DNA from: an uncultured Planctomycetales bacterium
Lineage (GTDB): Bacteria; Omnitrophota; Gorgyraeia; Zapsychrales; Aceulaceae
NCBI GenBank assembly: GCA_964648665.1
Contig: CAZYOA010000004.1
Location: 52,894-116,893 of the forward strand
DNA: 64,000 nt
Direction of reading: 5' to 3'
Shown here: piece by piece, positions 1-64,000 of the stretch
Layout: each line of letters begins with the position of its first letter
How positions within the stretch are numbered: position 1 is the first letter of the stretch
The notes under the pieces: generated by a model
The model's input: the letters and a program-made list of their open reading frames with translations, nothing else
The model's database searches: none
Told to the model about the DNA's origin: nothing
Program-made: the position numbers and the translations under genes

Positions 1-1
1 A

Positions 2-1045
2 GTAGAGGGAAACAGGTCTTTTGCTTCAGGGGAATCTAACAGCGTTACTGGAGATTCTTCGGCTGCTTTTGGAAAAAATCTAACAGCACAAGCGGCTTTT
101 TCTGCTGCTTTTGGGAGATATAATGTTATTTCTGGAAATTCAGCGACTTGGGTTGCGACAGATCCTTTGTTTGTTATTGGTAATGGAGCTGCACCTGTGG
201 GTGATCCTCCAGGAGCAGCGTCAAATGCATTTACAATTTTGAAAAATGGAAATGTTGGCGTTGGGGCAGCTGATCCTTTCGTGATGTTTATGGTTGATGA
301 CGAAACAGGTTCTTTTGGTATAGACTCGACAGATCCTTTGGTGTTAATTGCGACAGGTAAGGCGAATACTCCTGGTCTTGCTGTTGTTTCTACGGATGCC
401 ATAGGTATTTCTATGCCAGCTATTGGTAACACGGCAATTTTTGCTCATGGGTTGGATTATTCAGCTTATTTTCAAGGAGGTGATGTTTATGTTGGGGATA
501 GTGTTGGAATTGGAACAACTGCCCCAGTATCTGCATTAGATATTAATGGCGGGACCATTAGTTTAAATGGTGGGAATATCAGCAATGATGGAGGGGGGCT
601 TGGTATTTATATTGATGATTCTGGAAATGTAGGAATCAATGACAGCACTCCTGATGCAGCTTTAGAAATTCTTCGCGAAGGGGTTGCGGGAGTTACTACT
701 CCTGTTCTTAGAGTTGGGGATGATGACGGATGGGTTGCAGAAGCAAATACAAAACTTAATGGAACTCTTTCTGTGGGTGGAATTTCAGCTTTTAACTCAA
801 GAATAAAAGCATATGATGGAATTCAGTTAGGAGAGTCTGGTACGTGTGATGGCTCTCTTCACGGAACGCTGGGTGTTAATTGTGCAAGCGTCGGACCAAA
901 CCTGTGTGCGCTTGTAATGTGTGCACCGACAGTTACTGCTTCTTCAGGATCTAGTTGGCAGGAGATTATAACTTTTGCAAATCTTCCAGGTGGTGGAGGA
1001 GGAACGACTCCTTCTCTAGAGGAGGAACTATCTACGGTAGAGTAG
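2..1045 (+). CDS. 5'-truncated glycine/alanine-rich surface protein with Hep_Hag-like heptad repeats (SxAxGxx), phage tail-fibre or adhesin head-like; cysteine-rich C-terminus
   Basis: The frame is open from base 2 with no stop before 1045, so the ATG at 167 is internal. Repeats of the form SFASGESNSVTGDSSAAFGKNLTAQAAFSAAFG resemble the Hep_Hag/YadA-head repeat. The protein is Gly-rich and there is no C-terminal beta-barrel anchor. GC is visibly higher than in the rest of the window. Confidence 0.5.
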   Translation, partial: VEGNRSFASGESNSVTGDSSAAFGKNLTAQAAFSAAFGRYNVISGNSATWVATDPLFVIGNGAAPVGDPPGAASNAFTILKNGNVGVGAADPFVMFMVDDETGSFGIDSTDPLVLIATGKANTPGLAVVSTDAIGISMPAIGNTAIFAHGLDYSAYFQGGDVYVGDSVGIGTTAPVSALDINGGTISLNGGNISNDGGGLGIYIDDSGNVGINDSTPDAALEILREGVAGVTTPVLRVGDDDGWVAEANTKLNGTLSVGGISAFNSRIKAYDGIQLGESGTCDGSLHGTLGVNCASVGPNLCALVMCAPTVTASSGSSWQEIITFANLPGGGGGTTPSLEEELSTVE

Positions 1046-1123
1046 GGCTGGTAGCGGATGAGGCGGGGAAAATTGTGGCAGTGGAGAACTATAATAATTT
1101 GCAATTTAAAGAAATAAAATAAG

Positions 1124-3154
1124 ATGAAAATAAGTTTAAATTGGATTAAAGATTATATTGATATTCCGAGTAAAGTTGATGAGCTTGCATGCAAACTGAC
1201 TTTGTCTGGTCAGGAAGTCGAGAAAATTGAGAAGATCGACGGAGACACAGTCTTTGAACTTGAAGTGACTCCTAATCGGCCAGACTGTCTTAATTTGATT
1301 GGTTTGGCCCGAGAATTCTCGGCCATTCTTGACAAAAAGCTTAAAAAGCCAAAAATTAAGAAAATTAAATTCTTAAATAATAAGTGTGATATTTCTATTG
1401 AAGATAAAGATGACTGTTCTCGATATATTGGAGCAATTATCAAAGATGTAAACATCAAAAAAACACCTAAAAATATTGTTGAAAAAATCTCTGCTCTGGG
1501 GCTTCGGAGCATTAACAATGTTGTCGATATAACAAATTTTTGTTTAATGGAAACCGGTCAGCCAATGCATGCGTTTGATTATGACAAGCTTGCTGGTGGA
1601 AAAGTTGTTGTGCGTCGTGCAAAAAAAGGTGAAACGATTACAGCTATTGACGATGTTACGTATAATCTTGATCCGTCTATTTTAATTATTGCTGATCAAG
1701 AAAAACCTGTTGCAATTGCAGGGGTTATGGGAGGCAAAGAGTCAGAGGTTACGGATAAAACAAAAAATATTTTGCTTGAAAGCGCGTATTTTAATCCAGC
1801 ACTTGTTCGTCAAGCATCGCGTAAACTTGCACTTCGAAGCGATTCGTCGTATCGTTTTGAAAGAGGTGTTGATATAGACATGGTTGAAACCGGCGCGCAG
1901 CGAGCAGTTCATTTGATTCAAGATTTAGCCGGTGGACAAGCGTTGTCTCAAAAAGATGTGTATCTTAAGAAAATAAAGAATGCGCAAACGAAAATATATG
2001 TCAGCGTTGATGAAATCAATTCTCTTTTAGGTTCAAGCTTAAACGGAGTGAAGATAAAAAATATTCTGAAAAAACTTGAGTGTCAAGTTTCTGAAAAAAA
2101 TAAAAATATTCTAGAAGTTATTCCTCCATCTTTTCGAGGAGATATTCGAGTTTCTGTTGACGTGGCTGAAGAAATTGCTCGCGTTATTGGTTTTGATAAT
2201 CTTCCGTCGAAGATGCCTGAAATTAAATCTCAAAATATGAATTGTTCGAAGAAATGGATTCTTAAAAAAGAGCTATCTGCAGCTTTAACAGGCCAAGGGT
2301 TAGATGAAATTATTAGCTATACAATGGTTGGAGAAAAAGCGCTTAAAGCGGCTAAAGTTTTTTCGGATAAGAAGATGTTTCGAAATCAGAATCCTTTGAC
2401 AGAAGATCAAGAGTTTATGCGCGTAAGTTCTTTGCCAAATATTTTAAATGTTGTATCAACAAATATTAAAAGAGGGCAGAGAGATTTAAAATTCTTTGAA
2501 CTTGGAAAAGTTTATTTGTCGACGGGAGAGAAAGATGTTTTGTCGATTATCATGACAGGAAATTCTCTGGGTGATTGGCGAGAAGAAAAAAGAAAAATAG
2601 ATTTTTATGACAGCAAGGGTGTTCTCGAAAATGTATTAAATTATTTTTCTAAAAAAGAAACTACATTCTTGAAAACAGAGGAAGCGTATTATCACAAAGG
2701 ACAAGCGGCTAAGATTGTTTTTGAAGGCAAGGAAATTGGCTCTATAGGAAAATTAGATGTGAATATCTTAAATGAATGGGACATTAAGCATCAGGATGTT
2801 TTTTTTGCTCAGGTTGATGTTGATCCAATTTTAAAAGCATCAGAAAAGATTTCAAAATATAAAGCAGTTTGCGAATATCCTTGTGTTGTGCGAGATATTA
2901 GCTTAAGCGTTAAACAAGATCTTAGTTATCAAAAGATCAAAGATGTTATTATCAATGTTAAAGAGCCTCTTGTTACGGATATTGATTTTGTTGAACAGTA
3001 TTTGGGCGAAAAGCTTGAACAAGGACAAAAAGGAATCACAATATCTTTGACGTATCAATCCCACCAAAAAACTTTGACTGAAGAAGAAGTTGAGCAAGCT
3101 CATAGCGTTATTTGCCAAAAACTTATTTCTGATTTGCAAGCTATCAAACGTTAA
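1124..3154 (+). CDS. pheT: phenylalanine--tRNA ligase beta subunit (short form lacking the EMAP-like tRNA-binding OB domain)
   Basis: The N-terminus MKISLNWIKDYIDI matches the PheT B1 domain. A B3_4-like segment (EVTPNRPDCLNLIGLAREF) and the B5 and C-terminal FDX-ACB regions are present. At 676 aa it is about 120 aa shorter than E. coli PheT. Confidence 0.9.
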   Translation: MKISLNWIKDYIDIPSKVDELACKLTLSGQEVEKIEKIDGDTVFELEVTPNRPDCLNLIGLAREFSAILDKKLKKPKIKKIKFLNNKCDISIEDKDDCSRYIGAIIKDVNIKKTPKNIVEKISALGLRSINNVVDITNFCLMETGQPMHAFDYDKLAGGKVVVRRAKKGETITAIDDVTYNLDPSILIIADQEKPVAIAGVMGGKESEVTDKTKNILLESAYFNPALVRQASRKLALRSDSSYRFERGVDIDMVETGAQRAVHLIQDLAGGQALSQKDVYLKKIKNAQTKIYVSVDEINSLLGSSLNGVKIKNILKKLECQVSEKNKNILEVIPPSFRGDIRVSVDVAEEIARVIGFDNLPSKMPEIKSQNMNCSKKWILKKELSAALTGQGLDEIISYTMVGEKALKAAKVFSDKKMFRNQNPLTEDQEFMRVSSLPNILNVVSTNIKRGQRDLKFFELGKVYLSTGEKDVLSIIMTGNSLGDWREEKRKIDFYDSKGVLENVLNYFSKKETTFLKTEEAYYHKGQAAKIVFEGKEIGSIGKLDVNILNEWDIKHQDVFFAQVDVDPILKASEKISKYKAVCEYPCVVRDISLSVKQDLSYQKIKDVIINVKEPLVTDIDFVEQYLGEKLEQGQKGITISLTYQSHQKTLTEEEVEQAHSVICQKLISDLQAIKR

Positions 3155-3160
3155 AAATCG

Positions 3161-3169
3161 TGATATAAT
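3161..3169 (+). promoter_or_regulatory. extended -10 element (TGaTATAAT) positioned to start the putative 6S RNA transcript
   Basis: tgatataat at 3161-3169 sits 7-9 nt upstream of the first base of the predicted closing stem. Confidence 0.4.
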
Positions 3170-3176
3170 TATTTAT

Positions 3177-3328
3177 CCCTGCTGTGTGCGTTAGGTCAAG
3201 TTATACTGAACCAACACAGTATAAACGGGAGCTAAGCTTTTGAATTATCTGTGGATATTTCAAAGAGGCACCCACTTGACACATACGGTTCATGTTACCT
3301 ATCCTAACGGCATAAGCGGGGATTTTAT
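3177..3328 (+). ncRNA. ssrS: 6S RNA (SsrS) candidate
   Basis: It occupies the intergenic gap immediately upstream of 5-formyltetrahydrofolate cyclo-ligase, which is the classic ssrS-ygfA synteny. The 5' end CCCUGCUGUGUGCGUUAGG pairs with the 3' end CCUAACGGCAUAAGCGGGG as 7 bp + internal loop + 7 bp. An internal GGUCAAGU/ACUUGAC helix flanks an unpaired central region. It is followed by a U-tract (gattttattt). Confidence 0.6.
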
Positions 3329-3512
3329 TTGCCTGCCGCAAGTCTATTTATAGATTTCAATAAAGACGTAACTCTATGAAGATAATAGGTTTATCTGATA
3401 TCTAATTTTATTCTACTAAAATTAAAGACTACTTATATTAATAGTTGTCTACATATTATAAAAGTGATACAATGTGTGACTATACATAAGATGTGTTTTT
3501 GAAGGATGTTAA

Positions 3513-4076
3513 ATGGTTAATAATTATAAAGAACTTTTAAGAAAAAGTCTTTTAGAATTACTGAGAACTCAAAAGGAGGATGTCAGGTTTAAAAAAAGCA
3601 AGCTTATTGCAAATAAGTTGTTTAAAATGCAAGAATTTATAAGCGCTCGAGCAATTATGTTTTACTGTTCTTTTGATGGAGAAGTAGAAACTTTTTCGAT
3701 GATCCAAGAGGCGCAACGATTAGGGAAAAAAGTGGTTTTACCAATTACGATTAAAAAAGAGAACAAAATTATACCATCCGTGATTAATAATATTGAAAAC
3801 GATTTATTAAAAGGGCCTTATGGCATTTTGCAGCCTAAAGAAGATGCTTGTAGAGATTTTGATTTAAAAGATCTAGGCTTGGTTATTGTTCCTGGTCTTG
3901 GCTTTGATCAAAAAAATAATCGTTTAGGTCGCGGAAAAGGATATTATGATCGCTTTTTAAAAATACTTCCTGAATCAACGCCAACAATAGGACTTGCCTT
4001 TGATTTTCAAGTCCTTTCTAGCTTGCCTCTCATCGAAGATCATGATGTTCCTGTCTCTTGTGTTTTAACAAACTAA
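3513..4076 (+). CDS. 5-formyltetrahydrofolate cyclo-ligase
   Basis: At 187 aa it shows the MTHFS family pattern, including GLGFDQKNNRLGRGKGYYDRFL. An RBS (aagga) lies before the ATG. Confidence 0.85.
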   Translation: MVNNYKELLRKSLLELLRTQKEDVRFKKSKLIANKLFKMQEFISARAIMFYCSFDGEVETFSMIQEAQRLGKKVVLPITIKKENKIIPSVINNIENDLLKGPYGILQPKEDACRDFDLKDLGLVIVPGLGFDQKNNRLGRGKGYYDRFLKILPESTPTIGLAFDFQVLSSLPLIEDHDVPVSCVLTN

Positions 4077-4082
4077 AAGGGC

Positions 4083-4113
4083 AACATTCTTAACACGCAT
4101 TAGAATGTTTTTA
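4083..4113 (+). terminator. candidate intrinsic terminator after the cyclo-ligase gene
   Basis: An 8-bp inverted repeat aacattct/agaatgtt with an 11-nt loop is followed by ttttt. Confidence 0.35.
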
Positions 4114-4136
4114 CTTATAGAAGGGAAATATATAAC

Positions 4137-5705
4137 ATGTTAGAAAATCAATCTGTTGTAGATAATATTATACTGTCAGTTATTATTATTTGTTCAGTTC
4201 TGTCTGGGTATTTCTTGAGTCGGTTTTTTAGTGATCGTCGACTTAGAAAATCAAAGGTGAAATCTGTAGAACTTTTAGAAAAAGCAGAGCGTGAAGTTGA
4301 AAATAAAATTAAGGAAGCTGAAATTAAAAGCCGAGATATGTTAATTCAGCTTCGTGAACGTTTTGAAAAAGAAACAAAAGAACGCAGAGATGAAATTTCT
4401 TCTGCTGAAAAACGTATTTTGCAAAAAGAAGGAAATTTGGAAAAACGCGTTGATCTTTTAGAGAAAAAAGAAAAAGATATTGAATATCGTGTTGGACAGC
4501 TTCATCAAAGCGAGGTTGATCTTCAGGATAAAGAAAAGAAATTAGATCAACTTATTGATGAAGAAAAGCAACGCTTGCAGAAAGTGTCTTCTATGACGTC
4601 GGATGAGGCAAAGGCGCTTCTTTTATCTCGGATCGAAGATGAGCTAATTGCAGAAAAAGCAACGCGTATCAGAGAAATGGACGAAGAGTTAAAGGAAAAT
4701 GCAGATAAAAAAGCTAAAGAGATTTTGTCTTCGGCTATTCATCGCTGTGCAAGTGATCATGCAGGAGATACGACGATCAGTGTTGTGCATTTGCCATCAG
4801 ATGAGATGAAGGGACGTATTATTGGACGTGAAGGACGAAATATTCGCGCTTTTGAAATGGCAACAGGTGTTGATATCATTATTGATGATACGCCAGAAGC
4901 TGTTACGATTTCTGGTTTTGATATGATGCGCCGAGAAATTGCTAAGATTTCTTTAGAGAGACTTATTCATGATGGACGAATTCATCCAGGACGCATTGAA
5001 GAAGTTGTAGAAAAGGTAAAAAAAGAAATTGATACAAAAATTAAAGAAGAAGGTGAGCAGGCAACTTTTGATTTAGGCATCCACGGCATGCATCCAGAAC
5101 TTGTTAAATTAGTTGGAAGATTAAAATATAGAACAAGTTTTGGGCAGAATGCACTTCGTCATTGTAAAGAGGTTGCTTCGCTGATGGGTATTATGGCATC
5201 TCAGCTGAATCTAGATTTTAAAATTGCTCGGCGAGCAGGACTTTTGCATGACATTGGAAAAGTGGCTGGAGAAAACGCTGAAGGGCCTCATGCTCTTGTT
5301 GGAGCTGAGATTATTAGAAAATATGGTGAACAACCTGAGGTTGTAAAAGCTGTTGAATCTCATCATGAAGAAGTTGAAATGAACATTTATGGTATTCTTG
5401 TTGCGGCTGCAGATGCTGTGAGCGCAGCACGTCCAGGTGCACGCGCAGAAGCCATGGAGACATATGTTAAGCGTATTGAATCTTTAGAAAAGATTGCGAC
5501 TTCGTTTAAAGGTGTTGATAAGGCGTATGCTCTTCAAGCGGGACGTGAAGTGCGCATTATGGTAAAACCTAATAAAGTTAAAGATGACGAAGCGGTTGTT
5601 ATGTCTCGAGATATTCGAAAGAAAATTGAATCTGACATGGATTATCCAGGACAAATTAGAGTTATTGTTATTCGAGAAACTCGAGCAACAGAATACGCAA
5701 AATAA
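4137..5705 (+). CDS. rny: ribonuclease Y
   Basis: It has an N-terminal transmembrane helix and a long coiled-coil K/E-rich region. A KH domain ([15 protein letters not shown]) is followed by an HD domain (LLHDIGK...HH). Confidence 0.9.
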
Positions 5706-5723
5706 AAAAGGCATTTTTAAAAA

Positions 5724-6506
5724 ATGAACGTTTTATGTATTGGAGATATTGTTGGACGGCCCGGGCGCGATGCGGTAGAAATGCTTTTGCCAGGATTGGT
5801 TGAAGAACATAATATTGATTGTGTTGTGGCAAATGCAGAAAATGCGGCTGGAGGAGCTGGGCTTATTCCACGATTAGCAGAAAGTTTATTTTTGTTTGGA
5901 TGTGATGTTTTGACCTTAGGTGATCATGTTTGGGATAAAAAGAATCTAATTGAATATTTAGATGAAGAAAGAAACATTATTCGGCCAGCTAATTTTCCAA
6001 GGAATTCTCCGGGTAAGGGATATTGTATAGTCACAACAAAAAAAGGTGTAAAAATTGCTGTGATTAATCTTTTAGGGCGTGTTTTTATGCGTTATAATGT
6101 TAATTGTCCGTTTGAAAGTTTTTTGGATCTTATTAAAGATATTCGAAAGCAAACAAAGAATATTATTGTTGATTTTCATGGTGAAGCCACAAGTGAAAAG
6201 ATTGCTTTTGGTCATTTTGCTGATGGGCAAGTTTCCGGCATTTTTGGAACACATACGCATGTCCAAACTGCTGATGAGAAAATCTTGCCTAAGAAAACAG
6301 CACATATTACAGATGTTGGTATGACTGGTCCTTTTGATTCAGTCATAGGACAAAATAAAGAAAAGATTGTTGAGCGTTTCTTAACAAGTATGCCGTCAAA
6401 ATTTGAAGTTGCATTAAATGATGTTCGTCTTAATGGTGTTGTTTTTACAATTGATGAAGATTCAGGAGCAGCCTTAAACATACAAAGAATTCAAAGGAGG
6501 ATTTAA
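5724..6506 (+). CDS. ymdB: YmdB-type metallophosphoesterase (2',3'-cyclic-nucleotide phosphodiesterase family, TIGR00282-like)
   Basis: MNVLCIGDIVGRPGR and GDHVWDKK motifs are present. It lies immediately downstream of rny, as in Bacillus. Confidence 0.85.
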   Translation: MNVLCIGDIVGRPGRDAVEMLLPGLVEEHNIDCVVANAENAAGGAGLIPRLAESLFLFGCDVLTLGDHVWDKKNLIEYLDEERNIIRPANFPRNSPGKGYCIVTTKKGVKIAVINLLGRVFMRYNVNCPFESFLDLIKDIRKQTKNIIVDFHGEATSEKIAFGHFADGQVSGIFGTHTHVQTADEKILPKKTAHITDVGMTGPFDSVIGQNKEKIVERFLTSMPSKFEVALNDVRLNGVVFTIDEDSGAALNIQRIQRRI

Positions 6507-6899
6507 ATGGCAGATTGGCAAGGCCTTGAAAGAAGGCAATTCCCGCGAGTTAATTATCCGTGTCTCGTAACTGTTCGAAATGAGCTTGAAAATCTAGACG
6601 CTTTTTTAACACATACAGAAAATGTTGGAACAGGCGGTGTTTGTGTTATTTTTAAAGAAGGCATGAGGCTTTTTTCAGAAGTTGATCTAGAAATTGATCT
6701 TCTCGATATGGAAAAGAATATTAAGTGTAAAGGGCGCGTTGTATGGTCTGTTAAGACGCAAGCTAAGAATCAGCTAAAGACGACGGTTTATGATACTGGT
6801 ATTGAATTTTCTAATATTCTTCCTGAAGAACAAAAAAGAATTAGGAGCGTCGTTATGCAGCTGATAAAAGAAGGATACGAACAGACCCCGTATAAATAA
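6507..6899 (+). CDS. PilZ domain protein (putative c-di-GMP receptor)
   Basis: It has an RRQFPR (RxxxR) motif and an NVGTGG (D/NxSxxG-like) motif about 27 residues apart. The ORF starts 1 nt after the ymdB stop and has a strong RBS (aaaggagg). Confidence 0.7.
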   Translation: MADWQGLERRQFPRVNYPCLVTVRNELENLDAFLTHTENVGTGGVCVIFKEGMRLFSEVDLEIDLLDMEKNIKCKGRVVWSVKTQAKNQLKTTVYDTGIEFSNILPEEQKRIRSVVMQLIKEGYEQTPYK

Positions 6900-6949
6900 A
6901 AGATAGAACGTTTTTCTTTTTCTCAAAATATTTTCAAAAAAGGTAAATA

Positions 6950-8224
6950 ATGAAGGTAAGATTTGCACCTAGTCCGACAGGATTTTTGCATATTGGAGGA
7001 GCTAGAACGGCTTTATTCAATTGGATGTATGCTAAAGCTCAAAACGGAACTTTTGTTTTGCGCATTGAAGATACAGATCTCGAGCGGTCAAAACCAGAAT
7101 TTTTAGATGAAATTTTGCAGAGCATGAAATGGCTGGGGCTTTCTTTTGACGAGCTTTATAAGCAAAGTGACCGATTTGATCTTTATAAAAAATACGCACA
7201 ACAACTTTTAGATGAAGATAAAGCTTATAAGGATGGTGAAGCTGTTATTTTAAAGATGCCGCATAAAGAAGTTAAAATTTATGATTTGATTCGTGATGAA
7301 ATTGTTTTTGATACGGCTTTGCTGAAAGATCAAGTTTTAATGAAATCTGATGGATCGCCAACGTATAGCTTTGCTTGTGTTGTTGATGATGCGTTAATGG
7401 AGATTACGCACGTCATCCGCGGTGAAGATCATATTTCGAATACGCCTAAACAGGTTATTATTTATGAAGCGCTTGGTTTTAAGGTGCCGAAATTTGCACA
7501 TCTTCCTTTAATTATGGGCGAAGACGGAAGTCGACTTTCGAAGCGCACGGGAGCTGTCGCTGTTAGTGATTATAAGAAGATGGGATTTATTTCTGATGGA
7601 ATTGTTAATTATTTGATGCTTTTAGGATGGTCTCCGGGGGCAAATCAAGAAATTGTTAGCTTAAAAAAGGCTGTTGAAAAGTTTTCTATTAAAAAGGTCA
7701 ATAAGGCTTCAGCAATTTTTTCAATTGAGAAATTAAAATGGGTTAATGCTCAGCATATTCGAAAGATGGATTTAGAAAGTTTTGTAGATCTTGTTGTCCC
7801 ATTTTTAAAAGAGGCGCAGTATCTTAAAGATGATTTTGATCAAGATATGGTTAAAAAGATTGCGAATTTATTTAAAGGACGAATATCGACTTTAGAGGAT
7901 TTTGTGGATTGGGCAGATTTTGCTTTTTTAGAAAAGATTCAAGCTTCTGGTGAGGATCGAGAAAAGTTTTTTACAGCTGAAACTAAAGAGCGTTTTAATT
8001 CTTTGATTGAACAGCTTGGTGGTGTCGAATCTTTTGATGTTGAATCGTGTGAAAAATCTTTTCGATTTGTTGTTGATAAACTTGGAATCAAAGCTGCAGA
8101 ACTTGTTCACCCTGTACGTGTTGCGTTAACAGGAAAAACAATTGGTCCTGGTCTTTTTGACACGATGGCTATTGTTGGAAAACAAAAAACAATCCAAAGA
8201 CTCAAAGCTGTTATTGATTCTTAA
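6950..8224 (+). CDS. gltX: glutamate--tRNA ligase (short, 424 aa)
   Basis: It has the HIGH motif (PSPTGFLHIGGARTA) and the KMSKS-like RLSKRTG. It is immediately followed by a tRNA-Gln, which is consistent with a non-discriminating GluRS. Confidence 0.9.
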   Translation: MKVRFAPSPTGFLHIGGARTALFNWMYAKAQNGTFVLRIEDTDLERSKPEFLDEILQSMKWLGLSFDELYKQSDRFDLYKKYAQQLLDEDKAYKDGEAVILKMPHKEVKIYDLIRDEIVFDTALLKDQVLMKSDGSPTYSFACVVDDALMEITHVIRGEDHISNTPKQVIIYEALGFKVPKFAHLPLIMGEDGSRLSKRTGAVAVSDYKKMGFISDGIVNYLMLLGWSPGANQEIVSLKKAVEKFSIKKVNKASAIFSIEKLKWVNAQHIRKMDLESFVDLVVPFLKEAQYLKDDFDQDMVKKIANLFKGRISTLEDFVDWADFAFLEKIQASGEDREKFFTAETKERFNSLIEQLGGVESFDVESCEKSFRFVVDKLGIKAAELVHPVRVALTGKTIGPGLFDTMAIVGKQKTIQRLKAVIDS

Positions 8225-8247
8225 GGCAAAAATAAAATAATATTTAT

Positions 8248-8318
8248 TGCCCGGTTGTGTAACGGTAGCACGACTGCCTCTGGAGCAGTTAGTTTTGGTT
8301 CGAATCCAAGCCGGGCAG
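8248..8318 (+). tRNA. tRNA-Gln (anticodon CUG)
   Basis: The cloverleaf has acceptor stem TGCCCGG/CCGGGCA with a U1:A72 pair and G73 discriminator, both typical of tRNA-Gln. The anticodon arm is ACTGC-CTCTGGA-GCAGT and the T-arm is TTTGG-TTCGAAT-CCAAG. CCA is not encoded. Confidence 0.8.
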
Positions 8319-8340
8319 CGTTTAATTTAAAAAGATATTT

Positions 8341-10041
8341 ATGTTTCTATCGATTTTAAAAAAAGTATCACGCTATTGGAAAAGTATTGGCTTAAGCGTC
8401 TTTTTCTCTTTTCTGTTTTTAAAAATAACCTATTGGGTAATCTATTTAATCCCATCTATTGAAAATATTTTCCTTTCTGCTTTAATCTCTTGTGTTTTGA
8501 TTGGTTTTTTTGTTTTTTATTTAACAAAACAAAAGAATCTTTTAGATCATCTATATGCTGGAATCTTCTCTTTTGCTGTTTGCTTTAGCATTACGACAAT
8601 TGTCATGAATATTTTAACGGAACCGTTTTTTGATTGGAATTCTGCACGCCTTGTGTGGACGTTTTCAATCAAGCATGGATATAAAGTTTTTTGTGGGTTG
8701 TTTCAAGGGCCTATTCTCGCGCGTATGTATGGACCGTTGATGCCATTTTCGTATTGGCCGTGCACGTGGATGAAAACACCGATTAGCGCTATTTGGATGG
8801 GGTCTTTTTTGAGCGTATTATTTATTTTTGTTCCAACGAGTATTTTCTTTATTGTTGAATCAAGAAAACAGGCTCGTTTTAAAGAAGCATTTTTTTGTTA
8901 TTTCTTGTTTTTTTGTTTACTTGCTTTTAACGCGATTCCGTTAACTCGATCGATGTTTATGATTCATGCGGATGCCCCGTCGATTGGATTTGCGATTTTA
9001 GCATGCTTGATGTTGTATTTGGATCGTTTATCGCCAAAATCGCATCATAAGTTATTGTCTGCTTTTTTGGTGGTTTGTTCTGTGTGGACAAAGCAAATTG
9101 CTGCACCTCTTCTTATTGCTTTGCCGTTATATCTTTGGATTACCCAAGGGCGAAAAGTAGCGCTTATTTATTTTGCTCAGATTTTATTGATATCTTTCTG
9201 TTCTTTAGCTTTTTTTTCACATGTTTTTGGTTTTCAATATATGTTTCAGGAAATGTTTTTAATTCCTTCGAGGCATCCTTCTAGATATGCTTTTGGCTGG
9301 ACAAGGGGATTTTTACTTGTTTCATGGTTTTGGATTAAAAGTATTTTTCCGTATGCTTTATGTGTTATTTTATCAAATTTCAAGCATATTAAAGGGTTGC
9401 TTAAGCAAAAAATAAGATTGAGAAATTTTTTAAAACAAAATTATTGGTTTTTGTTTATTTGGGTAGGAATTTTTATGGCACCTACAGCAATTTTAGGAAT
9501 GCTTAAAATGGGTGGAGACTTTAATAATCTTAGTTTTTCTTTATACTTTTTTGTTTTGGCTGCAGCTATGAGCATTACGCGTCTTTTTTTAAATTTGAGA
9601 CAAAGATTGTCTAAGAATAATTTAAAAATTGTTAAAGTTTTGTTTTGTGTCTTAGTTTTTTGTTTAATGGCATTTCGCTCAGCGCATCTTTATGAAATGA
9701 CAGATAAAGCGTTGATGGTGGGAAACTGTCCACAACAAATTGCCTATGAGCTTGCTTTAGAGTATCCTGAAAGAATATATTTTCCTGACAGTGTCCTTTC
9801 AATGTATTTTGCAGATAAAGAAATCTACAATAGTTTAGATGGTATTTATGATCGAAAGAATGCTAATATTCCTATCAGCCCGGAACATTTTAAAAAATAT
9901 CTTCCAAAGAATTTAGAAAAGATTGCTATGTTAAAGATTTATCCTTATCGGCATATGTATGTTTTAGAGCATCTTCCAGGATTTCGATCAAGAAAAGAAG
10001 TTGGAGATATGATTTTTTGGATTGTTTATGAAAAACAGTAA
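8341..10041 (+). CDS. large polytopic membrane protein, probable GT-C fold glycosyltransferase (ArnT/PMT/DUF2723-like)
   Basis: At 566 aa it is very hydrophobic with more than 10 predicted TM segments and a C-terminal soluble region. It is adjacent to a GT2 polyprenyl-phosphate sugar synthase. Confidence 0.4.
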   Translation: MFLSILKKVSRYWKSIGLSVFFSFLFLKITYWVIYLIPSIENIFLSALISCVLIGFFVFYLTKQKNLLDHLYAGIFSFAVCFSITTIVMNILTEPFFDWNSARLVWTFSIKHGYKVFCGLFQGPILARMYGPLMPFSYWPCTWMKTPISAIWMGSFLSVLFIFVPTSIFFIVESRKQARFKEAFFCYFLFFCLLAFNAIPLTRSMFMIHADAPSIGFAILACLMLYLDRLSPKSHHKLLSAFLVVCSVWTKQIAAPLLIALPLYLWITQGRKVALIYFAQILLISFCSLAFFSHVFGFQYMFQEMFLIPSRHPSRYAFGWTRGFLLVSWFWIKSIFPYALCVILSNFKHIKGLLKQKIRLRNFLKQNYWFLFIWVGIFMAPTAILGMLKMGGDFNNLSFSLYFFVLAAAMSITRLFLNLRQRLSKNNLKIVKVLFCVLVFCLMAFRSAHLYEMTDKALMVGNCPQQIAYELALEYPERIYFPDSVLSMYFADKEIYNSLDGIYDRKNANIPISPEHFKKYLPKNLEKIAMLKIYPYRHMYVLEHLPGFRSRKEVGDMIFWIVYEKQ

Positions 10042-10089
10042 TTTTTAGAAATCACTTGTGTAATATGTTAACGAGAAATAAGAGAAATC

Positions 10090-10812
10090 ATGCGCATATC
10101 TATTGTTATTCCTGCATACAATGAACAAAAACGAATTGCAAAAACATTAAGTAAAATTTTTTATTATCTAAAGAAAGACAGTGTGGATGCTGAGGTCATT
10201 ATTGTTGACGACGGAAGCCGGGACGATACTTTCTTGATTGTAAATAGATTTAAAGATAAATATTCAAATATAATTATCTTAAGAAATGATAGCAATAAAG
10301 GAAAAGGATTTTCTGTTCGAAAAGGAGTTTTAGCTGCTCAAGGAGAATGCATTTTATTTATTGACGCAGACAATTCGACTCCGATTCAAGAAATGAGGAA
10401 GGTTGTTCCATTAATTTCAGATGGGAAATGTGATGTTGCGTTGGGATCGAGATCAATTGAAGGATCGAATGTGAAGCTCCGTCAGCCTTATTTTCGTATT
10501 CTTATGGGACGTGTGTTTAATTTATTTGTTAAGTGTTTGTTTTATCGAGACTTTAAAGATACACAATGTGGGTTTAAAGCATTTTCAAAAAAAGCTGCTC
10601 AAATTATTTTTGAACGCCAGACGATTGAGCGTTTTTCTTTTGATGTTGAAATCTTAGCGATTGCTAAAGTTCATAATTTTAAAATTCAACAAGTTCCCGT
10701 TGTTTGGGTGAATAATGCGCAAAGCCGAGTTAATCCACTGTTTGATTCAGCTCAAATGTTTATTGATTTGTTTGTTATTAAGATTAATTTATTAAGAAAG
10801 AAATATTTATAA
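10090..10812 (+). CDS. family 2 glycosyltransferase, dolichyl/polyprenyl-phosphate hexose synthase-like (DPM1/GtrB/ArnC type)
   Basis: It has the motifs ISIVIPAYNE, IIVDDGSRDDT and FIDADNSTP. Confidence 0.8.
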   Translation: MRISIVIPAYNEQKRIAKTLSKIFYYLKKDSVDAEVIIVDDGSRDDTFLIVNRFKDKYSNIIILRNDSNKGKGFSVRKGVLAAQGECILFIDADNSTPIQEMRKVVPLISDGKCDVALGSRSIEGSNVKLRQPYFRILMGRVFNLFVKCLFYRDFKDTQCGFKAFSKKAAQIIFERQTIERFSFDVEILAIAKVHNFKIQQVPVVWVNNAQSRVNPLFDSAQMFIDLFVIKINLLRKKYL

Positions 10813-10830
10813 ACCAAAAAGGAAATTTAT

Positions 10831-11403
10831 ATGAAACATTTAATTATTTATAGTCATCCAAACCCTAAAAGCTTCAATCACGCTATTTTAGAAACATTTT
10901 CTGATGGACTTAGAGAAGCTGGGCATGATGTTGAAATTAGAGATCTTTACGAGACAGGATTTAATCCTGTTTTAAGTGTTCAAGATTTTGAGCTTATGAA
11001 TCAAAAAGCGTATGCTTTAGATGTTTCAGAGGAGCACGAATTTGTTCGTTGGGCAGATGTGGTTACGTTTATTTTTCCAGTTTGGTGGAATTCTACGCCG
11101 GCGATCACAAGAGGATATGTTGATCGTGTTTTTAGCGTTGGTTTTGCTTATGATGAAAAAGCTAAAGGGCTTTTGATGGGTAAAAAAGTATTGGTGATTT
11201 GTACTCTGAATGCGCCAGCTGTTGTTAGTGAGAAAACGGGTGCTTTTACGGCAATGAATTTTACGATCGGACAAAGCTTGGCAGATTTTTGTGCGATGAC
11301 ATTGATTGATCAGAAATATTTTAGTTCAGTGGCTTCCGCTAGCGATGATGATCGCAAAGCAATGCTTAAAGAGGTTTCAGAGATGGCGAGTGAGATAGAG
11401 TAG
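10831..11403 (+). CDS. flavodoxin-like NAD(P)H dehydrogenase (quinone) family protein (YwrO/KefF/MdaB-like)
   Basis: The N-terminus MKHLIIYSHPNPKSFNHAIL and the FPVWWNSTPA motif place it in this family. Confidence 0.7.
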   Translation: MKHLIIYSHPNPKSFNHAILETFSDGLREAGHDVEIRDLYETGFNPVLSVQDFELMNQKAYALDVSEEHEFVRWADVVTFIFPVWWNSTPAITRGYVDRVFSVGFAYDEKAKGLLMGKKVLVICTLNAPAVVSEKTGAFTAMNFTIGQSLADFCAMTLIDQKYFSSVASASDDDRKAMLKEVSEMASEIE

Positions 11404-11404
11404 A

Positions 11405-12304
11405 ATGAGAAGAGTAATCCTTTTTTTAAGTATAATCTTTCTTTTGGCCGCAACATGTGTTTGGGCTGATGAAGTTTACTTAAAGAATGGTGACAAGTTG
11501 TCAGGAGACATTTTATCCGATACGGACCAAGATATTCAGATTCAATCTGAAGCTGTTGGTGTTATTGTTATTGAGAAACAGTTTATTGATAATATTATTA
11601 GTGATATAAAAGATCAAGAAAAAGATGTTCAAGCGGAAGAAGAAAAAGTACGCTGGGAGCGAAAGCTTTCGGCTGGGTATAGTTTTTCTCGAGGAAATAC
11701 TGATAAATCACAGATGACTGCGTCGCTTTCTTTGGATCGAAAGACTCAGCTAGATCAATGGACACTCAGAGGAAGATCATCGTATTCATCTGCAAATAAA
11801 AAGATGGATTCTCAAAAGTGGGATGCATCTGCGCGTTATGCATTTAGTTTTGGAAAAATCTTGAAAGCTTATAATTTTTATCGTTTTGAGGCTGATCATG
11901 ATCGATTTTCAAATATTCATTATCGATTGACTCCTTTTGCAGGTGTTGGTTATTGGTTTTTTGATCAACCAGATGTAAGGTGGAGAGGGGAGCTTGGGCT
12001 TGGTTTTGAACATACGAATTATCGAAATAATCAAAAGGATTCAAGCGAAGGAATTATTGTGCCTAGAATTTCTTCCGAATATACGCTTATTGGTGATTCG
12101 AAGTTGGCAAAAGATGTGTCTCTTTATTTGCCTTTTAATGATGTTAAGAGCTATCGCATAAAGGGCCAGGTTGATTTTATAAATCCAATTGATGAGTACT
12201 TGTCTTTTAAAATAAGCGTGATTGATGATTTTGATTCTAATCCAAGCGGTGGAACCAGCAAAAACGATCTTCGTTTTATTTCTTCTCTGGTGTATTCTTT
12301 TTAG
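11405..12304 (+). CDS. secreted protein, putative outer-membrane beta-barrel (DUF481-like)
   Basis: It has a signal peptide (MRRVILFLSIIFLLAATCVWA), alternating amphipathic segments rich in Y/W/R/S/G, and a C-terminal ...LVYSF ending in an aromatic residue. Confidence 0.35.
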   Translation: MRRVILFLSIIFLLAATCVWADEVYLKNGDKLSGDILSDTDQDIQIQSEAVGVIVIEKQFIDNIISDIKDQEKDVQAEEEKVRWERKLSAGYSFSRGNTDKSQMTASLSLDRKTQLDQWTLRGRSSYSSANKKMDSQKWDASARYAFSFGKILKAYNFYRFEADHDRFSNIHYRLTPFAGVGYWFFDQPDVRWRGELGLGFEHTNYRNNQKDSSEGIIVPRISSEYTLIGDSKLAKDVSLYLPFNDVKSYRIKGQVDFINPIDEYLSFKISVIDDFDSNPSGGTSKNDLRFISSLVYSF

Positions 12305-12477
12305 TAGGTTCTTTTGTAATTCTATTATTTCCAATATGTTGCAGCAAAATTTCCATAAAAAAATAAAATCTTGATAAAATGTAGTTTTGATATAAAATAA
12401 AGAGCTTGTTTTTTTGTTAGAGATGTAATTGTTTGGCGTTATTAAAGATAAGATAAACTTACCTACAAGGGAGTACG

Positions 12478-14403
12478 ATGCTTTACGACATCAACGGAAT
12501 TAAGCACGGCGTTACACGTTTTGGAGAGCAAGATGCGCATTTTTTTAAAGAGGGTACGCATTATCGGCTTTATGATAAGCTAGGTTCTCATGAAATGGTG
12601 ATTGATGATCAGCAAGGGACATATTTTGCTGTTTGGGCTCCCAACGCAAGCTCAGTTCATGTTATTGGTGATTTTAATGGCTGGAACAAATCTAGTCATC
12701 CCTTGAGTGTGCGCTGGGATTCTTCTGGGGTTTGGGAAGGGTTTGTTCCTGGAGTTGTAAAGGGTGATGTTTATAAATACTATATTGCGTCAAAAGATAA
12801 CGGGTATTATGAAGATAAAAAAGATCCGTTTGCTTTTTATAATGAAATTTCTCCAAAAACGGCTTCCATTGTTTGGAATACAGATTATCGGTGGAAAGAT
12901 CAAGAGTGGATGAAAACTCGCCAGAAGAAAAATGGACTTGAGTCTCCAATGTCGATTTATGAAGTTCATCTTGGTTCTTGGCGGCGCGTTGTTGAAGAAT
13001 ATAATCGACCCTTAGATTACAAGGAAATGGCTGAAGAATTTGTCGCTTATGTTAAGGAGATGGGTTACACCCATGTTGAATTCCTGCCGGTTATGGAGCA
13101 TCCTTTTTATGGCTCATGGGGATATCAATCTACTGGATATTTCTCGCCAACTTCTCGATATGGCACGCCTCAAGATTTTATGCATTTAATTGATTGTTTG
13201 CATCAAAATGATATTGGTGTCATTTTGGATTGGGTTCCATCTCATTTTCCGTCGGATGTTCATGGCCTTTTTTATTTTGATGGAACGCATCTTTTTGAGC
13301 ATGCAGATCCTAAAAAAGGTTTTCATCCGGATTGGAAAAGCTATATTTTTAATCATAGTCGGGCCGAAGTAAAAGAATTTTTAATTTCAAGCGCTCTTTT
13401 TTGGTTAGATAAATATCATATTGATGGCATTCGCGTTGATGCAGTTGCTTCAATGTTGTATTTAGACTATTCGAGAGAAGAGGGTGAATGGATTCCAAAT
13501 CAATTTGGAGGCCGTGAAAATATTGAGGCGGTTGATTTCTTAAAAACGCTTAACACTGCTGTTTATCAAGATTTTCCTGATGTCCAAATGATTGCTGAAG
13601 AATCTACGGCATGGCAGGGTGTTTCACGTCCAGTTTCTCAAGGTGGACTTGGGTTTGGAATGAAATGGAACATGGGATGGATGCATGATGTTCTTTTGTA
13701 TTTCTCTAAAGATCCTGTTTTTAGGAAATATCACCATAACGATTTAACATTTAGCTTCTTATATACGTTTACAGAAAATTTTACTTTATCGCTTTCTCAT
13801 GACGAGGTTGTTCATGGGAAAGGATCACTTTTGGCAAAAATGCCTGGTGATGATTGGCAAAAATTTGCCAATATGAGACTTTTGTTGGGATATATGTTTG
13901 CTCATCCGGGCAAGAAACTTCTTTTTATGGGAGCCGAAATTGGACAATGGGCTGAGTGGAATCATGAAAAAAGTTTAGAATGGCATCTTTTGCAGTATTC
14001 GCCGCATCAAGGTTTGCAAAAATGGATGAAAGATCTTAATGCTGTTTACAAGAAAGAAGCAGCATTATTTGAAAAAGATTTTGTTCCCGAAGGATTCAAG
14101 TGGATTGATTGTAATGATTGGCAACAAGGAATTGTTAGCTTTGTAAGAACGGGACATGATTGGAACCAAAAAATTGTCGCTATTTGTAATTTTACGCCAG
14201 AAACACGTTTTGATTATCGCTTAGGTATGCCAGAAGCAGGAACATGGAAAGAAGTTTTAAATAGTGATGCAGAAGATTATGGTGGAAGCGGACAGGGTAA
14301 TTTTGGAAGAAAGAAAACAGAGTCAATACCGGCACATGGATGCCAAGATTCTTTTTCGATTACTGTGCCACCCTTAGGAATGCTTTTTCTTAAAAAAGTA
14401 TAG
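12478..14403 (+). CDS. glgB: 1,4-alpha-glucan branching enzyme (GH13)
   Basis: At 641 aa it has a CBM48-like N-terminus, the GH13 catalytic motifs (DWVPSHF, GIRVDAV, EESTAW) and a C-terminal all-beta domain. Confidence 0.9.
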   Translation: MLYDINGIKHGVTRFGEQDAHFFKEGTHYRLYDKLGSHEMVIDDQQGTYFAVWAPNASSVHVIGDFNGWNKSSHPLSVRWDSSGVWEGFVPGVVKGDVYKYYIASKDNGYYEDKKDPFAFYNEISPKTASIVWNTDYRWKDQEWMKTRQKKNGLESPMSIYEVHLGSWRRVVEEYNRPLDYKEMAEEFVAYVKEMGYTHVEFLPVMEHPFYGSWGYQSTGYFSPTSRYGTPQDFMHLIDCLHQNDIGVILDWVPSHFPSDVHGLFYFDGTHLFEHADPKKGFHPDWKSYIFNHSRAEVKEFLISSALFWLDKYHIDGIRVDAVASMLYLDYSREEGEWIPNQFGGRENIEAVDFLKTLNTAVYQDFPDVQMIAEESTAWQGVSRPVSQGGLGFGMKWNMGWMHDVLLYFSKDPVFRKYHHNDLTFSFLYTFTENFTLSLSHDEVVHGKGSLLAKMPGDDWQKFANMRLLLGYMFAHPGKKLLFMGAEIGQWAEWNHEKSLEWHLLQYSPHQGLQKWMKDLNAVYKKEAALFEKDFVPEGFKWIDCNDWQQGIVSFVRTGHDWNQKIVAICNFTPETRFDYRLGMPEAGTWKEVLNSDAEDYGGSGQGNFGRKKTESIPAHGCQDSFSITVPPLGMLFLKKV

Positions 14404-14433
14404 AATTTTGTAGTTTTTTGAATAGAAATTCAC

Positions 14434-14460
14434 TTGACGAAATTTAAGTTTTGGTATACA
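14434..14460 (+). promoter_or_regulatory. candidate sigma70 promoter for the DUF2582 gene (TTGACG - 15 nt - TATACA)
   Basis: The -35 is ttgacg (14434-14439) and the -10 is tataca (14455-14460). The spacer is slightly short. A strong SD (aggagg) follows before the ATG at 14514. Confidence 0.3.
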
Positions 14461-14513
14461 AATATGGCGTTACTTTTTAGATTATTTAATTTTATATTAA
14501 TTAGGAGGGTAGG

Positions 14514-14906
14514 ATGAAAGGTAAGATTATTGAAACGGCTGGAAAAACTTGGAAAATTTTAGGTGAGAAAAAAGAAGTCAAGGTGACTGATCTTGCTAAG
14601 CTTGTTAAAGAAAAAGGTGAAGTTGTTTTTCAGTCTTTAGGGTGGCTTGCTCGAGAAGACAAAATTACTTATGTTTCTCGAAAGAATCAAACTTTTGTTT
14701 CTTTAATTGAGCCAGAGCTTGAATGTTTTCGTAGTTTTTTTCCACTGAAGACGACTCTGACTAAGAAAACAAAGGCAGTAAAAATAGATAAAAAAGTTAA
14801 AGCAGCGAAAATAATTAAAGCAGTGAAAGCTGTTAGAGCAACTAAGGTATCGATTAAGAAAGCTGTTAAATCAAGACTAAAAAAAGTTTTAAAAATTAAG
14901 AAATAA
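14514..14906 (+). CDS. DUF2582 winged-helix protein with C-terminal lysine/alanine-rich histone H1-like tail
   Basis: The N-terminal 70 aa match the DUF2582 wHTH pattern (TAGKTWKIL ... SLGWLAREDKITY ... TFVSLIE). The C-terminal ~50 aa are KAVK/KAAK repeats (KKTKAVKIDKKVKAAKIIKAVKAVRATKVSIKKAVKSRLKKVLKIKK). Confidence 0.6.
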   Translation: MKGKIIETAGKTWKILGEKKEVKVTDLAKLVKEKGEVVFQSLGWLAREDKITYVSRKNQTFVSLIEPELECFRSFFPLKTTLTKKTKAVKIDKKVKAAKIIKAVKAVRATKVSIKKAVKSRLKKVLKIKK

Positions 14907-14930
14907 TTTCTAAAACTTTTATTCTTAAAG

Positions 14931-14972
14931 CGACCACCGAGAGACATCGTAAGGCTTGGTGGTCGTTTGATT
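14931..14972 (+). terminator. intrinsic terminator
   Basis: An 8-bp GC-rich stem cgaccacc/ggtggtcg with a 19-nt loop is followed by tttgatt. Confidence 0.5.
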
Positions 14973-15016
14973 ATTTCTAATTTTGGTACTTGCAAGATAA
15001 GCAAACGGAGAAATTT

Positions 15017-17440
15017 TTGAATAAATACATTTGTCTTCATGGTCATTTTTATCAGCCTCCTCGAGAAAATCCTTGGCTAGAGGAAATCGAAAGCCAAGAT
15101 AGCGCTCTTCCTTTTCATGATTGGAACGAGCGTATTTCTTTTGAATGTTATTCCCGCAACTCTGCTTCACGTATTCTTAATAATAAAAAGAAGATTGTTG
15201 ATATTGTTAATAACTATTCCAAGATTAGTTTTAATTTTGGTCCTACGCTCTTGTCTTGGATGAAGAAAAAAGATCCTGAGACTTATCGAGATATTCTTTA
15301 CGCGGATCAACTAAGCCAACAAAATTTTTCTGGACACGGAAGTGCTATTGCACAAGTTTATAATCATATGATTATGCCGCTTGCTAATGAGCGTGATAAG
15401 CAGACACAAGTTATCTGGGGTATTCGAGATTTTGAGTATCATTTCAAGAGAAAGCCGGAAGGAATGTGGCTGGCAGAAACTGCTGTCGACATTAAAACTC
15501 TTGAAGTTTTAGCTGAGCATGATATTTCATTTACGATCTTAGCTCCTCATCAAGCAAAACGAGTAAAAAGAATACAGGATAAGAAGTGGATTGATCTTAA
15601 AGGTAGAGGCATTGATCCTAAAAAGGCCTACCTTTGTCGTCTACCTTCAGGAAAAAGTATAAATATTTTCTTTTATGACGGACCGATTGCTCAAGGCGTT
15701 GCTTTTGAAGGACTTTTAAAAAATGGAGAAGATTTTGCCCAGCGTCTTTTAGGTGCTTTTGATTCAAAGTCAGAAAAAGATCAGCTCGTTCATATTGCAA
15801 CGGATGGAGAAACGTATGGACATCATCATAAGTTTGCGGATATGGCGTTGGCATATTGTTTGCGATTAATTGAAAAAAAGAATTTAGCTAAGGTGACAAT
15901 TTATGGAGAATTTTTAGAGAAGTTTCCTCCGCGAGATGAAGTTGAGGTCTTAGAAAATACGTCGTGGAGTTGTGCTCATGGTATTGAGCGATGGCGGTCA
16001 GATTGCGGATGTTCAATGGGATCAAATCCAAAATGGAATCAAAAATGGCGACAAGGTTTAAGAGAATCGTTGGATTGGTTGCGCGATGAAGGAGTTAAAG
16101 TTTATGAACACCAGATGAGCGCATTTTCTAAAGATGTTTGGCACCTGCGAAATCAATACATCAATGTTGTTTTAAATCGAAATTCTAAGAATATTGAAGA
16201 ATTTTTAAAAGAAAATATTCAGAAGTCTTTATCTGACGAAGAAAAAATAAAAATATTAAAGTTGCTTGAGTTACAGCGTAATAGCATGTTTATGTATACG
16301 AGTTGTGGGTGGTTTTTTGATGAGGTATCAGGCATTGAGCCAACTCAGATCCTTAAATATGCGGCTCGCTCTATTCAGTTGATCGAAGAGATTTCTGGCA
16401 ATAAAGTTGAGGGTCAATTTTTAAGTCTTTTAGAGAAGATAAAAAGCAATATTCCAGAGGTTGGAAATGCAAAGAATATTTATACTAAGAATGTAAAGCC
16501 GTTTGTTGTTGATCTTTTTCGTGTCGGAGCACATTATGCTGTTTCGTCATTATTTGAGAAATATCCTAAAGAAACACAGATTTATTGTTATACAATTCGA
16601 ACAGAAAAATCTCATCAGCAAGAAGATGATCGTCTTAAATTATCGATTGGATATGGAACTGTTAGATCTGATATTACGCTTGAAGAAACTCCTATCTTTT
16701 TTGCAGGATTTCATCTTGGAAATCATAATATTATTCGAGGCGTTAGACAGCTTTTGCAGGGAGAGTTTGAGCAAGCTGAGAAAGAAATTTTAGATGCTTT
16801 TGCGGCTAAGAAAATTCCTGAAACTACGCGATTGATTGATAAGTATTATGGACCAGAAAATTATTCGCTAGAGCATTTGTTTAAAGAAGAACAACAAAAG
16901 ATATTAGATGAAGTCTTGAAAACAACTATGGATGAGATTGAGGGTTCTTTTAGAGAAATTTATGAAAAACATCATCCTTTGATGCAAGTTCAAAAAGAGC
17001 TTCAAGTTACGCTACCTAAAGCTCTTTCGACAATTGCCGAATTTGTTTTAAACCGAGATTTGTCTGAAGTTATCCAGGCTGATCCTATTGATTTGAAACG
17101 TTTACGAATGTTAGTCTGGGAGATTAAGAGATGGTCGTTTTCTAGAGACAAGCAGTTGATTTGTTTTATTGCAGGACGCAGAATTGATGGATTGATGAAG
17201 CAGCTAGTTCGCGATCCAGATGAAATTTCTTTTATTGAAATGTTAAGTTCGATTGTTGAAAGTTTAAATATTTTAAATTATAATTTAGATTTATGGAAAG
17301 CTCAAAATATGTACATTATTTTGAGTCGAAAATTATTAAAAGATAAAAAATCTCGAGCACAAAGAGCAGATGAACGGGCTAAATCTTGGGTTGAGGCTTT
17401 TGAGCTTTTAGGTAAATTTTTACAAGTTGAAATAGGATAA
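15017..17440 (+). CDS. glycoside hydrolase family 57 enzyme (alpha-amylase / 4-alpha-glucanotransferase type) with long C-terminal extension
   Basis: It carries the GH57 N-terminal signature CLHGHFYQPPRE and GETYGHHH. There is no in-frame ATG upstream of the signature. The TTG at 15017 is preceded by GGAG at -7, whereas the longest ORF would start at the TTG at 14990 with no RBS. Confidence 0.8.
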   Translation: MNKYICLHGHFYQPPRENPWLEEIESQDSALPFHDWNERISFECYSRNSASRILNNKKKIVDIVNNYSKISFNFGPTLLSWMKKKDPETYRDILYADQLSQQNFSGHGSAIAQVYNHMIMPLANERDKQTQVIWGIRDFEYHFKRKPEGMWLAETAVDIKTLEVLAEHDISFTILAPHQAKRVKRIQDKKWIDLKGRGIDPKKAYLCRLPSGKSINIFFYDGPIAQGVAFEGLLKNGEDFAQRLLGAFDSKSEKDQLVHIATDGETYGHHHKFADMALAYCLRLIEKKNLAKVTIYGEFLEKFPPRDEVEVLENTSWSCAHGIERWRSDCGCSMGSNPKWNQKWRQGLRESLDWLRDEGVKVYEHQMSAFSKDVWHLRNQYINVVLNRNSKNIEEFLKENIQKSLSDEEKIKILKLLELQRNSMFMYTSCGWFFDEVSGIEPTQILKYAARSIQLIEEISGNKVEGQFLSLLEKIKSNIPEVGNAKNIYTKNVKPFVVDLFRVGAHYAVSSLFEKYPKETQIYCYTIRTEKSHQQEDDRLKLSIGYGTVRSDITLEETPIFFAGFHLGNHNIIRGVRQLLQGEFEQAEKEILDAFAAKKIPETTRLIDKYYGPENYSLEHLFKEEQQKILDEVLKTTMDEIEGSFREIYEKHHPLMQVQKELQVTLPKALSTIAEFVLNRDLSEVIQADPIDLKRLRMLVWEIKRWSFSRDKQLICFIAGRRIDGLMKQLVRDPDEISFIEMLSSIVESLNILNYNLDLWKAQNMYIILSRKLLKDKKSRAQRADERAKSWVEAFELLGKFLQVEIG

Positions 17441-17441
17441 G

Positions 17442-18938
17442 ATGAAATTGAACAAAAGATCTAGTGGTATTTTGCTTCACATTACGTCGCTGCCGTCACT
17501 TTATGGGATAGGGGATCTTGGTTCAGGTGCGTATCAATTTGTTGATTTTCTTAAAGAAAGCAAACAAGCATATTGGCAAATTCTTCCTTTGAATCCAACA
17601 GACATTGCTCTTGCTAATTCTCCGTATAGTAGTTGTTCGGCTTTTGCTGGGAATGTTCTTTTGATTAGTCCTGAATTTCTTGTTCGAGATGGATTTCTTA
17701 AAAAAGAGGATATTCCTCTAAAGGATTTCTCAAGCGATTCAGTTGATTATTTTTCCGTTGCCATGCATAAGGTTGATGTTCTTTATAAAGCTTTTCAGAA
17801 TGTAAAGAAAGAAATTTCTTCTGATAAAAAGTTCTTAGATTTTTGTTCTAAGAATAAATCTTGGCTCGATGATTATGGGCTTTTTATTGCTCTTAAAGAA
17901 AAATTTGAAGGAGCGGGATGGTGTCAATGGCCTGATGATATCCGTCAAAGAGATCCTCGGGTGATTGAAAAGTATCGAGCGAAATTAAGTGAGTCGATTT
18001 TAAGAGAAACTTTTTTTCAATATCTTTTTTATTCTCAATGGAAAGAGTTAAAGAAATATTGTAATAAAAAAGAAATTCAAATCATCGGAGATGTTCCTAT
18101 TTATGTTCAACACGATAGCGCTGATGTTTGGGCAAATAAGAAATTCTTTAAGCTTGATAAAAATGGAGAATGTAAATTTTTAGCGGGAGTTCCGCCAGAT
18201 TACTTTAGTGAGACAGGGCAGCTCTGGGGAAATCCTGTATATTGTTGGGATGCCTTAAAATTAGATGGATATGATTGGTGGAAAAAACGATTAAAACATA
18301 ATTTTGAATGTTTTGATTTGGTGCGCATTGATCACTTCAGAGGCTTTGTTGCCTTTTGGGAAGTTCCCAAAGGAGAAAAGACGGCAATTAAGGGAGCGTG
18401 GTCTAAGGTTAATGTATATGACTTTTTTGATGAATTATTAGATTATTTTGAAGATTTTCCAATTATTGCTGAAGATTTAGGTGTGATTACCGATGATGTT
18501 AAGCAAGTTATCAAGAGATATCGTTTTCCGGGAATGAAAATCTTGCAATTTGCTTTTGATGGGAAACAAGATAACCCATATTTGCCTAAAAATCATATAA
18601 AGAATTGTATTGCTTATACAGGAACGCACGATAACAATACAACTAAAGGTTGGTTTCGCCAGGAAGCCAATAATGAAATAAAACAACAGATTTGTGATCT
18701 TGGTGGTCAAAAGGTTGCAGAAGAAAATATTTCTGAAATTTTTATGAATTTAGCTATGAATTCAGTTGCTAATACTGTTATTTTTCCTCTTCAAGATGTC
18801 TTGAATTTAGATGAATCTGCTCGAATGAATCAACCTTCGACTATAAAAGCTAACTGGCAGTGGCGTTTCACTTTTTCAACTATTACTCCTCTTTTAAAGA
18901 AAAAACTCTCCAGTTCTTGTTCTGCCTGTCATCGATAA
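17442..18938 (+). CDS. malQ: 4-alpha-glucanotransferase (amylomaltase, GH77)
   Basis: MKLNKRSSGILLHITSLPS...GIGDLG is the typical MalQ N-terminus. It starts 1 nt after the GH57 stop. Confidence 0.9.
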   Translation: MKLNKRSSGILLHITSLPSLYGIGDLGSGAYQFVDFLKESKQAYWQILPLNPTDIALANSPYSSCSAFAGNVLLISPEFLVRDGFLKKEDIPLKDFSSDSVDYFSVAMHKVDVLYKAFQNVKKEISSDKKFLDFCSKNKSWLDDYGLFIALKEKFEGAGWCQWPDDIRQRDPRVIEKYRAKLSESILRETFFQYLFYSQWKELKKYCNKKEIQIIGDVPIYVQHDSADVWANKKFFKLDKNGECKFLAGVPPDYFSETGQLWGNPVYCWDALKLDGYDWWKKRLKHNFECFDLVRIDHFRGFVAFWEVPKGEKTAIKGAWSKVNVYDFFDELLDYFEDFPIIAEDLGVITDDVKQVIKRYRFPGMKILQFAFDGKQDNPYLPKNHIKNCIAYTGTHDNNTTKGWFRQEANNEIKQQICDLGGQKVAEENISEIFMNLAMNSVANTVIFPLQDVLNLDESARMNQPSTIKANWQWRFTFSTITPLLKKKLSSSCSACHR

Positions 18939-18987
18939 ATTTTTTATAGATTATATTTATTAATATTTATATTTAATTAATTATAAG

Positions 18988-19015
18988 TTGAAAACATTGC
19001 TTTTCACGGTACAAT
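18988..19015 (+). promoter_or_regulatory. candidate sigma70 promoter for the chemosensory cluster (TTGAAA - 16 nt - TACAAT)
   Basis: The -35 is ttgaaa (18988-18993) and the -10 is tacaat (19010-19015). It lies about 20 nt upstream of the RBS aaggag and the ATG at 19035. Confidence 0.45.
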
Positions 19016-19034
19016 AAAACACAAGGAGCGTATT

Positions 19035-19409
19035 ATGTATAAAATTCTTTTTGTTGAAGATGACGTCGATTTTTTAGCGGTTATGCAAAAACGATTAACC
19101 GAACAAGGATATCAAGTTCTTGCTGTTTCTGATTGTTTTAGTGCTACTCAGCTTGCTCATAGCGAGAAGCTGGATGTTATTATTTTAGATTTAAAAATTC
19201 CAGGTGGTGGAGGAGTTAATACGCTTAAGAATTTGAAAATTTCTGTTCATACAAGCGGCATTCCGGTTATTATTTCAACAGCGTCAGATGATCCAGAAGA
19301 AAAAAAGGTTGTTTTAGCTCAAAATCCATCGGCTTATTTAGAAAAACCATACGATTCTGAACTTTTAATAAAAACCATTGAAGAGATAATGTCAAATAAG
19401 CATGAGTAA
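19035..19409 (+). CDS. stand-alone response regulator receiver (CheY-like)
   Basis: It has the full REC residue set: DD (FVEDDVD), D (IILDLKIP), S/T (ISTAS) and K (LEKPY). It overlaps the next gene by 8 nt. Confidence 0.85.
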   Translation: MYKILFVEDDVDFLAVMQKRLTEQGYQVLAVSDCFSATQLAHSEKLDVIILDLKIPGGGGVNTLKNLKISVHTSGIPVIISTASDDPEEKKVVLAQNPSAYLEKPYDSELLIKTIEEIMSNKHE

Positions 19410-21555
19410 GCTTTTAGATGCCTTAACTGAGAGAAATTTAGTTACTTACGAGCAAATTAAAGATGCTCGAATTAAGCAAGTAGGGGCTAAAAAATCGATT
19501 TCTGAGCTTTTAGTAGACATGGATTTTGTTCAGGAAGAAGATTTAGCTCGCGTTGCTTCTGATGTTTTTGGCCTTCCTGTTTGTAATCTTTCCCAAGAAG
19601 AAATTGATCCTGAAGCTATAAAAAAACTTCCTTTTGAAAAAGTTAAACGTTATGGCGTTTTTCCTTTTCGCATTGAAGATGGTCAGCTTTTGCTTGCCAT
19701 GTGTGATCCTCAAGATTTTGTTGCTTTAGAAGATATTAGTGCTATTTGCGGAATGGGCACAAGACCTGTTTTAGCAAAAAAGAGTGATATTGAAAGTCAT
19801 ATTGAAAAACATTATCTTTTGGATGATTTGACGTATGATTTGATTAAGAATATGACCGAAGATATTAAGATTGAAGTTGTTCAAAAAGATTCAGAAAAAG
19901 AAATATTTCAGGATGAATACTTTATTGGGCAAAAGTCTCCTATTGTCAGACTTTGTAATTTAATTGTTTCGGATGCGGTTAAGGCGAGAGCTAGCGATAT
20001 TCACATTGAGCCATACGAAAAAATTGTAGAGGTGCGCTATCGCGTTGATGGATATTTAAAAAATATTATGAAAATTCCTAAAAGGTTGCATCCTCCTTTG
20101 GCAGTGCGTATCAAGATTTTAACGGACCTTGATATTGCAGAAACACGAAAACCTCAAGACGGAAGAAGTAGTATTCTAATTGAAGGACGCAAGGTTGATT
20201 TACGCGTTTCTACAATTCCAACGTTTCATGGGGAAAAGATTGTTATTCGTCTTCTTGATCAAAAAAAATCGAGGGTTGAATTAGATAGTATTGGCTTTGA
20301 ATCTCAAAATTTAGAAATATTTAAAGAAGCTATTAATAGGCCTCAGGGCATTATTTTGATTACTGGCCCGACGGGAAGTGGTAAAACTTCGACATTGTAT
20401 GCAGCTCTTAATAATATTAAGAATGAAACAAAGAACATTGTTACGATTGAAGATCCTGTTGAGTATTTGATTCAAGGCGTTAATCAAATTCAAGTTAATC
20501 CTGTCAAAAATGTTACTTTTTCAACCGGATTAAAAAGTATTCTGCGTCAAGATCCAAATGTTATTTTGGTTGGAGAAATTCGTGACAAGGAAACAGCAGA
20601 TATTGCTTTTCGCGCATCTTTAACAGGGCATTTGGTTTTTTCTACTTTGCATACAAATAATGCGCTTTCAACAGTTGTTCGTCTTTACGATATTGGTCTT
20701 GAGCCGTATTTGGTTGGATCTTCTGTCATTTTAATTGTTGCACAGAGATTAGTTCGTTTGATTTGTAAGAATTGTAAGAAAGAGTATGAGCCTGGTGAAA
20801 AAGAAAACGAACGATTCGGGGCTTTTATCAAAAGACATGATATTAAGAAATTGTATCGCGCAGAAGGATGTGAGCATTGTAACTATATGGGTTTTTCTGG
20901 GCAAACTGCTATTTTTGAAATTATGCAGATTGATGCAAAAGTTAAGAATTTAATATCTCAAAAAGCTTCACAGGCTGATCTTTGGGAAGTTGTAAGGCAA
21001 AACGGTCTTCAAACTTTAGCTGAGGCAGGTGTTCAGAAAATTATTGATGGATTGACAACAATTGAAGAAATTGAACGTGTTTGTCAGCTTTCATCTGAGC
21101 AAACTTTAACAGAAGCGAGCAATCAAAAGAAAGCTTCTAAAGTTCCAGGTAGTATTTCAAGGGAACTTCATAAGCAAGTAAATAAAAAATTTCGTATTCT
21201 TATTGTTGATGACGAACCAGATATTCGAGAAGTGTTAAAAATGCGTCTCACTGTCGAGGGATATACTGTTTTAGAGGCAGAGGATGGTTCGGAAGGTGTC
21301 AAGCGGACATGTCAAGAAAAGCCAGATTTGGTTATTATGGATATTATGATGCCTGTTATGAATGGCATTGAGGCAACAAAGAAAATACGTGATAATCTTG
21401 AGATTGCAGCAACACCTGTTGTTATGTTGACGGCAAAAGCGACTAAAGAAGATGAGCTTCAGGGACTTGATGCTGGAGCTGACGATTATCTGAGTAAGCC
21501 TTTTGATGAAGATAAGCTTTTAGCAAGAATTCGAATGCTTCTTCGAAGAAGATAA
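19402..21555 (+). CDS. GspE/PilB-type secretion/assembly ATPase with N-terminal MshEN-like domain and C-terminal receiver (REC) domain
   Basis: The N-terminus has two tandem about 24-aa motifs resembling the c-di-GMP-binding MshEN motif (KLLDALTERNLVTYEQIKDARIKQ and SISELLVDMDFVQEEDLARVASDV). Walker A GPTGSGKTS, Asp box VTIEDPVEY, Walker B ILVGEIRD and His box HLVFSTLHTN are present. A tetracysteine motif (CKNC...CEHC) is also present. The C-terminal 120 aa form a complete REC (ILIVDDEPD, MDIMMP, LTAK, SKPF). Confidence 0.85.
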   Translation: MSKLLDALTERNLVTYEQIKDARIKQVGAKKSISELLVDMDFVQEEDLARVASDVFGLPVCNLSQEEIDPEAIKKLPFEKVKRYGVFPFRIEDGQLLLAMCDPQDFVALEDISAICGMGTRPVLAKKSDIESHIEKHYLLDDLTYDLIKNMTEDIKIEVVQKDSEKEIFQDEYFIGQKSPIVRLCNLIVSDAVKARASDIHIEPYEKIVEVRYRVDGYLKNIMKIPKRLHPPLAVRIKILTDLDIAETRKPQDGRSSILIEGRKVDLRVSTIPTFHGEKIVIRLLDQKKSRVELDSIGFESQNLEIFKEAINRPQGIILITGPTGSGKTSTLYAALNNIKNETKNIVTIEDPVEYLIQGVNQIQVNPVKNVTFSTGLKSILRQDPNVILVGEIRDKETADIAFRASLTGHLVFSTLHTNNALSTVVRLYDIGLEPYLVGSSVILIVAQRLVRLICKNCKKEYEPGEKENERFGAFIKRHDIKKLYRAEGCEHCNYMGFSGQTAIFEIMQIDAKVKNLISQKASQADLWEVVRQNGLQTLAEAGVQKIIDGLTTIEEIERVCQLSSEQTLTEASNQKKASKVPGSISRELHKQVNKKFRILIVDDEPDIREVLKMRLTVEGYTVLEAEDGSEGVKRTCQEKPDLVIMDIMMPVMNGIEATKKIRDNLEIAATPVVMLTAKATKEDELQGLDAGADDYLSKPFDEDKLLARIRMLLRRR

Positions 21556-21583
21556 ATTAAAAAAGAAAAGTAAAATAATTTTT

Positions 21584-23110
21584 ATGGCTTTTCCGCCAGA
21601 ATTAAGAATAAAATTTAAAGACCTCATTGCCCATCGAAGTGGTCTCTATTTTCGAGATCATGATTTAAGAAATTTAGAAAGCGCTATTGAGCAGAGAATT
21701 AAAGTAAAAAAATTTGATTCTTTCGCAACGTATTATTCCCATCTTATTGTATCTGATAAAAAAGATGATGAATTTCGTGAGCTTTTAAATCTATTAACAA
21801 TCAATCATACCTATTTCTTTAGAAATAAGCCTCATTTTATTACTCTTCGAGAAAAAGTTTTACCTGCAATCATAGAGAGAAAAAGACGAGAACATTTAAG
21901 GAATTCAGATCAACGTCTGCAGCTTCGTATTTGGAGCGCTGGATGCTCATCTGGAGAAGAGCCGTATTCGATTGCGATGACTATTGCTGATCTTATCGAC
22001 GATTTGGAGAATTGGGATATTAACGTGCTTGCAACGGATGCTTCTCAAACTGTTTTGGCAAAAGCACAAAAAGGTATTTATCAAGCCAGTTCTATGCGTC
22101 ATGTTGATGATGTGCGTTGTCAGAAATACTTTACTCAGAAGACGAATAATAAGGGTAAATGTGAATATGAAATTTCAAGCGATATTAAGAAAATGGTATC
22201 GTTTGGATTTTTTAATTTGATGGATGAAGATTACCCTATGGGATTTGATATTATTTTTTGCCGCAATGTTGTTATTTATTTTGAGCTTAAAACAACAATT
22301 GAAGTTATGAGTAAGTTTTACAATAGCCTTGTTGACGATGGATGCATGTTTATTGGTTATTCAGAGACGTTGCAGTTTATTAAAAATAAGTTTCAGATGG
22401 CAACATGGAAAGATGCGATTTATTATTTTAAGAATATTGACTCACAAAACATACCTTTGCAAGGTGAACAAGTAGGGGAAGAAAAAAAACCAGTTGATAT
22501 TGATAAGGTTTTAGGAGAAATTGCGCGCGCGGAAGCTTTGGCCAAGATGGAAAGTCAGCCAATAGCTGGAGAGGCACCTAAAAAGCTTGAAGATATTATT
22601 GTTGCGGTCACGAAACATCTTCATCTTAAAGAGTATGATCAGGGTCTTGATTTAATTACGCAAGGGAAAGCAATCGACGAGAAGTCAACGGATTTGTTTT
22701 ATTTGCAAGCAGAAATATTGATGAATCAGGGTAAAAGTGACGAGGCAAAAAATAGTTTAGAGGAAGCTCTAAAGCTAAACTCTCTTTTTATTCCTGCACA
22801 TTATTTAAATGGATGTATTTGTTTTGAAGAAGACCGATTTGAAGATGCTCAAGAAAGTCTTCGCAAAGCGCTTTTTCTAGATAATGATTTTTTGATCGCC
22901 CATTTCTATTTAGCTCAAGTGTTTAAGCAAGAAGATAAAGCTGATGATGCTATTCGTCAATACAGAAACACTTTAAAGTTGTTGTCATCAAAATCTTCAG
23001 ACACTATAATAGCCTACAGCGGCGGATTTAATGCGGCAACATTAATGAGTGTTTGTCGTGATAATTTGGAACGCCTAAAGTTTGGAATATTTACGGAGAA
23101 GGAAGAATAA
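21584..23110 (+). CDS. cheR: CheR-type chemotaxis methyltransferase with C-terminal TPR repeats
   Basis: CheR motifs are present (NHTYFFRN, IWSAGCSSGEEPYSIAM, FCRNVVIYF). The C-terminal about 150 aa are TPR-like. Confidence 0.85.
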   Translation: MAFPPELRIKFKDLIAHRSGLYFRDHDLRNLESAIEQRIKVKKFDSFATYYSHLIVSDKKDDEFRELLNLLTINHTYFFRNKPHFITLREKVLPAIIERKRREHLRNSDQRLQLRIWSAGCSSGEEPYSIAMTIADLIDDLENWDINVLATDASQTVLAKAQKGIYQASSMRHVDDVRCQKYFTQKTNNKGKCEYEISSDIKKMVSFGFFNLMDEDYPMGFDIIFCRNVVIYFELKTTIEVMSKFYNSLVDDGCMFIGYSETLQFIKNKFQMATWKDAIYYFKNIDSQNIPLQGEQVGEEKKPVDIDKVLGEIARAEALAKMESQPIAGEAPKKLEDIIVAVTKHLHLKEYDQGLDLITQGKAIDEKSTDLFYLQAEILMNQGKSDEAKNSLEEALKLNSLFIPAHYLNGCICFEEDRFEDAQESLRKALFLDNDFLIAHFYLAQVFKQEDKADDAIRQYRNTLKLLSSKSSDTIIAYSGGFNAATLMSVCRDNLERLKFGIFTEKEE

Positions 23111-23113
23111 GAA

Positions 23114-23596
23114 ATGAAAGCCATTGTTTTTGTTTTAGAAGAAAAATCGTATGCAATAAACATTTCTCAGATTTCAGAAGTTATCCGGATGAGAGAGATG
23201 ACGCCGATTCCAGATAGTGCGGATTTTGTTGAAGGCATTATTAGTCTCCATGGAAAAGTTATTCCAATTATAAATTTAAGAAAAAAGATTGGAATTGTGG
23301 CTCAACAAGGCACCACGCAGTGTCGCGTTATTGTTGTAAAAGTCAATAATCAGTTGATCGGAATTATTGTTGATAGCGTTTCTGATGTTGTTGCGTTTGA
23401 AGATGAATCCGTTGTTCCTCCCGACGATGTTTTAAAAGAAACTGTGTATTTAACAGGAGTTGTTAAGTCTGAATCAAAGATTATTTTGATTCTTGATATT
23501 GAAAAACTTTTAAGTGAAGATGCTCAGAGAAGCGCTGAAAAGATTCATAAGCATGTTGAGGTAAAAAGAAAGGCAAGCGTTGATGGAAAGCGATGA
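23114..23596 (+). CDS. cheW: CheW coupling protein
   Basis: A 160 aa CheW-like domain (YAINISQISEVIRM...GIINLRGKVIPIINLRKK). Confidence 0.8.
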   Translation: MKAIVFVLEEKSYAINISQISEVIRMREMTPIPDSADFVEGIISLHGKVIPIINLRKKIGIVAQQGTTQCRVIVVKVNNQLIGIIVDSVSDVVAFEDESVVPPDDVLKETVYLTGVVKSESKIILILDIEKLLSEDAQRSAEKIHKHVEVKRKASVDGKR

Positions 23597-24104
23597 AAAG
23601 ATTATCATTGAAGTTGATGATCAAGATTTATTAAATCAAGACGATAAAAAGCACACTATCCGAGTCTTAACATTTTGTCTTGGTGGCGAGAATTACTGTA
23701 TTGATATTAATCACGCCAAAGAAGTTGTCCGTTTGCCAGAAATAACAAAAGTGCCCAATGCCCCCGCCTTTATTGTGGGGATTATAAATTTAAGAGGTGA
23801 GGTCTTATCTGTTTTAGATATTCATTATTTCTTTGGATTAGAGAAAAAAGGAAAACCGCAGGATGCGCGTTTGATTGTTACAGATGTTGTTGGTGAATCT
23901 TTAGGAATCATGGTTGATAGAATCAAGGATGCGATTGATATTGATCAGCTATCAATTCAGCCGCCGCTGGCGACGCTAAAAGGGAACTTGTCAGCATATA
24001 CAAAAGGTCAGATACAGCTCGGCGATGAGATTTATATTCTTTTGGATATTTATAATATTTTAAATTGTGATGAAATAAAAAATTTGCGAAAAGGAAATAT
24101 TTAA
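23580..24104 (+). CDS. cheW: CheW coupling protein (second copy)
   Basis: A CheW-like domain (YCIDINHAKEVVRLPEITKVPNAPAFIVGIINLRGEVLSVLDI). It overlaps the first cheW. Confidence 0.8.
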   Translation: MMESDEKIIIEVDDQDLLNQDDKKHTIRVLTFCLGGENYCIDINHAKEVVRLPEITKVPNAPAFIVGIINLRGEVLSVLDIHYFFGLEKKGKPQDARLIVTDVVGESLGIMVDRIKDAIDIDQLSIQPPLATLKGNLSAYTKGQIQLGDEIYILLDIYNILNCDEIKNLRKGNI

Positions 24105-24138
24105 ATTTTAATATTTATTTAAAAAGGGGAGTAAAAAA

Positions 24139-25563
24139 ATGAAGAAAAAAGTTTTAATTGGGTTTATTTTTATTTTATTAATGGTACTGGTTCTTGGAAT
24201 TGTTTCACTTGTTAGCATTAATCATATTAATGAAAGCTGGGATGATGCCCAAAAAGAAGGTTCGGCTTTGGTAGATTTTAGTCAAGATTTTGCTCTTGCT
24301 TTTCAGCATTGTCGAACAGATGAAAAAGATTTTATTTTGCGACATGAGGCAAAAGGTTTTAAATTTTCTAAAGATAAGTACATCGAGGATCGATTTAAAA
24401 GCAGAGATGTTAAGGAAGCTAGAAAAGCTTTGCAAGAACTTAAAAATATTAAAGTAATAATAGAAGAGGAGTATCTTGAAAGGCTAAAAATTGAAAAGCT
24501 AGAAGAGTTATTTAATATTTATGTTTCGCAAGTATTAGCCATGGTTGATGGTTTAGAGAAATCTTTAGAAAATGAGCACGAAGATGGATCATTAGGAAAT
24601 AAAGATTCTAATTTTGCTCAAACTGCTGCATTAATAAAGCCTATCGTTAAAGAGATTTTAGAAGTAGGGCATGAAGATTACAAGCATCATGTTGCCGAAG
24701 CTCATGCTATTGAGGATTCTGCTACCTCTACAATCTACATATCGCTGTTTGTTGTTATGTTGCTGGGGGCGTTTGTTGTATTTTATATCCTTGGTGTTAT
24801 TAGCAGAGCTATTAAAACATTGACAGGTGTTGTTCAGCGAGTTACTTCTGCTTCAACCGAGATTTTAGCTGCTAGTCAGCAACAAACATCAGGAGCGCGA
24901 GAACAATCTTCGGCAGTTGCAGAGACGACATCCTCGGCTAAAGAGCTTTCAGCCACTTCTGAACAGGTTGGGGACAGTATTCGTCGCGTTTCTGAAGCGG
25001 CAGGTCATGCGTTAGCTGGTATGGCAAAGATTAAAGACTCTATTGGAAAGACAAGTGAAATGATTGCTTCTTTAGGAGAGAAGTCTCAGAAAATTGGAAA
25101 AATTACATCTCTTATTGATGATGTGGCAGATCAGACAAATTTGCTAGCAGTTAATGCTTCTATTGAGGCGGCTCGTGCTGGAGAGCAAGGGCGCGGATTT
25201 ACAGTTGTTGCTGATGAAATTCGAAAGTTATCAGATTCAACAGCAAAATCGACAACAGACATTACGTCTTTGATTGAAATTATTCAGCATGAAATGACAA
25301 ATTCCATTATGTCTATGGAGGGAAGTTTGCGTAGCGTTGATGATGAAGCAAAGCTTGCTCAGCAAACAGCAGAGCGGTCTAAGGAAATTGCAATGAGTGC
25401 AAATCAGCAAATTAGCGGATCAAAACAAATTTCTGAGGCCATGGGCAATATTGATGAGGCGATGAAGCAAATTGTTGCTGGTGCGCAACAAACACAGCAA
25501 GCGGTTAAAGATCTTTCTGCTTTGGGAGAAGAGCTTAATAAATTATCCAAAGAGCTTGAATAA
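24139..25563 (+). CDS. methyl-accepting chemotaxis protein
   Basis: It has an N-terminal TM, a roughly 170 aa sensor region and a second TM. An MCP signalling domain follows, including the highly conserved segment [33 protein letters not shown]. Confidence 0.85.
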
Positions 25564-25582
25564 ATATAAACAAGGAATTTAA

Positions 25583-27697
25583 GTGGCATTTGATAAAGCA
25601 AAATATTTAGAAGGCTTTAAAGCGGAAGTTAAAGAGCTTTTGCAAGATTTGAGTTTGGGGCTTTTAAAGCTGGAGAAAAAGCCGACAAACAAAAAGCTTC
25701 TTGAAAGCCTTATGCGTAAAGCACATACTATCAAGGGATCAGCGACGATGATGGGATATAAACGTATTGCAGACATATCTCACAACATGGAGGATGGGCT
25801 TGATCGTGCCTTACAAGGAGAGTTAAGTTTAAAGAAGAATCATTTTGATATATTGCTTAAATGTTTAGATGCGATTGATCCTCTTTTGGAGGATAAAGTA
25901 ACATGGCAGGACAAAGGCATTGATGCTTCTTTTGTTGAGAATATTTGTGCTGAGGCGAAGAGCGCTTTTTGTGAAGATGAAATTTCTGAAGAATCTAAAA
26001 AGAAAGAGTCAAAAGAAGAGCTTGCTAAGAAAGAAGAAATTGCTGAAGAAGATTGGAAAGAGGCGAAGACGGAAGATAGTATTCGAATTAATGTTAGCCA
26101 GTTAAATAAACTTGTTAATCTTTCTGGAGAAATGCTTGTTAGTAAAATCCGTTTAAAAGAGCTTGTTTCAGGGCTACAACAGAAAGTGTCAGAAGTTCCT
26201 GATATTGGAGAATCTTTTATTGAAATTAGCAAAGGATTGACTTCCCTCGGAGACACAATGGATTTCTTGACTTCTAATATGCAAGAAGAGGTTATGAAAT
26301 CTCGAATGATTCCAATATCGTATTTATTTAATACTTTTCCGAGAGCAATGCGTGATTTAGCGCGACAAAAAGGAAAAAATATTCAGCTTGAAATTAATGG
26401 ACAAAATACGTATTTGGATAAAACGATTGTTGATCAGGTTAAGGATCCTATCATGCATTTGTTGCGTAATGCCGTCGATCATGGTGTTGAGACGATAGAG
26501 AAAAGACAGGAAAAAGGAAAGCCAGAAGAAAGCAAGATTGCACTTTCAGCTTATCAAGAAGGATCTTTGGTTGTTATTGAAGTTTCTGACGATGGAAATG
26601 GTATCGATGTTGAAAAAGTAAAACAGCATGCTGTTAGCAAAGGGCTTGTTTCCGAAAGTCGTATTAATGATATGATCGATGACCAAGTGTATCAGTTGCT
26701 TTTTTCTCCAGGTTTTAGCACGGCAGAGGAAGTAACAGAAACGTCTGGGCGTGGCGTAGGATTAGACGTTGTTCGTGAAAATATTGTTCAGCTTAAAGGC
26801 ATGATTGAGGTTCAATCAGATCCAGGGAAAGGAACAAGGTTTATTATTAAGCTTCCTTTAACGCTTGCCATCACCGAAAGTCTTTTGGTTGCTGCGGGTA
26901 GCGATATGTTTGCAATTCCCATTGAATCTGTTGTTGAAACAATTCGAATTAAAACTGATGAGATTAAAACGATTGAAGCAAGAGATGTTGTTGTTGTTCG
27001 AGGGCATATTTTGCCTTTGGTTCGTATTTCAGATATTTTTGGTATTTCTCGAAAAGGAATTTTTGAAAAGAATTTTTCGCCTGTTGTTATTGTTCAATCT
27101 GTTGAAAAAAGAATTGCCATTTTAATTGATGATTTGATAGGCCGACAAGAAATTATTACAAAAGCGATTGGCGATCCTTTAAAGAATGTTCGCGATATCG
27201 CAGGAGCCACAATTTTAGGAAATGGAAAAGTTATTCTTATTTTAGATGTTCCATCGATTATTGATTCTGCTGAAGGGGTTATTGTTAAAAGACCAATTGC
27301 TGTGTTAAAGCCAGCTATTCAAGGGAAAAAGAAAAAGACAATTCTTTTAGCCGAGGATGTCTTGAGCACAGCGATGCTTGAAAAAAATATTCTAGAATCT
27401 TCAGGCTTTTCTGTTGTGATTGCACGTGATGGAAAAGAAGCTTTGGACCGCGCCGCTCAAGAAACGTTTGATCTTGTTATTTCTGATGTTTTGATGCCGC
27501 GAATGGATGGATTTGAACTTGCAACAAACTTAAGAAAAAGCAAGACACATAAGGGTGTTCCTATTATCATGGTAACAACGAGAGAAAAAGATGAAGATAA
27601 GCGCCGAGGTTTAGAGGCTGGGGCGAATGCCTATATTTTAAAGAAAGATTTTACATCAGAGATTTTATTAGAAACGATTGAACGATTGGTTGGATAG
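25583..27697 (+). CDS. cheA: CheA histidine kinase fused to C-terminal receiver (CheA-REC hybrid), GTG start
   Basis: It contains an Hpt domain (HTIKGSATMMGY), a dimerisation domain, a HATPase domain (HLLRNAVDHG...GRGVGLDVV) and a CheW-like domain. The C-terminal REC has the full residue set: D (LISDVLMP), T (MVTT) and K (LKKDF). Confidence 0.9.
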   Translation: MAFDKAKYLEGFKAEVKELLQDLSLGLLKLEKKPTNKKLLESLMRKAHTIKGSATMMGYKRIADISHNMEDGLDRALQGELSLKKNHFDILLKCLDAIDPLLEDKVTWQDKGIDASFVENICAEAKSAFCEDEISEESKKKESKEELAKKEEIAEEDWKEAKTEDSIRINVSQLNKLVNLSGEMLVSKIRLKELVSGLQQKVSEVPDIGESFIEISKGLTSLGDTMDFLTSNMQEEVMKSRMIPISYLFNTFPRAMRDLARQKGKNIQLEINGQNTYLDKTIVDQVKDPIMHLLRNAVDHGVETIEKRQEKGKPEESKIALSAYQEGSLVVIEVSDDGNGIDVEKVKQHAVSKGLVSESRINDMIDDQVYQLLFSPGFSTAEEVTETSGRGVGLDVVRENIVQLKGMIEVQSDPGKGTRFIIKLPLTLAITESLLVAAGSDMFAIPIESVVETIRIKTDEIKTIEARDVVVVRGHILPLVRISDIFGISRKGIFEKNFSPVVIVQSVEKRIAILIDDLIGRQEIITKAIGDPLKNVRDIAGATILGNGKVILILDVPSIIDSAEGVIVKRPIAVLKPAIQGKKKKTILLAEDVLSTAMLEKNILESSGFSVVIARDGKEALDRAAQETFDLVISDVLMPRMDGFELATNLRKSKTHKGVPIIMVTTREKDEDKRRGLEAGANAYILKKDFTSEILLETIERLVG

Positions 27698-27714
27698 CTG
27701 ATAAAGGAGTTTGC

Positions 27715-28089
27715 ATGGAAAAGAAAGTTTTAATCATAGAAGATTCAAAGACGGATGCGAATATTTTAGTAGATTTATTGCGAGAAGAAGGGTTGATTGC
27801 GGAAGTTGCCTCGACAGGGAAAAGAGGTCTTGAGCTTGCACAGGAAATGGTTCCAGATCTTGTTCTTCTTGATTTGATGCTTCCTGATATGTCTGGACTG
27901 GATATTTGTTCTGAGATTAAGAGTGATAATCGGCTCAAAAATACTATGGTTGTCGTTGTTAGCAGTCAAGATGATATTAAGGTTATTACGGAGGCTTTTC
28001 ATCGGCATGCCGATGATTATATTTTGAAACCACCTGTGCCAGAATTTTTAATTAAGAAAATAAAACTATATATTGGAAATCGAAATTAA
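27715..28089 (+). CDS. cheY: CheY-like response regulator
   Basis: It has a complete REC (LIIEDSKTD, LLDLMLP, VVSS, LKPP). Confidence 0.8.
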   Translation: MEKKVLIIEDSKTDANILVDLLREEGLIAEVASTGKRGLELAQEMVPDLVLLDLMLPDMSGLDICSEIKSDNRLKNTMVVVVSSQDDIKVITEAFHRHADDYILKPPVPEFLIKKIKLYIGNRN

Positions 28090-28094
28090 TAAAA

Positions 28095-29126
28095 ATGGAT
28101 AATAAAATACGAGTTTTGATTGTTGATGATTCTGCTTTAATGCGAAAAGCATTAGAGGAAATTTTGACATCAGATGAAAATATTGAAGTTGTTGGTTTTG
28201 CAAAAGACGGACAAGAGGCATGTGAAAAAGTACGTGTCTTAAAGCCAAACGTTATTACAATTGATATTAACATGCCGGTTATGAATGGTCTTGATGCGAT
28301 ACAGGCGATTATGTCTGATGTTCCTACGCCTATCATTGTTGTTAGCAGTATGGATGCGAGAATTGTTGCGAAAGCACTCGTTATTGGAGCTATGGATTTT
28401 GTTGTTGTTTCAGATGAAATTGACGAAGTTTCTAAGAGCTTGATTGAAAAAGTTAAGATTTCATCAAATGTGCGACCGTTAAAGCGGATACCTCCTAAAA
28501 TCTTTGAACTAAAAGAAAAAAAGGAAAAAGATTTTAAAAAAGAGTTTTCTAGTGAGAAAGATCTAGATTTTGTTGTTTCAATCGGAGCTTCAACGGGAGG
28601 GCCTCAGGCTCTTCAGGTTGTTCTTTCTTCTTTGCCCGAAAGTTTCAATGCTGGCATATTGATCGTTCAGCATATGTCTGATGGTTTTATTGGAGGCTTG
28701 GCAGATTGGCTTTCGTCTGTAACGCCACACAAAGTTGAACTTGCACGGACAGGTGATATTTTGAAGAATGGAAAAATCTTTTTAGCACCGGATCGATACC
28801 ATTTATGCATTGATGATCATGGCGTTATTCAGTTAAAAAAAGGATCTTTAAGTAAGTCAGGATTTGTTCCTTCTATAGATGAGACGATGGCTTCTGTTGG
28901 CGAAAGTTTTGGCTCGCGTTCAATTGGAGTTATCATGACAGGCATGGGAAGAGACGGGTCAGTTGGGATAGAAACGCTTAAGCGATGCAAAGGAAAAACA
29001 ATTGCTCAAGATGAGGAAACATCTGTTATTTTTGGTATGAATAAAGAAGCCATTGATAAGGGGTGTATTGATTGCATCGTTTCATTGGATAAAATTAGCG
29101 AAACAATCTATAATATAATATCTTAA
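28095..29126 (+). CDS. cheB: protein-glutamate methylesterase CheB (REC + methylesterase)
   Basis: An N-terminal REC (VLIVDDSALMR, TIDINMP) is followed by a CheB catalytic domain (GASTGGPQAL, HMSDGF). Confidence 0.9.
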   Translation: MDNKIRVLIVDDSALMRKALEEILTSDENIEVVGFAKDGQEACEKVRVLKPNVITIDINMPVMNGLDAIQAIMSDVPTPIIVVSSMDARIVAKALVIGAMDFVVVSDEIDEVSKSLIEKVKISSNVRPLKRIPPKIFELKEKKEKDFKKEFSSEKDLDFVVSIGASTGGPQALQVVLSSLPESFNAGILIVQHMSDGFIGGLADWLSSVTPHKVELARTGDILKNGKIFLAPDRYHLCIDDHGVIQLKKGSLSKSGFVPSIDETMASVGESFGSRSIGVIMTGMGRDGSVGIETLKRCKGKTIAQDEETSVIFGMNKEAIDKGCIDCIVSLDKISETIYNIIS

Positions 29127-29144
29127 AAACTTAAGGATAGATTT

Positions 29145-29504
29145 ATGAATAAAAAAGTTTTAATCATCGATGACAGTGCTTTTGTTTTAAATATGCTTAA
29201 AGATATGCTAGAAGAGAAATGTTTTTCTTGCTTGACAGCTGAAGATGGCGAAAAAGGAGTTGCAGTTGCAATTAGCGATAAACCAGATATCGTTATATGC
29301 GATACGCTTTTACCTGGAATAGATGGGTTTGAAGCATGTCGGCAAATAAGAGAGCAGTTAAATTCTGAAACAACAAAAATTATTGTTATGACAGGAACAG
29401 CTGATGCTATTGATGCTGTTAAAGCGCGAGAAGTTGGTGCGGATGATTATTGTGCCAAAACAAGCGATTTTAGTGTTTTAATAAAAGCGATAGAGAAAAT
29501 ATAA
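29145..29504 (+). CDS. stand-alone response regulator receiver
   Basis: It has a complete REC (LIIDDSAF, VICDTLLP, MTGT, AKT). Confidence 0.8.
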   Translation: MNKKVLIIDDSAFVLNMLKDMLEEKCFSCLTAEDGEKGVAVAISDKPDIVICDTLLPGIDGFEACRQIREQLNSETTKIIVMTGTADAIDAVKAREVGADDYCAKTSDFSVLIKAIEKI

Positions 29505-32500
29505 ATGAGCTTTAAAAAGCAATGCCTTAAAACAAAATCGTGTGCAATCTTCTTGATGATCGCGTTTTTAATTATAATTACAGGAAGTATTGTCGTTCCT
29601 AAAATGGCTCAGTATGGTAAAGAAGAAATTGCTCAAGAAGCACAAGCGATTCTTTTTGCTTTAACCAATAGTGTTAATCGTGAAATTGATGAAGTTCATC
29701 GAGTTGCCGTTGCTTTGTCTGGAGATGCTTCATTGAAGAATGCTTTGCAGTCATCTGAATTTGAAGTTTTAATGACAGCAAATAGTGTTCTTGATCGTTA
29801 TGCAGATGCTCTAACAGATACGGTTTGCTATGTTCTTAATACAGAAGGCTTTACAGTTGCATCTTCAAATCATGAAAACATTGATAGTTTTGTGGGAAAA
29901 GACTACAGTTTCCGTCCTTATTTTCAAATGGCAAAGCAAGATGGATATGGTGAATATTTCGCTTATGGTGTAACTTCAAGAAAAAGAGGATTTTATGCAT
30001 CGGCTGTCATTAGAAATGAGTTTAATAGCGTCATAGGAGTCGTTGTTATGAAGCGAGATGTTGATGTTCTTGCTAAGGATTTTTTAGAGTTCCATCCTTG
30101 CTTTTTGATTGATCCTAATGGCATTATTTTTCTTTCAAGCAACCCAAGTTTAGTTTTAAGGTCTTTATGGCCATTAACAGCTGAGCAAGAGAAAGATCTT
30201 ATTGAGAGCAAGCAGTTTGGTGTAGGACCTTTTCAATCTATTCTTTTAGAAAAGATTCAAGTTGACGAAAAAGTTGAATTAGAAAAGAAATCTTTTCTTG
30301 CTTTTCGCCATCCTATTAAAACTAAAGGTTGGTCTTCTCTAATCTTGATGCCATCAAAACGAATAACTTTTTATAAATTCTTCGGAATTATAGTTTTCTT
30401 ATTCCTTATTGTTTTAGTAACCGTGGCTTTTATTATTGTATCTATTGCAAATAGCTCTGCTGAGAAATCGAGAGGGTTTGTAGCTATTGTTGAGTCTTCA
30501 TCAGATGCCATTGTTGGAAAGACGGTTGAAGGAAATATTATAAGCTGGAATAAAGGCGCTGAAAGAATGTATGGGTATTCAGCTAAAGAAATTATAGGAA
30601 AGTCAATTGCAATTTTAGCTAAAGATGATCAAAAACAAGAAATTGTAAATATTTTAAAAAGAATTAAGTTGGGTGAGAGGATTGAAAACTTTGAAACAGA
30701 GCGGATTACTAAAGATGGACGCAAGATTGTCGTATCTTTAAACATTTCGCCTATTCGAGACTCTAAGGGCAATGTTGGGGAGGTGGCAACAATTGCGCGT
30801 GATGTTACTCAAGAGAAAAAAGCTCAAGAAGTTTTAAAAGAAACACAGGAAGCTTTAAAAGAAAAAGCCTGGGGTTTAGAAAAAACAAATGATGCGATTA
30901 AAGCACTTTATTCGGATCTTTCGGATAAGACTCAGAAGCTGGAGGAATCACGAGAAGAGATTGCTGCAGCCAAAGATTCCGCTGAACGAGTTTTTGATCT
31001 TAGCCCGAGTGCAATTTTTACAGTCAATAAAGACAAGATTATTACAAAATGGAATAAAAAAGCAGAAGATACAACAGGATATTCTTCTGAAGAAATTATA
31101 GGTAAAGATTGTTCTATTTTTGCGGATTACCCGTGTAAAGAAATTTGTGGACTTTTTTCTGATCAGATCGAAAAACCAGTTTCGTCTAGAGAATGCCGCA
31201 TTCGAAGAAAAGATGGAGAGTTTAGAACTATTGCAAAGAATGCGGATCTGCTTTACGATTTACATGGAAATGTTTCTGGAGGCATAGAAAGTTTCGAAGA
31301 TATTACAGATCGCAAGAAAGCTCAAGAAAGTCTAGCTGAGAGTGAAGAAAAATATCGTCATTTAGTTCAGAATGCAAATAGTATTATCTTGCGAATCAAT
31401 GATCAAGGAGAAATTACATTTTTCAATGAGTATGCGGAGGAATTTTTCGGATTTACTCAAGAAGAAATTGTTGGAAAACATGTTATTGGAACTGTTTTAC
31501 CTGAGCAGGACGGGGTGGGTCACGATTTAAATGAAGTGGTTTCACGTATCTTGCAAGATCCTAAGAAATATGCGAATAATGAGAATGAAAATATTTGTAA
31601 AGATGGTCGACGAGTTTGGGTTCGATGGTCAAATAAAGTTGTTTTAGATTCAAGAAAAGATGGAGGAAGCGAAATTTTATGCGTGGGAACAGATATCACA
31701 GAGATTAAAGAATTTCAAAATGAACTTATAAAGCTTTCTCGTGCAGTTGAGCAAAGTCCGAGTGTCGTTGTTATTACAGATTTAGAGGGTAATATTGAAT
31801 ATGTAAATCCAAAATTCTGCGAGTTAACGGGATATTCTTTTGAAGAAGCGGCTGGCCAGAATCCTCGAATTTTAAAATCTGGTGACAAGCCTGAAGAATT
31901 TTATAAGGATATGTGGGATACGATTCAATCTGGAAAAGAATGGCGGGGAGAATTTTGCAACAAAAAGAAAAATGGTGAAGAGTATTGGGAGCTTGCTTTG
32001 ATATCGTCAATACGAAATGATCAAGGAGAAGCAACGCATTTCTTGGCTGTTAAAGAAGATGTTACGGCGCGTAAAGCTGCTGAAGATAAAGCTAGAGATG
32101 CTATTCGGCTTAAGAGTGAATTTATTTCTGTTGTTTCTCATGAATTGCGTACTCCTCTGACGGCAATTAAAGAAGGTATTTCTATTGTTGCTGATGGTGT
32201 GACTGGCGAGGTTAATCCTGATCAAGCAGAATTTTTATCTGTTGCGAAGAGAAATGTTGAAAGATTGTCTCGGTTAATTAATGATGTTTTAGATTTCCAG
32301 AAACTCGATGCTCAGCAGATGACATTTGATTTTGAATTACAAAATATTAATTTGTTAGTTCAAGAAGTTGGCAAAACAATGGAGAAGATTGCGCAAAAAG
32401 ATGGATGTGAATTAAAAACAGAATTAGATGAGACCATCCCAGAAATTAATATGGATCATGATCGTGTTACTCAAGTTGTAACAAATTTAGTTAATAATGC

Positions 32501-32813
32501 GATTAAATATGCGGCGGGTAAGCCGATAACGATTAAAACATCACATCAAGGCAATACTATCCAAGTTTCTGTTATTGATCAAGGTGAAGGCATTAAAGAA
32601 GATGATTTTGAGAAGCTTTTTCAAACATTTAGCCAATTGAAAAAAGGTAAAGAAAGAAAAACAGGAAGCACGGGACTTGGTCTTGCGATTTCAAAGAAAA
32701 TTGTCGAAAGCCATGGTGGAAAGATTTGGGTTGAGTCTGAATATGGAAAGGGAAGTTCTTTTTCTTTTCTTATTCCTGTTGAAGAGAGAAGAAAGAGTGA
32801 AAGCGAGACATAA
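29505..32813 (+). CDS. sensor histidine kinase: periplasmic Cache-like domain, TM, four PAS/PAC modules, HisKA + HATPase
   Basis: At 1102 aa it has a Cache-like segment (residues about 40-290) flanked by TM helices. Repeated PAS signatures are present. The H-box is [11 protein letters not shown] and the ATPase has N/G1/G2 boxes ([25 protein letters not shown]). It has no receiver domain. Confidence 0.85.
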
Positions 32814-32824
32814 AGGAGAGGGTT

Positions 32825-33193
32825 ATGGCAAAGAAAATTTTAGTTGTTGATGATGAGCCGGATATATTAAAAGTTGTTATTTTTCGTCTTCAAAAAGAGG
32901 GGTACGAGGTCAAAACAGCTATTGATGGGCAGATGGCGATAGATATGCTCTCTGAAGAAAGGCCTGATATGGTTCTTTTAGATATTACGCTTCCGCTTCT
33001 TAATGGATTTGAAGTGTGCAAGAGAATAAAATCAGATGAAAATCTTAAAGATATTCCGGTTATGTTTTTAACAGCATCAACAGCGTCTGAAGGATTTAAA
33101 GAAAGAGCTGAGAGTGTTGGCTCCCAAGGCTACATGTTTAAACCATTTGATTATGAGTTATTATTAGAAAAAGTAAAAAAATTAATAAATTAG
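32825..33193 (+). CDS. stand-alone response regulator receiver
   Basis: It has a complete REC (LVVDDEPD, LLDITLP, LTAS, FKPF). Confidence 0.8.
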   Translation: MAKKILVVDDEPDILKVVIFRLQKEGYEVKTAIDGQMAIDMLSEERPDMVLLDITLPLLNGFEVCKRIKSDENLKDIPVMFLTASTASEGFKERAESVGSQGYMFKPFDYELLLEKVKKLIN

Positions 33194-33202
33194 GAGAATA
33201 AG

Positions 33203-33562
33203 ATGGAAAAGAAAATTTTAGTTGTTGAGGATGAGCTAGATATTCAAAAAATTTTAAAAGCTAATTTAGAAGCAGCTGGGTATGTAACGTTTGTTGCAGA
33301 TAATGCTAAGCAAGGACTAGAGCTTATTAAAAAAGAGCAGCCGGTAGCGGTTATTCTTGATGTCATGCTTCCAGATGAAAACGGTTTTGATGTTTGTCGA
33401 AAAATTAAGAATGACAATGATGAAATAAAGGTATTAATTTACACCGGAAAGCTTGAAGCTGTTGATGCTAGACGAGCTAGAGAAGCAGGGGCAGACGATT
33501 TTACGGTTAAAACAGTTGATTTTAAATATATCTTAGAATCGATTGAGAAATTAACTTCATAA
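33203..33562 (+). CDS. stand-alone response regulator receiver
   Basis: It has a REC fold with an ED acidic pair (VVEDELD), then ILDVMLP, YTGK and VKT. Confidence 0.8.
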   Translation: MEKKILVVEDELDIQKILKANLEAAGYVTFVADNAKQGLELIKKEQPVAVILDVMLPDENGFDVCRKIKNDNDEIKVLIYTGKLEAVDARRAREAGADDFTVKTVDFKYILESIEKLTS

Positions 33563-33581
33563 GAAACGTTATATTTTAAGA

Positions 33582-34175
33582 ATGACCTCTGTTTTTTTTG
33601 AAAAGCAGGGGTTATTTATTTTTAGGTCAAAAATGTTTAAAATGCGCATATATCTGTACTTAATTCTTTTGGTTCTTCCGTTATTAATAGGGTGTGATTT
33701 TATTTATGGGATTATTCAAAAGCAAGCAGCACATGAAAAGGCGTTGATTGGCGAGATTGTTCCTTTTGTGCAGAATGAAAAAGTTGAAGAAATTCAAAAA
33801 CTTTTGAAGGTTAATGGTTGTTCCCCTGGAAAAATTGATGGAAAAATGGGTCAAAAAGTGAGAGAAGCGATTGCTAGTTTTCAGGAGGATCGCGGACTAG
33901 ACGTTAATCGGTATATTGACAAGCCGACTTGGGAAGAATTAAATTTATATACAGATTTAGGGCTTGTTTTTGATGGAGAAATTGATATTGCTTTTATTCA
34001 GCAAATTCTTACGAGAGAGGGATTTGATCCTGGCAAGATAGATGGAAAGCTTGGATCTAAAACAATTGAAGCTATTAAGAGGTTTCAAGATCAGAATGGT
34101 TTAAAGCCAGATGGAAGAATAGGGCCAAATACGTTGTCTATCTTTGTTGACTATATCATGACTTCAGAGTACTAG
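33582..34175 (+). CDS. lipoprotein with two PG_binding_1 (peptidoglycan-binding) repeats
   Basis: An internal Met (MFKMRIY...LLIGC) gives a lipobox, so the true start is probably about 33636. Two repeats of about 60 aa (GCSPGKIDGKMGQKVREAIASFQEDRGL and GFDPGKIDGKLGSKTIEAIKRFQDQNGL) match the PG_binding_1 pattern. Confidence 0.6.
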   Translation: MTSVFFEKQGLFIFRSKMFKMRIYLYLILLVLPLLIGCDFIYGIIQKQAAHEKALIGEIVPFVQNEKVEEIQKLLKVNGCSPGKIDGKMGQKVREAIASFQEDRGLDVNRYIDKPTWEELNLYTDLGLVFDGEIDIAFIQQILTREGFDPGKIDGKLGSKTIEAIKRFQDQNGLKPDGRIGPNTLSIFVDYIMTSEY

Positions 34176-34197
34176 GTGGCTTATTTCCGAGAATAGC

Positions 34198-34226
34198 TTG
34201 CCAATAGACGACAAATCACGTATAAT
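34198..34226 (+). promoter_or_regulatory. near-consensus sigma70 promoter for the pgmB-otsB-GH65 operon (TTGCCA - 17 nt - TATAAT)
   Basis: The -35 is ttgcca (34198-34203) and the -10 is tataat (34221-34226). It lies 78 nt upstream of the ATG at 34304. Confidence 0.5.
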
Positions 34227-34303
34227 ATTTAATGCAAATCTTACCTATTGATTTATAGTCATAAGCGTTAGAAAAATAAAGGTTTATAAAAAAGGAATGC
34301 ATA

Positions 34304-35062
34304 ATGAAGAGCTATGATGCAGTTATTTTTGATTTAGATGGTGTTATTACAAAAACAGCGTTAGTTCATGCCGCTTCTTGGAAAGAAATGTTTGATGGAT
34401 ATCTTAAAGCTAGAGAGCTTCGAGATGGTGAGCCGTTCAAGGAATTTACTCATGAAAAAGACTATCTTCCTTTTGTTGATGGTAAGCCTAGATATAAAGG
34501 TGTTCAAAGTTTTTTAGAATCCCGTAATATTGACATTCCTTTTGGTGATCCTTCAGATTTACCTGATAGTGAAACCGTTTGTGGACTTGGAAATAAGAAA
34601 AATGTAAAGTTTCAAGCTATTTTAGAGCAAAAAGGAGCTGAAGTTTTTGAGCCAGCCGTTGCATTAATTAAAGATTTAAAAGCTAATGGTGTTCATGTTG
34701 CTGTGGCGTCTTCTAGCAAGAATTGCCAGCTTATTTTACAAAAAACTGGATTAGAAGAGCTTTTTGAAAGTAGAGTTGATGGCGTTGTTTCTGCAGAGCT
34801 TGGGCTTAAGGGCAAGCCGGAAGGGGATATTTTTGTAACGGCTTGTAAAAATATTGGATGTATGCCTCAAAGAGGTGTTGTTGTTGAAGATGCTGTTTCG
34901 GGAGTTCAAGCTGGAAAAAATGGAGATTTTGCTCTTGTTTTGGGTGTGGCTCGTGAAGGAAACGAGCAAGAGCTTAAAAGTAACGGGGCAGATGTTGTTG
35001 TTGCTAATTTCAAAGAAGTTAACGCGCAAAGGATTGATCAATGGCTTCAGGAAAAAAGTTAA
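34304..35062 (+). CDS. pgmB: beta-phosphoglucomutase family HAD hydrolase
   Basis: It has HAD motif I (VIFDLDGVITKT), motif II (ASSS), and a K...VEDAVSGVQAGKNG motif III/IV. It is adjacent to a GH65 phosphorylase. Confidence 0.75.
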   Translation: MKSYDAVIFDLDGVITKTALVHAASWKEMFDGYLKARELRDGEPFKEFTHEKDYLPFVDGKPRYKGVQSFLESRNIDIPFGDPSDLPDSETVCGLGNKKNVKFQAILEQKGAEVFEPAVALIKDLKANGVHVAVASSSKNCQLILQKTGLEELFESRVDGVVSAELGLKGKPEGDIFVTACKNIGCMPQRGVVVEDAVSGVQAGKNGDFALVLGVAREGNEQELKSNGADVVVANFKEVNAQRIDQWLQEKS

Positions 35063-35835
35063 AGAATTTCTTTGAATATTTAGATGAAATAAAAGGCCGA
35101 TTAAATGGAAAAACATTAGTTGTTTTTCTGGATTATGATGGAACGCTTACGCCTATTGTTGCAACGCCAGATTTAGCAATTATTTCTGATGAAATGCGTT
35201 CAACGGTTGAAAATCTTTCTCAAAAAATAAAAGTAGCGATTGTTTCAGGAAGAGCAACTGATGATGTTCGCTCAAAGGTGAAGATTTCAGGTATTTTTTA
35301 TGCTGGAAGTCATGGTTTTGAAATTAATTATCCATCGGGCGAGGTCAAAATTAATGATGAAGCGCAGCAGATCCGTCCTATTGTTGATGAAATTCAATTG
35401 AAATTGACTGAACGCGTTAAGCATATTGAAGGCGCTTTAATTGAAAATGTTAAATATACGGTATCTTGCCATTATCGACTTGTTAAGGATGAAGATTTTG
35501 AAGAATTTGAAAAAGAAGTTGATAGTGTTTTGTTGGAATATCCGCAGCTTCGAAAAACAAACGGAAAAAAAGTTTTTGAAATTCGTCCAAAGATAGATTG
35601 GCATAAAGGAAAAGCTGTTAATTGGATTATGAATATTTTTGGACAAGAAGTTCAGAATATTTTGCCGGTTTATATTGGCGATGACACAACAGACGAAGAT
35701 GCTTTTAAAGCATTAAAAGAAAAGGGATTCGGTGTCTTGGTCGCGACAGCTGATAGAGAAACTGAAGCCGAATATATTGTTAAAGACACAGAGGAAGTCA
35801 AAAAAGTTTTACAAACTTTTATTGATCTTAATTGA
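35041..35835 (+). CDS. otsB: trehalose-6-phosphate phosphatase (HAD-IIB, OtsB-like)
   Basis: The motifs LVVFLDYDGTLTPIV, IVSGR and YIGDDTTDEDAF are present. It overlaps pgmB by 22 nt and the GH65 gene by 4 nt. Confidence 0.75.
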   Translation: MASGKKLKNFFEYLDEIKGRLNGKTLVVFLDYDGTLTPIVATPDLAIISDEMRSTVENLSQKIKVAIVSGRATDDVRSKVKISGIFYAGSHGFEINYPSGEVKINDEAQQIRPIVDEIQLKLTERVKHIEGALIENVKYTVSCHYRLVKDEDFEEFEKEVDSVLLEYPQLRKTNGKKVFEIRPKIDWHKGKAVNWIMNIFGQEVQNILPVYIGDDTTDEDAFKALKEKGFGVLVATADRETEAEYIVKDTEEVKKVLQTFIDLN

Positions 35836-38276
35836 TAATGAATACTTGGAAACTTGTATATGATCGATTTGTTCCAGAAGAAGAATCTCTAAGAGAATCT
35901 CTTTGTACTCTTGGAAATGGATATTTTGGAACGCGGGGTGCTGCTCCAGAAACATCAGTCACGAAGGTGCATTATCCAGGTACGTATATCGCTGGTGTTT
36001 ATAATGAACTGATTACAGATGTTGCAGGGCGAAAAGTTGCAAATGAAGATTTTGTTAATTGTCCTAATTGGCTAATGCTTAATTTTTGCATAGAGAATGG
36101 TCCGTGGTTTGATCGTCTGAAGGTAAAAATTCTTTCTTGGAAAATGACTCTCAATATGCGAAAAGGTGTTTTATCGAGACGTGTTCGATGGCAAGATGAA
36201 AAAGGACGGATTACTGTTATGGACAATCACCGCATTGTGAGCATGGCCAACCCTCATTGTGCTGCGCTCAAGTGTACAATAACTCCAGAAAATTATAGTG
36301 GAAAAATAACATTTCGAAGTGGAATTGATGGACAAATCATTAACGCTGGAGTTGAACGGTATAAGCAGCTTAATTCAAAACATCTTGAACCAAAAGCTTT
36401 AGGATGTTTTGGACAAGATGGACTTTTCTTACAGATGCAGACTAATCAATCAAAGATTGAAATCACTCAAGCTGTTCGAACGCTTGTATTTTCTGATAAC
36501 CAAAGAATCTATCCGAAGATGCGTGTATTGACGCATGGGCGGGAACGCACAGTTAAAGAGTTTTCTGTCGATGTTGAAAAAGGAAAACGGTATGTTGTCG
36601 ATAAAGTGATGGGTCTTTATACCTCTCGCGATCAAGGTGTTGTTGATACTTGTGCAGCTGCGCAGGAAAGCGTTTCGACAATAGAAAGCTTCGATAGTCT
36701 TTATAAGCCTCATGCGGCACGTTGGCGTGCTTTATGGAAAAAGTTTGATATTGAAATTAGCGGTGATGATTTTAGTCAGCGTGCTCTTCGTTTGCATGCA
36801 TTTCATTCTCTTCAGGTTGCTTCAACATATAATGAAGAAATTGATGCGGGACTTCCAGCTCGGGGTCTTCATGGTGAGGCTTATCGAGGCCATATTTTTT
36901 GGGATGAACTCTATGTTTATCCTTTTTATACGTTAAAAGCACCTGAAATTACACGTGCTCTTTTGATGTATCGCTATCGTCGTTTATCTGCGGCAAAAGA
37001 ATATGCAAGAGAAAGTGGATACAGAGGGGCAATGTATCCTTGGCAAAGTGCTTCAGCAGGAAACGAAACAACGCAGGTTGTTCATTTAAATCCGATGTCA
37101 GGTAAGTGGGGACCGGATCATAGCTGTCTTCAAAGACATGTTTCAATTGCGATTGCGTACAATGTTTGGACATATTATTACACTTCAGGGGATAGCGATT
37201 TTCTTGCACGATATGGAGCAGAAATGATTTTAGAAATTTCTCATTTCTGGTCAAGTGCTACAAAATTTGATGAAGAAACTAAGAGATATTATATTGAAGG
37301 TGTAATGGGGCCAGATGAATTTCATGAAAAGCTTCCAGGGTCAGAGAAATCAGGTGTTAAAAATAATGCGTATACAAATATTTTGGTTGTTTGGATCTTA
37401 GAAAAAGCTTTATTTTTGCTTGATTCCATGAGCGAGGAAGAAAGACAGGCTTTGCTTTTAAAAATCGAAGTTTCTGGCGAAGAAGTTGATCGTTGGCGAG
37501 ATATCACAACAAAAATGACAATCCTGATGAGCAAAGACGGCATCATTCATCAGTTTGAAGGATATATGGATCTTAAAGAATTAGATTGGGACGAGTATCG
37601 TGCTAAATATGACAATATTCATCGCATTGATCGCATTCTAAAAGCAGAAGGATCTTCTCCTGATAATTATAAGGTTGCTAAGCAGGCGGATACTTTGATG
37701 ACATTTTATCTTTTAAATGACGAAGAGGTTCGTTCAATTTTTAAAAAGTTAGGATATCCCGTCTCTAAAGATATGTTTAGAAAAAATTATGATTATTATT
37801 CTAAACGTACATCGCATGGCTCAACATTGAGTCGTGTTGTTCATGCTTATTTAGCCGAGCGCGTTGATTATGAAGATTTAGCTATGGAACATTTTCAAGC
37901 TGCTCTTAAAAGTGATATTTATGATACTCAAGGAGGCACAACGCAAGAAGGTATTCATTGTGGTGTTATGGCCGGCACCATTGATTTAGTAATGCGTTGT
38001 TTTGCGGGATTAGGCATTCAAGATAATCAAATTTCGCTTAATCCAAAACTTCCAGAAAAATGGACTAAAATGAAGTTTTCTGTTCGCTATAGAGATATTT
38101 GGTTTAATATTGAAATTACAACAGAAAAAGTTATTGTTAAAGCAGAGCCTTTAAATAAGATTGCTTTACAGCGTCCAACAGAAATGTTTATTTCAATTAA
38201 TAATAATCGGTACAAAGTTACACCGAATGAAAAAACGGTCATTTCTCTAAATAAATGGCTTCCAATCAAATTTTAA
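35832..38276 (+). CDS. glycoside hydrolase family 65 disaccharide phosphorylase (trehalose / trehalose-6-phosphate / kojibiose phosphorylase type)
   Basis: At 814 aa the N-terminus WKLVYDRFVPEEESLRESLCTLGNGYFGTRGA is the GH65 N-terminal domain signature. A central (alpha/alpha)6 region and a C-terminal beta-sandwich follow. Confidence 0.85.
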   Translation: MIMNTWKLVYDRFVPEEESLRESLCTLGNGYFGTRGAAPETSVTKVHYPGTYIAGVYNELITDVAGRKVANEDFVNCPNWLMLNFCIENGPWFDRLKVKILSWKMTLNMRKGVLSRRVRWQDEKGRITVMDNHRIVSMANPHCAALKCTITPENYSGKITFRSGIDGQIINAGVERYKQLNSKHLEPKALGCFGQDGLFLQMQTNQSKIEITQAVRTLVFSDNQRIYPKMRVLTHGRERTVKEFSVDVEKGKRYVVDKVMGLYTSRDQGVVDTCAAAQESVSTIESFDSLYKPHAARWRALWKKFDIEISGDDFSQRALRLHAFHSLQVASTYNEEIDAGLPARGLHGEAYRGHIFWDELYVYPFYTLKAPEITRALLMYRYRRLSAAKEYARESGYRGAMYPWQSASAGNETTQVVHLNPMSGKWGPDHSCLQRHVSIAIAYNVWTYYYTSGDSDFLARYGAEMILEISHFWSSATKFDEETKRYYIEGVMGPDEFHEKLPGSEKSGVKNNAYTNILVVWILEKALFLLDSMSEEERQALLLKIEVSGEEVDRWRDITTKMTILMSKDGIIHQFEGYMDLKELDWDEYRAKYDNIHRIDRILKAEGSSPDNYKVAKQADTLMTFYLLNDEEVRSIFKKLGYPVSKDMFRKNYDYYSKRTSHGSTLSRVVHAYLAERVDYEDLAMEHFQAALKSDIYDTQGGTTQEGIHCGVMAGTIDLVMRCFAGLGIQDNQISLNPKLPEKWTKMKFSVRYRDIWFNIEITTEKVIVKAEPLNKIALQRPTEMFISINNNRYKVTPNEKTVISLNKWLPIKF

Positions 38277-39418
38277 ACCCCATTTATATTGTCGACGGTA
38301 TTCGTACTCCAGTCGGAAGTACGTTCAAAAGCCTTAAATCTTTTTCTGCGGCAGAGCTTGCCAGTTTTGTTATCGACGAGATGTGTTGTCGCTATTCAAA
38401 TATAAAAAAAGAAGTTGATCAGGTTATTTTGGGTCATACAGTTTCAGCGGGCACAGGCCAAAGTATGGCGCGACATGCTGTTTCTTTGTCTGAGCTAGAT
38501 ATTGAAACACCTGCTTTTTCTGTTAATAGCGTCTGCGGCTCTGGCTTACAATCTGTTATTTTAGGTGCTCAAGCGATATTAAGTAATCAAGCAAATTTAA
38601 TTCTAGCTGGTGGTTCAGAGAGCGCATCTCATAATCCTCAAATCATAAAAAGAGGAAACGATTCTGTTGAAAGTCTTCTTGTTGATGGTTTGTCTTGTGT
38701 GATGTCTGATGCTCACATGGGAGAGCTTGCAGAAAATTTAGCAAAAGAGTTTAAGATTTCACGAGAAGAGCAAGATAAGCTTTCTTTTGAAAGTCATCAA
38801 AAAGCTTACAAAGCTCAAGAACAAGGAAAATTTGATAAAGAAATTGTTTCGGTTAAAAAAGATAATGGTGAACTTTTTTCGCGAGATGAGCGCGTACGAA
38901 AGAATATAAGTTTTGAAAGACTGCAGATGCTTCCAAGTTCGTTTGAAGAAAACGGAAGCATCACGCCTGGCAACGCTTCTTCGCCGGCAGATGCGGCTGG
39001 AATTGTTTTATTGGCGAATGATCAAGCTATTAAGAAATACAACTTTAAGCCTAAGGCGAAAATTCTAGGTTACGCAACCGTGGCGCTTGATCCTAAGCAA
39101 TCTTTTTTAGGGGCTATAAAAGCTACCGAGAAATGTCTTAAGAAAAGTAATCTTAAAAAAGAAGAAATTGATCTTTTTGAAATAGGAGAATCATTTGCTT
39201 CTCAAGCTGTTTTGACAAAAAAAGAATTGAATATTGAAGATAAGAAATTCAATATCTTTGGAGGAGATATTGCGATCGGTCATCCTTTAGGGTCAACGGC
39301 GACGAGAATTTTGATAACTCTTTTACATGCTCTTGAAGATCAAAATAAGAAAATTGGCTTGATGAGTATTTGTTTTGGTAGTGGCGGAGGGATTGCCATG
39401 GCTATTGAGCGATTATAA
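38255..39418 (+). CDS. acetyl-CoA C-acetyltransferase (thiolase)
   Basis: It has the N-terminal Cys motif VNSVCGSGLQS and the C-terminal CFGSGGGIAMAIE. It overlaps the GH65 stop. Confidence 0.85.
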   Translation: MASNQILNPIYIVDGIRTPVGSTFKSLKSFSAAELASFVIDEMCCRYSNIKKEVDQVILGHTVSAGTGQSMARHAVSLSELDIETPAFSVNSVCGSGLQSVILGAQAILSNQANLILAGGSESASHNPQIIKRGNDSVESLLVDGLSCVMSDAHMGELAENLAKEFKISREEQDKLSFESHQKAYKAQEQGKFDKEIVSVKKDNGELFSRDERVRKNISFERLQMLPSSFEENGSITPGNASSPADAAGIVLLANDQAIKKYNFKPKAKILGYATVALDPKQSFLGAIKATEKCLKKSNLKKEEIDLFEIGESFASQAVLTKKELNIEDKKFNIFGGDIAIGHPLGSTATRILITLLHALEDQNKKIGLMSICFGSGGGIAMAIERL

Positions 39419-40540
39419 AAAGTTTTTTACCATTTCAGCGATTGCTAAGCAAGATGTTAAGCCTGGCGATTCAATTCCAAGCAAGTTAATAAAACCTTCC
39501 AAGTTGTTTTCTTTTTCATTAACAATAACAAAATCTCTAAATTTATCTTCTGGTGATTGAAGTTTGGCACGAATTCCGCATGTGTCAGGAGTCAGGTCAT
39601 CATTGGAAAGATTTTTAAGAAAACGCGAAACAGATGAAATAAATTTCTGTTTATCTTTTTCATTAATAGTGTAATCAATGTTGTCAGTGAAGGTTGCGTC
39701 TGGGCCAAGGCGAAGACCGCCTGCAAGATCAGGCGTGATATGAATACCAAGGTCTGTCGAGCTTGGAGGCGGATAAACAAGATGCTGGATATTAAATTTC
39801 TTTGGATTTGCAATACGAAAATATTGCCCCTTACTGTAATAAATTTTATATTTATTTTCTTCGATATTGATTCCAGCCATAGCGGCAACTTGATCAGCAT
39901 AAAATCCAGACGCATTAATGATGATATTTGTTTCAAAGCAAAAAGATTCTCCCGTTGGTTCCTTGACGGTAATCTTGTATCCTGAAGATTGTTTCTTGAT
40001 ATCAATAACTTTTATATTGTAAGCAAATTCAACTTTATTTTGTTTTGATTGTTCATAAAAGAAATGCATTAGTTGATGAGAATCAATGATGCCGGTGTCT
40101 GGAGAAAAAAGTGCATTTTGGGCTTTTATGCTTGGTTCTAGAGAGGCGAGCTCGTTATTTTCTAGAAAACGAAGATTTTCAACACCATTTTCAAAAGCGT
40201 TATCTTTGATACCTTGAATTGTTTTCTCTTCTTCGTTGTTGCAGGCAATTAATATTTTTCCAATTTTTTGATGAGGAATATTGTGTTCTTGGCAAAGGTC
40301 ATAAAGCATCTGTTTTCCCTTGATACAAAGTTTTGCTTTTAGAGAATCAGGTGGATAGTAGATTCCAGCGTGAATAACTTCAGAATTACGAGAAGATGTT
40401 TCGCGCCCAAAAGAATCGTGCTGTTCAATAACAAGGATATCTTTATGATTTTTTGATAAAGCAAAACTTGTAGCAAGTCCGCAAACGCCAGCTCCGATAA
40501 TTGTAATGTTAGCTTTATCCATAATGTCATTATTGTACAC
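39413..40540 (-). CDS. FAD-dependent oxidoreductase, L-2-hydroxyglutarate oxidase/dehydrogenase (LhgO)-like
   Basis: It has an N-terminal Rossmann motif (ITIIGAGVCGLATSFAL) and the SSRNSEVIHAGIYY motif typical of LhgO/YgaF. The likely true start is the internal MDKAN. It converges tail-to-tail with the thiolase, overlapping by 6 nt. Confidence 0.75.
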   Translation of the reverse strand: MYNNDIMDKANITIIGAGVCGLATSFALSKNHKDILVIEQHDSFGRETSSRNSEVIHAGIYYPPDSLKAKLCIKGKQMLYDLCQEHNIPHQKIGKILIACNNEEEKTIQGIKDNAFENGVENLRFLENNELASLEPSIKAQNALFSPDTGIIDSHQLMHFFYEQSKQNKVEFAYNIKVIDIKKQSSGYKITVKEPTGESFCFETNIIINASGFYADQVAAMAGINIEENKYKIYYSKGQYFRIANPKKFNIQHLVYPPPSSTDLGIHITPDLAGGLRLGPDATFTDNIDYTINEKDKQKFISSVSRFLKNLSNDDLTPDTCGIRAKLQSPEDKFRDFVIVNEKENNLEGFINLLGIESPGLTSCLAIAEMVKNFL

Positions 40541-40631
40541 GTCTCATTAAGGAAGTCCAAGAGGAAAATGCATAGAAAACGTCTTTTATTTGTGATAGCA
40601 TAAATGCATTATTTGAAACAAAGGAGAATCT

Positions 40632-41162
40632 ATGGTTAATGAAAATGAAGCGAAAGATCAGGCTTTAAGAAATATTGCACAACAAATGATTATTGCTGCA
40701 CGCACAGCTCCTAAGGGAAAAGGTGCAGATACATTTGTTTTTAAGATTGCAGAACGAGATGACATTGAAATGCTTTCTAAAAAGACAAAAGAAATCGGAG
40801 AAAAATGTAATGCTGGTGCTTTCTTAAGAGACGCAGAAAATATTTTAAATGCTTCTGTCGCTGTTTTGTTTGGGACACGTATTAAACCGCTAGGTCTTAA
40901 AAAATGTGGAATGTGTGGATTTGAAGATTGTGGCGAAAAAGATAAACATAAAAATATTCCGTGTGTTTTTAACACAGGCGATTTAGGCATTGCACTTGGT
41001 TCTGCTATAAGTGTTGCGACAGATCATAGAGTTGACAATCGTGTTATGTATACGGTTGGACAGGCTGTTCTTGAAACAGGTATTTTAGGAGATGATATTA
41101 AAGTTGCTTATGTCGTTCCCTTGACGGCAACGTCTAAGAATCCATTTTTTGATCGAAAATAA
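40632..41162 (+). CDS. DUF2148-like ferredoxin-domain protein
   Basis: At 176 aa it has a CGMCGFEDCG...C cysteine cluster within the conserved DUF2148 arrangement. Confidence 0.45.
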   Translation: MVNENEAKDQALRNIAQQMIIAARTAPKGKGADTFVFKIAERDDIEMLSKKTKEIGEKCNAGAFLRDAENILNASVAVLFGTRIKPLGLKKCGMCGFEDCGEKDKHKNIPCVFNTGDLGIALGSAISVATDHRVDNRVMYTVGQAVLETGILGDDIKVAYVVPLTATSKNPFFDRK

Positions 41163-41173
41163 AGAGGCTTAGT

Positions 41174-41650
41174 ATGAATCATTCAATTCAAAAAGGGTTT
41201 AGTTTTGGTCTTAGTTCAGGAATTATTACAACATTGGGTTTAATTGTTGGGCTTTATTCTGGAACAGGATCTAAGATGGTTGTAATTGGCGGCATTCTAA
41301 CAATTGCTATTGCTGATGCTTTTTCAGATGCTTTAGGTATTCATCTTTCAGAAGAAGCCGAGGGTGTTCATAGCACAAGAGAGATTTGGGAAGCAACGGC
41401 ATCAACTTTTGTTGTGAAATTTTGTTTTTCCATCATTTTTGTTCTACCAGTTATTTTTCTTGAAACGTTAACGGCTATTTTTATTAGTATTGTTTGGGGA
41501 TTATTGGTTTTGGGTGTGTTTAGTTATTATATTGCTAAAAAAGATAAAGCAAATCCAATTAAAGTGATTTCCGAGCATTTAACGATTGCTGTGCTTGTTA
41601 TTGTTGTGACGTATTATGTAGGAAAATGGATATCAGGAGTTTTTGGATAA
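41174..41650 (+). CDS. small integral membrane protein, VIT1/CCC1-like (putative metal transporter fragment-type)
   Basis: At 158 aa it has 4-5 TM helices. FSFGLSSGIITTLGLIVG resembles the VIT family N-terminal motif. Confidence 0.4.
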   Translation: MNHSIQKGFSFGLSSGIITTLGLIVGLYSGTGSKMVVIGGILTIAIADAFSDALGIHLSEEAEGVHSTREIWEATASTFVVKFCFSIIFVLPVIFLETLTAIFISIVWGLLVLGVFSYYIAKKDKANPIKVISEHLTIAVLVIVVTYYVGKWISGVFG

Positions 41651-41651
41651 A

Positions 41652-42020
41652 TTAGTTTTTTAGAAAAATCTTTATTTTTTCTAATAGAATTGTTAAATCA
41701 ACAGGTTTAATGAGGTAGTCATCTGCGCCGACATCGTTACCAATTTCGATGTCTTTTTCTTTATCGCGAGAAGTTAGAAGAATAATAGGAATGTTTTTGT
41801 GTTTTGGATCATTCTTGAGAAGTTGGCAAAGATTGTATCCGTTAATGATTGGCATCATAACGTCTAGAATAATGAGGTCTGGATATTTATCCATGGCCAT
41901 TTGAAGACCATCGGCAGCTTTTGTTGCAGATAAAACAGTGTATCCATTTTCTGGAAGCTTGGTTGCTAAAAGTTTTGTTTGAACAGGATCATCATCAATA
42001 ATTAAAATCTTTTTTATCAT
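41652..42020 (-). CDS. stand-alone response regulator receiver (divergent from the GAF-ANTAR gene)
   Basis: It has a complete REC (LIIDDDPV, IILDVMMP, LTSR, IKPV). Confidence 0.8.
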   Translation of the reverse strand: MIKKILIIDDDPVQTKLLATKLPENGYTVLSATKAADGLQMAMDKYPDLIILDVMMPIINGYNLCQLLKNDPKHKNIPIILLTSRDKEKDIEIGNDVGADDYLIKPVDLTILLEKIKIFLKN

Positions 42021-42149
42021 GTTGATATTTTAACGTGTTTTAAGTAGAAATTCAACAAAAGAACGAAAAAGAACAGCAACGACAAAGAAGTTCGCGTTGC
42101 AGATTTTTTGTGATAAAATATATTTTAAGCATTTTAAATGAAATAAGAA

Positions 42150-43394
42150 ATGGTTGTAAGGGAGAGGAAAATTATTAAAAAAGTTGTTAAAATTAGTCAA
42201 GCCCAAGAAATTCAATTTCTTCGAAAAATTGTTGATTTAACAAGTTCCGATCTTGATCTGAGTCTTATTTTAAGAGAGGTTGTTTCTATCGTTGGTCAAA
42301 TCACAAAAGCAGACTCTGTTTTTATCTATTTATTTGATGATAAAAAGAAGATTTTAACTTTAATGGCGTCTAAGCTTCCGCATAAAAAAGAACTTGGAAG
42401 AATTACATTAAAAGTTGGTGAAGGTATTACGGGTTGGGTTGCCAAGGAAAGCAAAACAGTTTGTATTAAAAAGAGCGCGTGTAAAGACTCTCGTTTTAAG
42501 AATTTTGATGTTCTTCCAGAGGATCAATACGAAGCTTTTCTTTCGATTCCTATTCCGTACAAAGGGTTTCCTATTGGAGTTATCAATGCTCAGCATAAGA
42601 AGGCGTATGATTTTCCAACAAGTGTTGTTAGTTTGATTTCAACTATTGCTAAACAAGTTAGTGGCGTTATTGAAAATGCACGGCTTTATGCGGATGCAAA
42701 GAAAAAAGCTGTTCAGTTTGATAAATTGATGAAAGTTAGTCAGTCTATTACTTCAGAAAGTTATCTCGACGAGATTTTAAATTTAATTGTTGTCGTTACA
42801 GCAGAAATGTTAGATTCAAAGATTTGCTCTGTTATGCTTTTAGATGAAAAGAAACAAGAGCTTTCTATCAAAGCAACACAATCTTTGAATGAGGATTATA
42901 AAAAGAAACCTAATATTAAAGTGGCTAAATCTTTAAGCGGGGAAGCTGTAAAAGCAAAAAAAGCTAAGATGTATTTTGATGTTCGCATGGAAGAGAAATA
43001 TGCTTATCGTGATCTTGCTGATAAAGAGCGATTAAGCTCTATGCTATCAGTTCCAATGATTGTTAAAGATCGCGTTATTGGAGTTATTAATATTTATACA
43101 AAAAGACCGCATGCTTTTTCTCAAGAAGAAGTTAGCGTTCTTCAGATGGTGTCTAATCAAGCGGCAATTGCTATTGAAAATACTAAATTGGTAGAAGAAA
43201 CTGTGAAGGCTAAAGAAGCGCTTGAAACTCGTAAGCTTGTTGAGCGGGCTAAAGGGGTTTTGATGCGCATGCAAGGATTGCCAGAGGAAGAAGCTCATAA
43301 AATGATTCATAAAAAGAGTATGGATTCTTGCAAATCTATGAAAGAAATTTCTGAGTCAATTATTTTAATGGATGAGCTTGCGAAAAGAAAGTGA
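42150..43394 (+). CDS. GAF-GAF-ANTAR RNA-binding antitermination regulator
   Basis: It has two GAF domains (about residues 25-185 and 200-345). A C-terminal ANTAR domain follows (ALETRKLVERAKGVLMRMQGLPEEEAHKMIHKKSMDSCKSMKEISESIIL). Confidence 0.8.
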   Translation: MVVRERKIIKKVVKISQAQEIQFLRKIVDLTSSDLDLSLILREVVSIVGQITKADSVFIYLFDDKKKILTLMASKLPHKKELGRITLKVGEGITGWVAKESKTVCIKKSACKDSRFKNFDVLPEDQYEAFLSIPIPYKGFPIGVINAQHKKAYDFPTSVVSLISTIAKQVSGVIENARLYADAKKKAVQFDKLMKVSQSITSESYLDEILNLIVVVTAEMLDSKICSVMLLDEKKQELSIKATQSLNEDYKKKPNIKVAKSLSGEAVKAKKAKMYFDVRMEEKYAYRDLADKERLSSMLSVPMIVKDRVIGVINIYTKRPHAFSQEEVSVLQMVSNQAAIAIENTKLVEETVKAKEALETRKLVERAKGVLMRMQGLPEEEAHKMIHKKSMDSCKSMKEISESIILMDELAKRK

Positions 43395-43404
43395 TTTTTT
43401 GCAC

Positions 43405-43432
43405 TTGACAAATCCTGAGAATATTGTATATT
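43405..43432 (+). promoter_or_regulatory. sigma70 promoter for the glutamine-synthetase leader (TTGACA - 16 nt - TATATT)
   Basis: The -35 is ttgaca (43405-43410) and the -10 is tatatt (43427-43432). The predicted TSS lies a few nt before the first attenuator hairpin. Confidence 0.45.
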
Positions 43433-43445
43433 TAGATCAGTAGTA

Positions 43446-43496
43446 GGGCAATGATGTCCGCTTAAATCAATGAAGATTTTAAGCGGATTTTTTATT
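43446..43496 (+). promoter_or_regulatory. ANTAR-type attenuator unit 1: dual hexaloop hairpins overlapping an intrinsic terminator
   Basis: Hairpin P1 is GGGC-AAUGAU-GUCC (43446-43459), a hexaloop with A1/G4. Hairpin P2 is AAAUC-AAUGAA-GAUUU (43464-43479), also a hexaloop with A1/G4. The competing terminator is ccgcttaaa/tttaagcgg (43458-43486) followed by attttttatt. Confidence 0.55.
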
Positions 43497-43560
43497 GGGC
43501 AATGATGTCCGACAGTTTTCTCGACGATGTTTCTTGGGAAAGGTCGGATTTTTTTGTTTT
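43497..43560 (+). promoter_or_regulatory. ANTAR-type attenuator unit 2: repeat of the P1 hexaloop hairpin followed by terminator
   Basis: It is an exact repeat of GGGCAATGATGTCC (43497-43510). The terminator stem is tccgac/gtcgga (43508-43548) followed by tttttttgtttt. A second hexaloop hairpin is not obvious. Confidence 0.45.
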
Positions 43561-43566
43561 AAATTT

Positions 43567-43634
43567 GGGCAACGACGTCCTCAAGAAAAGCTAGCGGTGG
43601 CATGTTGTTTAGGCTTTAACTTGAGGATTTTTTT
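43567..43634 (+). promoter_or_regulatory. ANTAR-type attenuator unit 3: P1-like hexaloop hairpin followed by long terminator hairpin
   Basis: P1 is GGGC-AACGAC-GUCC (43567-43580). The terminator is tcctcaag/cttgagga (43578-43627) with an internal aaagc/gcttt helix, followed by tttttttaag. Confidence 0.45.
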
Positions 43635-43700
43635 AAGAGAAAGAAAATCTGTAGAAGAATTTGTTAAAGCTATAAATAAGAAGATTTAAAAGGAGGAAAA

Positions 43701-45797
43701 ATGAAAAAAGAAAGAAAAATACAAACAGTTGCTGATTTCTTCGGCGAAAACGTATTTACATTAAAGACGATGCGTAATTATCTTTCAGAGAAGGCGCATA
43801 AATCTTTAAGTCAAACAATTGAAACTGGAGGCATGCTCGATCCTTCTATTGCAGATGAAGTTGCTGATGCGATGAAGACTTGGGCTGTTTCAAAAGGGGC
43901 AACACATTTTACACATTGGTTTCAGCCTTTAACGGGGACAACAGCAGAAAAGCATGATTCTTTTATCACGCCAGATGGAGAAGGTGGGGTTGTTTTGAAA
44001 TTTTCTGGAAAAGAATTAATTCAAGGTGAACCAGACGCATCAAGTTTTCCATCTGGAGGTCTTCGTCCAACATTTGAAGCGCGTGGATATACAGGATGGG
44101 ACCCAACAAGCCCTGCCTTTATTAAGGAAGGTCCTGAAAGTGCGACACTTTGTATTCCAACATATTTTGTTGGTTGGCATGGAGAAGCTTTAGATAAGAA
44201 AACACCACTTTTGCGCTCTATGAATGCATTGTCAAAGCAAGTATGTCGTTTAGGGGAATTGTTTGGAATTAAATCTAAGGGAAAACAGTCGTATGTAACA
44301 TTAGGTGGCGAGCAAGAGTATTTTTTAATTGACCGAGAATATTACTATGACAGGATTGACCTTATTCAAACAGGGCGAACATTGTTTGGAAAAGAGCCTG
44401 CAAAACATCAACAAATGTCTGATCATTATTTTGGAGCAATTAAAAGCCGAATTATGGGATTCATGGAAGAGTTTGATCGCGAGATGTGGAGAATGGGAAT
44501 TCCCGCAAAGACTCGACACAATGAAGTAGCTCCTGCTCAATTTGAGGTTGCTCCAGTTTTTGAGAGTCTTAATTTAGCTGTTGATCATAATATGATTTGT
44601 ATGGAAATTGCTCAAAAGGTAGCAGAAAAACATGGATTTGTTTGTCTTCTTCATGAAAAGCCTTTTGCTGGTGTTAATGGTTCAGGAAAGCATAACAATT
44701 GGGCGATTGTAGGTCCAGATGGCAAGAATTGGCTTGCTCCAGGAGACAATCCTCATGAGAATGCAAAGTTTTTAGTTGTGCTTTGTGCTGTTATTAAAGC
44801 CGTTGATAAGTATGCAGGAATGCTGAGAGTTTCGATTGCGTCAGCAGGAAATGATCACAGATTAGGTTCTCATGAAGCGCCACCTGCAATTATTTCTATC
44901 TTTTTAGGTGATCAACTTACAGATATTATTAAACAAATTGAAAATGGTGGTGCAAAAACATCTAAAAAAGGCGGAGTTTTAGAAATTGGTGTTGATTCTC
45001 TTCCTACGTTACCGAGAGATGCAACAGATCGCAACAGAACATCACCGTTTGCTTTTACAGGTGCAAAGTTTGAGTTTCGAGCTGTAGGGTCTAATGCAAG
45101 CTTGGCTGGACCGAACATTGTATTAAATACGATTGTTGCCGATGTTTTAGGCGGAATGTGTGAAACATTAGAAAAAGATAAAAAAGCTAAGAAAGATTTT
45201 AATGAGTCTATTCAGAATCTTTTAAAGACCATTATCAAAGAACATAAAAAAGTTATTTTTAATGGAGATAATTATACTCAAGATTGGGTAAAAGAAGCAA
45301 AGAAAAGAGGGCTTCCAAATCTAAAGAATACAGCAGAAGCTTTGGAGATTCTAAAGGATCCTAAAATTCCAGCTTTATTTGAGAGGCAAAAAGTTTTAAC
45401 AAGAAAAGAATTAAAATCTCGATATGAAGTTTATAAAGAAACATATGAGACTATTCTTGACTTTGAGGGACGCCTTTCAATTGATATGGCAAAAACAATG
45501 ATTCTTCCTGCTGCTGTCGAGTATCAGAATCAGTTAGCTGAGACAATCAAGAGTGTTGAGTCTGTGAATAAGACAAAATCAATAGCAACGCGTAAGCTTC
45601 TTAAAGAAATTACAAAGCAGGCAGAACTAGCTTTAGTTTTAATTGAGAAATTAGAGAGTGTTGTTAAAAAGGGAGATGGAGTAAAAACAAAAATAGCTAT
45701 GGAGAGATTACGTGAACCGGTTGATGCGCTAGAAGGATTGGTTCCTGTAGATATTTGGCCGCTTCCATCTTATGCTGAAATGTTGTTTATGCTTTAA
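43701..45797 (+). CDS. glnN: glutamine synthetase type III
   Basis: At 698 aa it shows GSIII family N-terminal and catalytic-region conservation ([20 protein letters not shown]..., NGSGKHNNW). An RBS (aaaggagg) is present. Confidence 0.85.
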
Positions 45798-45810
45798 TTT
45801 AGGAAAACTA

Positions 45811-46515
45811 ATGATTCTTTTTTTAAAACATATCGATATTGAAGGTCCTGGAATTTTTGAGAATCTTTTTGAAAAAGAAGGTTTTGATATAAAGGTTATT
45901 GATCTCGATAAAAACAGTGTGATGCCTGAAGATTCTTCGGGCATCAAAGCTGTTGTTATTTTAGGCGGACCGATGAATGTTTATCAGGAGGATGAGCATT
46001 CTTTTCTTAAGGATGAGAATAATTTTATTCAAATGCTTATTAAGAAGAAAATTCCTTGCTTAGGGATTTGTTTGGGTGCTCAGCTTTTGGCTAAAGCGCT
46101 TGGAGCAAAGGTAAGAAAGTCATCTGTTAGAGAGATTGGCTTTCATGATGTCTGCTTAACAGAGGATGGGTTAGAAAATCCACTTTTTGAGGGTCTTGGA
46201 TATTCTATGAAAGCTTTTCAATGGCATGAAGATACATTTGATATACCAAAAAAAGGAATGCTCTTAGCTGAATCTATGGGGTGTGAGAATCAAGCATTTT
46301 ATTTTGGTGAGAATGTTTATGGATTGCAGTTTCATGTTGAGGTTGATGGCCCTATGATTGAGAACTGGATGAAGACTTATTGGAATATTGAAGATATTTC
46401 TAAAGATAAAAAAGCTCAAGAAATTGTTAAAGAGTATGATAAAATTAAGTCTACATTTGATTCTCAAGCAAATATAATTTGTAAGAATTTTGTGAAGATT
46501 ATTAGAGAAAAGTAA
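45811..46515 (+). CDS. class I glutamine amidotransferase-like protein (stand-alone GATase1)
   Basis: The catalytic Cys is in GICLGAQLL and a His is in LQFHVE. The start is taken at ATG 45811 (RBS aggaaa), not the longer ORF that overlaps glnN. Confidence 0.7.
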   Translation: MILFLKHIDIEGPGIFENLFEKEGFDIKVIDLDKNSVMPEDSSGIKAVVILGGPMNVYQEDEHSFLKDENNFIQMLIKKKIPCLGICLGAQLLAKALGAKVRKSSVREIGFHDVCLTEDGLENPLFEGLGYSMKAFQWHEDTFDIPKKGMLLAESMGCENQAFYFGENVYGLQFHVEVDGPMIENWMKTYWNIEDISKDKKAQEIVKEYDKIKSTFDSQANIICKNFVKIIREK

Positions 46516-46554
46516 TATTCTTTTAAGATTTAATGCATAAAAAATAGGCAAATA

Positions 46555-48240
46555 ATGAAAAAAATAAGAATCGCATTAGCACAAATCAATACTATTGTTG
46601 GTGATCTTTCTGGAAATTCTAAAAAGATCTTAAGCTTTGTTGATATTGCACGTCAGATTGATAGCGATATTGTTATTTTTCCAGAGCTTGCTATTACAGG
46701 TTATCCTCCTGAAGACTTACTTTTAAAGAAGTATTTTGTTGATGACAATAAAAAAGAGCTTCGTCTTTTGGCATCTAAAATAAAAGATATAACAGCTGTT
46801 GTTGGATTTGTAGATTGTGATCGTAATAAAAATCTTTACAATGCTGCGGCTGTTATTGCTAATGGAAAGATTAAGGGAGTTTACGCAAAGCAATGTCTTT
46901 CGAATTATGGTGTTTTTGATGAAAAGCGCTATTTCTTAAAAGGCGATGAAAACTTTATCTTTTCTTTAAATGGAATTGGTTTTGAAATAAGTATTTGTGA
47001 AGATATTTGGGATGAAAACGGATTGTGTGTTAAGCAGGCAAAAAGTGATGCTCAGGTGCTTCTTAACCTTTCTGCTTCCCCCTATCATTCTGGAAAAGCT
47101 CGACAACGCCAAATGCTTTTATCGAAAAGAGCAAAACAAAGAAAATCATTTGTTTGCTATTGCAATCTTGTTGGCGGACAAGATGAACTTGTTTTTGACG
47201 GAATGAGCGCGATTGTTGATTCTGATGGCAAGACTATGGCTGTAGGTCGACAATTTGAAGAAGATTTGATTGTTACTGACATTGATATTGATGAAAAAAA
47301 GAAAATAAGATCAAAATGTGTTTGCACAATAAAACAAAAGACATCAGAAGAGAAAGTTTTTATTAAGTTAAAAAAGAATAAGAAATTAAGCTCTTGTGAA
47401 GAAATTTATAAGGCTCTTGTTTGCGGTACCCAAGATTATATTTTAAAGAACGGATTTAAGAAAGTTGCTCTTGGTATAAGTGGCGGAATTGACTCTGCTT
47501 TAGTTGCGATCATTGCAGCTGATGCTTTAGGAAAAGAAAATGTATTAGGTGTTTCAATGCCATCTCAACACACATCGAAATCTACACAAGCTGATGCTAA
47601 GAGGCTTGCGAAAAATCTTGGGATTGCCTTTCTCGAGATACCGATTAAGCAAACTTACCAGGCGTATATCGCAACTTTGAAAAAACAGTTTGCAGGCCAA
47701 AAAGAAAATATTGCTGAAGAAAATTTACAGGCACGTATTCGAGGAAATATTTTGATGGCTCTTTCTAATAAGTTTGGATATTTGGTTTTAACGACGGGAA
47801 ATAAAAGTGAAATTTCTGTTGGATATTGTACTCTTTATGGAGATATGGCAGGAGGTTTTGCACCAATTAAAGATGTTCTAAAAACGAAAGTTTATGATTT
47901 GGTAAAATATCGAAATCAAGAAGAAGGATCAAATTTAATTCCAAAAAGCATTATTAAGCGCCCTCCAACAGCGGAACTTAGAAAAGGACAAAAAGATCAG
48001 GATAGCCTTCCTCCGTATGATGTCTTGGATTCGATTTTAGAGGCCTACGTGCAAGGAGATTTAAGTATAAAGTCTTTAGAGAAAAAGAAAATTAGCATTA
48101 AGCTTACTAAGAAAATTATTGGACTTGTTGATCGCATGGAATATAAGCGTAGACAAGCACCATTGGGCGTTAAAATTACTTCTAAAGCTTTTGGTAAAGA
48201 TCGACGTTTACCGGTTATTAATAAATATACGGAAAAGTAA
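46555..48240 (+). CDS. nadE: glutamine-dependent NAD+ synthetase (CN-hydrolase + NAD synthetase domains)
   Basis: It has an N-terminal nitrilase-like domain (IALAQINT, catalytic C in ISICEDIW). The C-terminal PP-loop is GISGGIDSA. Confidence 0.9.
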   Translation: MKKIRIALAQINTIVGDLSGNSKKILSFVDIARQIDSDIVIFPELAITGYPPEDLLLKKYFVDDNKKELRLLASKIKDITAVVGFVDCDRNKNLYNAAAVIANGKIKGVYAKQCLSNYGVFDEKRYFLKGDENFIFSLNGIGFEISICEDIWDENGLCVKQAKSDAQVLLNLSASPYHSGKARQRQMLLSKRAKQRKSFVCYCNLVGGQDELVFDGMSAIVDSDGKTMAVGRQFEEDLIVTDIDIDEKKKIRSKCVCTIKQKTSEEKVFIKLKKNKKLSSCEEIYKALVCGTQDYILKNGFKKVALGISGGIDSALVAIIAADALGKENVLGVSMPSQHTSKSTQADAKRLAKNLGIAFLEIPIKQTYQAYIATLKKQFAGQKENIAEENLQARIRGNILMALSNKFGYLVLTTGNKSEISVGYCTLYGDMAGGFAPIKDVLKTKVYDLVKYRNQEEGSNLIPKSIIKRPPTAELRKGQKDQDSLPPYDVLDSILEAYVQGDLSIKSLEKKKISIKLTKKIIGLVDRMEYKRRQAPLGVKITSKAFGKDRRLPVINKYTEK

Positions 48241-48329
48241 AAAAAGTTATTTAATAGTTGTAAGATTGTAAAAAAATATTAAAATGGATAAAAAATTACA
48301 GAAAAAGAAATAAAGAAGGATTTTGTTAA

Positions 48330-48512
48330 AGCAAAAAGAGGAAAATCTATCGCTATATTATTAATGATGTTGAGAAAGTATTGATAACGAAAGCTCTTGA
48401 GCAAGCGTTTGGCAGTCAAGCCTTAGCTTCTAAAATTCTTGGAATCAATCGAAATACAATTTGTTCTAAGATTAAAAAATTAAAAATAAAAGTGAATCAA
48501 TTTAAGATATGA
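48330..48512 (+). CDS. Fis-family HTH mini-ORF (Fis/NtrC C-terminal DNA-binding helix-turn-helix), possibly a functional mini-Fis or a relic of a sigma54 activator
   Basis: The frame is open from 48330 and translates to ...INDVEKVLITKALEQAFGSQALASKILGINRNTICSKIKKLKIKVNQFKI. This aligns with the E. coli Fis C-terminus (LYELVLAEVEQPLL...[22 protein letters not shown]). There is no in-frame ATG, only TTG/ATT candidates. Its TGA stop overlaps the gltB ATG (ATGA) in a translational-coupling arrangement. Confidence 0.4.
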   Translation, partial: SKKRKIYRYIINDVEKVLITKALEQAFGSQALASKILGINRNTICSKIKKLKIKVNQFKI

Positions 48513-51500
48513 GTAACAATTTTATGATGAAAAAACAAGGAATGTACGATCCTCGTTTCGAGCATGATAGCTGTGGTGTTGGCTTTGTGGTTAACATCAA
48601 AGGAAAAAGAAATCATGATATTATTCGAAATGGTATTAAAATTCTAGAAAATCTTACGCATCGTGGAGCCACAGGATCTGATCCTTTAACAGGAGATGGA
48701 GCCGGTATTTTAGTTCAAATTCCAGATGATTTTTTTAGGAAAGAATGTCCGAAGGTTAACATTAATCTTCCTGAAGAAGGAGGTTATGGCGCTGGTATTG
48801 TTTTTCTTCCAAAAGATTTAGAGGAGCGCAATCTTTGTGAGGAATGGCTTGAGCAAATTATTCATCAGGAGGGGCAGAAATTCTTAGGGTGGAGAAATGT
48901 TCCTTGTGATAATAGTAAAATTGGGCATGTTGCGCGATTAGCAGAGCCAGAATTTAAGCAGATTTTTATTGGCAGAGGTGATAATACAAAAGAAGAAGGT
49001 GCTTTTGAGCGTAAGCTTTATGTGATAAGAAAGTTGATTGAGAAGAAAGTCAGAGATTCTCAGATTCAGCAAAAACATTTTTTTTATGTCTGTAGTCTCT
49101 CTTCAAAAACGATTGTTTATAAGGGTCAGTTAATGGCTGAGCAGGTTAATGGATTTTATACAGATTTAGCAGATCCTTTATTTGTTTCTTGCTTGGCTAT
49201 GGTGCATTCTCGTTATAGTACAAATACATTTCCAACATGGGCGTTAGCTCATCCGTATCGCGTTATTGCACATAATGGTGAGATTAATACATTGCGTGGA
49301 AATATTAATTGGATGCATGCTCGAGAAATGCAGTTTATTAGTGAACTTTTTGGAGAAGAAGATACAAAGAAAATTTTACCAATTATTACACCTAATGCGA
49401 GTGATTCTGCAACGTTTGATAATGTTTTAGAAATGCTGACGCTGTGTGGGAGATCATTGCCGCACGCTGTTATGATGATGATTCCAGAGGCTTGGAGTGG
49501 GCATGAGAGTATGAGTGATAAAAAGAAAGCTTTTTATGAATATCATTCAAGTATTATGGAGCCATGGGATGGGCCGGCTTCGATTGGTTTTACTGATGGA
49601 AGATATGTTGGCGCTGTATTAGACAGAAACGGACTCCGTCCATCAAGATTTTTGCTTACAAAAGACGACATGATTATTATGGCTTCTGAAACAGGAGTTT
49701 TGCCTGTTAGTCCGGATAACGTTTTGAAAAAAGGACGTCTTCAGCCAGGGCGAATGTTCTTAGTTGATACTCAAGAGGGACGGATTATCGATGATGATGA
49801 ATTAAAAGATTTTTATGCGACACAAAATTTGTATGAAGAATGGATTAAAGAAAACTTAGTAGATTTAGAATCTCTTCCGAAACCGAGAGTGTCTCATCGT
49901 ACTGATGAAAAAACATTGCTAGAGAGACAAAGAGCGTTTGGCTATACCTTGGAAGATCTAAAAATTATTCTTTATCCTATGGTTGCCGACGGAAAAGAAG
50001 CAACGGGATCTATGGGAGAGGATACTCCTCTAGCTGTCTTATCAAGAAAGCCGCGACTTTTATATACATATTTTAAACAACTTTTTGCACAAGTTACAAA
50101 TCCTCCAGTTGATGCTATTCGTGAAGAAATTGTTATGGCTGAGGATGTTTTGCTTGGAGCAGAGCGAAATCTTCTTAAGGAAACTCCACAGCATATTCAG
50201 AGATTAAAATTAAAAAGACCAATTCTTGTTAATGATGATTTAGAGAAAATTCGTGAAATTAAGAAGCCAGGTCTTCAAAATGTGACATTGTCGATTTTGC
50301 TAGAAAGAAATAGTGGTCCAGAGAATATTGAAGAAGCATTAGAAAGTGTTTTTAAGAAAGCTGATGAATCTATTGAGCAGGGCAAAACGATTATTATTCT
50401 TTCAGATCGAGGTATTGATAAAAAGCATGTTGCTATGCCAGCGTTGTTGGCTTGCGCAGGACTTCATCATCATCTTATCCGCCGAGGAACGCGAACAAAG
50501 GTGAGTATTGTTTTAGAGACAGGTGAAGCTAGAGAAATGCATCATTTTGCAACATTGATTGGATATGGAGCAAATGCAATTAATCCTTATCTAGTTCTTG
50601 AAACTATTGAGTCAGAATTTAAAAAAGGATCTTATCCAAGTGATTTAATATTTGAAAAGATTCAAGAAAACTTTTTGTCATCAACGCGAAAAGGATTGTT
50701 TAAGGTTATTTCAAAAATGGGAATTTCAACGATTCAGTCGTATTGTGGAGCTCAAATTTTTGAATGTGTTGGATTAGGCAAAGAAATTGTTGATAACTAC
50801 TTTGAAGCAACACCATCTCGCATTGGCGGTATTGGTGTTGTAAAAGTTGCTGAAGAAATGTTTTTGCGACACGATGCTGCTTATCCAAAAGATCAAATGC
50901 AAGAGACTATGCTTGATGGTGGTGGAAGTTATGCCTGGCGAAAAGATAGCGAACATCATCAGCTAAGTCCAGAGGCGATTGCAATTTTACAGAATTCTGT
51001 TCGAACGGGTGATTATCAGATGTATAAGAAGTTTGCAGATATTGTAAATAATTATCAGACAAATCTTGCGACAATTCGAGGTCTTTTAAAATTTAAAAAG
51101 GGAAAATCAATTTCTATTGACGAAGTAGAGCCTGCTGTGGAGATTGTAAAACGATTTGCAACGGGTGCGATGAGTTATGGATCGATTTCAAGAGAAGCTC
51201 ATGAAACGCTTGCTATCGCGATGAATCGTTTAGGCGGTTTTTCAAATACAGGAGAGGGTGGCGAGGATCCGGAGCGTTTTAAGCCATTAGCTAATGGAGA
51301 TTCAAAGTGTAGTCGTATTAAGCAAGTTGCTCAGGGACGTTTTGGCGTTACGATTGAATATTTAGCGAATGCGGATCAACTTCAGATTAAAATGGCACAA
51401 GGAGCAAAGCCCGGCGAGGGAGGACAACTTCCAGGGCATAAAGTTAGCCAGGAAATTGCAAATATACGTCATACAACAAAAGGTGTTGGACTTATTTCTC

Positions 51501-53056
51501 CTCCACCTCATCATGATATTTATTCGATAGAAGATTTAGCGCAACTTATTCATGATTTAAAGAATTCAAATCCAAAGGCAGATGTTAGTGTAAAGCTTGT
51601 TTCGGAAATCGGTGTTGGTACGATTGCTGCTGGTGTTTCTAAGGGTAAGGCAGATCATCTTTTGATTAGTGGTTTTGGAGGAGGCACAGGTGCTTCTCCG
51701 CAGACTTCTATAAAACACGCAGGTCTTCCTTTAGAGTTGGGATTAGCTGAGACGCAGCAAGTTTTAGTGATGAATGATCTTAGAGGACGTATTCGCGTTC
51801 AGGCTGATGGACAAATGCGCACAGGTCGAGATGTTGCTATTGTTGCAATGTTAGGAGCTGATGAGGTTGGATTTGCAACAGTTGCTCTTGTGACGATGGG
51901 ATGCGTTATGTTACGTAAATGCCATTTGAATGCTTGCTCTGTTGGAATTGCAACTCAAGATCCTAATCTAAGAAAGAATTTTAGAGGAACGCCAGAGCAT
52001 GTTGTAAATTATTTTCTTTTTGTTGCTGAAGAATGTCGAGAGATTATGGCAGAACTTGGGTTTAAAACATTTAAAGAAATGATTGGTCGTGTCGATATGC
52101 TTGAAACGCAAGAGGTGGTTGATCATTGGAAGGCTGATGGATTAGATCTGACACATATTTTACACAAACCAGATGTGCCAAAAGATGTTATTACCTCTCA
52201 CCAAGGTGTTCAAGATCATGGGTTAGAAAAAGCATTAGATCAGAAAATAGTAAAGCTTGCAAAAAATGCTATCGAAAACAAACAAGCTATTAAGATTGAA
52301 TTACCAATTCAAAATATTAATCGAACTGTTGGAACAATTTTAAGTCATGAGATTGCAAAGCGATATGGGCTTGAAGGTCTTCCAGATAAAACAGTTCAAG
52401 TTCTTTTTAAAGGGTCTGCTGGTCAAAGTTTTGGTGCATTTTTATCAAAGGGAGTTAAGTTTGTTCTTGAAGGTGATGCTAATGATTATTTAGGTAAGGG
52501 TTTATCTGGTGGAAAAATTACAGTTATCCCTTCCCGGGAGGCAACTTTTGTTCCTGAAGAGAATATTATCGTTGGAAATGTTATTCTTTATGGTGCGATT
52601 GAAGGAGAGGTTTTTATTCGCGGACTTGCTGGTGAGCGATTTTGTGTTCGTAATAGTGGTGTGCATGCTGTTGTTGAAGGCATTGGTGATCATGGATGTG
52701 AATATATGACTGGTGGACGTGTTGTTGTTTTAGGTTTAACAGGAAGAAATTTTGCAGCTGGCATGAGTGGTGGAATTGCATATATTTTAGATAAAGAAAA
52801 AGTTTTTAGTCGACATTGTAATATGACGATGGTAGATTTGGAAGAAGTTGTAGAAAGCGAAGATGTTAAAGAGCTTAAAAGTTTAATTGAAAAACATCTC
52901 AAAGAAACAAAAAGTGGTGTTGCTAAAAATGTTCTAGATGCTTGGCCAGAAGTGTTAAAAGATTTTGTTAAGGTTTACCCAAAAGATTACAGGTGTGTTG
53001 TAGAAGAAGCTAAGGCGATAAAAAATCAGGAGCAAGAGGCAAAAAGTCATGGGTGA
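48509..53056 (+). CDS. gltB: glutamate synthase large subunit
   Basis: At 1515 aa it has an N-terminal class II amidotransferase Cys (FEHDSCGVGFV). Central FMN/Fe-S domains and a C-terminal GXGXG domain follow. Confidence 0.95.
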   Translation: MSNNFMMKKQGMYDPRFEHDSCGVGFVVNIKGKRNHDIIRNGIKILENLTHRGATGSDPLTGDGAGILVQIPDDFFRKECPKVNINLPEEGGYGAGIVFLPKDLEERNLCEEWLEQIIHQEGQKFLGWRNVPCDNSKIGHVARLAEPEFKQIFIGRGDNTKEEGAFERKLYVIRKLIEKKVRDSQIQQKHFFYVCSLSSKTIVYKGQLMAEQVNGFYTDLADPLFVSCLAMVHSRYSTNTFPTWALAHPYRVIAHNGEINTLRGNINWMHAREMQFISELFGEEDTKKILPIITPNASDSATFDNVLEMLTLCGRSLPHAVMMMIPEAWSGHESMSDKKKAFYEYHSSIMEPWDGPASIGFTDGRYVGAVLDRNGLRPSRFLLTKDDMIIMASETGVLPVSPDNVLKKGRLQPGRMFLVDTQEGRIIDDDELKDFYATQNLYEEWIKENLVDLESLPKPRVSHRTDEKTLLERQRAFGYTLEDLKIILYPMVADGKEATGSMGEDTPLAVLSRKPRLLYTYFKQLFAQVTNPPVDAIREEIVMAEDVLLGAERNLLKETPQHIQRLKLKRPILVNDDLEKIREIKKPGLQNVTLSILLERNSGPENIEEALESVFKKADESIEQGKTIIILSDRGIDKKHVAMPALLACAGLHHHLIRRGTRTKVSIVLETGEAREMHHFATLIGYGANAINPYLVLETIESEFKKGSYPSDLIFEKIQENFLSSTRKGLFKVISKMGISTIQSYCGAQIFECVGLGKEIVDNYFEATPSRIGGIGVVKVAEEMFLRHDAAYPKDQMQETMLDGGGSYAWRKDSEHHQLSPEAIAILQNSVRTGDYQMYKKFADIVNNYQTNLATIRGLLKFKKGKSISIDEVEPAVEIVKRFATGAMSYGSISREAHETLAIAMNRLGGFSNTGEGGEDPERFKPLANGDSKCSRIKQVAQGRFGVTIEYLANADQLQIKMAQGAKPGEGGQLPGHKVSQEIANIRHTTKGVGLISPPPHHDIYSIEDLAQLIHDLKNSNPKADVSVKLVSEIGVGTIAAGVSKGKADHLLISGFGGGTGASPQTSIKHAGLPLELGLAETQQVLVMNDLRGRIRVQADGQMRTGRDVAIVAMLGADEVGFATVALVTMGCVMLRKCHLNACSVGIATQDPNLRKNFRGTPEHVVNYFLFVAEECREIMAELGFKTFKEMIGRVDMLETQEVVDHWKADGLDLTHILHKPDVPKDVITSHQGVQDHGLEKALDQKIVKLAKNAIENKQAIKIELPIQNINRTVGTILSHEIAKRYGLEGLPDKTVQVLFKGSAGQSFGAFLSKGVKFVLEGDANDYLGKGLSGGKITVIPSREATFVPEENIIVGNVILYGAIEGEVFIRGLAGERFCVRNSGVHAVVEGIGDHGCEYMTGGRVVVLGLTGRNFAAGMSGGIAYILDKEKVFSRHCNMTMVDLEEVVESEDVKELKSLIEKHLKETKSGVAKNVLDAWPEVLKDFVKVYPKDYRCVVEEAKAIKNQEQEAKSHG

Positions 53057-54476
53057 AGTAAAAGGATTTTTAAAATACGATAGAGAGCACTTTGAAAAGC
53101 AATCTATTGCTGAACGTCTTAAGCATTGGAATGAATTTTATATTTATCCTGAAGAAAGCTTTTTAAAACAGCAAGGCGCACGATGTATGGATTGCGGAAT
53201 TCCTTTTTGTCAGTGGGGCTGTCCGATTGGAAATATTATTCCGGATTGGAATGATCTTGTTTATAAAGATCGATGGCAAGAAGCTTTTGAGCGATTACAG
53301 AAAACAAATAATTTTCCAGAGTTTACTGGGCGTGTTTGCCCGGCGCCATGCGAGAATTCTTGTGTTCTAGGCATCACAGATCCTGCGGTAACAATTAAGA
53401 ATATTGAGCTTTCTATTGTTGAAAAAGCATATAAAGAGAATTGGATTAAGCCGCGTGCGCCAAAAGTGCGTAGCGGTAAGAAAGTTGCCGTTGTTGGTTC
53501 TGGTCCGGCGGGGCTTGCATGTGCTGATCAGCTTAATCAAATGGGTCACAACGTTGTTGTTTACGAGAAGAATGAAGTTGTGGGCGGACTTTTAGCTTTA
53601 GGCATTCCAGATTTTAAATTGGAAAAAAAGATTATTGAAAGACGAGTTGAGCGCATGAAAAAAGAGGGTGTTCAATTTAAAATAAATGTTAATGTTGGTG
53701 TTGATGTTGATCGCAAAGAGCTTCAAAAGAAGCATGATGCGATTGTTTTATCTGGTGGAGCCGAGAATCCGAGAGATCTCAGTGTTGAAGGACGTGATTT
53801 AAAAGGCGTTTATTTTGCAATGGAGTTTCTAGCACAGCAAAATCGTGTGAATAGAGGCGTTAAGGTTGATGAAGGTGATCGTATTAATGCTGCGGGTCAG
53901 AATGTTGTTGTTTTAGGTGGAGGAGACACGGGAGCTGATTGTGTGGGAACATCAAATCGACAAGGAGCGTCATCTGTAAAACAATTTGAACTTCTACCAG
54001 ATTTGCCAAAAGAAAGAACGCAAGATAACCCTTGGCCTTATTGGGCATTTATTAAAAGAGTGTCGACTTCGCATGAAGAGGGCGTTGAGCAGGATTATTG
54101 TGTAATGACTAAGAAATTTAGTGGGGAAAATGGTGTTTTAAAAAATCTTCATGCGGTTCGTGTTGAATTTGGAGATAAAGATCCTGACACAGGCAGATGT
54201 CCTATGAAGGAAGTGCCAGGATCAGAGTTTACTGTATCTGTTGATAGGGTATTTTTAGCAATGGGGTTCTTAGGGCCTCAAAAAATAGGACTTTTGGAAA
54301 ACTTTGGCGTCGACCTTGATCTTAGGGGAAATGTTAAGACAGATGATCAAGGCATGACTAGCGTCTCTGGAATATTTGCTGCAGGGGATATGCGTCGTGG
54401 TCAATCTTTGGTTGTTTGGGCTATTTATGAAGGACGAACAACAGCGCAAAATGTTCATCAATATTTAGCAAAATAA
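53049..54476 (+). CDS. gltD: glutamate synthase small subunit (NADPH)
   Basis: It has Fe-S Cys clusters (CMDCGIPFC, CPAPCENSC). FAD and NADPH Rossmann motifs (VAVVGSGPAG, VVVLGGGDTG) are also present. It overlaps gltB by 8 nt. Confidence 0.9.
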   Translation: MGEVKGFLKYDREHFEKQSIAERLKHWNEFYIYPEESFLKQQGARCMDCGIPFCQWGCPIGNIIPDWNDLVYKDRWQEAFERLQKTNNFPEFTGRVCPAPCENSCVLGITDPAVTIKNIELSIVEKAYKENWIKPRAPKVRSGKKVAVVGSGPAGLACADQLNQMGHNVVVYEKNEVVGGLLALGIPDFKLEKKIIERRVERMKKEGVQFKINVNVGVDVDRKELQKKHDAIVLSGGAENPRDLSVEGRDLKGVYFAMEFLAQQNRVNRGVKVDEGDRINAAGQNVVVLGGGDTGADCVGTSNRQGASSVKQFELLPDLPKERTQDNPWPYWAFIKRVSTSHEEGVEQDYCVMTKKFSGENGVLKNLHAVRVEFGDKDPDTGRCPMKEVPGSEFTVSVDRVFLAMGFLGPQKIGLLENFGVDLDLRGNVKTDDQGMTSVSGIFAAGDMRRGQSLVVWAIYEGRTTAQNVHQYLAK

Positions 54477-54500
54477 TGGGTTTGTAGACCATTATATTTC

Positions 54501-54528
54501 TTGACGGATACCTGATTAATGGTATTAT
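54501..54528 (+). promoter_or_regulatory. sigma70 promoter for carAB (TTGACG - 16 nt - TATTAT)
   Basis: The -35 is ttgacg (54501-54506) and the -10 is tattat (54523-54528). It lies 60 nt upstream of the carA ATG. Confidence 0.45.
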
Positions 54529-54587
54529 TATGTCTAAGTTTTAAAATAACTTTTCTTTAACACTCATCTTTTAAGTTGTAATCTTAC

Positions 54588-55685
54588 ATGAAAAAAGCAA
54601 TAGTATATTTGGAAGACGGAACGATTTTTGAAGGTCGATCTATCTTCTCCTGTGGAGAGAGTGCAGGTGAGATGGTTTTTAATACTTCTATGAGCGGTTA
54701 TCAAGAAATTTTAACCGATCCTTCCTATGCTGGTCAAATTGTCACCATGACATATCCATTAATCGGAAATTATGGGGTCAATGAAGATGATGTTGAATCA
54801 AACAAGATTCACGTTAAAGGTTTTATTGTTAAAGAGTTTGCCCGTCGATTTTCTAATTTTCGTGCTACAAAATGTTTGATGGAGTATTTAAAAGAAAATA
54901 ATATCATAGCCATTGAGAATGTTGATACGAGAGCGCTTACAAAGCATTTGCGTGTCCGTGGAGCTATGAAAGGTATTATTTCAACTGAAGATTTTGATCC
55001 TAAAAGTTTGGCTGAAAAGATTAAAAAAGTTCCAGATATGGAAGGTAGCGATTGGGTTAAGGAGGTTACGACAAAAGAAAAGTATATTTGGAATAAGGGA
55101 GAAACTTGTGATCTTAAGGTTGCGGTTATTGATTGTGGTGTTAAATTTAATATTTTAAGAATCCTTGCTGAGCTTGGTTGCGAAGTTCATGTCTTTCCGT
55201 CTACGGTTACAGCTGAAGAAATTCAAGCTATTAATCCAGGCGGACTTTTTGTTTCTAACGGCCCAGGAGATCCTGCGGCCGTTTCTTATGTTGTCGAGAC
55301 GGTGAAAAAGTTTTTAGGAAAGCTTCCAATATTTGGCATTTGTTTGGGAAACCAGATTTTAGGATTGGCTTTGGGTGGAAAAACATACAAGCTAAAGTTT
55401 GGACATAGAGGAGCAAATCATCCTGTTAAAGATTTACAAGAAAATAAAATTTCAATTACATCTCAAAATCATGGTTTTTGTGTGGACATGGAAAGCTTGA
55501 ATGCCGACGATGTTGAAGTTACACATATTAATTTAAATGATAAAACGGTTGAAGGGATTGCACATAAAAAGTATCCGCTTTTTTCTGTTCAGTATCATCC
55601 AGAGGCTTCTCCTGGTCCTCATGATGCCCGATACTTATTTGATAGATTTATTAAAATGATGAAGGATTTTCATGCCAAAGCGTAA
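54588..55685 (+). CDS. carA: carbamoyl-phosphate synthase small (glutaminase) subunit
   Basis: At 365 aa it has a CPSase small-chain N-domain and GATase1 with the catalytic GICLGNQ. Confidence 0.9.
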
Positions 55686-58600
55686 TGATATAAAAAAGAT
55701 TTTGTTGATTGGTTCGGGTCCAATTATTATTGGACAAGCGTGTGAATTTGATTATTCAGGAACACAGGCTTGCAAGGCGCTGAAAGAAGAGGGCTATGAA
55801 GTTGTGTTGATTAATTCAAATCCAGCGACGATTATGACTGATCCTGAGATTTCGGATGCGACATATGTCGAGCCTTTGACCCTTGAGTTTGTTGAACGTG
55901 TCATTGAAAAAGAAAGACCGGATGCACTTTTGCCAACGCTGGGAGGACAAACAGGGTTGAATCTGGCGATGAAAGCTTCTGAAAAAGGTATTTTAGAAAA
56001 ATATAATGTTGAATTGATTGGGGCACCTTATGATGTTATTAAGAAAGCAGAAGATCGAGAGTGTTTTAAAGAAGCTGTATTGAAAGTTGGTCTTGAAGTG
56101 CCAAGAAGTGCTTTTGCTCATACAATGGATGAAGCTCGCAAATCTGCAAAGAAAATAGGATTTCCTTTGATTGTTCGACCAAGCTATACCTTGGGCGGAA
56201 CGGGGGGAGGACTTGTTTACAACAAAGAAGATCTTGAGAAAACAGCTTTCTTAGGCCTTGAAAGTAGTATGAATAATGAGGTTTTGATTGAAGAGTCAAT
56301 TGAAGGATGGAAAGAGTATGAGCTTGAAGTTATGCGAGACTGCAAAGATAATGTTGTTATTATTTGCTCTATTGAAAATATTGACGCCTTAGGTGTTCAT
56401 ACAGGAGATAGCATTACCGTGGCTCCGGCTCAGACTTTATCTGACAAAGAATATCAAAGAATGCGTAATCAAACGCTTGCATTGATTCGTGAAATTGGCG
56501 TGGAAACAGGTGGATGCAATGTTCAGTTTGCTGTGGACCCCGCAAACGGCCGCATTGTTGTTATTGAGGTTAATCCTCGTGTGTCTCGAAGCTCTGCCTT
56601 AGCATCAAAAGCAACAGGATTTCCAATCGCGAAATTTGCAGCTAAGCTGGCTGTTGGATATTCTTTAGATGAGATTCAAAACGATATTACAAGAGAAACA
56701 CCTGCTTCATTTGAACCTACCATTGATTATTGTGTAACCAAAATTCCAAGATTTACATTTGAGAAATTCCCTGAGGCTGGGGATGCCCTTGGTGTTTCGA
56801 TGAAGTCTGTTGGCGAGACGATGGCTATTGGACGGACATTTAAAGAGTCTTTGCAAAAAGGATTGCGCGGTCTTGAGATAGGTCATATTGGGCTTGATAA
56901 TAAGTTAAACTTTGAAGATATTTCTGATGAAAAAATTATTCAAAGATTAAAGGTGGCAAATGCGTCTCGAATTTTTTACATTAAATATGCGTTTCAAAAA
57001 GGAATGAGTGTTGAAGAAATCTTTGAAATGACAAAAATTGATCCATGGTTTCTTTCAAATATTTCTGAATTAGTTGAGTTTGAAAATAATCTTAAGAGCG
57101 AAGCGATTAATAATAAAGAAATCAGTGAAGAATCTTTAAAACAAGCTAAGCAGTGGGGATTTAGCGATGCGCAGTTAGCCCAAATTTTTTCAATAACAGA
57201 AAAAGAAATGCGTACATTTAGAAAAGAAAAAGGTATTTGTGTGGTCTTTAAGCTAGTTGATACCTGTGCTGCTGAATTTGAAGCGTATACACCATATTAT
57301 TATTCGACTTATGAAGATCAGGCAGAAAGTAAAGTCGAAGATTCAAAGGAAAATAAAAAGAAAAAGATTATGATTTTAGGTGGCGGTCCGAATCGAATTG
57401 GACAAGGCATTGAATTTGACTATTGTTGTTGCCATGCGTCATTTGCTTTAAAAGATATAGGTTGTGAAACAATTATGGTTAATTCAAATCCGGAGACGGT
57501 TTCAACGGATTACGATACTTCAGATCGTCTTTATTTTGAACCGTTAACGTTTGAAGATGTAATGAATATCGTTGAAGTAGAAAAACCTGATGGCGTGATT
57601 GTTCAATTTGGCGGACAAACTCCTCTTAATCTTGCACATGCTTTAGATGAGGCTGGCGTACCAATTATTGGAACTACAGTAGAGTCGATTGATCTTGCGG
57701 AAAATAGAGAAAAGTTTTCAGAATTTATTTCTAAGCTTGGACTTTCTCAGCCAGAGAATGGATCAGCTTTTTCTGCTGATCAAGCCATCGAGATTGCACA
57801 AAGAATTGGTTATCCGGTTTTAGCTAGACCGTCATATGTTTTAGGCGGCAGAGCTATGAAAATTGTTTATGACAAGAAATCTCTTTTAGAATTTATTGAA
57901 GAAGCTAAAGATGTTTCGCAAGGACATCCAATTCTTATTGATAAGTTTATTGAGGATGCGATTGAAGTTGATGTTGATGGAATTTCTGACGGAGAAGATG
58001 CTGTTGTTGCCGGGATGATGGAGCATATTGAGAATGCGGGTATTCATTCAGGTGATTCGGCGTGTGTTTTGCCACCTCATACATTGAGCCCTAGATTGAT
58101 TGAACAAATTAGAAAAAATACATGTGATATTGCAAAAGGATTAGGCGTTGTTGGTCTTTTAAATATTCAGTTTGCTATTAAAGGTGACATTATTTATGTT
58201 CTAGAAGTTAATCCTAGAGCGTCTCGAACAGTTCCTTTTGTTAGTAAGGCAACGGGTGTTCCTTTAGCAAAAATTGCTTCGCAGATTATGGTGGGTAAAA
58301 AAATATCTGAATTTAAATTTGTTGATATTGAAAGTCTTGAATATATTTCAGTTAAAGAATCTGTTTTACCTTTTTCGCGTTTTTCTGGAGTCGATATTGT
58401 TCTTGGTCCCGAGATGAAATCAACTGGAGAGGTTATGGGAATTGATAGTACCTTTGGCGCCGCGTTTGCTAAAGCACAGGCTGCTGCTGGTCAATCTTTA
58501 CCTCAGGATGGAAAAATTTTCTTAAGTGTTAATGATTGCGATAAACGTAACATTGCGTTTTTAGCTAAGAAGCTTGTAGATATGAATTTTGATCTTCTTT

Positions 58601-58911
58601 CAACCAAGGGAACAGCTCGCGTGCTTAAAAAAAGCGGTATTGATGTTCAATCTATTGGTAAGGTTGGCGAAGAAAAGAATAATTTGCTTAATTCAATTAA
58701 GAAAAATAAGATTAATTTGGTTATCAACACGCCATCTGGAAAGCGAAGCCAATCAGATATGAGAGCGATTCGGGCAGCTGCAATTTTGCACAATGTTCCG
58801 TGCATTACGACGATCCAGGGTGCATGGGCTGCAATTAATGGTATTGAATCTAGTAAAGAAAAAGTTTTTTCTGTTAAATCATTGCAAGAATACTATAAGA
58901 AGGAAGTTTAA
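55672..58911 (+). CDS. carB: carbamoyl-phosphate synthase large subunit
   Basis: At 1079 aa it has duplicated ATP-grasp halves and a C-terminal MGS-like domain. It overlaps carA by 14 nt. Confidence 0.95.
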
Positions 58912-58913
58912 CT

Positions 58914-60287
58914 GTGTGTGGAGTCGTTGGAGTCTCAAATCATAGCGAAGCAGCAAAGATAGTTTTCTTGAGCTTATATGCATTACAGCATAGAGGAGAA
59001 GAATCTTGCGGTATTGTTTCTTTTGATGGAAAAAAAGTTCATATGCAAAAAGCAAGAGGCTTGGTGGCTGATTGCTTTAATGAGAACATTGTTGAAGGTC
59101 TTAAAGGAAGCTTTGCGATAGGCCATACGCGATATTCAACAACAGGATCAAGCAATGCAAAAAATATTCAACCATTTTTAGCGACACACAAAAATAGACC
59201 AATTGTTATTGCGCATAATGGAAATTTAACAAATACAGAAGATCTCTGTGATGAACTTGAAGAACAAGGTTCTATTTTTCAGACGACAATGGATTCTGAG
59301 GTTATTGTTCATCTTTTGGCTAAAACAAGAAACGGTGATATCAAAACTTGGATCAAGCAGGCGTTGATGCGCTTGAAGGGAGCTTTTTCTCTTGTTTTTA
59401 TGATTGGCGATGTTTTAGTTGGAGCGCGGGATCCTTTTGGATTTCGACCTTTATGTTTGGGAAAAAAAGATGATGCGTATATTTTGGTTAGCGAGACGTG
59501 TGCTTTGGATTTGATTGGTGCTGAGCTTGTTCGTGAGATTGAACCTGGAGAAATTATTCTTATAAAAGATGGCAAGATCGAGAGTGCTTATTTGGAAAAG
59601 AAAGAAAAGAAAGCGCATTGTATTTTTGAAAATATTTATTTTGCTCGCCCAGACAGTCATATCTTCGATGATAATGTTTATTTGGTGCGAAAACGCTTAG
59701 GTCGTCAGCTTGCCAAGGAGTATCCAGTTGATGCCGATTTTGTTATGGCGATTCCGGATTCTGGAAGTTATGCAACGGTTGGGTATGCAGAACAATCTGG
59801 TCTTCCTTTAGAGATCGGCATGATTCGAAATCATTATATTGGTCGAACGTTTATTCAGCCAAGTCAATTTTTGCGAGAATTTAGAGTGCGTGTGAAGCTA
59901 AATCCAATTCGAGATGTTTTAAAAGGAAAGCGCGTTGTTGTCGTGGAAGATTCTATTGTGCGCGGCACAACAAGTCGAAGTCGAGTTGAAGAACTTAGGC
60001 GTGCGGGAGCTAAAGAAATTCATTTTAGAGTGACATGTCCACCTATTACATTTCCTTGTTTTTATGGGATCGATTTCCCAACTAAGGAAGAATTGATTGC
60101 ATCTAATAAAAGTATTCAAGAAATTGCTGATTTTATCAAAGCCGATTCTTTGGAATATCTAAGTCTCGACGGTATGTTAAATGTTATGAAAGATTCTAAT
60201 GCATTTTGTCATGCGTGTTTTGATGGAAAATATTCGGAGCAGATTTCAAAGAATCAAAGTAAATACTTGCTTGAAAAAAGTTGTTAA
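58914..60287 (+). CDS. purF: amidophosphoribosyltransferase (glutamine PRPP amidotransferase), GTG start
   Basis: The N-terminus MCGVVGV has the Ntn Cys at position 2. A PRT domain follows. It starts 3 nt after the carB stop. Confidence 0.9.
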   Translation: MCGVVGVSNHSEAAKIVFLSLYALQHRGEESCGIVSFDGKKVHMQKARGLVADCFNENIVEGLKGSFAIGHTRYSTTGSSNAKNIQPFLATHKNRPIVIAHNGNLTNTEDLCDELEEQGSIFQTTMDSEVIVHLLAKTRNGDIKTWIKQALMRLKGAFSLVFMIGDVLVGARDPFGFRPLCLGKKDDAYILVSETCALDLIGAELVREIEPGEIILIKDGKIESAYLEKKEKKAHCIFENIYFARPDSHIFDDNVYLVRKRLGRQLAKEYPVDADFVMAIPDSGSYATVGYAEQSGLPLEIGMIRNHYIGRTFIQPSQFLREFRVRVKLNPIRDVLKGKRVVVVEDSIVRGTTSRSRVEELRRAGAKEIHFRVTCPPITFPCFYGIDFPTKEELIASNKSIQEIADFIKADSLEYLSLDGMLNVMKDSNAFCHACFDGKYSEQISKNQSKYLLEKSC

Positions 60288-60331
60288 GATTTTAACGTAT
60301 AGCTTAAAAGTTTCAATGATAGGAATCATCT

Positions 60332-61936
60332 ATGAGTAAATTTATTTTTGTTACAGGCGGCGTTGTTTCAAGTCTTGGAAAAGGCATTGCTTCTGCTTCG
60401 ATCGGAAAGATGCTCGAGGACAGAGGATTGTCTACGACTACAATTAAATGTGATCCATATCTTAATGTTGATCCAGGAACCATGAGTCCTTTTCAACATG
60501 GAGAAGTTTATGTGACTGATGATGGCGCGGAAACAGATCTAGACTTGGGTCATTATGAACGCTTTACAAATGCCCGTGTTGGTAAGGATAGCAATATTAC
60601 GACAGGGAAAGTTTATTTCGCTGTTATTTCAAAAGAACGTAAAGGTGAGTATCTCGGGAAAACTGTTCAGATTATTCCTCATATCACAGATGAAATAAAA
60701 AATAGAATTAAGAAAGTTGCAAAATCTCGAGACGTGGATGTTACGATTGTTGAAATTGGTGGAACGATAGGTGATATTGAAAGTTTGCCATTTTTGGAAG
60801 CAATTCGACAGATGAAATGGGAAATAGGTTCAAGCTATTGCATTAATGTGCATGTGACATTGTTACCTTTTATTAAGTCTGCTGGTGAGCATAAAACGAA
60901 GCCAACGCAACATAGTGTAGGACGCTTGCGCGAAATTGGCATTGCTCCTGATATTTTATTATGTCGAACAGAAAAGCATATGACTAAAGATCAGAGGGAA
61001 AAGATTGCTCTTTTTTGTAGCGTTGATCGCGAAGCTGTTGTTGAAGCTATTGATGTTAAGCATATTTATGAAGTTCCGCTTTTGCTTAAGAAAGAGGGAT
61101 TGGATAATTTAATTCTAAGAAAATTAAATATTAAAAGGCCAGATAGTGATCTAAAAAGATGGAAAGATTATGTTGTAAAGCGATTAAAAAATCCTGCCAA
61201 AGAGGTCAAGATTTCTGTCGTTGGAAAATATATTTCATTGCCTGATGCGTATAAATCAATTTATGAAGCTTTAGTTCACGGTGGAATTTCAAATAATACT
61301 AAAGTTGTGATTAATAAAGTTGATTCTGAAGATATTGAAAAGAATAACGCAAAGAAATATCTTAAAGATTCTGATGGCATTCTTATTCCTGGTGGATTTG
61401 GAACTAGAGGCATTGAGGGAAAAATACGTGCCGTTCAATATGCTCGAGAAAATGATATTCCATTCTTCGGAATTTGTTTAGGAATGCAGATCGCATCGAT
61501 TGAATTTGCTCGCAATATGTGCGGATGTAAAGGAGCAAATTCAACAGAATTTGACAAAGGAACAAAGCATCCCATTATTAGTCTTTTGGAAGAACAGAAA
61601 AAGATAAAGAATATGGGAGCGACAATGCGACTAGGTGCGTATCCTTGTAAGTTGCAAAAGAAAACAAAAAGTTTTCAAGCTTATAAAAAAGAAGGCATAT
61701 CTGAAAGACATCGTCATCGTTATGAATTTAATGATGAATATCGAAAAACTTTTGAAAAAAAAGGTGTTGTCTTTTCAGGGATTAATATAAAGAAAAAGTT
61801 GGTTGAGATTCTTGAGCTTAAAAACCACCCATGGTTTGTAGCTTGTCAATTTCATCCTGAGTTTAAATCAAAACCAGACAAGGCGCATCCTTTGTTTCAG
61901 AGTTTTGTAGCTGCATCTTTGGCAAAGAGATCTTAA
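60332..61936 (+). CDS. pyrG: CTP synthase
   Basis: At 534 aa the N-terminus [19 protein letters not shown] is diagnostic. The C-terminal GATase has GICLGMQ. Confidence 0.95.
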
Positions 61937-61945
61937 AATTTATTT

Positions 61946-63541
61946 GTGATGATTAAAACAAAAGCTTTCCAAAATTTCGTTTTTTTCTGCCTCTTCTTAA
62001 TCTTTCTATGTTTTGCGTTCTGGCCCGCGATATCTTCTAATTATGTTTATCATGACGATGCACTTTTCTTTTTAAAAACTCCAACTCGTCTTGAGGCTCC
62101 TGGGGCTTTTACAAATCTGCGTAATGGACGCTTTATCGGTTCACATTTATATATTGGTCTTGGTTTCTTAATCAATTCGGTGAGCGATCTTAAATTTGTT
62201 CGATTTTTAGGTGTTGCGATTATTGCTTGCTGCGCATTCTTATTTTCTTTGTGGCTTAGAAAGAAAAATATTTCTAGAATAAATTCTTTCTTGATTTCTT
62301 TGGCGGTTTTTACTTTGCCCTCTTTTCAGGTTGATGCTTCCCAGACAGCGATGGCGTACCAACCTGTAGCAATTTTATTTGCAGCTGGAGCTTTTTTTGC
62401 AGCGTATCGAATTTCTATTTCCGATAAAATTATTTCTAGAGTTTTAAATGGGTGGTTTGTTTTGTCTGTTTTTCTGTTTTTTTGTGGACTAGCAACGTAT
62501 AAGCCAACGGCTATGTTTTATTGGACCATGGCCGGATGCACTGTATTGTTTATGGGATCTGAAGGTATTTTTGAAATAAAGAGCCGTATGGTTAATTTGG
62601 TTTTGCCTGCATTTGCGTCAATGGGAATATATGCCATTGTTCTTCAGCTGATCAAGCCGCTTTTTCCTCGTCCAGAATTGTTGGGATATAATTCCTATAA
62701 TGTTTCTTTTGATTTCCTTGGAAAGATTGCTTGGTTTTTCAAAGAGCCTTTCTTTAATGTTTTAAATTTGTGGAATATTTTTCCAAATAAACTTTTTGCG
62801 TTATTTTCTTTGTTTTTGATTATTTCTGCAATTATCTTAGAAATTCTTAAGAAAGAAAAGGCGCAGAGAAAGAAGCTTGTTAAAAGAGGGAGTATCTTAT
62901 GTTTGTGTTTGGGGGCTTTGGTAGTTTTAAGTTTTTTGCCGAATTTAATTTATAGCGGCAATATTTCGTATTATCGATGCATGGGTCCCTTGGCGGCGCT
63001 GGTTCTTCTTTTTATAATTTGGTCTGTAAGATCTTGGATTAATTTTATATTTAAAAATGGTAAAACAATTTTTACTTGTTTTCTTATTATTTTGAGTATT
63101 TCAGGAGTTGCTTTGGCTCATCAGACGATATTAAAATATCGTGTTTTACCAAGCCAGAAAGAATTTGAATTTGTTTTAAGTCAAATTCAAAGAGCTGATA
63201 TTAATCAATATCAAAGAATTTATTTTATTCGCCCAGAAGAGGAAAACTTAAAGAAGCGTGGTGATGAATTTGGAAGCCTGACAACAGTTTATGGGCATGA
63301 TATTGTCGGTCTTGTTTCGTGTGCCCTTAGAGAAATAGCTAAAGGACAATTAGAGATTCTTAACATACGCATTCATTATAAATCAAAAACAGTGCTGTTT
63401 ATTTTTAGAGCTGTTCAAGATAAAAGTAAGCGCATGAAGTATGAGATTATGATTGATTCTGGAACTATTTCTGAGATGCCAAAACATTTCTTAGGAAAAA
63501 CTCTTATTATTGATATGAGAGAATTTGAAAATAATGAATAA
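61946..63541 (+). CDS. polytopic membrane protein, possible GT-C fold glycosyltransferase (YfhO/DUF2723-like)
   Basis: At 531 aa it has about 10 or more TM helices. A YHDDALFF acidic motif lies in the first predicted extracytoplasmic loop, and there is a soluble C-terminal domain. The overall layout resembles the 8341-10041 protein. Confidence 0.35.
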   Translation: MMIKTKAFQNFVFFCLFLIFLCFAFWPAISSNYVYHDDALFFLKTPTRLEAPGAFTNLRNGRFIGSHLYIGLGFLINSVSDLKFVRFLGVAIIACCAFLFSLWLRKKNISRINSFLISLAVFTLPSFQVDASQTAMAYQPVAILFAAGAFFAAYRISISDKIISRVLNGWFVLSVFLFFCGLATYKPTAMFYWTMAGCTVLFMGSEGIFEIKSRMVNLVLPAFASMGIYAIVLQLIKPLFPRPELLGYNSYNVSFDFLGKIAWFFKEPFFNVLNLWNIFPNKLFALFSLFLIISAIILEILKKEKAQRKKLVKRGSILCLCLGALVVLSFLPNLIYSGNISYYRCMGPLAALVLLFIIWSVRSWINFIFKNGKTIFTCFLIILSISGVALAHQTILKYRVLPSQKEFEFVLSQIQRADINQYQRIYFIRPEEENLKKRGDEFGSLTTVYGHDIVGLVSCALREIAKGQLEILNIRIHYKSKTVLFIFRAVQDKSKRMKYEIMIDSGTISEMPKHFLGKTLIIDMREFENNE

Positions 63542-63601
63542 AGTTGTTTAAGGATAGTGAAAGTTTAGAAATTTGAAGAAATAATTGTGATAGTAGTTTA
63601 T

Positions 63602-63686
63602 GCGCGGGTGGCGGAATTGGTATACGCGCACGTTCGAGGGGCGTGTGGAGCAATCCGTGTGGGTTCAAGCCCCACCCCGCGCACCA
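63602..63686 (+). tRNA. tRNA-Leu (probable anticodon GAG), CCA encoded
   Basis: The acceptor stem is GCGCGGG/CCCGCGC, and the Leu-type D-arm (GGCGGAATTGGTATACGC) has a 3-bp D stem. There is a long variable arm and the T-arm is GTGGG-TTCAAGC-CCCAC, with discriminator A + CCA. Only one 7-nt anticodon loop fits (stem CACGU/GCGUG, loop UCGAGGG), which puts C rather than U at position 33. Confidence 0.7.
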
Positions 63687-63800
63687 AAAAGATGCTAAGT
63701 TTTTCTGGTGTGTGTATATAGTGATAAGAAAGCTGGCAAGACATTTTTATCTCAAGTATAATAAAAATAATTATTTATTGTAAAACGAAAGGGGAAAAAT

Positions 63801-64000
63801 ATGACTGATAGTTATATGTCGATTTTTAAGAAGAGCTTTGATTTGTTTTCAAAGAATATAAAAACTTTTGCTGTTGTTGTTGCGATTTTCTTTTTAGTGA
63901 TGGTTGTATTAGGAGTATTGTTTGGCGTTGCTTTTTCGATGACTCAGATAGACATGACAATGCTTGCCCAAAGCGTGAATCCTTTGGGATTGGTAGGTCT
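63801..64000 (+). CDS. 3'-truncated hypothetical membrane protein
   Basis: An ATG at 63801 has an RBS (aaaggggaaaaat). It has a hydrophobic N-terminal TM segment (FAVVVAIFFLVMVVLGVLFGVAF) and the ORF runs off the window end. Confidence 0.4.
   Translation, partial: MTDSYMSIFKKSFDLFSKNIKTFAVVVAIFFLVMVVLGVLFGVAFSMTQIDMTMLAQSVNPLGLVG

Follow-up and report, generated by a model that had tools for sequence, protein, structure and literature searches.

Receiver-bearing PilB-type ATPases in Candidatus Omnitrophota: a kinase-linked module that probably acquired a Wsp-like chemosensory cassette at one locus

Introduction

The gene block at positions 19035-34175 of a 64-kb stretch of DNA (the window, by which the whole stretch analysed is meant) encodes a secretion-type ATPase with a receiver (REC) domain at its C-terminus, together with a set of chemosensory genes. 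The DNA belongs to a member of Candidatus Omnitrophota close to Ca. Aceula. The arrangement raises two questions: which kinase acts on the receiver of the ATPase, and which machine is driven by it. An earlier note on this DNA described the locus as a cluster built around a chemosensory pathway. Read in this way, CheA-REC would be the main phosphodonor of the ATPase receiver, and a methylation-adapting array would drive a pilus or secretion motor without a free CheY-like intermediary.

Results

Organization of the gene block

All 14 genes of the segment are on the + strand, as are the other features described below; domains and coordinates were established from the ORF list and by Pfam searches. 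A promoter-like site (TTGAAA-16-TACAAT, 18988..19015), which is a consensus match only and no proof of function, is located in the AT-rich 96-nt gap 5' of the first gene and is followed by an AAGGAG ribosome-binding site. The first gene codes for the single-domain receiver REC1 (19035..19409, Response_reg E=4e-20). Its stop overlaps by 8 nt the start of the gene encoding the 717-aa ATPase-REC (19402..21555, MshEN+T2SSE+Response_reg), a PilB-type type IV filament assembly ATPase with a C-terminal receiver, and the ATPase gene is translationally coupled into the operon. Next comes a Wsp-like (ACF-type) chemosensory cassette of eight genes (21584..29504): CheR-TPR (21584-23110), two CheW (23114-23596 and 23580-24104), MCP (24139-25563), CheA-REC (25583-27697), REC2 (27715-28089), CheB (28095-29126) and REC3 (29145-29504). 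The block is completed by a sensor histidine kinase with dCache, four PAS, HisKA and HATPase_c domains (29505..32813), the single-domain receivers REC4 (32825..33193) and REC5 (33203..33562), and a putative lipoprotein with two PG_binding_1 domains and the lipobox LLIGC (33582..34175).

Adjacent genes of the block overlap by up to 17 nt or lie up to 34 nt apart. The gene order is identical in the independent JGI and ENA assemblies, therefore the block is not a chimera. The PG-binding gene probably starts at an internal Met around residue 17-20, and a terminator-like hairpin followed by a T-run (33580..33617, pattern match only) separates this likely start from REC5. The complete Che set in one tightly packed co-directional block, the five stand-alone receivers (REC1-REC5) and the peptidoglycan-binding lipoprotein at the end, all described in the earlier note, were thus borne out.

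Classification of the ATPase

The 717-aa protein matched Pfam T2SSE with E=1.6e-134 and Response_reg with E=1.3e-33. The solved PilB structure 5zfr aligned over its full length (E=1e-134, residues 2-561), whereas the match to PilT structures was much weaker (~1e-33) and confined to the ATPase core (T2SSE, residues 178-559, 19933..21078). By this comparison the ATPase is classed with the PilB-type assembly/extension enzymes, and not with those of the PilT type. The PilT-like ATPase considered in the earlier note as an alternative was therefore not what we found, either in the protein or in the coupling of its gene to the operon. Walker A (GPTGSGKT), the Asp box (EDPVEY), Walker B (DPNVILVGEIRD) and the His box (TGHLVFSTLHTN) were all present and are invariant or nearly so across 174 family sequences, and the zinc-binding tetracysteine motif (C455, C458, C490, C493) is invariant in 174/174. 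The best NCBIfam model was PilB (TIGR02538) with 604.1 bits, below its cut-off of 675.65; GspE (TIGR02533) scored 581 bits, also below its cut-off (630.25). Judged by these models the ATPase is nearest to PilB, yet can be assigned as an equivalog of neither PilB nor GspE.

The receiver and the N-terminal domain

In the AlphaFold model the protein consists of three folded modules, with low-confidence linkers (residues 141-176 and 564-586) between them. A linker of 10-81 residues leads to the C-terminal receiver. The receiver (residues 599-711, 21196..21534) was identified by Pfam, by its residues and by the model. It has the acidic pair D603 and D604, the phospho-accepting D647, T677 and K699. 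The earlier note had made its claim of a GspE/PilB-family ATPase with a full C-terminal receiver depend on this D/T/K set, and the claim held. D604, D647 and T677 are conserved in 174/174 family sequences, K699 in 172/174 and D603 in 171/174. Since motifs of the ATPase and of the receiver are both near-invariant in the 174 sequences, both halves of the protein are under selection. The predicted structure has the (beta-alpha)5 fold, with five strands and five helices over residues 598-716 at pLDDT 80-93, and in the model the receiver itself is well folded and its tether is of low confidence.

The closest receivers are of the OmpR/PhoB and PleD types rather than CheY. Receivers of these types are the usual partners of HisKA kinases, and the assignment speaks against CheA as the main donor. 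Within the cluster, the identities of the ATPase receiver to REC4 (38%) and to the CheA receiver (36%) do not discriminate; receiver sequence similarity cannot assign kinase partners.

The N-terminal domain was searched for the c-di-GMP-binding MshEN motif, RLGxx(L/V/I)(L/V/I)xxG(L/V/I)(L/V/I)xxxxLxxxLxxQ, a 24-residue unit occurring twice with a 5-residue spacer. Only a degenerate remnant was recognized by motif scoring (residues 3-55, 19408..19566): 5/11 and 4/11 motif positions matched, compared to 10/11 and 11/11 in Geobacter PilB. The RLG triplet was absent from both motif halves in all of the 167 family sequences examined, and the L21K/R and Q24V/I changes recall the non-binding XpsE (PMC5013675). 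Judged by the motif residues, c-di-GMP binding is predicted to be lost family-wide, although according to Wang et al. a perfect MshEN motif is not always needed (PMC5013675).

Origin of the chemosensory cassette

Four syntenic relatives (L081, L084, L087, L088), with ATPases 76, 74, 60 and 59% identical to that of the window, have the same glycogen/trehalose flanks and the order REC, ATPase-REC, Cache/PAS kinase, REC, REC, PG-binding protein. In none of the four were che genes found at the corresponding junction. Kinase orthologues (53-68% identity) come right after ATPase-REC in L081, L084 and L088, and in L087 (Ca. Aceula meridiana) an unrelated 193-aa ORF stands between the two. REC4 and REC5 are 61-79% and 62-84% identical in these relatives. 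The PG-binding protein at the module end was found only in the Aceula-like group (the four relatives and L093, L112, L114, L157). Since the four relatives lack che genes, the eight-gene cassette was most likely inserted, and on the evidence of these comparisons is most likely a later addition in the lineage of the window. With its best non-self homologue CheA shares 63% identity, as compared with 76% for the ATPase. In other Omnitrophota the same cassette is found on its own, with single RECs and a kinase-GGDEF protein after it in L167 and a REC-kinase protein in L168.

The cassette is separated from the ATPase gene by 28 nt and from the kinase gene by 0 nt, with no terminator-like sites at either junction, and it is probably co-transcribed with both. 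This location inside the operon favours CheA as donor, but the ATPase-REC is intact without che genes in the four relatives, and the cassette has its own single-domain receivers, REC2 and REC3, and stands alone in L167 and L168. The same facts bear on another explanation, that the cassette and the ATPase/kinase module are independent, the cassette occupying a permissive junction and signalling to its own receivers and to other targets. The ORF in Ca. Aceula meridiana indicates that the junction tolerates insertions, and elsewhere the cassette is complete and self-sufficient. However, with gaps of 0-28 nt on its two sides a cassette inserted into the operon is bound to be co-expressed, and, as a general inference, co-transcribed signalling genes often become functionally coupled.

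In gene complement (CheR-TPR, two CheW, one MCP, CheA-REC, CheB) the cassette corresponds to the Wsp set. CheR-TPR marks ACF clusters, and clusters with this protein typically have multidomain response regulators as outputs (PMC3447774), which is in favour of CheA as donor. A REC-GGDEF gene was not found in the window; ATPase-REC could take the WspR-like output role, yet at this locus it is older than the cassette. CheA of the cassette has a single Hpt domain, unlike the multiple Hpt domains of the ChpA type, and this feature speaks against membership of the Pil-Chp (Tfp) class. The two CheW and two single RECs resemble Pil-Chp in composition only.

Distribution of the ATPase-receiver fusion

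The MshEN+T2SSE+REC architecture was found in at least 120 protein clusters, nearly all from Omnitrophota. In the tree the ATPase-REC family forms one clade, apart from the canonical Omnitrophota PilB, and REC is present in 44/45 distinct complete family ATPases. Neighbourhoods were counted on metagenome contigs, many of which are short, after annotation with phmmer. The usual neighbours are an upstream single-domain REC, HisKA-type sensor kinases and more RECs: of 42 distinct loci, 27 have a single REC immediately 5' of the ATPase gene, and of 45 distinct loci, 31 have a HisKA kinase no more than eight genes away. Several loci also contain hybrid kinases and stand-alone Hpt genes. The conserved Omnitrophota module consists of a REC, a PilB-type ATPase whose C-terminal REC is carried on a flexible linker, HisKA kinase(s) and further RECs.

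How often ATPase-REC lies next to che genes in other genomes, a survey suggested in the earlier note, could be read from the same loci. Che genes were near in only five of the 45 distinct loci (L085, L090, L091, L094, L154), and all five retain a HisKA kinase. In an unbiased metagenome sample about 2 of 38 loci were che-linked, an estimated weak enrichment over chance. With che genes missing from the four syntenic relatives and from 40/45 distinct loci, a HisKA kinase near 31/45, and the cassette found alone elsewhere, the description of the cluster as built around a chemosensory pathway is not supported. The five che-linked loci occupy separate positions in the tree and differ in arrangement. 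Such repeated juxtaposition supports CheA as the main donor, but the rarity of the linkage and the kinase kept in every che-linked locus weigh against it, and we regard this role of CheA as rather unlikely. For independence of cassette and module the signs are reversed: the rarity of che linkage in the family is in its favour, and the independent origin of the che/ATPase juxtaposition in at least four other lineages is against it. We consider such independence conceivable but doubtful.

Pilus genes

No pilin, GspF/PilC or secretin gene was found when the ORFs of 110 aa or more in the 64-kb window were searched, in agreement with the earlier note, which had left the nature of the powered machine open. 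Across the family the choice could be narrowed. In one subclade (5/45 loci: L129, L132, L141, L143, L144) PilC comes next after ATPase-REC. A pilin gene is also present in L129, L132, L141 and L143, whereas the L144 contig stops inside PilC; genes for minor pilins and a PilX_N protein were also found in L132. Most of the surveyed Omnitrophota genomes encode type IVa pili, and such genomes are found in all classes (PMC10066038). These observations point to a type IV filament as the machine. No kinase was found near ATPase-REC in the PilC-linked subclade, therefore gene neighbourhood does not always show the partner.

Adjacent pilus genes were found neither in the window nor in 40/45 distinct loci, so that for these a motor role is extrapolated from the subclade and from the conserved catalytic residues. 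In the kinase-embedded loci the ATPase-REC might instead be a signalling or scaffold protein, such as a phosphate sink or an ATP-dependent regulator, with a canonical PilB elsewhere powering the pili. The missing pilus neighbours, the score under the PilB equivalog cut-off and the occurrence of REC-less canonical PilB in other Omnitrophota (L005, L019) would fit this. However, Walker A and B, the Asp box, the His box and the four cysteines are invariant in kinase-embedded members too, the N-terminal domain of PilB-type ATPases is retained, and the single clade takes in the PilC-linked subclade. A non-motor function is very unlikely in our estimate.

Discussion

Since the kinase is conserved in relatives without che genes and is found in 31/45 loci, the classical kinase is the conserved phosphodonor candidate. 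With slightly better than even confidence we favour the view that ATPase-REC is a phospho-controlled pilus extension motor whose main driver is this kinase, with a possible added Che input at this locus. The domain architecture with its conservation, the neighbourhood counts, the comparisons that point to the insertion, the PilC/pilin linkage of one subclade and the degenerate motif are observations; which kinase pairs with which receiver, and how phosphorylation would act on the ATPase, we infer as follows. The membrane Cache/PAS kinase (29505-32813) would autophosphorylate upon an external or a redox/metabolite cue and share phosphoryl groups among the ATPase receiver (D647) and the free RECs, which may be competing sinks or extra binding partners. 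Phosphorylation of the tethered receiver would alter the PilB ring, either in its assembly as a hexamer or in its turnover of ATP, and this change would switch pilus or pseudopilus extension on or off. The phospho-input may have taken over from the c-di-GMP input given by MshEN in other PilB/MshE ATPases. The che cassette, placed between ATPase-REC and kinase genes, may add a second, adapting input to the same REC pool, and direct transfer from CheA to the ATPase receiver is possible in this genome.

With PilB, MshE and GspE (Geobacter PilB 5zfr/5tsg, Thermus PilF, Vibrio MshE) the protein shares the MshEN-type domain, the N2D + CTD core, the nucleotide-binding motifs and the tetracysteine, with homology over residues 2-561. 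It differs from them by the extra C-terminal receiver, the degenerate c-di-GMP motif and scores below the equivalog cut-offs, and most family loci lie among two-component genes, not pil/gsp genes. NtrC-type REC-AAA+ proteins, in which receiver phosphorylation governs the assembly and activity of a ring ATPase, may serve as a working analogy. There the AAA+ domain activates sigma-54, whereas here a RecA-like secretion ATPase would extend a filament; the two differ in ATPase fold, in the order of their domains and in output.

Supplementary Table 4 of Wang et al. 2016 (PMC5013675) contains REC-MshEN-T2SSE proteins of the Geobacter metallireducens Gmet_3473 type, in which a receiver is likewise fused to an MshEN-T2SSE ATPase; a response regulator with a secretion-type ATPase as output was therefore already catalogued. 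In those proteins, which are proteobacterial, the receiver is N-terminal, and the order MshEN-T2SSE-REC is absent from that table. No functional studies of either arrangement were found in the literature searched.

Contacts between receivers and extension ATPases have precedents. DrdR of Xanthomonas, a REC-only protein, binds PilB and PilT and raises ATPase activity (PMC13507683), and phosphorylated PixG binds PilB1 (PMC11181946). In these systems (DrdR, PixG/PixH of Synechocystis Tax1, PilG/PilH of Pil-Chp) a phosphorylatable receiver contacts the extension ATPase, altering its activity or location, but the receiver is separate and diffusible, whereas in the window it is tethered, one per ATPase subunit, with free RECs alongside. 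The cassette shares CheR-TPR, two CheW, MCP, CheA-REC and CheB with Wsp/ACF pathways. It differs from them in the missing REC-GGDEF protein (WspR), in the two single RECs inside it and in having an ATPase as the neighbouring multidomain regulator, and it is most likely a secondary insertion at this locus.

A more far-reaching version, which we think unlikely, is that the Omnitrophota extension motor itself became a response regulator, its c-di-GMP input being replaced, that REC, PilB-REC and kinase form the master switch for host attachment, and that at this locus an adapting chemosensory array was connected to it, its kinase phosphorylating the motor directly. If true, attachment to host cells by pili in these ultra-small, probably host-dependent bacteria would be under the control of a phospho-switch.

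Gene content of the cluster

The cluster (19035-34175, + strand) consists of 14 genes, all on the + strand and spaced by -17 to +34 nt. Pfam searches identified, in this order, a stand-alone receiver (REC1), an MshEN-T2SSE-REC ATPase of 717 aa (ATPase-REC, 19402-21555), a CheR-TPR protein, two CheW proteins, an MCP, a CheA with Hpt, dimerisation, HATPase, CheW and REC domains (CheA-REC, 25583-27697), a receiver (REC2), CheB (28095-29126), another receiver (REC3), a dCache-4xPAS-HisKA-HATPase kinase (29505-32813), two further receivers (REC4 and REC5) and a protein with two PG_binding_1 domains and the lipobox LLIGC. All domains that an earlier note had named for this region were present, and the last gene encodes a putative PG-binding lipoprotein, as described there. 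An assembly chimera was ruled out by the identical gene order in independent JGI and ENA assemblies.

The stop codon of REC1 and the ATPase start codon overlap (8 nt), and the AT-rich gap 5' of REC1 holds a promoter-like site and a ribosome-binding site. Promoter-like sites (62 against a shuffled expectation of 51.8) and terminator-like sites (12 against 8.4) occurred at near-chance frequencies, so that internal promoters are neither proven nor excluded. Downstream of REC5, and ahead of the site where the lipoprotein gene probably has its true start, is a long AT-rich hairpin with a T-run (33580-33617, +). The signalling operon possibly terminates at this hairpin, with the lipoprotein gene on a separate transcript. 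Rfam searches of the whole window detected neither a riboswitch nor a leader close to the cluster. The receiver of CheB (28095-29126, +) has GAMDFVVVSD at the K-P site and seems to lack the conserved Lys; its Response_reg match ends at profile position 98 of 111.

Outside the cluster the window encodes housekeeping functions and carbohydrate or nitrogen metabolism. A 6S RNA (SsrS) gene was found at 3173-3326 (+; 72 bits, Rfam gathering score 46.4), just 3' of the gene for the phenylalanyl-tRNA synthetase beta chain. The nitrogen-assimilation block at 41652-54476 comprises a single REC (- strand), a GAF-GAF-ANTAR regulator, type III glutamine synthetase, an amidotransferase, NAD synthase and the large and small subunits of glutamate synthase; a related genome (L088) likewise encodes the pair of REC and GAF-ANTAR regulator. 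Three ORFs, all on the + strand, had no Pfam match at E<=1e-5: 167-1045 (292 aa), 8341-10041 (566 aa) and 61946-63541 (531 aa). The 566-aa ORF is kept at the same position in Ca. Aceula lacicola.

Sequence and predicted structure of the ATPase

Residues 2-561 of the ATPase align with solved PilB structures (Geobacter 5zfr, E=1e-134; Thermus PilF; Myxococcus PilB), whereas PilT structures match the core only (~1e-33); a PilT-like retraction ATPase is therefore not what this gene encodes. The Walker A, Asp box, Walker B, His box and four-cysteine motifs were all found. Among NCBIfam models, the type IVa PilB equivalog ranked first, at 604 bits, and GspE second, at 581 bits. Since both scores are under the curated cut-offs, the protein is classified by its sequence as PilB-type, though not as a PilB equivalog.

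The last 120 residues form a complete receiver (D603, D604, D647, T677, K699), as the earlier note had proposed for the C-terminus of this secretion-type ATPase. The best matches of this receiver are of the OmpR/PhoB and PleD types, not CheY. AlphaFold predicts three modules with confidence, namely the N-terminal domain, the ATPase core and the REC (pLDDT 80-93). The linkers that join them (residues 141-176 and 564-586) are of low confidence, and for this reason the REC looks, in the model, like a tethered domain.

MshE and many PilB proteins bind c-di-GMP via two 24-residue motifs (PMC5013675). Geobacter PilB matches 10 and 11 of the 11 motif positions, and the window protein 5 and 4. The RLG triplet was absent from both halves in all 167 family sequences examined, and the positions equivalent to L29 and Q61 show the same kinds of change as non-binding XpsE. 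From this degeneracy we infer that phosphorylation may have replaced c-di-GMP as the regulatory input. The gene that immediately follows those for RNase Y and YmdB (6507-6899, +) encodes a stand-alone PilZ-domain protein of 130 aa, which could serve as a c-di-GMP receptor where the PilB-like ATPase has seemingly lost its motif.

Conservation and spread of the fusion

The nearest proteins are from Candidatus Omnitrophota, the top match being 76% identical (Ca. Aceula lacicola), and all of the best 120 clusters share the MshEN, T2SSE and REC domain set. Across 174 aligned family sequences, the motifs of the ATPase, its four cysteines and the D-D-D-T-K residues of the receiver were invariant or nearly so, and linker length ranged from 10 to 81 residues. 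The near-invariance of both sets of residues indicates that both halves are under purifying selection.

A contig search with the full-length alignment, using patterns on Walker A and the Asp box, returned 80 loci, mostly ordinary PilB. A metagenome search with an alignment of the family-specific N-terminus returned 75 loci, which were annotated by phmmer with the window's own domains as queries. The survey set consisted of 45 distinct complete ATPases with less than 90% identity to one another. REC was fused to the ATPase in 44 of them, and the lone exception resembles a split ORF. In the contig search, the tblastn match ran beyond residue 700 at eight loci, and domain annotation identified true fusions at four of them (L001, L002, L004 and L027).

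PilB-type ATPases with a C-terminal receiver were also seen outside Omnitrophota, in MAGs of Frankiaceae (L004, 3836-6136), Mycobacteriales (L027, 1828-4284) and a deltaproteobacterium (L002, 1510-3852). The two actinobacterial fusions and the deltaproteobacterial one branch outside the Omnitrophota clade, which points to more than one origin of the C-terminal fusion. Two other deltaproteobacterial MAGs (L006, L015) have a HisKA kinase and a single-domain REC before an ordinary PilB, followed by PilT-like ORFs; here REC and PilB are paired as in the fusion, but as separate genes.

An MshEN-T2SSE ATPase with a fused REC has been catalogued in Proteobacteria (Gmet_3473), but there the receiver is N-terminal; the C-terminal order of the Omnitrophota proteins is missing from the same table of that 2016 study (PMC5013675). 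No functional study of a PilB or GspE with a receiver at either terminus was found in the literature searched.

Gene neighbourhoods of the ATPase

A single-domain REC was located immediately 5' of ATPase-REC in 27 of 42 loci, and a HisKA kinase was encoded at most eight genes away in 31/45. PilC immediately 3' of the ATPase and che genes in the vicinity were each found in 5/45 loci. Several loci also had hybrid kinases and stand-alone Hpt genes. In three (L098, L104 and L119) a stand-alone Hpt protein is encoded directly 3' of ATPase-REC, with hybrid kinases close by in L119; L098 and L104 are short contigs. In such members, this adjacency suggests that phosphoryl groups pass through a multistep relay and not by a simple two-component route.

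The earlier note had called the cluster a chemosensory supercluster built around the ATPase. The co-directional block of che genes stands, but che genes are absent from 40 of the 45 loci and are a lineage-specific addition. Of the five che-linked loci, L090 and L091 were picked through the overlap of the ATPase and CheA hit lists and are a biased sample; linkage in the unbiased metagenome sample was about 2/38, which we estimate to be a weak enrichment over chance. The five loci occupy five separate tree positions, with the cassette upstream of, downstream of or inside the module, and all five keep the HisKA kinase. The same cassette (CheR-TPR, CheW, CheW, MCP, CheA-REC, CheB, REC) is also free-standing in other Omnitrophota, where a gene for a kinase-GGDEF or a REC-kinase protein follows it.

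The che cassette as a probable insertion

The region was compared with that of four relatives, in which the ATPase is 76% (Ca. Aceula lacicola), 74% (a second MAG), 60% (Ca. Aceula meridiana) and 59% (L088) identical. All share the flanks of the window, with GH13, GH57 and GH77 upstream and HAD with GH65 and/or thiolase downstream. Between them lies the module REC, ATPase-REC, Cache/PAS kinase, REC, REC and PG-binding protein, the leading REC being missing in L088. Core and flanking orthologues were 51-89% identical to those of the window, except REC1 in L088 (33%). The gene maps showed no che genes at the syntenic position in any of the four, nor did these relatives have counterparts of the che proteins; the top non-self homologue of CheA-REC is just 63% identical. 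In the family tree the window protein is sister to its two closest che-less relatives.

From synteny only, we infer that the che cassette (21584-29504) was inserted between ATPase-REC and its kinase: a single gain explains the che-less relatives, whereas loss of the cassette was rejected as less parsimonious because the tree would then require three or more precise deletions. Neither GC nor GC3 marked the cassette as foreign when compared with the core genes, and neither repeats nor scars were found at its junctions. In Ca. Aceula meridiana an unrelated ORF of 193 aa with no Pfam match (L087, 12213-12794) occupies the junction of ATPase-REC and kinase, so this junction seems to tolerate insertions.

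Proposed mechanism

Most likely, the Cache/PAS kinase would phosphorylate the tethered REC of the ATPase and probably the free RECs as well; the free RECs would then serve as sinks or as additional binding partners for the motor. The phosphorylated REC would alter how the PilB ring forms hexamers or turns over ATP, and would thereby gate filament extension. There are precedents in trans: the REC-only protein DrdR binds PilB and PilT and raises the ATPase activity of both (PMC13507683), and PilB1 is bound by phosphorylated PixG (PMC11181946). Pairwise identities of the eight cluster receivers (20-38%) are too flat for assigning kinase partners.

In this genome the che cassette, probably co-transcribed with the module, may supply these receivers too. 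Direct phosphorylation of the ATPase receiver by the che kinase, as the earlier note envisaged, is kept as a minority possibility because multidomain response regulators are the usual outputs of CheR-TPR clusters (PMC3447774), but the chemosensory aspect is lineage-specific and most loci have no che genes nearby. Control by the Cache/PAS kinase is preferred. The che part is less important than first thought, and shows how a mobile ACF-type cassette may be grafted into a two-component operon.

Type IV filaments and the role of the module

How signalling starts and stops the extension of type IV pili remains a matter of debate. To our knowledge, the receivers of the known systems (Pil-Chp, Frz, Tax1, DrdR) are proteins of their own, and their contact with PilB is hard to capture. 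ATPase-REC differs from these in having one receiver fused to each subunit, and such a natural PilB would lend itself well to biochemical and structural work on how phosphorylation controls the extension ATPase.

According to the earlier note, no pilin, platform or secretin genes are in the window and the machine powered was unknown. The first part held, as no pilin, PilC/GspF or secretin was detected among ORFs of at least 110 aa in the 64 kb. The second applies less widely: the PilC-linked subclade has, 3' of ATPase-REC, genes for a T2SSF platform protein and for a pilin that carries an N-methylation motif and resembles T2SSG, and in one locus (L132) the pilin is followed by two more N_methyl proteins and a PilX_N protein. 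Together these make a compact gene set for a type IV filament.

Type IVa pili have been reported in most Omnitrophota genomes, from every class, with host attachment as their proposed role; that study is silent on chemotaxis, two-component systems and the REC/ATPase-REC/kinase module (PMC10066038). ATPase-REC is a likely regulator of pili in Omnitrophota and, given the role proposed for these pili, its module is a candidate regulator of the host-attachment lifestyle.

Follow-up and report, generated by a model that had tools for sequence, protein, structure and literature searches.

We describe a PilB/GspE-family assembly ATPase of type IV filaments with a receiver domain at its own C-terminus. 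On the reading we judge fairly probable, the motor doubles as the response regulator in a two-component system, phosphorylation taking the place of the c-di-GMP input known from related motors. Given that the receiver is tethered to the C-terminus of the motor, a sensor kinase probably switches the motor directly through it. The c-di-GMP contact residues of the N-domain have been lost, so that a motor answering to two signals, as the initial annotation had proposed, is not supported, and c-di-GMP control seems to have given way to phosphorylation rather than been joined by it. The gene lies within a 64-kb stretch of DNA (hereafter the window), whose relevant features are collected in Table 1. 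The three modules previously read from this single open reading frame were borne out by Pfam, with matches to PF05157 (aa 56–139, 78 bits, E 5.1e-22), T2SSE (PF00437, aa 178–559, 448.7 bits, E 1.6e-134) and Response_reg (PF00072, aa 599–711, 115.9 bits), and a full-length AF2 model was obtained with a pLDDT of 85.2 and a pTM of 0.79.

Table 1. Coordinates in the window of the ATPase–receiver gene, its domains and the neighbouring signalling genes.
Feature	Position	Strand	Basis or detail
Single-domain receiver, 124 aa	19035..19409	+	Pfam Response_reg, 72.5 bits
PilB/GspE-family assembly ATPase with C-terminal receiver	19402..21555	+	717 aa plus stop
MshEN_N-type four-helix subdomain, aa 1–56	19402..19569	+	Model helices H2-10, H16-29, H33-39, H45-56
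Alpha/beta C-terminal subdomain of N1 (classical T2SSE_N), aa 57–140	19570..19821	+	PF05157
N2 and catalytic ATPase domain, aa 178–559	19933..21078	+	PF00437, motif positions, Foldseek
Disordered hypervariable tether between ATPase and receiver, aa 565–594 (~30 residues)	21094..21183	+	pLDDT, conservation
Receiver, PhoB/OmpR-like, aa 597–717	21190..21552	+	PF00072
Chemosensory block: CheR-TPR, CheW, CheW, MCP, CheA-CheW-REC, CheY-like REC, CheB, REC	21584..29504	+	Pfam
dCache / 4xPAS / HisKA / HATPase_c sensor histidine kinase, 1102 aa	29505..32813	+	Pfam
Two single-domain receivers	32825-33193, 33203-33562	+	Pfam; five canonical positions present

All the ATPase boxes of a GspE/PilB protein were located in the core, as had been stated, namely Walker A (GPTGSGKT, 322–329), the Asp box (EDPVE, 350–354), Walker B (ILVGEIRD, 388–395) and the His box (GHLVFSTLHT, 409–418), with their key residues invariant in 79 homologues. 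The same holds for the tetracysteine zinc site, two CxxC pairs at 455–458 and 490–493 in which every Cys (C455, C458, C490, C493) is invariant. As to the class of motor, the protein scored 604.1 bits against the PilB equivalog TIGR02538 and 581.0 bits against the GspE equivalog TIGR02533, in both cases under the curated cut-off (675.65 and 630.25, respectively). Foldseek has no power to separate PilB from GspE, or to inform on the N-domain, because the ATPase core dominates its matches; the best match of the full model was GspE-GspL (4PHT), while Geobacter PilB (5TSH/5TSG) aligned with a TM of 0.9 and 46% identity, a value equalled by EpsE. These nearly even scores, together with the failure to find pilus genes (pilC, pilMNOPQ, pilin) in the window or within 10 kb of the homologue in nine loci, would be consistent with an ATPase whose machine is a type II secretion system or some other type IV filament instead of a type IVa pilus, the receiver then gating secretion. 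However, T2SS structural (gsp) genes were likewise not found in the window or in those nine neighbourhoods, many members of the clade are labelled PilB by JGI, and the N-domain is nearest to those of PilF and PilB (E 1e-33 to 1e-15), with XpsE far weaker (4e-7), all of which makes a secretion motor an unlikely alternative.

The C-terminal receiver is canonical, as initially annotated, with D603, D604, the phospho-acceptor D647, T677 and K699 invariant in the 79 homologues, and among NCBIfam receivers it matches PhoB, RpaB and MtrA best (129 bits), versus 88 bits for a haloarchaeal CheY. It is joined to the motor by a segment whose pLDDT falls below 50 over residues 565–594. Measured as the fraction of the majority residue, conservation amounts to 0.72 in both the ATPase core and the receiver and to 0.16 in the tether (aa 563–596); the receiver is thus as conserved as the core, and the tether is hypervariable. 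With the ATPase core, the zinc cysteines and the receiver all correct, a phosphorylation input is well supported by the sequence. The fusion of ATPase and receiver is a stable family, since PF05157, PF00437 and PF00072 were carried by all of the best 120 homologues (50–76% identity), most of them from Omnitrophota and some in records under the labels Elusimicrobia and Firestonebacteria. A scan of a genome collection with the protein returned no Omnitrophota locus, and the back-translated pattern MDIMMPVM drew generic receivers. One apparent match from outside the Omnitrophota, the sole one, in Desulfamplus (L010), was discarded, being a REC-SpoIIE gene beside a separate and partial PilB-like gene, with no fusion.

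The N-domain has the MshEN fold. In phmmer searches of PDB sequences its best match was PilF (E about 1e-32), the N-domains of PilB, MshE and XpsE also being matched, that of MshE (5HTL) with an E of 2.4e-8 over aa 3–132, and the AF2 model comprises four helices plus an alpha/beta subdomain. Two stretches of 24 residues (aa 3–26 and 32–55) align gap-free to MshE 9–32 and 38–61 and therefore represent the homologous motif positions. [quoted passage not shown] Twelve of 22 consensus positions are matched, and these are positions of the hydrophobic scaffold. Scored for contacts in the same way, MshE, PilF-B and Geobacter PilB reach 12/12 and Myxococcus PilB 11/12. In MshE numbering the substitutions are G11L, G18N, L29R, R38S, G40S, G47D, L58A and Q61V. 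The glycine of the (R/K/L)LG start of both motifs contacts the Hoogsteen edge of guanine through its backbone, and two leucine triads stack on the guanines. In the protein described here motif I starts with K-L-L and motif II with S-I-S, the turn glycines G18 and G47 are N12 and D41, and both triads are broken (L25/L29/L39 and L10/L54/L58 becoming I19/R23/I33 and L4/L48/A52). Of the glutamines ending the motifs, Q26 is kept (MshE Q32) and the Q61 position is V55. The structure model and the N-terminal alignment, suggested at the outset as checks, thus upheld the fold and went against conservation of the motif residues.

Most of these changes extend to the whole clade. Among the best 120 homologues, a glycine was found in none at G11 and in a single one at G40, both of which are guanine contacts, Arg at R38 in none, Gln at Q61 in one and Leu at L29 in three (101 have K or R); the L58 position is A or S in 96, Gln is present at the Q32 position in 100, and the turn glycines are kept in 100 (G47) and 39 (G18). 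Seven further representatives of 50%-identity clusters have a C-terminal REC, and all six that could be scored keep at most 6/12 contacts; among REC-less relatives, at least 9/12 were found in 13 of 26 scorable proteins. The loss of binding in XpsE has been blamed on G11V, L29R, R38G, G40L, L58C and Q61V among others (Wang et al., PMC5013675), and at L29R and Q61V our protein is identical to XpsE. Similarly, the GSPII-A domain of PilF keeps one near-perfect motif and yet does not bind c-di-GMP (PMC11731258); this non-binder scores 6/12 contacts and 3/4 glycines, more than the protein studied here on both counts. Xanthomonas XpsE (2D27) and Thermus PilF GSPII-A (9G1W) offer a close parallel, a degenerate motif on a preserved fold, and motif II of our protein (SISELLVDMDFV...) is closely like that of PilF-A (SLAEVLVDMGLL...), although those two proteins have no receiver and the present clade has both a receiver and an N-domain signature of its own. 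The c-di-GMP binders Vibrio cholerae MshE, Myxococcus PilB, Clostridium PilB2 and Thermus PilF GSPII-B/GSPII-C have the N1 fold, the motif positions, the ATPase core and the tetracysteine site in common with it; the difference is that binding MshE/PilB proteins keep 11–12 of the 12 contacts and lack a receiver.

Considering these data, c-di-GMP is most likely no ligand of the N-domain. The proposal that one polypeptide senses both c-di-GMP and a phosphorelay loses its first half, since lack of the MshEN motif residues had been named at the outset as what would refute it. A dual-input motor, in which a relaxed MshEN motif would still bind c-di-GMP and this signal would be integrated with phosphorylation of the receiver, could draw on the homology over the full N-domain and the modelled fold, on the retained Q26, L4 and L48, on the extended consensus, which permits K at the first motif position (PMC11731258), on the remark of Wang et al. 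that imperfect motifs may still bind (PMC5013675), and on a PilZ gene in the window. Against it stand the low contact score and missing glycines (with G11L, G40S, L29R, L58A and Q61V in particular), the XpsE precedent, in which like substitutions abolish binding, the better-matching and non-binding PilF GSPII-A, the fixation of the degeneracy in 120 close homologues and six further representatives, and a Pfam search of the window in which no GGDEF, EAL or HD-GYP gene was found. We therefore consider it improbable. The PilZ protein reported at 6507–6899 does exist (PF07238, 51.7 bits). It was rejected as support for a c-di-GMP link, its second motif being NVGTGG and not (D/N)xSxxG; moreover, the gene is 12.5 kb from the ATPase gene within an unrelated RNase Y / YmdB / GltX cluster and so has no specific link to it. 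The PF05157 match was also set aside as evidence, since it covers the C-terminal subdomain only, outside the motif region, and is therefore silent on c-di-GMP; the Pfam name 'MshEN' on this family is no proof of binding.

The four-helix subdomain is nevertheless well conserved (0.66 in the clade alignment) and must therefore do something specific, probably a generic docking role of N1 or a clade-specific interaction. The clade has a strongly conserved N-domain signature of its own, DA(K/R)xKQxGAKKP(I/L)(Q/H)ELLVEMGF, and it is conceivable, if rather doubtful, that the former c-di-GMP pocket has been repurposed, the basic loop of this signature (between helices 2 and 3) binding another ligand or a phosphorylated receiver (that of the same polypeptide or the co-translated one upstream). 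Were the loop to bind the phosphorylated receiver, this would be an intramolecular phospho-switch clamping N1, a mode not described for PilB/GspE ATPases.

Known control of pilus extension motors acts through c-di-GMP on N1 or through separate adaptors (PilZ/FimX, PixG, DrdR, PilG). The loss of the c-di-GMP signature across the clade, seen together with the gain of a receiver, suggests that one regulatory input has been swapped for another, and phosphorylation may alter hexamer assembly, ATPase activity or the way the motor docks onto its platform in the membrane. In NtrC-type enhancer-binding proteins a receiver is likewise fused to a ring-forming P-loop ATPase and phosphorylation controls the assembly or activity of the ring; they belong to a different branch of the ATPase superfamily, their receiver is N-terminal and their output transcriptional, and the analogy is mechanistic only. 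Phospho-control of the motor would resemble both NtrC-type AAA+ rings and the stand-alone receivers that act on PilB. A large conserved clade with the receiver on the motor would be a natural 'Rosetta-stone' fusion backing direct receiver action on PilB, and with one kinase and one substrate it would give a simple in vitro system for the effects of phosphorylation on the PilB hexamer. For Omnitrophota, it points to a surface filament whose control is gated by the environment.

The three domain types are found together in REC-MshEN-T2SSE ATPases such as Geobacter metallireducens Gmet_3473 (Suppl. Table 4 of Wang et al. 2016, PMC5013675), in which the receiver is N-terminal and precedes MshEN, whereas here it follows the ATPase on a disordered tether. 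The same table does not list MshEN-T2SSE-REC but does list MshEN-T2SSE-cNMPbind, an architecture with a C-terminal sensor (PMC5013675). No description of the domain order MshEN-T2SSE-REC was found in the literature searched for PilB-receiver fusions, and such a fusion is mentioned neither in a 2024 review of PilB regulation nor in the paper naming Ca. Aceula. Receivers acting on the pilus extension motor in trans are better known: phosphorylated PixG binds PilB1 in Synechocystis (PMC11181946), DrdR stimulates the ATPase of PilB and PilT in Xanthomonas (PMC13507683), and PilG/PilH regulate PilB in Pseudomonas (PMC11656802). A phosphorylatable receiver would act on the same kind of motor in our case, with the difference that those receivers are separate proteins and this one is covalently fused. 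Furthermore, PixG and PilG/PilH are driven by CheA-type kinases, while the fused receiver is conserved beside a HisKA kinase.

Specifically, a HisKA sensor kinase adjoins the PilB-REC homologue in all nine loci compared, a single-domain REC lies directly upstream of it in eight, and single-domain receivers are conserved downstream of the kinase in seven. In the window, the upstream receiver overlaps the start of PilB-REC by 8 nt with its stop codon, which makes translational coupling of the two likely, and intergenic gaps in the operon range from -17 to +34 nt. By gene adjacency, the dCache-PAS HisKA kinase is the putative cognate kinase and would phosphorylate Asp647. One could also think of CheA (25583–27697) as the phosphodonor, a Tfp-type Che system then steering pilus motility through the motor as its fused CheY-like effector, since the same tight operon continues with CheR-TPR, two CheW, an MCP, CheA-REC, a CheY-like REC and CheB, and Che-like systems govern PilB via receivers in Synechocystis (PMC11181946) and Pseudomonas (PMC11656802). 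However, no che genes were found in any of the nine homologue loci, including relatives 74–76% identical with otherwise identical synteny, and the block cannot thus be the ancestral partner; in addition, the receiver is far closer by score to PhoB/OmpR receivers than to CheY, and CheA already has dedicated single-domain receivers in the operon. A receiver that serves as the output of the chemosensory pathway appears therefore quite unlikely. The che block is a lineage-specific insertion between ATPase and kinase, missing from the four relatives that share the flanking gene order of the window (L001, L003, L006 and L007). Within the preferred scheme of a HisKA-driven motor, the block is a possible second source of phosphodonor for the receiver, and in this genome alone the inserted module may add a second signal through CheA. 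The small receivers downstream of the kinase are probably competing phospho-acceptors or relay elements, and the small receivers of this neighbourhood could serve as phosphate sinks or competitors. In this genome, CheA and the HisKA kinase are equally close to the ATPase gene.

The PilB-REC gene lies exactly where it was initially placed and encodes a protein of 717 aa; in NCBIfam this protein falls between two models, scoring 604 bits for PilB and 581 bits for GspE, both below the curated cut-offs. It has the Walker A, Asp, Walker B and His boxes, a CxxC...CxxC zinc site and the full canonical set of five receiver residues (D603, D604, D647, T677, and K699), none of which varies across an alignment of 79 homologues; this agrees with the ATPase boxes, tetracysteine zinc motif and canonical C-terminal receiver first read from the sequence. 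The structure modelling proposed with that reading gave a confident AlphaFold2 model (single chain without ligand, built from the alignment of the 79 homologues; pLDDT 85.2, pTM 0.79), in which a four-helix N-subdomain is followed by an alpha/beta subdomain, N2 and the ATPase core, a disordered tether and a well folded receiver. Superposition of the core gives a TM of ~0.9 on Geobacter PilB (46% identity) and is equally good on EpsE/GspE; going by the window, the filament driven could be T2SS-like or a type IVa pilus. Sequence and model thus show a motor ATPase carrying a receiver on a flexible tether, both predicted to be competent.

Features of the PilB-REC protein (aa) and of the window (nt)
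Feature	Position	Details
PilB-REC ORF	19402..21555 (+)	
Four-helix N-subdomain	aa 2-56	AlphaFold2
Alpha/beta subdomain	to ~aa 140	AlphaFold2
PF05157	aa 56-139	Pfam
T2SSE	aa 178-559	Pfam, E 1.6e-134
Tether	aa 565-594	AlphaFold2
Response_reg	aa 599-711	Pfam, E 1.3e-33
Operon	19035-34175	14 genes: REC, PilB-REC, CheR-TPR, CheW, CheW, MCP, CheA-CheW-REC, CheY-like REC, CheB, REC, dCache/4xPAS HisKA kinase, REC, REC, peptidoglycan-binding protein
Complete chemosensory module	21584-29504	~7.9 kb, from CheR-TPR to the REC after CheB, between PilB-REC and its histidine kinase
Glycogen/trehalose flanks	12478-18938; 34304-38276	
GH57 ORF	14990-17440	816 aa, listed start TTG
PilZ-domain protein	6507-6899	
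ORFs without Pfam match	8341-10041; 167-1045; 61946-63541	566, 292, and 531 aa
Receiver (minus strand) and GAF-GAF-ANTAR regulator	41652-43394	

The MshEN motif, defined in PMC5013675 and extended in PMC11731258 to (R/K/L)LGxx(L/V/I)(L/V/I)xxG(L/V/I)(L/V/I)xxxxLxxxLxxQ, occurs twice per domain with five residues between copies; the backbone of the position-3 Gly contacts guanine, two triads of Leu residues stack on the bases and the Gln binds the ribose-phosphate (PMC5013675, PMC11731258). We aligned reference sequences from PDB alignments with our protein and 120 homologues. The two motif-like stretches pointed out initially do align without gaps to MshE 9-32 and 38-61, and are therefore at homologous positions, but the conservation check proposed for them found a match at only 12 of the 22 consensus positions; of the positions that contact the ligand just 5/12 match, and of the four glycines none. 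MshE and the PilF N-domain GSPII-B, which bind c-di-GMP, have 12/12 contacts and 4/4 glycines, Myxococcus PilB, also a binder, has 11/12 and 3/4, and Geobacter PilB, which carries the motif, 12/12 and 3/4. The best PDB match of our N-domain is another PilF domain, GSPII-A (6/12 and 3/4), which does not bind c-di-GMP (PMC11731258). The substitutions in our N-domain, G11L, L29R, R38S, G40S, L58A, and Q61V (MshE numbering), mirror G11V, L29R, R38G, G40L, L58C, and Q61V, to which Wang et al. (PMC5013675) attributed the loss of binding in XpsE. The Pfam 'MshEN' match was rejected as evidence for c-di-GMP, since it covers the C-terminal subdomain only. The residues show a degenerate pocket, and the attractive idea that c-di-GMP and phosphorylation are sensed simultaneously is not supported.

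This degeneracy is clade-wide at the sequence level. Among the 120 close homologues, G11 and R38 are found in none (P replaces R38 in 110), L29 in three (K or R in 101), G40 in one (Q or H in 106), L58 in eight and Q61 in one. An exhaustive N-domain search gave 10,565 cluster representatives at E <= 0.001, and seven more clusters among the best 150 combine a complete ATPase with a receiver behind it at the C-terminus; six of these were scorable, none exceeds 6/12 contacts and in each of them motif II begins with P-(L/I)-Q. Of the 26 scorable relatives lacking the receiver, by contrast, 13 reach 9/12 or more and have the canonical RLG...Q/RLG...Q. Even so, conservation within the four-helix subdomain is good (majority fraction 0.66 vs 0.59 in the C-subdomain), and this subdomain has a signature of its own, DA(K/R)xKQxGAKKP(I/L)(Q/H)ELLVEMGF, which argues for some selected function. 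Some homologues (P0044, P0070, and P0079), including that from Firestonebacteria (L005 10001-12250), have an extra zinc-ribbon-like extension of ~45 residues (CxxC...CxxC) before the MshEN-fold domain.

The source genome is Omnitrophota (best protein match Ca. Aceula lacicola, 76% identity), and its operon is tightly packed, with intergenic gaps from -17 to +34 nt. In the nine homologous loci examined (seven Omnitrophota, one Firestonebacteria, and one labelled Elusimicrobia) PilB-REC stays linked with a sensor kinase and with small receivers: a HisKA kinase adjoins it in 9/9, a single-domain receiver lies directly upstream in 8/9 and further ones follow the kinase in 7/9, while che genes and pilus structural genes were found in none. 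Four of them (L001, L003, L006, and L007) keep the gene order of the window on both sides, the che block is wholly missing and PilB-REC runs straight into the kinase, so the block is a lineage-specific insertion and looks like a recent one into a two-component operon. The fused receiver is also far closer to PhoB/OmpR receivers (129 bits) than to CheY (88 bits).

The c-di-GMP input has apparently been swapped for a phospho-input. Judging from gene adjacency, the HisKA kinase would phosphorylate Asp647, with the small receivers relaying phosphate or competing for it, and phosphorylation may alter hexamer assembly, activity or platform docking, by analogy with NtrC-type receiver-AAA+ proteins; CheA may add a second input in the source genome only. 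PixG~P (PMC11181946) and DrdR (PMC13507683) are analogous receivers, although they act on PilB in trans whereas ours is fused, and such a natural fusion supports direct receiver-to-motor control. Wang et al. (PMC5013675) list REC-MshEN-T2SSE, GAF-MshEN-T2SSE, and MshEN-T2SSE-cNMPbind, but not the order MshEN-T2SSE-REC; a 2024 review of PilB regulation does not mention a fused receiver, nor did the literature searched describe a PilB-receiver fusion, although public databases contain many such proteins, generically named.

The module is flanked by glycogen (branching enzyme, GH57, GH77) and trehalose genes (HAD, trehalose phosphatase, GH65), and three Aceula-like relatives (L001, L006, and L007) keep this embedding. 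GH57 orthologues there and in L003 have 807–809 aa, so translation of the GH57 ORF in the window probably begins a few codons further on than listed. The PilZ protein, initially cited in support of c-di-GMP signalling, does have the domain and an RxxxR motif (RQFPR), but in its second c-di-GMP motif, NVGTGG in place of (D/N)xSxxG, Gly replaces Ser, and its gene sits in an RNase Y/YmdB/GltX cluster unrelated to the PilB operon. L001 has a 566-aa gene, also without Pfam match, at the position matching 8341-10041. The + strand carries almost every gene, and the GC skew has strongly positive values throughout the 2-kb bins of the window (0.12–0.34, window 1-64000), which fits a long leading-strand segment with co-oriented genes; GC content is 33–40%. 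Finally, the orphan single-domain receiver and its GAF-GAF-ANTAR neighbor, a pair also present in L003, lie a short way upstream of the genes for type III glutamine synthetase and GOGAT, and the region looks like a nitrogen-regulation module.

Follow-up and report, generated by a model that had tools for sequence, protein, structure and literature searches.

A conserved pgmB-otsB-GH65 gene module in an uncultured Omnitrophota bacterium and its possible role in trehalose synthesis without OtsA

Introduction

How might trehalose, a protective sugar, be formed at a locus that encodes a trehalose-6-phosphate (T6P) phosphatase (T6PP) beside a disaccharide phosphorylase? In the canonical OtsA/OtsB (TPS/TPP) pathway, T6P is supplied by a GT20 glycosyltransferase from UDP-, ADP- or GDP-glucose and is then converted to trehalose by a HAD-IIB phosphatase of the TIGR00685 family. 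The locus analyzed here, which lies in a 64,000-nucleotide stretch of DNA (the window), appears to share this last step, whereas its T6P is proposed to come from a GH65 phosphorylase acting on β-glucose-1-phosphate (β-G1P), with no nucleotide sugar involved.

The two reversible enzymes of the proposed route are also encoded together in Lactococcus lactis. The trehalose catabolic pathway of that organism, reportedly described by Andersson in 2001, leads from a PTS through a T6P phosphorylase (TrePP) to the β-phosphoglucomutase (β-PGM) PgmB; trehalose is PTS-fed, flux is toward glucose-6-phosphate (G6P), and there is no T6PP. This is the only T6P phosphorylase to have been studied physiologically, and its catabolic role counts against synthesis. 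Carvalho et al. are said to have engineered L. lactis in 2011 with trePP, pgmB and otsB for trehalose production, the phosphatase being added to reverse net flux toward trehalose. These are exactly the three activities predicted in the window, but the engineered set is a man-made mix of genes from different organisms, whereas the operon in the window, behind its promoter, is natural, as are the fusions in its relatives. No natural role for the gene trio was described in the literature searched.

Results and Discussion

Four tightly packed open reading frames were confirmed on the + strand, behind a σ70-type promoter (34198..34226, + strand; −35 box TTGCCA at 34198-34203, 17-nt spacer, −10 box TATAAT at 34221-34226) that matches the consensus at 11 of 12 positions. 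Promoter-like matches are no commoner in the region as a whole than in shuffles (21, against 24.2 ± 5.5), so the consensus match alone is weak evidence. Across five Omnitrophota genomes, however, little or no change was seen in either hexamer or in the 17-nt spacing, in contrast to the divergent spacer sequence and flanks, and this conservation extends even to the one genome of the five whose GH65 protein is only 66% identical. It supports the promoter proposed in an earlier note on this DNA. No Rfam element was found in the 77-nt leader.

The first gene is pgmB-like (34304..35062, + strand; 252 aa) and has an AAGGAA sequence 8 nt upstream. It is followed by an otsB-type gene (35041..35835, + strand; 264 aa) whose start lies inside the pgmB 3′ end, so the previously noted 22-nt overlap is genuine. 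By contrast, the 4-nt overlap reported between otsB and the GH65 gene (35838..38276, + strand; 812 aa from the conserved ATG) arose from the start codon that was chosen. Translation probably does not begin at the upstream TTG at 35832: in all relatives, and according to all gene callers, the gene starts at the ATG at 35838, within ATG-AAT-ACN-TGG-AAA (MNTWK), which leaves a 2-nt gap and still represents tight packing. The fourth gene (38255..39418, + strand; 387 aa), encoding an acetyl-CoA C-acyltransferase (thiolase), starts inside the GH65 3′ end with an overlap of 22 nt, and is convergent with an FAD oxidoreductase gene (39413-40540, − strand). Eight independent contigs on which the same protein is encoded all showed this arrangement, and the four gene identities assigned earlier were borne out by matches to the HAD, Trehalose_PPase, GH65 N/m/C and Thiolase N/C domains.

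The phosphatase matched PF02358 (E 6e-54) and scored 172.6 bits against the TIGR00685 equivalog (cut-off, 68), compared with only 23 bits against the mannosyl-3-phosphoglycerate phosphatase model (cut-off, 244), and thus does not group with HAD-IIB enzymes other than T6PP. Its best PDB match was the trehalose-phosphate phosphatase 5gvx (E 1e-38, 33.8% identity). It retains the HAD motifs DYDGT, SGR, K and GDDxTDE, as do 36 of 36 GH65-linked homologues, triple fusions included.

In addition to HAD and HAD_2 Pfam matches, the pgmB product scored 149.9 bits against the NCBIfam subfamily TIGR02009, just under the cut-off of 153.35, and 109 bits against the equivalog TIGR01990, well under the cut-off of 189; these two shortfalls are a point against synthesis. 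It is 45.8% identical (E 6e-58) to PDB entry 8h5s, which carries D27/D29 as does Mycobacterium tuberculosis Rv3400 and is almost certainly that protein, and it shares 58% identity with the N-terminal domain of a fusion protein from Caldithrix abyssi. Across 70 homologues the motifs DLDGV, DGKPRYxGV, SSSKN, GKP and EDA are retained. Rv3400, verified as a β-PGM both in vitro and in vivo, is of the same subtype, with an enlarged cap, whereas the L. lactis β-PGM is of the short, 221-aa type and scores only about 73 bits against the window protein. In M. tuberculosis, whose Rv3400/Rv3401 are, with OtsB1, among the nearest known systems, Rv3400 serves trehalose catabolism, and the catabolic role of this homologue likewise weighs against a synthetic direction.

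The GH65 protein shares 48% identity (791 bits, 793 residues) with the C. abyssi T6P phosphorylase APF18594.1 (GH65 subgroup 22, EC 2.4.1.216; De Beul et al. 2021), which has been demonstrated experimentally to form T6P from β-G1P and G6P (PMC8537180). Its specificity positions read DQAQDE against DQGQDE in the T6P phosphorylase, so that five of the six are the same and the sixth is a conservative Gly-to-Ala change. The two proteins also have in common the general acid (E494 in the window protein) and the phosphate site (K, S-T and H; K615, S662-T663 and H707), and the hydrolase-base position holds Q rather than E. All 201 members examined of the family to which the window protein belongs have D-Q-[A/G/S]-Q-D-E together with these phosphorylase hallmarks. 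The fingerprints of kojibiose (EEAP), maltose (KV[MF]NES) and trehalose (TRIGPP) phosphorylases are all absent, and the protein does not fall with the maltose or kojibiose enzymes, the latter having EEAPxx at the specificity positions. This pattern suggests that its substrate specificity is of the T6P phosphorylase type. Judged from sequence, then, the identification of three enzyme families with intact catalytic residues, packed as if co-transcribed behind a conserved promoter, is supported.

The nearest characterized T6P phosphorylase is nevertheless only 48% identical, the Ala substitution occurs in 119 of the 201 family members, and identity to the kojibiose phosphorylase CsKP (35.7%) is about the same as that to PDB entry 9lb6 (36.4%). 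GH65 enzymes are known to change specificity over modest sequence distances and are often promiscuous in their acceptors. These points would fit a reading in which a related phosphorylated α-glucoside other than T6P is the substrate of both the GH65 enzyme and the HAD phosphatase; the acceptor might be a polyol phosphate or a different sugar phosphate, and the product a compatible solute other than trehalose. We consider this very unlikely, given that the phosphatase independently scores far over the cut-off of a T6P-specific equivalog, that the fingerprint change is conservative and the rival fingerprints are missing, and that trehalose genes (TreS-maltokinase, TreZ, OtsA and OtsA-OtsB) neighbour loci of the family.

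If the assignments are correct, transcription from the promoter at 34198 would yield a three-enzyme module leading from G6P to trehalose without a nucleotide sugar. The Rv3400-type β-PGM would equilibrate G6P with β-G1P, the GH65 enzyme working in reverse phosphorolysis would join β-G1P to a second G6P to give T6P and Pi, and the OtsB-type phosphatase would hydrolyze T6P irreversibly to trehalose, thereby pulling both reversible steps forward. The net reaction would be 2 G6P + H2O → trehalose + 2 Pi, sparing the UTP or ATP needed for NDP-glucose in the OtsA route. With moderate confidence, we regard this conversion, independent of OtsA and NDP-glucose, as the best reading of the locus. It matches the engineered Lactococcus pathway and, in nature, is undescribed in the literature searched. 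Phosphorylase-catalyzed T6P formation has been reported to be strongly favourable, with up to 541 mM T6P obtained in vitro, and the phosphatase moves T6P toward trehalose only, which argues for net flux in that direction. Neither otsA, treS or treYZ nor any GT20 gene was found within the 64-kb window, and the genus description of Ca. Aceula, from MAGs 92% complete, includes glycogen synthesis and lists no canonical trehalose synthesis; the route may be independent of OtsA.

We examined 81 related loci from at least 15 phyla, archaea included. β-PGM is fused or adjacent to GH65 in about 70 of them, and an OtsB-type T6PP in 35 (6 separate triads, 22 bPGM-T6PP fusions, 5 triple fusions and 2 partial cases); four further loci have a different, Brugia-type T6PP family in the same position. 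The gene trio is therefore widespread in uncultured microbes, often as a single fused protein, and the fused versions anticipated earlier exist, as double fusions of two types and triple fusions of one, besides separate genes. The five triple fusions (stop-to-stop ORFs of 1334-1402 residues) fall in the family of the window GH65 and have the HAD-T6PP-GH65 architecture that we take to be that of M. tuberculosis OtsB1 (Rv2006). OtsB1, a 1327-aa protein of unknown function with T6PP homology, has been reported to lack T6PP activity, and its deletion gave no phenotype; the reported inactivity of this triple fusion speaks against synthesis.

In a derived sister clade, the phosphatase is replaced by a P-loop kinase (25 of 25 loci), accompanied by sugar importers (GPH/MFS in 10 loci, SSF and TonB in C. 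abyssi). C. abyssi itself has a bPGM-GH65 fusion, physically linking GH65 to an Rv3400-type β-PGM as the window's three separate genes do, with a P-loop kinase after it, an SSF symporter and two TonB-dependent receptors before it, and no phosphatase. This is an uptake and catabolic context, whereas in the window the T6PP is present and the importer and kinase are absent. The sister clade looks catabolic, although the contrast between kinase and phosphatase amounts to roughly one evolutionary switch rather than many independent events.

These loci bear on a second explanation, in which T6P supplied by OtsA, a PTS or a kinase, and toxic on accumulation, would be removed by the module, either by phosphorolysis to G6P and β-G1P, with β-PGM returning β-G1P to G6P and energy being conserved, or by hydrolysis to trehalose. 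The net role would be catabolism or buffering of trehalose and T6P, as in L. lactis and M. tuberculosis. Reviews present TrePP only as a T6P-degrading route, consistent with its catabolic use together with PgmB in L. lactis. Deletion of Rv3400 increased β-G1P 30-fold and impaired growth on trehalose, indicating that flux in M. tuberculosis runs from disaccharide through β-G1P to G6P. OtsA or OtsA-OtsB adjoins the module in 7 of the 81 loci, the bPGM-GH65 pair of the sister species Ca. Aceula meridiana has no T6PP beside it, and the fusions fit disposal too, since T6P or its products are common to the three domains. Against this, no PTS, sugar importer or kinase is present at the window locus or at the other T6PP-type loci, where kinases and MFS importers occur in 0 of 35 and an SSF match in 1 of 35; the published Ca. 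Aceula reconstruction identified no trehalose-synthesis pathway to supply T6P; a trehalose-releasing phosphatase would be counter-productive in catabolism unless trehalose were re-phosphorylated; and the catabolic-looking loci, with importers and kinase, have lost the phosphatase. T6P disposal is therefore a reading we take seriously but think unlikely, and the comparative loci and the genus description together favour the biosynthetic over the catabolic role, in line with the earlier note, which had argued against simple catabolism.

Trehalose-biosynthetic genes adjoin some T6PP-type loci, namely TreZ (L009) and an OtsA without its own phosphatase domain (L079 and L080), and this setting favours synthesis. 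Where OtsA is adjacent, however, it could supply T6P, with GH65 then acting as a drain, which would count against synthesis. In Ca. Aceula meridiana, bPGM-GH65-thiolase is kept and the T6PP gene is cleanly missing, so the phosphatase is dispensable to the bPGM-GH65 pair, at least at this locus; this too is an observation on the side opposed to synthesis.

The thiolase scored 382.6 bits against TIGR01930 (cut-off, 240), and its catalytic Cys/His/Cys motifs (NSVCGSG, GHPLG and CFGSGGG) are intact. It follows GH65 in the window and in three other Ca. Aceula-group genomes (four of four examined), its overlap is of the translational-coupling type, and in two related genomes almost every base of the junction is conserved. 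It is probably co-transcribed. It might be a functional fourth member linking trehalose to acetyl-CoA/acetoacetyl-CoA, for instance in a stress response or through carbon storage under shared regulation, but we judge this improbable. No thiolase lies beside the 66%-identical Omnitrophota GH65 homologue (L004) or in any of the 80 genome-scan loci, and the surroundings lack hbd, crt, phaB/C and HMG-CoA genes. The adjacency within Ca. Aceula is itself little informative because the whole 20-kb neighbourhood is syntenic. Thus, of the earlier suggestion that the thiolase belongs to the operon, the overlap stands and functional membership is unsupported: we treat the thiolase as a passenger specific to the genus Ca. 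Aceula rather than as a conserved member of the module.

Gene organization of the locus

Four ORFs on the + strand, their domain calls all confirmed by Pfam and NCBIfam, make up the locus: a HAD-IA protein of 252 aa, here called bPGM for β-phosphoglucomutase (34304–35062), a Trehalose_PPase protein of 264 aa (35041–35835), a GH65 protein (35832/35838–38276, with a conserved start at 35838) and a thiolase (38255–39418). A protein with two PG_binding_1 domains is encoded upstream (33582–34175), and the unit is closed by a gene for an FAD-dependent oxidoreductase that is convergent to the four ORFs (39413–40540). Inspection of the sequence bore out the 22-nt overlaps at both the pgmB/otsB and the GH65/thiolase junctions. 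The 4-nt overlap that the earlier note had placed between otsB and GH65 depends on a TTG codon at 35832, but all relatives and all gene calls start at ATG 35838 (MNTWK), so that these two genes are instead separated by a 2-nt gap. Both 22-nt junctions (35040–35062 and 38254–38276) have AATGGCTTC in common, the downstream proteins at both begin with Met-Ala-Ser, and both overlaps terminate with TAA; the shared sequence may be a coincidence or a common coupling signal.

A promoter-like site (TTGCCA-17-TATAAT, + strand, 34198–34226) matches the consensus at 11 of 12 positions. However, 21 promoter-like matches were found in this A+T-rich region, compared with 24.2 ± 5.5 in shuffled sequence, and the match is therefore by itself weak proof of a promoter. 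More informative is the intergenic region as aligned across five genomes, including one whose GH65 is only 66% identical: the −35 and −10 hexamers and their spacing were retained while the remainder had diverged. On the + strand of the predicted pgmB–otsB–GH65(–thl) operon, terminator-like sites occurred only within coding sequence. An Rfam search of the 77-nt leader found no element, and a riboswitch or other RNA element there was discarded; the only Rfam matches in the window, a 6S RNA and two tRNAs, lie at other places. Eight metagenomic contigs carry an identical GH65 protein, flanked each time by the same genes, and its closest named relatives are those of Candidatus Aceula lacicola (89%) and Ca. 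A. meridiana (77%), both of the phylum Omnitrophota.

The thiolase scored 382.6 bits on TIGR01930 (cut-off 240.55) and carries the Cys/His/Cys motifs NSVCGSG, GHPLG and CFGSGGG; the product of 38255–39418 is a bona fide thiolase (acetyl-CoA C-acyltransferase). Its start overlaps GH65 in the manner of translational coupling, and two relatives have this junction with hardly a base changed. GH65 is followed by the thiolase in all four genomes of the Ca. Aceula group, among which the entire 20-kb neighbourhood is syntenic, but no thiolase lies beside GH65 in the next-closest genome (the Omnitrophota locus L004) or in the best 80 of at least 597 scanned loci. Nearby there are no genes that could partner it in a butyrate, PHB or mevalonate pathway. 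Considering that it has neither conserved partner genes nor adjacency to GH65 beyond one genus, a functional role in the module was rejected, and the thiolase is best regarded as a passenger specific to this lineage.

Assignment of the GH65 enzyme

The N-terminal, central catalytic and C-terminal domains of a GH65 enzyme were all recognized (PF03636, E 6e-73; PF03632, 2e-125; PF03633, 3e-12). In a PDB search the protein matched best 9lb6, annotated as "Trehalose-6-phosphate hydrolase" and presumably the TrePP structure of Feng et al. 2025, with 545 bits, as compared with 415 for the kojibiose phosphorylase CsKP (414 in the pairwise comparison), 250 for glucosylglycerol phosphorylase and 242 for maltose phosphorylase. 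Although 9lb6 seemed decisive, pairwise BLAST gave 36.4% identity to 9lb6 and 35.7% to CsKP, and PDB similarity was abandoned as a classifier. Since the two are nearly equal in identity, a characterized enzyme from Caldithrix abyssi was used as the reference. With a Calditrichota homologue as the query, a search found the protein P0148, which a cluster look-up identified as C. abyssi APF18594.1. This enzyme makes trehalose-6-phosphate (T6P) from β-glucose-1-phosphate (β-G1P) and glucose-6-phosphate (G6P) (De Beul et al. 2021, PMC8537180). Its alignment with the GH65 of the window spans 793 residues at 48% identity (791 bits).

De Beul et al. (2021, PMC8537180) described six correlated specificity positions in GH65 (CsKP 64, 392, 394, 402, 416 and 585), with the fingerprints DQGQDE for T6P phosphorylase, EEAPxx for kojibiose, KV[MF]NES for maltose and TRIGPP for trehalose phosphorylase. 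Aligned through CsKP, the window's enzyme reads DQAQDE, identical to the first of these at five of six positions, and none of the kojibiose, maltose or trehalose phosphorylase motifs is present at these positions. The single difference, Gly to Ala at position 394, is conservative. Among 201 GH65 relatives, Ala occupies this position in 119 and Gly in more than 60, and the pattern D-Q-[A/G/S]-Q-D-E holds with rare exceptions. GH65 phosphorylases are marked by a general acid Glu, by Lys, His and a Ser pair around the phosphate, and by the lack of a general-base Glu. The corresponding residues here are E494 as general acid and K615, H707 and S662-T663 at the phosphate site, while Q698 stands where GH65 hydrolases hold the general-base Glu; the second phosphate-site Ser is Thr not only in this protein but also in 9lb6 and in 191 of the 201 relatives. 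Taken together, the fingerprint, the identity to APF18594.1 and the phosphorylase hallmarks indicate, at the level of sequence, that the enzyme is of the T6P-phosphorylase type (EC 2.4.1.216; subgroup 22 of De Beul et al.), a possibility that the earlier note had raised, and that it does not group with the maltose or kojibiose phosphorylases. Its predicted reaction is T6P + Pi ↔ β-G1P + G6P. Two homologues of about 65–67% identity, P0027 and P0054, are named "Not trehalose-6-phosphate phosphatase" in the database, a name that probably goes back to fusion proteins like OtsB1 having confused earlier annotation.

Assignment of the HAD enzymes

The 264-aa protein scored 172.6 bits on the T6P phosphatase (T6PP) equivalog TIGR00685 (cut-off 68.05), as against 23.4 bits on the mannosyl-3-phosphoglycerate phosphatase model TIGR02461 (cut-off 244), which sets it apart from the latter family and agrees with its original reading as a phosphatase of T6P. 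Its best solved relative is the trehalose-phosphate phosphatase 5gvx (E 1e-38, 33.8% identity), and HAD motifs I–IV are intact (FLDYDGTLT, VSGR, HKGKA and GDDTTDEDAF). It is thus identified, from its family scores and motifs, as a T6P phosphatase (OtsB, TIGR00685, HAD-IIB) that is predicted to hydrolyze T6P.

The 252-aa bPGM fell below the NCBIfam cut-offs for the TIGR01990 equivalog (109.4 against 189.4) and the TIGR02009 subfamily (149.9 against 153.35), showing that it is not of the classical lactococcal type. It contains a DLDGV motif, shares 58% identity with the N-terminal domain of the fusion protein in C. abyssi, and matched PDB entry 8h5s, "Beta-phosphoglucomutase", with 45.8% identity (E 6e-58). 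The Asp27/Asp29 pair of 8h5s corresponds to the D29A catalytic mutant of Mycobacterium tuberculosis Rv3400, and we infer that 8h5s is Rv3400. The 252-aa protein is assigned as a β-phosphoglucomutase (EC 5.4.2.6) of the Rv3400 subtype. Rv3400 itself has been confirmed as a β-PGM in vivo (2025 preprint).

Distribution and fusion of the module

A scan with one genome per species returned at least 597 loci with relatives. The best 80 of these were analyzed, and every ORF in these 80 and in L004, 81 loci in all, was compared with the proteins of the window; the counts that follow refer to this set. The most frequent arrangement was a bPGM–GH65 fusion lacking an OtsB-type phosphatase (32 loci), followed by a bPGM–T6PP fusion with GH65 downstream (22 loci). 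The window's own arrangement of three unfused genes was found at six loci, a triple bPGM–T6PP–GH65 fusion with stop-to-stop ORFs of 1334–1402 residues at five, separate bPGM and GH65 genes with no T6PP at four, and T6PP followed by GH65, with bPGM not scored, at two. GH65 stood alone at the remaining 10 loci, at five of which the upstream sequence was truncated and at five of which neither partner was found upstream. That fused multidomain versions exist, as the earlier note had stated, is thus borne out by both double and triple fusions. The T6PP catalytic motifs were kept in all 36 GH65-linked copies, including those in triple fusions. The bacterial hosts include members of the Omnitrophota, Planctomycetota, Desulfobacterota, Nitrospirota, Binatia, Actinomycetota, Gemmatimonadota, Bacteroidota, Chloroflexota and Chlorobiota, and the archaeal hosts include the ethane-oxidizing Ca. 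Ethanoperedens and Ca. Argoarchaeum. At the locus of the sister species Ca. A. meridiana (L087, 5242–9585), bPGM, GH65 and thiolase genes are present without a T6PP gene, the gap between bPGM and GH65 is 6 nt, and the promoter hexamers are also conserved upstream.

Phosphatase-type and kinase-type modules

Module types were defined by clustering of neighbouring ORFs with family annotation. The bPGM–GH65 fusion was followed by a small P-loop kinase of the uridine-kinase/PRK superfamily in 24 of the 32 loci of that class, whereas none of the 35 loci with an OtsB-type phosphatase carried such a kinase (81 loci: the best 80 of at least 597, and L004). A GPH/MFS sugar symporter accompanied the kinase type in 10 loci. 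In C. abyssi, two TonB-dependent receptor genes and one for an SSF symporter precede the fusion gene, the kinase gene comes after it, and this locus looks catabolic. The kinase, of about 215 aa (Udk/PanK/PRK superfamily), is found in 25 of the 81 related loci, for example at 11165–11803 of the C. abyssi locus L088 and at 12288–12932 of L023; GPH/MFS or SSF sugar symporters and TonB receptors often accompany it, a T6P phosphatase never does. Its best matches are NCBIfam udk at 41 bits, far under the cut-off, and a PDB entry at E 2e-3. It is a candidate trehalose kinase of an ATP-sparing catabolic route (trehalose + ATP → T6P → 2 G6P).

Four fusion loci without the kinase (L014 at 4867–6093; L017, L024 and L039) encode a member of another T6PP family, with PF18572 (T6PP_N) and PF21141 (T6PP_C), in the position that the OtsB-type phosphatase occupies in other loci; it looks as if the OtsB type had been displaced there by this distinct family. 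In a neighbour-joining tree the kinase type formed one derived clade with the alternative-phosphatase type as its sister, and loci with the OtsB-type phosphatase filled the remainder, both deep branches included. Comparisons and tree were made without Ca. Kuenenia CAJ75349.1 and the mycobacterial Rv2006 and Rv3401. Because the OtsB-type loci extend across the tree, the link between GH65 and a phosphatase is broad and probably ancestral. The tree also shows essentially one switch, so that the kinase counts (25 against 0) are not independent and were given no statistic.

Further trehalose-biosynthetic genes adjoin some phosphatase-type modules: a TreZ gene lies directly downstream in L009 (12533–14362; 735 bits), an OtsA without a phosphatase domain of its own is encoded in L079 (12429–13931) and L080 (11115–12662), and a TreS–maltokinase in L079 (4831–8286; 920 bits). 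This suggests larger trehalose/α-glucan gene clusters in some lineages. The neighbour cluster labelled "TreS-Mak" proved to be a heterogeneous set of GH13 proteins (TreS–maltokinase, TreZ, GlgB and amylase-like), and TreS is not claimed for all of its 15 loci. Where OtsA adjoins the module, GH65 could act at some loci as a drain for T6P instead of a source.

A possible route to trehalose and its direction

In the biosynthetic reading, β-PGM and a reversible phosphorylase would connect T6P with the G6P pool, the phosphatase would move T6P only towards trehalose, and trehalose could return to the pathway only via a kinase or a PTS. Co-expression of the three enzymes would then result in 2 G6P + H2O → trehalose + 2 Pi. 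The β-PGM equilibrium lies at roughly 1:28 towards G6P, an unfavourable position that T6P formation and the irreversible phosphatase would offset. Phosphorylase-based T6P formation is reported to be strongly favourable in vitro, with a quoted Keq of 760 and up to 541 mM (2026 paper), and the same trio, trePP, pgmB and otsB, is given as the gene set of Carvalho et al. 2011 for engineered L. lactis. No GT20 (OtsA), TreS, TreY/Z or TreT was found within the 64-kb window. For the genus Ca. Aceula, the published description, from MAGs that are 92% complete, names the synthesis of glycogen but, in contrast to several sister genera, not that of trehalose, which fits a lineage that lacks OtsA and uses an unrecognized trehalose route; the supplementary tables of that paper held no searchable trehalose or GH65 entries.

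Several points argue against this direction. Rv3400 serves trehalose catabolism in M. tuberculosis, where its deletion causes β-G1P to accumulate, the sole physiologically studied T6P phosphorylase is catabolic, and M. tuberculosis OtsB1 reportedly lacks phosphatase activity. Moreover, Ca. A. meridiana keeps bPGM, GH65 and thiolase with the phosphatase gene cleanly missing, and the phosphatase-type loci beside OtsA, where GH65 could drain T6P, weigh on the same side. For these reasons we consider the biosynthetic direction, given the enzyme assignments, only fairly probable, while we have high confidence in the assignments themselves.

In a wider reading, the T6P-phosphorylase family would be biosynthetic in its main and ancestral role and, with an Rv3400-type β-PGM and T6PP, would constitute a sixth, nucleotide-sugar-independent trehalose route (2 G6P → trehalose + 2 Pi), widespread in energy-limited uncultured bacteria and archaea. 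It would also account for the function of OtsB1, and the derived clade would have exchanged the phosphatase for a previously unrecognized trehalose kinase and would use the other two enzymes in reverse, for ATP-sparing catabolism. As a whole we advance this reading tentatively, its chances lying slightly below even. The triple fusions match OtsB1 (Rv2006, 1327 aa) in size, and the domain order of OtsB1 is presumably HAD–T6PP–GH65. A 2024 review still called its function unknown.

The three enzyme families, the reaction sequence, its artificial combination and a fused gene in mycobacteria are already known. Reviews count five or six trehalose routes and place T6P phosphorylase under degradation only, and a 2026 paper termed phosphorylase-based T6P synthesis "new-to-nature"; in the searchable literature we did not find the trio described as a conserved natural module, frequently fused, for which a biosynthetic role had been proposed. 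If true, the reading would provide fermentative, energy-starved microbes with an energy-cheaper trehalose pathway and would change pathway calls in metagenome reconstructions, correcting the inference for many uncultured lineages, among them Ca. Aceula, which had been scored negative for trehalose synthesis. It would also offer a concrete, testable hypothesis for the long-unexplained OtsB1 and ready-made fused biocatalysts for the production of trehalose or T6P.

Other features of the window

Alpha-glucan genes at 12478–18938, 15 kb upstream of the trehalose module, encode a GlgB-like protein (CBM48, α-amylase and C-terminal domains), an 816-aa protein with GH57 and DUF3536, and a GH77 4-α-glucanotransferase. 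They are followed by a chemotaxis/two-component block (19035–33562) with CheR-TPR, two CheW, an MCP, CheA, CheB, several single-domain receivers and a 1102-aa dCache-PAS sensor, inside which lies a PilB/MshE-type T2SSE ATPase with a C-terminal receiver domain (19402–21555). No Pfam matches were obtained for the ORFs at 167–1045, 8341–10041 and 61946–63541. The 6S RNA (Rfam RF00013, 72 bits; 3173–3326) lies directly upstream of a 5-formyltetrahydrofolate cyclo-ligase gene (3513–4076), which we take to be the ssrS–ygfA pairing of other bacteria, here in an Omnitrophota genome. The + strand carries 45 of the 48 ORFs of at least 90 aa, and the GC skew is positive in all 2-kb bins from 1 to 64000 (0.12–0.34).

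Follow-up and report, generated by a model that had tools for sequence, protein, structure and literature searches.

ANTAR-dependent antitermination of nitrogen genes is already established, and the closest studied system to the locus described here is GnfK/GnfR of Geobacter sulfurreducens (Ueki and Lovley 2010, PMC2995071), in which an ANTAR protein acts on leader terminators of nitrogen genes: GnfR binds CAGGCAANGGCGCC, an element overlapping terminators at nifH and at a glnK-amtB operon. In the eut locus of Enterococcus faecalis, EutV/EutW (Ramesh 2012, PMC3369931; Walshe 2022, PMC8934654) works through an ANTAR dimer that binds hexaloops carrying A in the first and G in the fourth position (A1/G4) and thereby blocks the terminator; the two hairpins, P1 and P2, are separated by a short linker, and one regulator serves several attenuators. 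P1 is always folded in the eut leaders, whereas P2 and the terminator are mutually exclusive, and the minimal ANTAR-binding site is a single hexaloop (PMC8934654). A one-component version is seen in NasR of Klebsiella oxytoca, which fuses a ligand-binding NIT domain to ANTAR, acts at the nasF leader, controls nitrogen assimilation, and has its gene beside the operon that it regulates. Goodson et al. 2020 (PMC7496416) list just two characterized one-component ANTAR proteins, NasR and the light sensor PAL, and our literature search recovered no characterized GAF-ANTAR protein. Beyond these, ANTAR RNAs have been reported upstream of genes for PII, ammonium transporters, glutamine synthetase, and glutamate synthase, and ANTAR-based nitrogen regulons were predicted in Desulfotomaculum and Pelobacter (Ramesh 2012, PMC3369931); in one of the genomes in that study, at least 13 elements are spread over six transcription units, and thus there is more than one element per unit.

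The locus analyzed here lies in a 64-kb window (the whole stretch of DNA under study, 64,000 nucleotides) from an uncultured MAG lineage of the Omnitrophota, and it appears to encode a glutamine synthetase switch in which an RNA-binding sensor overrides three successive stop signals. Taken as a whole, it is best explained as a one-component nitrogen switch acting on the nascent RNA, a reading to which we assign a probability of roughly 78%. Relative to the systems above, it is a phylum-wide new example and a variant of known ANTAR nitrogen control. The phylum is a different one from that of the Geobacter system, for which three serial units are not described (PMC2995071); the regulators of Ramesh 2012 are not GAF-GAF proteins, and that study did not include a comparative analysis of stacked units (PMC3369931).

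The regulator gene (42150-43394, + strand) codes for a protein of 414 residues comprised of two GAF domains (GAF1, ~20-180; GAF2, ~206-343), a helical linker, and a C-terminal ANTAR domain (354-405). The sequence-only reading had assigned this GAF-GAF-ANTAR architecture by inspection, and Pfam bears it out, with GAF_2, GAF, and GAF_3 matches across the two N-terminal stretches and an ANTAR match (6.4e-19) whose 67.9 bits stand well above the PF03861 gathering threshold of 27.3. Matches to PDB sequences likewise identify a bona fide ANTAR domain (Rv1626, 8e-10; NasR, 5e-9; EutV, 1.5e-7). Orthologs in Omnitrophota share 61-85% identity. Equivalents of the EutV RNA-contact residues R142, K143, K149, E160, and M172 and of the dimer-contact residue E146 are retained; the position of EutV Tyr164, which stacks on the loop G4, is occupied by His383, with 66 of the 117 family members having His there and 51 having Tyr; and the backbone-contacting R168, R175, and R177 are not kept, being H, C, and S in the window's protein. 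This residue pattern is compatible with RNA binding.

The protein has no receiver domain detectable by Pfam, and in this it differs from GnfR, a response regulator with a receiver-ANTAR architecture phosphorylated by its kinase, and from EutV/EutW, where sensing also runs through a kinase-driven receiver. NasR is nearer in organization; however, its NIT domain binds nitrate or nitrite as a specific substrate signal and it acts on one attenuator, whereas here we propose that general nitrogen status is sensed. The notion that the GAF domains might report nitrogen status, first raised from their mere presence, gains support from their affinities: among PDB sequences, GAF1 is matched best by 3ci6, a PtsP GAF domain (1e-19), and the NCBIfam ranking for the regulator places PtsP first (4.6e-35, 121 bits, profile positions 5-163) and NifA second (3.8e-23, 82 bits, profile positions 3-169), both over GAF1 and both far under the full-length family cut-offs, as is expected because the domain alone is common to them. 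[quoted passage not shown] The likeness of GAF1 to the PtsP and NifA domains tentatively suggests that the signal is glutamine or 2-oxoglutarate.

A different input to otherwise identical ANTAR-dependent attenuators, such as a cyclic nucleotide, redox state or heme, the PII protein GlnK, or the receiver-only protein encoded separately at 41652-42020, is possible, though we consider it less likely. GAF ligands are diverse, and GAF2 also resembles the GAF domains of cyclases and phosphodiesterases; glnK belongs to the regulated operons of relatives; the ANTAR protein NasT binds c-di-GMP (PMC10783516); and the receiver-only gene, which is divergent from the regulator gene, holds its place beside it in four other loci (L001, L002, L003, L027). 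Against this, the two best matches of GAF1 are precisely two GAF families that read nitrogen status, and every regulated gene serves nitrogen assimilation.

[quoted passage not shown] It is followed by a gene for a class I amidotransferase (45772-46515; GATase) and then by one for a glutamine-dependent NAD synthetase (46555-48240; NAD_synthase and CN_hydrolase), and the order regulator, glnN, GATase, and nadE is repeated in L017, L021, and L024. The sequence-only reading also held control of the downstream glutamine-utilization genes to be plausible; with gaps of 269 nt before gltB and 111 nt before carA, the operon may or may not reach that far. Neither amtB nor glnK was found in the 64-kb window.

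Directly downstream of the regulator gene, a consensus scan recovers the near-consensus sigma-70-type promoter that had been proposed there (43405-43432, + strand; TTGACA-16 nt-TATATT, 11 of 12 consensus positions), with the predicted transcription start at ~43439-43441, i.e., 5-7 nt ahead of the first hairpin. This is a point of departure from the GnfR target promoters, which need RpoN and GnfM. The TTGACA and TGTATATTT blocks are kept before the orthologous leaders (L001, L002, L003, L063, L068, L072), and the same scan found no second promoter-like site on the + strand between 43433 and the glnN start codon. The 260-nt leader that follows contains three hairpins of the form GGGCAAYGAYGUCC, each with a 4-bp stem. 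The window has exactly three perfect copies of GGGCAAYGAYGTCC, the number that had been read by eye, and they sit on the + strand at 43446, 43497, and 43567; with a tolerance of two mismatches the number rises to five, vs 0.41 expected, a count that 0 of 100 shuffles reach. The two additional copies (21619 and 49449, - strand) are internal to long ORFs, have no overlapping terminator, and were discarded, and there are no further P1-type elements before gltB, before carA, or anywhere else in the 64-kb window. A 64-codon TTG-initiated ORF also runs across the leader (43495-43689); with no Shine-Dalgarno sequence and two terminators in its path, it was rejected as a leader peptide.

Each of the three copies begins a unit in which a weak A1/G4 hexaloop hairpin, P1, runs into a predicted intrinsic terminator. 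Unit 1 has P1 at 43446-43459 (+ strand; GGGC-AAUGAU-GUCC), the putative ANTAR-binding hairpin and antiterminator, and a second hexaloop, P2, at 43464-43479 (+ strand; AAAUC-AAUGAA-GAUUU), also with A1 and G4, which forms the apex of terminator 1 (43456-43493, + strand; hairpin 43456-43488 and a 6-U run; -14.8 kcal/mol). A covariance model, R1, matches this unit over 43446-43479 with 30.6 bits (E = 5e-6), and the orthologous P2 stems covary around an invariant loop G4. Unit 2 has an identical P1 (43497-43510, + strand; GGGC-AAUGAU-GUCC) and no P2 ahead of terminator 2 (43507-43555, + strand; hairpin 43507-43549 and a 7-U run; -18.2 kcal/mol); R1 matches it at model positions 1-14 only, and its orthologs in L001, L002, L003, L063, L072, L094, and L131 have an apex without a hexaloop too. 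In unit 3, P1 (43567-43580, + strand; GGGC-AACGAC-GUCC) leads into terminator 3 (43577-43634, + strand; hairpin 43577-43628 and a 7-U run; -18.5 kcal/mol), whose 5' half contains a second A1/G4 hexaloop (43590-43601, + strand; GCU-AGCGGU-GGC). R1, built from other genomes alone, matches unit 3 over its full length (43567-43604; 18.7 bits, E = 0.005), and the orthologous hairpins GCC-ACUGAU-GGU (L001), GCC-AAAGAA-GGC (L002), and GCC-AAUGUU-GGC (L003) retain A1 and G4.

Thus, the sequence-only reading was right about the A1/G4 signature of all three P1 copies, the second hexaloop of unit 1, and the terminator in each unit; of its claim that units 2 and 3 are single-hairpin units, the half concerning unit 2 stands and that concerning unit 3 falls. 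The short linkers of units 1 and 3 recall those of the dual-hexaloop eut leaders; in contrast to those leaders, unit 2 has a single hexaloop, and the attenuators are stacked in one leader rather than scattered along the operon. The P1 consensus, GGGC-AANGAN-GUCC, is close to the GnfR element (GGC-AANGGC-GCC, again with A1 and G4), and both overlap a terminator; set against the published consensus (PMC2995071), the arrangement of a GGCAANGGCGCC-like hairpin over a leader terminator ahead of nitrogen genes recurs here.

In every unit the GUCC that closes the P1 stem on its 3' side doubles as the start of the terminator, supplying its first four bases, so that the two folds are mutually exclusive over GUCC, as the proposed competition demands. 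By folding energy the terminator is better than P1 by 3-4 kcal/mol, and the equilibrium occupancy of P1 is 0.1-2%. When P1 is enforced, the leftover hairpin stops 4 nt before the U run (GGAU in unit 1). The geometry of unit 1, which had been read as the textbook one, is not that of EutV: it is P1 and not P2 that excludes the terminator, and the P2 of unit 1 is contained in the lowest-energy fold of terminator 1. The canonical role of P2 is not applicable in unit 1 because its P2 is compatible with the terminator, while the P2 of unit 3 is missing from the lowest-energy fold of terminator 3. This also sets the units apart from the matches of Ramesh 2012, which were chosen for a terminator overlapping P2. 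For the bare 14-mer, RNAfold favors pairing A1 with U6, which gives a 5-bp stem closed by a tetraloop in place of the hexaloop, and the hexaloop reading is therefore model-based.

On sequence and fold, all three terminators comprise a stable G+C-containing hairpin followed by a U run, as expected of intrinsic terminators, although the energy of terminator 3 is not better than that of shuffled sequence (z = -1.5). A consensus terminator scan, whose limits are narrower than the loops or bulges of these hairpins, recovered none of the three, its sole match on the + strand being the P1 hairpin itself; the predicted terminators were accordingly called by folding. Downstream of unit 3, a further hairpin (43605-43679, + strand; -19.4 kcal/mol, z = -3.1) can form, in which terminator 3 gives its 3' arm and U run over to a downstream A-rich complement (core GGAUUUU with AAAAUCU at 43644-43650). 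On the folding model, it would form in read-through RNA only, and equivalent hairpins are found in L001, L002, and L063. Relatives also have an anti-Shine-Dalgarno-like UCCUCC.

The conservation of these units was examined with a scan that fixed the stem and the overlapping terminator and left the loop unconstrained, across 31 sequences (30 Omnitrophota regulator loci and the window). It returned 47 units on the regulator's strand and four more on the opposite strand, and the regulator gene co-occurs with the motif in the examined Omnitrophota loci. Units stand before amtB or amtB-glnK, before Gcw_chp-like genes that lead into amtB, and before glnN and nirB, with GGGCAANGANGUCC overlapping terminators upstream of glnN, amtB, glnK, and nirB; the Gcw_chp-amtB-glnK operons parallel the Geobacter target operon of a hypothetical gene with glnK and amtB. 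The three-unit leader itself recurs, the promoter and the order of units 1-2-3 being kept in L001, L002, and L003 and in the metagenome contigs L063, L072, L094, L095, and L131, and the repeats are hence not a peculiarity of this genome. When metagenomes were scanned for pairs of P1 copies spaced 30-60 nt apart, 106 stretches were obtained, of which ~85 are high-G+C and lack terminators, representing chance or coding/tandem-repeat matches (e.g., L113, L115, L148), and the low-G+C contigs alone are informative.

A second hexaloop was found in 20 of the 47 units, vs 6.4 expected. As whole-unit MAFFT alignment left the 3' halves, and locally P2, out of register, pair counts were taken from a covariance-model alignment, which is biased towards the modeled structure: in it, 90% of P2 cells are paired, 38 are changed on both sides (0 of 500 shuffles reach 38), and all 31 six-base loops have G4, statistics that are partly circular, the alignment having been fitted to a model with seeds picked by architecture.

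The same comparisons weigh on readings that dispense with ANTAR-dependent attenuation. The hairpins might be constitutive terminators of the regulator gene, with glnN transcribed from its own promoter and the 14-mer a by-product of terminator duplication; they lie directly 3' of the regulator stop codon, each has the look of a good intrinsic terminator, and tandem terminators after genes are known. This we judge very improbable, given the conserved near-consensus promoter between that stop codon and unit 1, the lack of any promoter-like site from unit 3 to glnN, the presence of the leader at places other than beside the regulator gene (in L002 it follows a different ORF, and pattern matching alone recovered it in contigs), and the concentration of conservation in the G4 hexaloop hairpin while the terminator stems vary in sequence and length between units.

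Still less credible is the view that GGRC-N6-GYCC is a DNA operator of a dimeric transcription factor, its three copies forming a roadblock or repressor array beside incidental terminators, as might be suggested by an imperfect inverted repeat occurring three times near a promoter. Stem pair 3/12 is G.U in 28 of the 47 units (A-U in 11, G-C in five), a pair that forms in RNA only and therefore speaks for pairing in RNA and not for a palindrome in DNA; the 6-nt center is asymmetric, with G at position 4 in 47/47 units (A at position 1 in 37/47) and no mirrored C at position 3; 47 of 51 units are on the coding strand, and all units, in the window as in its relatives, have the terminator 5' arm beginning at +9 to +13 relative to P1, a fixed offset; and a regulator of the RNA-binding ANTAR type is encoded alongside.

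A protein-independent leader, whether a metabolite riboswitch (e.g., for glutamine, such riboswitches preceding nitrogen genes in other phyla) or a leader-peptide attenuator built on the 64-codon ORF, can be set aside as scarcely plausible, as an Rfam search of 43300-43800 with E up to 10 gave chance-level matches only (best 18 bits vs a threshold of 141), so that no curated family (glutamine riboswitch, PyrR site, T-box, or others) applies, the conserved 14-nt hairpin is too small for a ligand pocket, the ORF has the defects noted above, and the motif fits the ANTAR target signature (PMC3369931, PMC8934654). That search returned no match to an ANTAR-target family either, though Rfam may hold none.

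We therefore return to the one-component nitrogen switch, for which the anatomy, the competing folds, the conserved units, and the domain assignments are observed and the steps below are inferred, and propose the following sequence of events. Transcription from the promoter at 43405-43432 would run into three serial intrinsic terminators ahead of glnN, with the weak P1 hairpin (GGGC-ANNGAN-GUCC) of each unit contending with the terminator for the same GUCC. Without the regulator, the RNA would adopt the terminator fold and transcription would end. In its active state, the GAF-GAF-ANTAR protein would bind the P1 hexaloop as an ANTAR dimer, which in units 1 and 3 would also engage P2, 4-9 nt downstream; with GUCC held in P1, the terminator stem would fall short of the U run, allowing read-through by the polymerase. 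GAF1, with its PtsP/NifA-like character, probably reads nitrogen status directly as the signal, such that low glutamine or high 2-oxoglutarate would switch the regulator on. Production of glnN mRNA would need all three units to be overridden, and a lower leakage and a sharper response are expected as a result; the steep, digital response foreseen by the sequence-only reading is conjectural. Serial attenuators are also found as tandem riboswitches and tandem T-boxes (e.g., the triple T-box of Bacillus subtilis thrZ), where they are thought to cut leakage and sharpen the response; there, the metabolite or tRNA acts directly on the RNA, whereas here a protein antiterminator would do so.

With the regulator, promoter, three attenuators, and target within 1.6 kb, the locus presents a compact, testable case, accompanied by dozens of aligned natural variants. 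The three stacked attenuators amount to a natural experiment in the effect of serial termination on the response curve, and the single-hexaloop attenuators and the competition at the first hairpin bear on the revised EutV model. By analogy to PtsP and NifA, the locus suggests that a GAF domain fused to ANTAR senses nitrogen status. More tentatively, and as a generalization that may well prove too broad, GAF-GAF-ANTAR proteins could be the master nitrogen regulators of Omnitrophota, coupling a glutamine- and/or 2-oxoglutarate-binding GAF domain to antitermination at stacked, often single-hexaloop attenuators. If so, the bound hairpin would itself be the antiterminator in many single-hexaloop units, supplying the natural single-hexaloop ANTAR targets called for by Walshe et al. 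2022 (PMC8934654), and a purely post-initiation one-component circuit would replace NtrBC, GlnR, or NtcA control of initiation across a candidate phylum. The system may thereby offer a view of how ammonium uptake and assimilation are controlled in an uncultured phylum.

The regulator gene (42150–43394, + strand) encodes a 414-aa protein in which Pfam recognizes a pair of GAF domains and, at the C-terminus, an ANTAR domain; the latter (residues 354–405) scores 67.9 bits (cut-off 27.3), bearing out the domain assignment made in the sequence-only reading. The source is an uncultured member of Candidatus Omnitrophota, among whose genomes the regulator is 61–85% identical; the nearest related locus, L001 from a Candidatus Aceula MAG, encodes a version with 85% identity in protein sequence. 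Alignment to the ANTAR protein EutV shows that the regulator keeps the positions involved in RNA or subunit contacts (R142, K143, E146, K149, E160, and M172) and lacks three EutV arginines that touch the backbone. The equivalent of the G4-stacking Tyr164 of EutV is His383 (window 43296–43298). Since this position is occupied only by His (66) or Tyr (51) across 117 Omnitrophota relatives, the alternation fits an aromatic stacking role. The corresponding residue in other ANTAR structures is Phe (Rv1626) or Trp (NasR).

Eleven bases past the regulator stop codon lies a promoter (TTGACA-16 nt-TATATT, 43405–43432) that agrees with the consensus at 11/12 positions, and the start codon of glnN, coding for a type III glutamine synthetase (43701–45797, + strand), follows approximately 260 nt past the predicted transcription start. 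The intervening leader contains three + strand copies of the 14-mer GGGCAAYGAYGTCC, starting at 43446, 43497, and 43567; both the near-consensus promoter and the three copies proposed earlier are recovered. Allowing up to 2 mismatches, the window has five matches to this element against 0.41 expected, a number reached in 0/100 shuffles; the two loose matches beyond the leader were set aside, being on the – strand and within long ORFs. A looser stem-only pattern run over the window returned nothing else relevant beyond the leader copies.

Each copy of the 14-mer can fold into a 4-bp stem (G-C, G-C, G.U, C-G) with a six-base loop bearing A1 and G4, i.e., the first hexaloop hairpin (P1) of an attenuator unit. 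The predicted terminator hairpins of units 1 (43456–43488, –14.8 kcal/mol), 2 (43507–43549, –18.2 kcal/mol), and 3 (43577–43628, –18.5 kcal/mol) abut runs of 6–7 U. In all three units, GUCC is both the 3' arm of P1 and the start of the terminator 5' arm, and hence the two structures are mutually exclusive. Unconstrained folding favors the terminator by 3–4 kcal/mol, with P1 populated at 0.1–2%, and enforcing P1 leaves a shortened hairpin that ends four bases (GGAU) short of the U run, consistent with the earlier proposal of hairpins competing with terminators. Intrinsic terminators whose stems do not reach the U run terminate poorly, and the shortened stem would likewise be predicted to do so.

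The second hexaloop (P2) claimed for unit 1, AAAUC-AAUGAA-GAUUU, is indeed present at 43464–43479, where it caps terminator 1 and is retained in both alternative folds. However, the further claim of a textbook ANTAR antiterminator geometry in this unit does not hold, as the competitor of the terminator is P1 rather than P2. We searched the whole window, with filters off, using a covariance model (R1) built from 19 dual-hairpin units taken exclusively from other genomes. R1 matched units 1 (30.6 bits, E = 5e-6) and 3 (18.7 bits, E = 0.005) over its full length and aligned with unit 2 only across P1 (12.3 bits). Therefore, unit 2 is a single-hexaloop unit, in both the window and its orthologues, as the sequence-only reading had it, whereas unit 3, which was also thought to carry only the first hairpin, has a P2 (GCU-AGCGGU-GGC) at 43590–43601. 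Nothing else in the window was recovered at E < 0.09, the next best match (27334–27363, 13.7 bits) being without a P1 stem. In a model-based alignment of 44 distinct dual units, 90% of the cells are paired and two-sided changes occur in 38 cells (reached by 0/500 shuffles), with the covariation signal being lost once the partners are slid; the six-base P2 loops have G4 in 31/31 and a purine at position 1 in 30/31 cases, though these pairing and loop numbers lean toward the model, the alignment being fitted to R1 and the seeds chosen by architecture.

A scan of 30 regulator-encoding Omnitrophota loci and the window, fixing only the P1 stem (GGRC-N6-GYCC) and requiring an overlapping terminator, yielded 51 units, of which 47 have the same orientation as the regulator and 4 the reverse. 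Across the 47, loop position 4 is invariably G, position 1 is A (37) or G (9), and position 5 is A in 36; on sequence grounds, this pattern is the signature of ANTAR targets. At the third stem pair, 28 units have G.U, 11 have A-U, and 5 have G-C; the G.U pairs point to recognition of P1 as RNA rather than DNA. Certain P1 variants, GAGC-AACGAG-GCUC and GGGC-AAAGAG-GCUC (L053 3356–3388, – strand, and L027 5302), depart from GGRC/GYCC while still pairing, so that the stem-based scan undercounts units; some compensatory change is thus seen in P1. The leaders hold one to four units and precede amtB, Gcw_chp-like genes followed by amtB, glnN, or a nirB-like nitrite reductase gene. L001, L002, and L003, the closest relatives, share the promoter blocks and unit 1-2-3 order of the window, which upholds the expected conservation of the repeats; in them, the gene right after the leader is amtB or Gcw_chp-like, and glnK and glnN come farther downstream, whereas the leader of the window, in which neither amtB nor glnK is found, is directly ahead of glnN. 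A metagenome scan for two P1 copies spaced 30–60 nt apart uncovered more leaders with two or three units on contigs of low G+C content, mostly ahead of amtB or Gcw_chp-like genes; most remaining matches, on high-G+C contigs, are due to chance. Three contigs (L113, L115, and L148) with GGACCTCCTTGCCC-like or similar words many times over (up to 17 stem-pattern matches in 1.4 kb) are probably tandem repeats, not attenuators.

A further hairpin (43605–43679, –19.4 kcal/mol, z = –3.1) is predicted in which terminator 3, through its U run and 3' arm, re-pairs with an A-rich complement downstream (GGAUUUU with AAAAUCU, lengthened by AGGCUUUAAC with GUUAAAGCU); it could form in read-through RNA only. 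The amtB leaders of relatives have this same post-terminator hairpin (GAGGAUUUUUU with AAAAAAUCCUC; L001 5455–5528, L002 6975–7046, and L063 13460–13526), followed by a UCCUCC-like stretch just ahead of the GGAGG ribosome-binding site. This arrangement could couple antitermination to translation; UCCUCC is absent from the window leader.

The region 43701–63541, entirely on the + strand, codes mostly for glutamine-using enzymes: glnN, a class I amidotransferase, a glutamine-dependent NAD synthetase (nadE), gltB, gltD, carA, carB, a purF-like amidophosphoribosyltransferase, and pyrG, directly followed by a 531-aa ORF (61946–63541) lacking matches in Pfam or NCBIfam. The glnN, amidotransferase, and nadE genes are contiguous or overlapping (by 26 nt between the first two). 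Gaps of 269 nt ahead of gltB and 111 nt ahead of carA could accommodate promoters; they contain no P1 element or clear terminator. A short frame (open from 48330 to 48512; 43 codons from TTG 48381), ending 4 nt into gltB (start 48509), matches the Fis-type HTH_8 (33.4 bits; cut-off 22). It resembles a stand-alone C-terminal helix-turn-helix from an NtrC-type activator, which could represent either the remains of a gene or a mini-protein. Divergent from the regulator gene is one for a 122-aa receiver-only response regulator (41652–42020, – strand), whose neighborhood is kept in L001, L002, L003, and L027 (74–85% identity); the two proteins may be partners or have no connection.

There is ample precedent for nitrogen genes under ANTAR control: ANTAR RNAs were predicted ahead of genes for PII, ammonium transporters, glutamine synthetase, and glutamate synthase (Ramesh et al., PMC3369931), and the Geobacter GnfR binds CAGGCAANGGCGCC, an element resembling the P1 of the window that overlaps the terminators of nifH and a glnK-amtB operon (Ueki and Lovley, PMC2995071). 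However, the sensor here is a tandem GAF module, in place of the receiver or NIT domain used elsewhere; the only one-component ANTAR proteins listed as characterized by Goodson et al. 2020 (PMC7496416) are NasR and PAL, and our literature search found no characterized GAF-ANTAR protein. Further distinguishing points are that the competitor of the terminator here is P1 instead of P2 and that one leader stacks three complete attenuators. So, too, is the mixture of dual and single hexaloop units, which agrees with the suggestion by Walshe et al. that one hexaloop makes up the minimal site.

GAF1 (about residues 20–180) has its closest matches in the PtsP/EI-Ntr GAF domain (PDB 3ci6 at 1e-19 and 3trc at 6e-12; NCBIfam PtsP at 121 bits, then NifA at 82 bits), a likeness that offers a lead on the regulator's signal. 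The NifA GAF domain binds 2-oxoglutarate. [quoted passage not shown]

We propose that RNA polymerase would start near 43440 and transcribe P1 of unit 1 almost at once. An ANTAR dimer of the active regulator would then capture its hexaloop, along with the P2 loop where present; with GUCC held in P1, the terminator stem would be unable to extend to the U run, letting the polymerase continue, with the same capture and read-through at units 2 and 3. In dual units, one dimer on P1 and P2 would keep the 4–9 nt linker single-stranded and block the whole lower terminator stem, in keeping with the constraint on linker length reported in EutV (PMC8934654). With the regulator inactive, the terminator would fold at each unit. 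Because read-through probabilities multiply, three units should keep basal expression low and make the response steeper than a single unit would.
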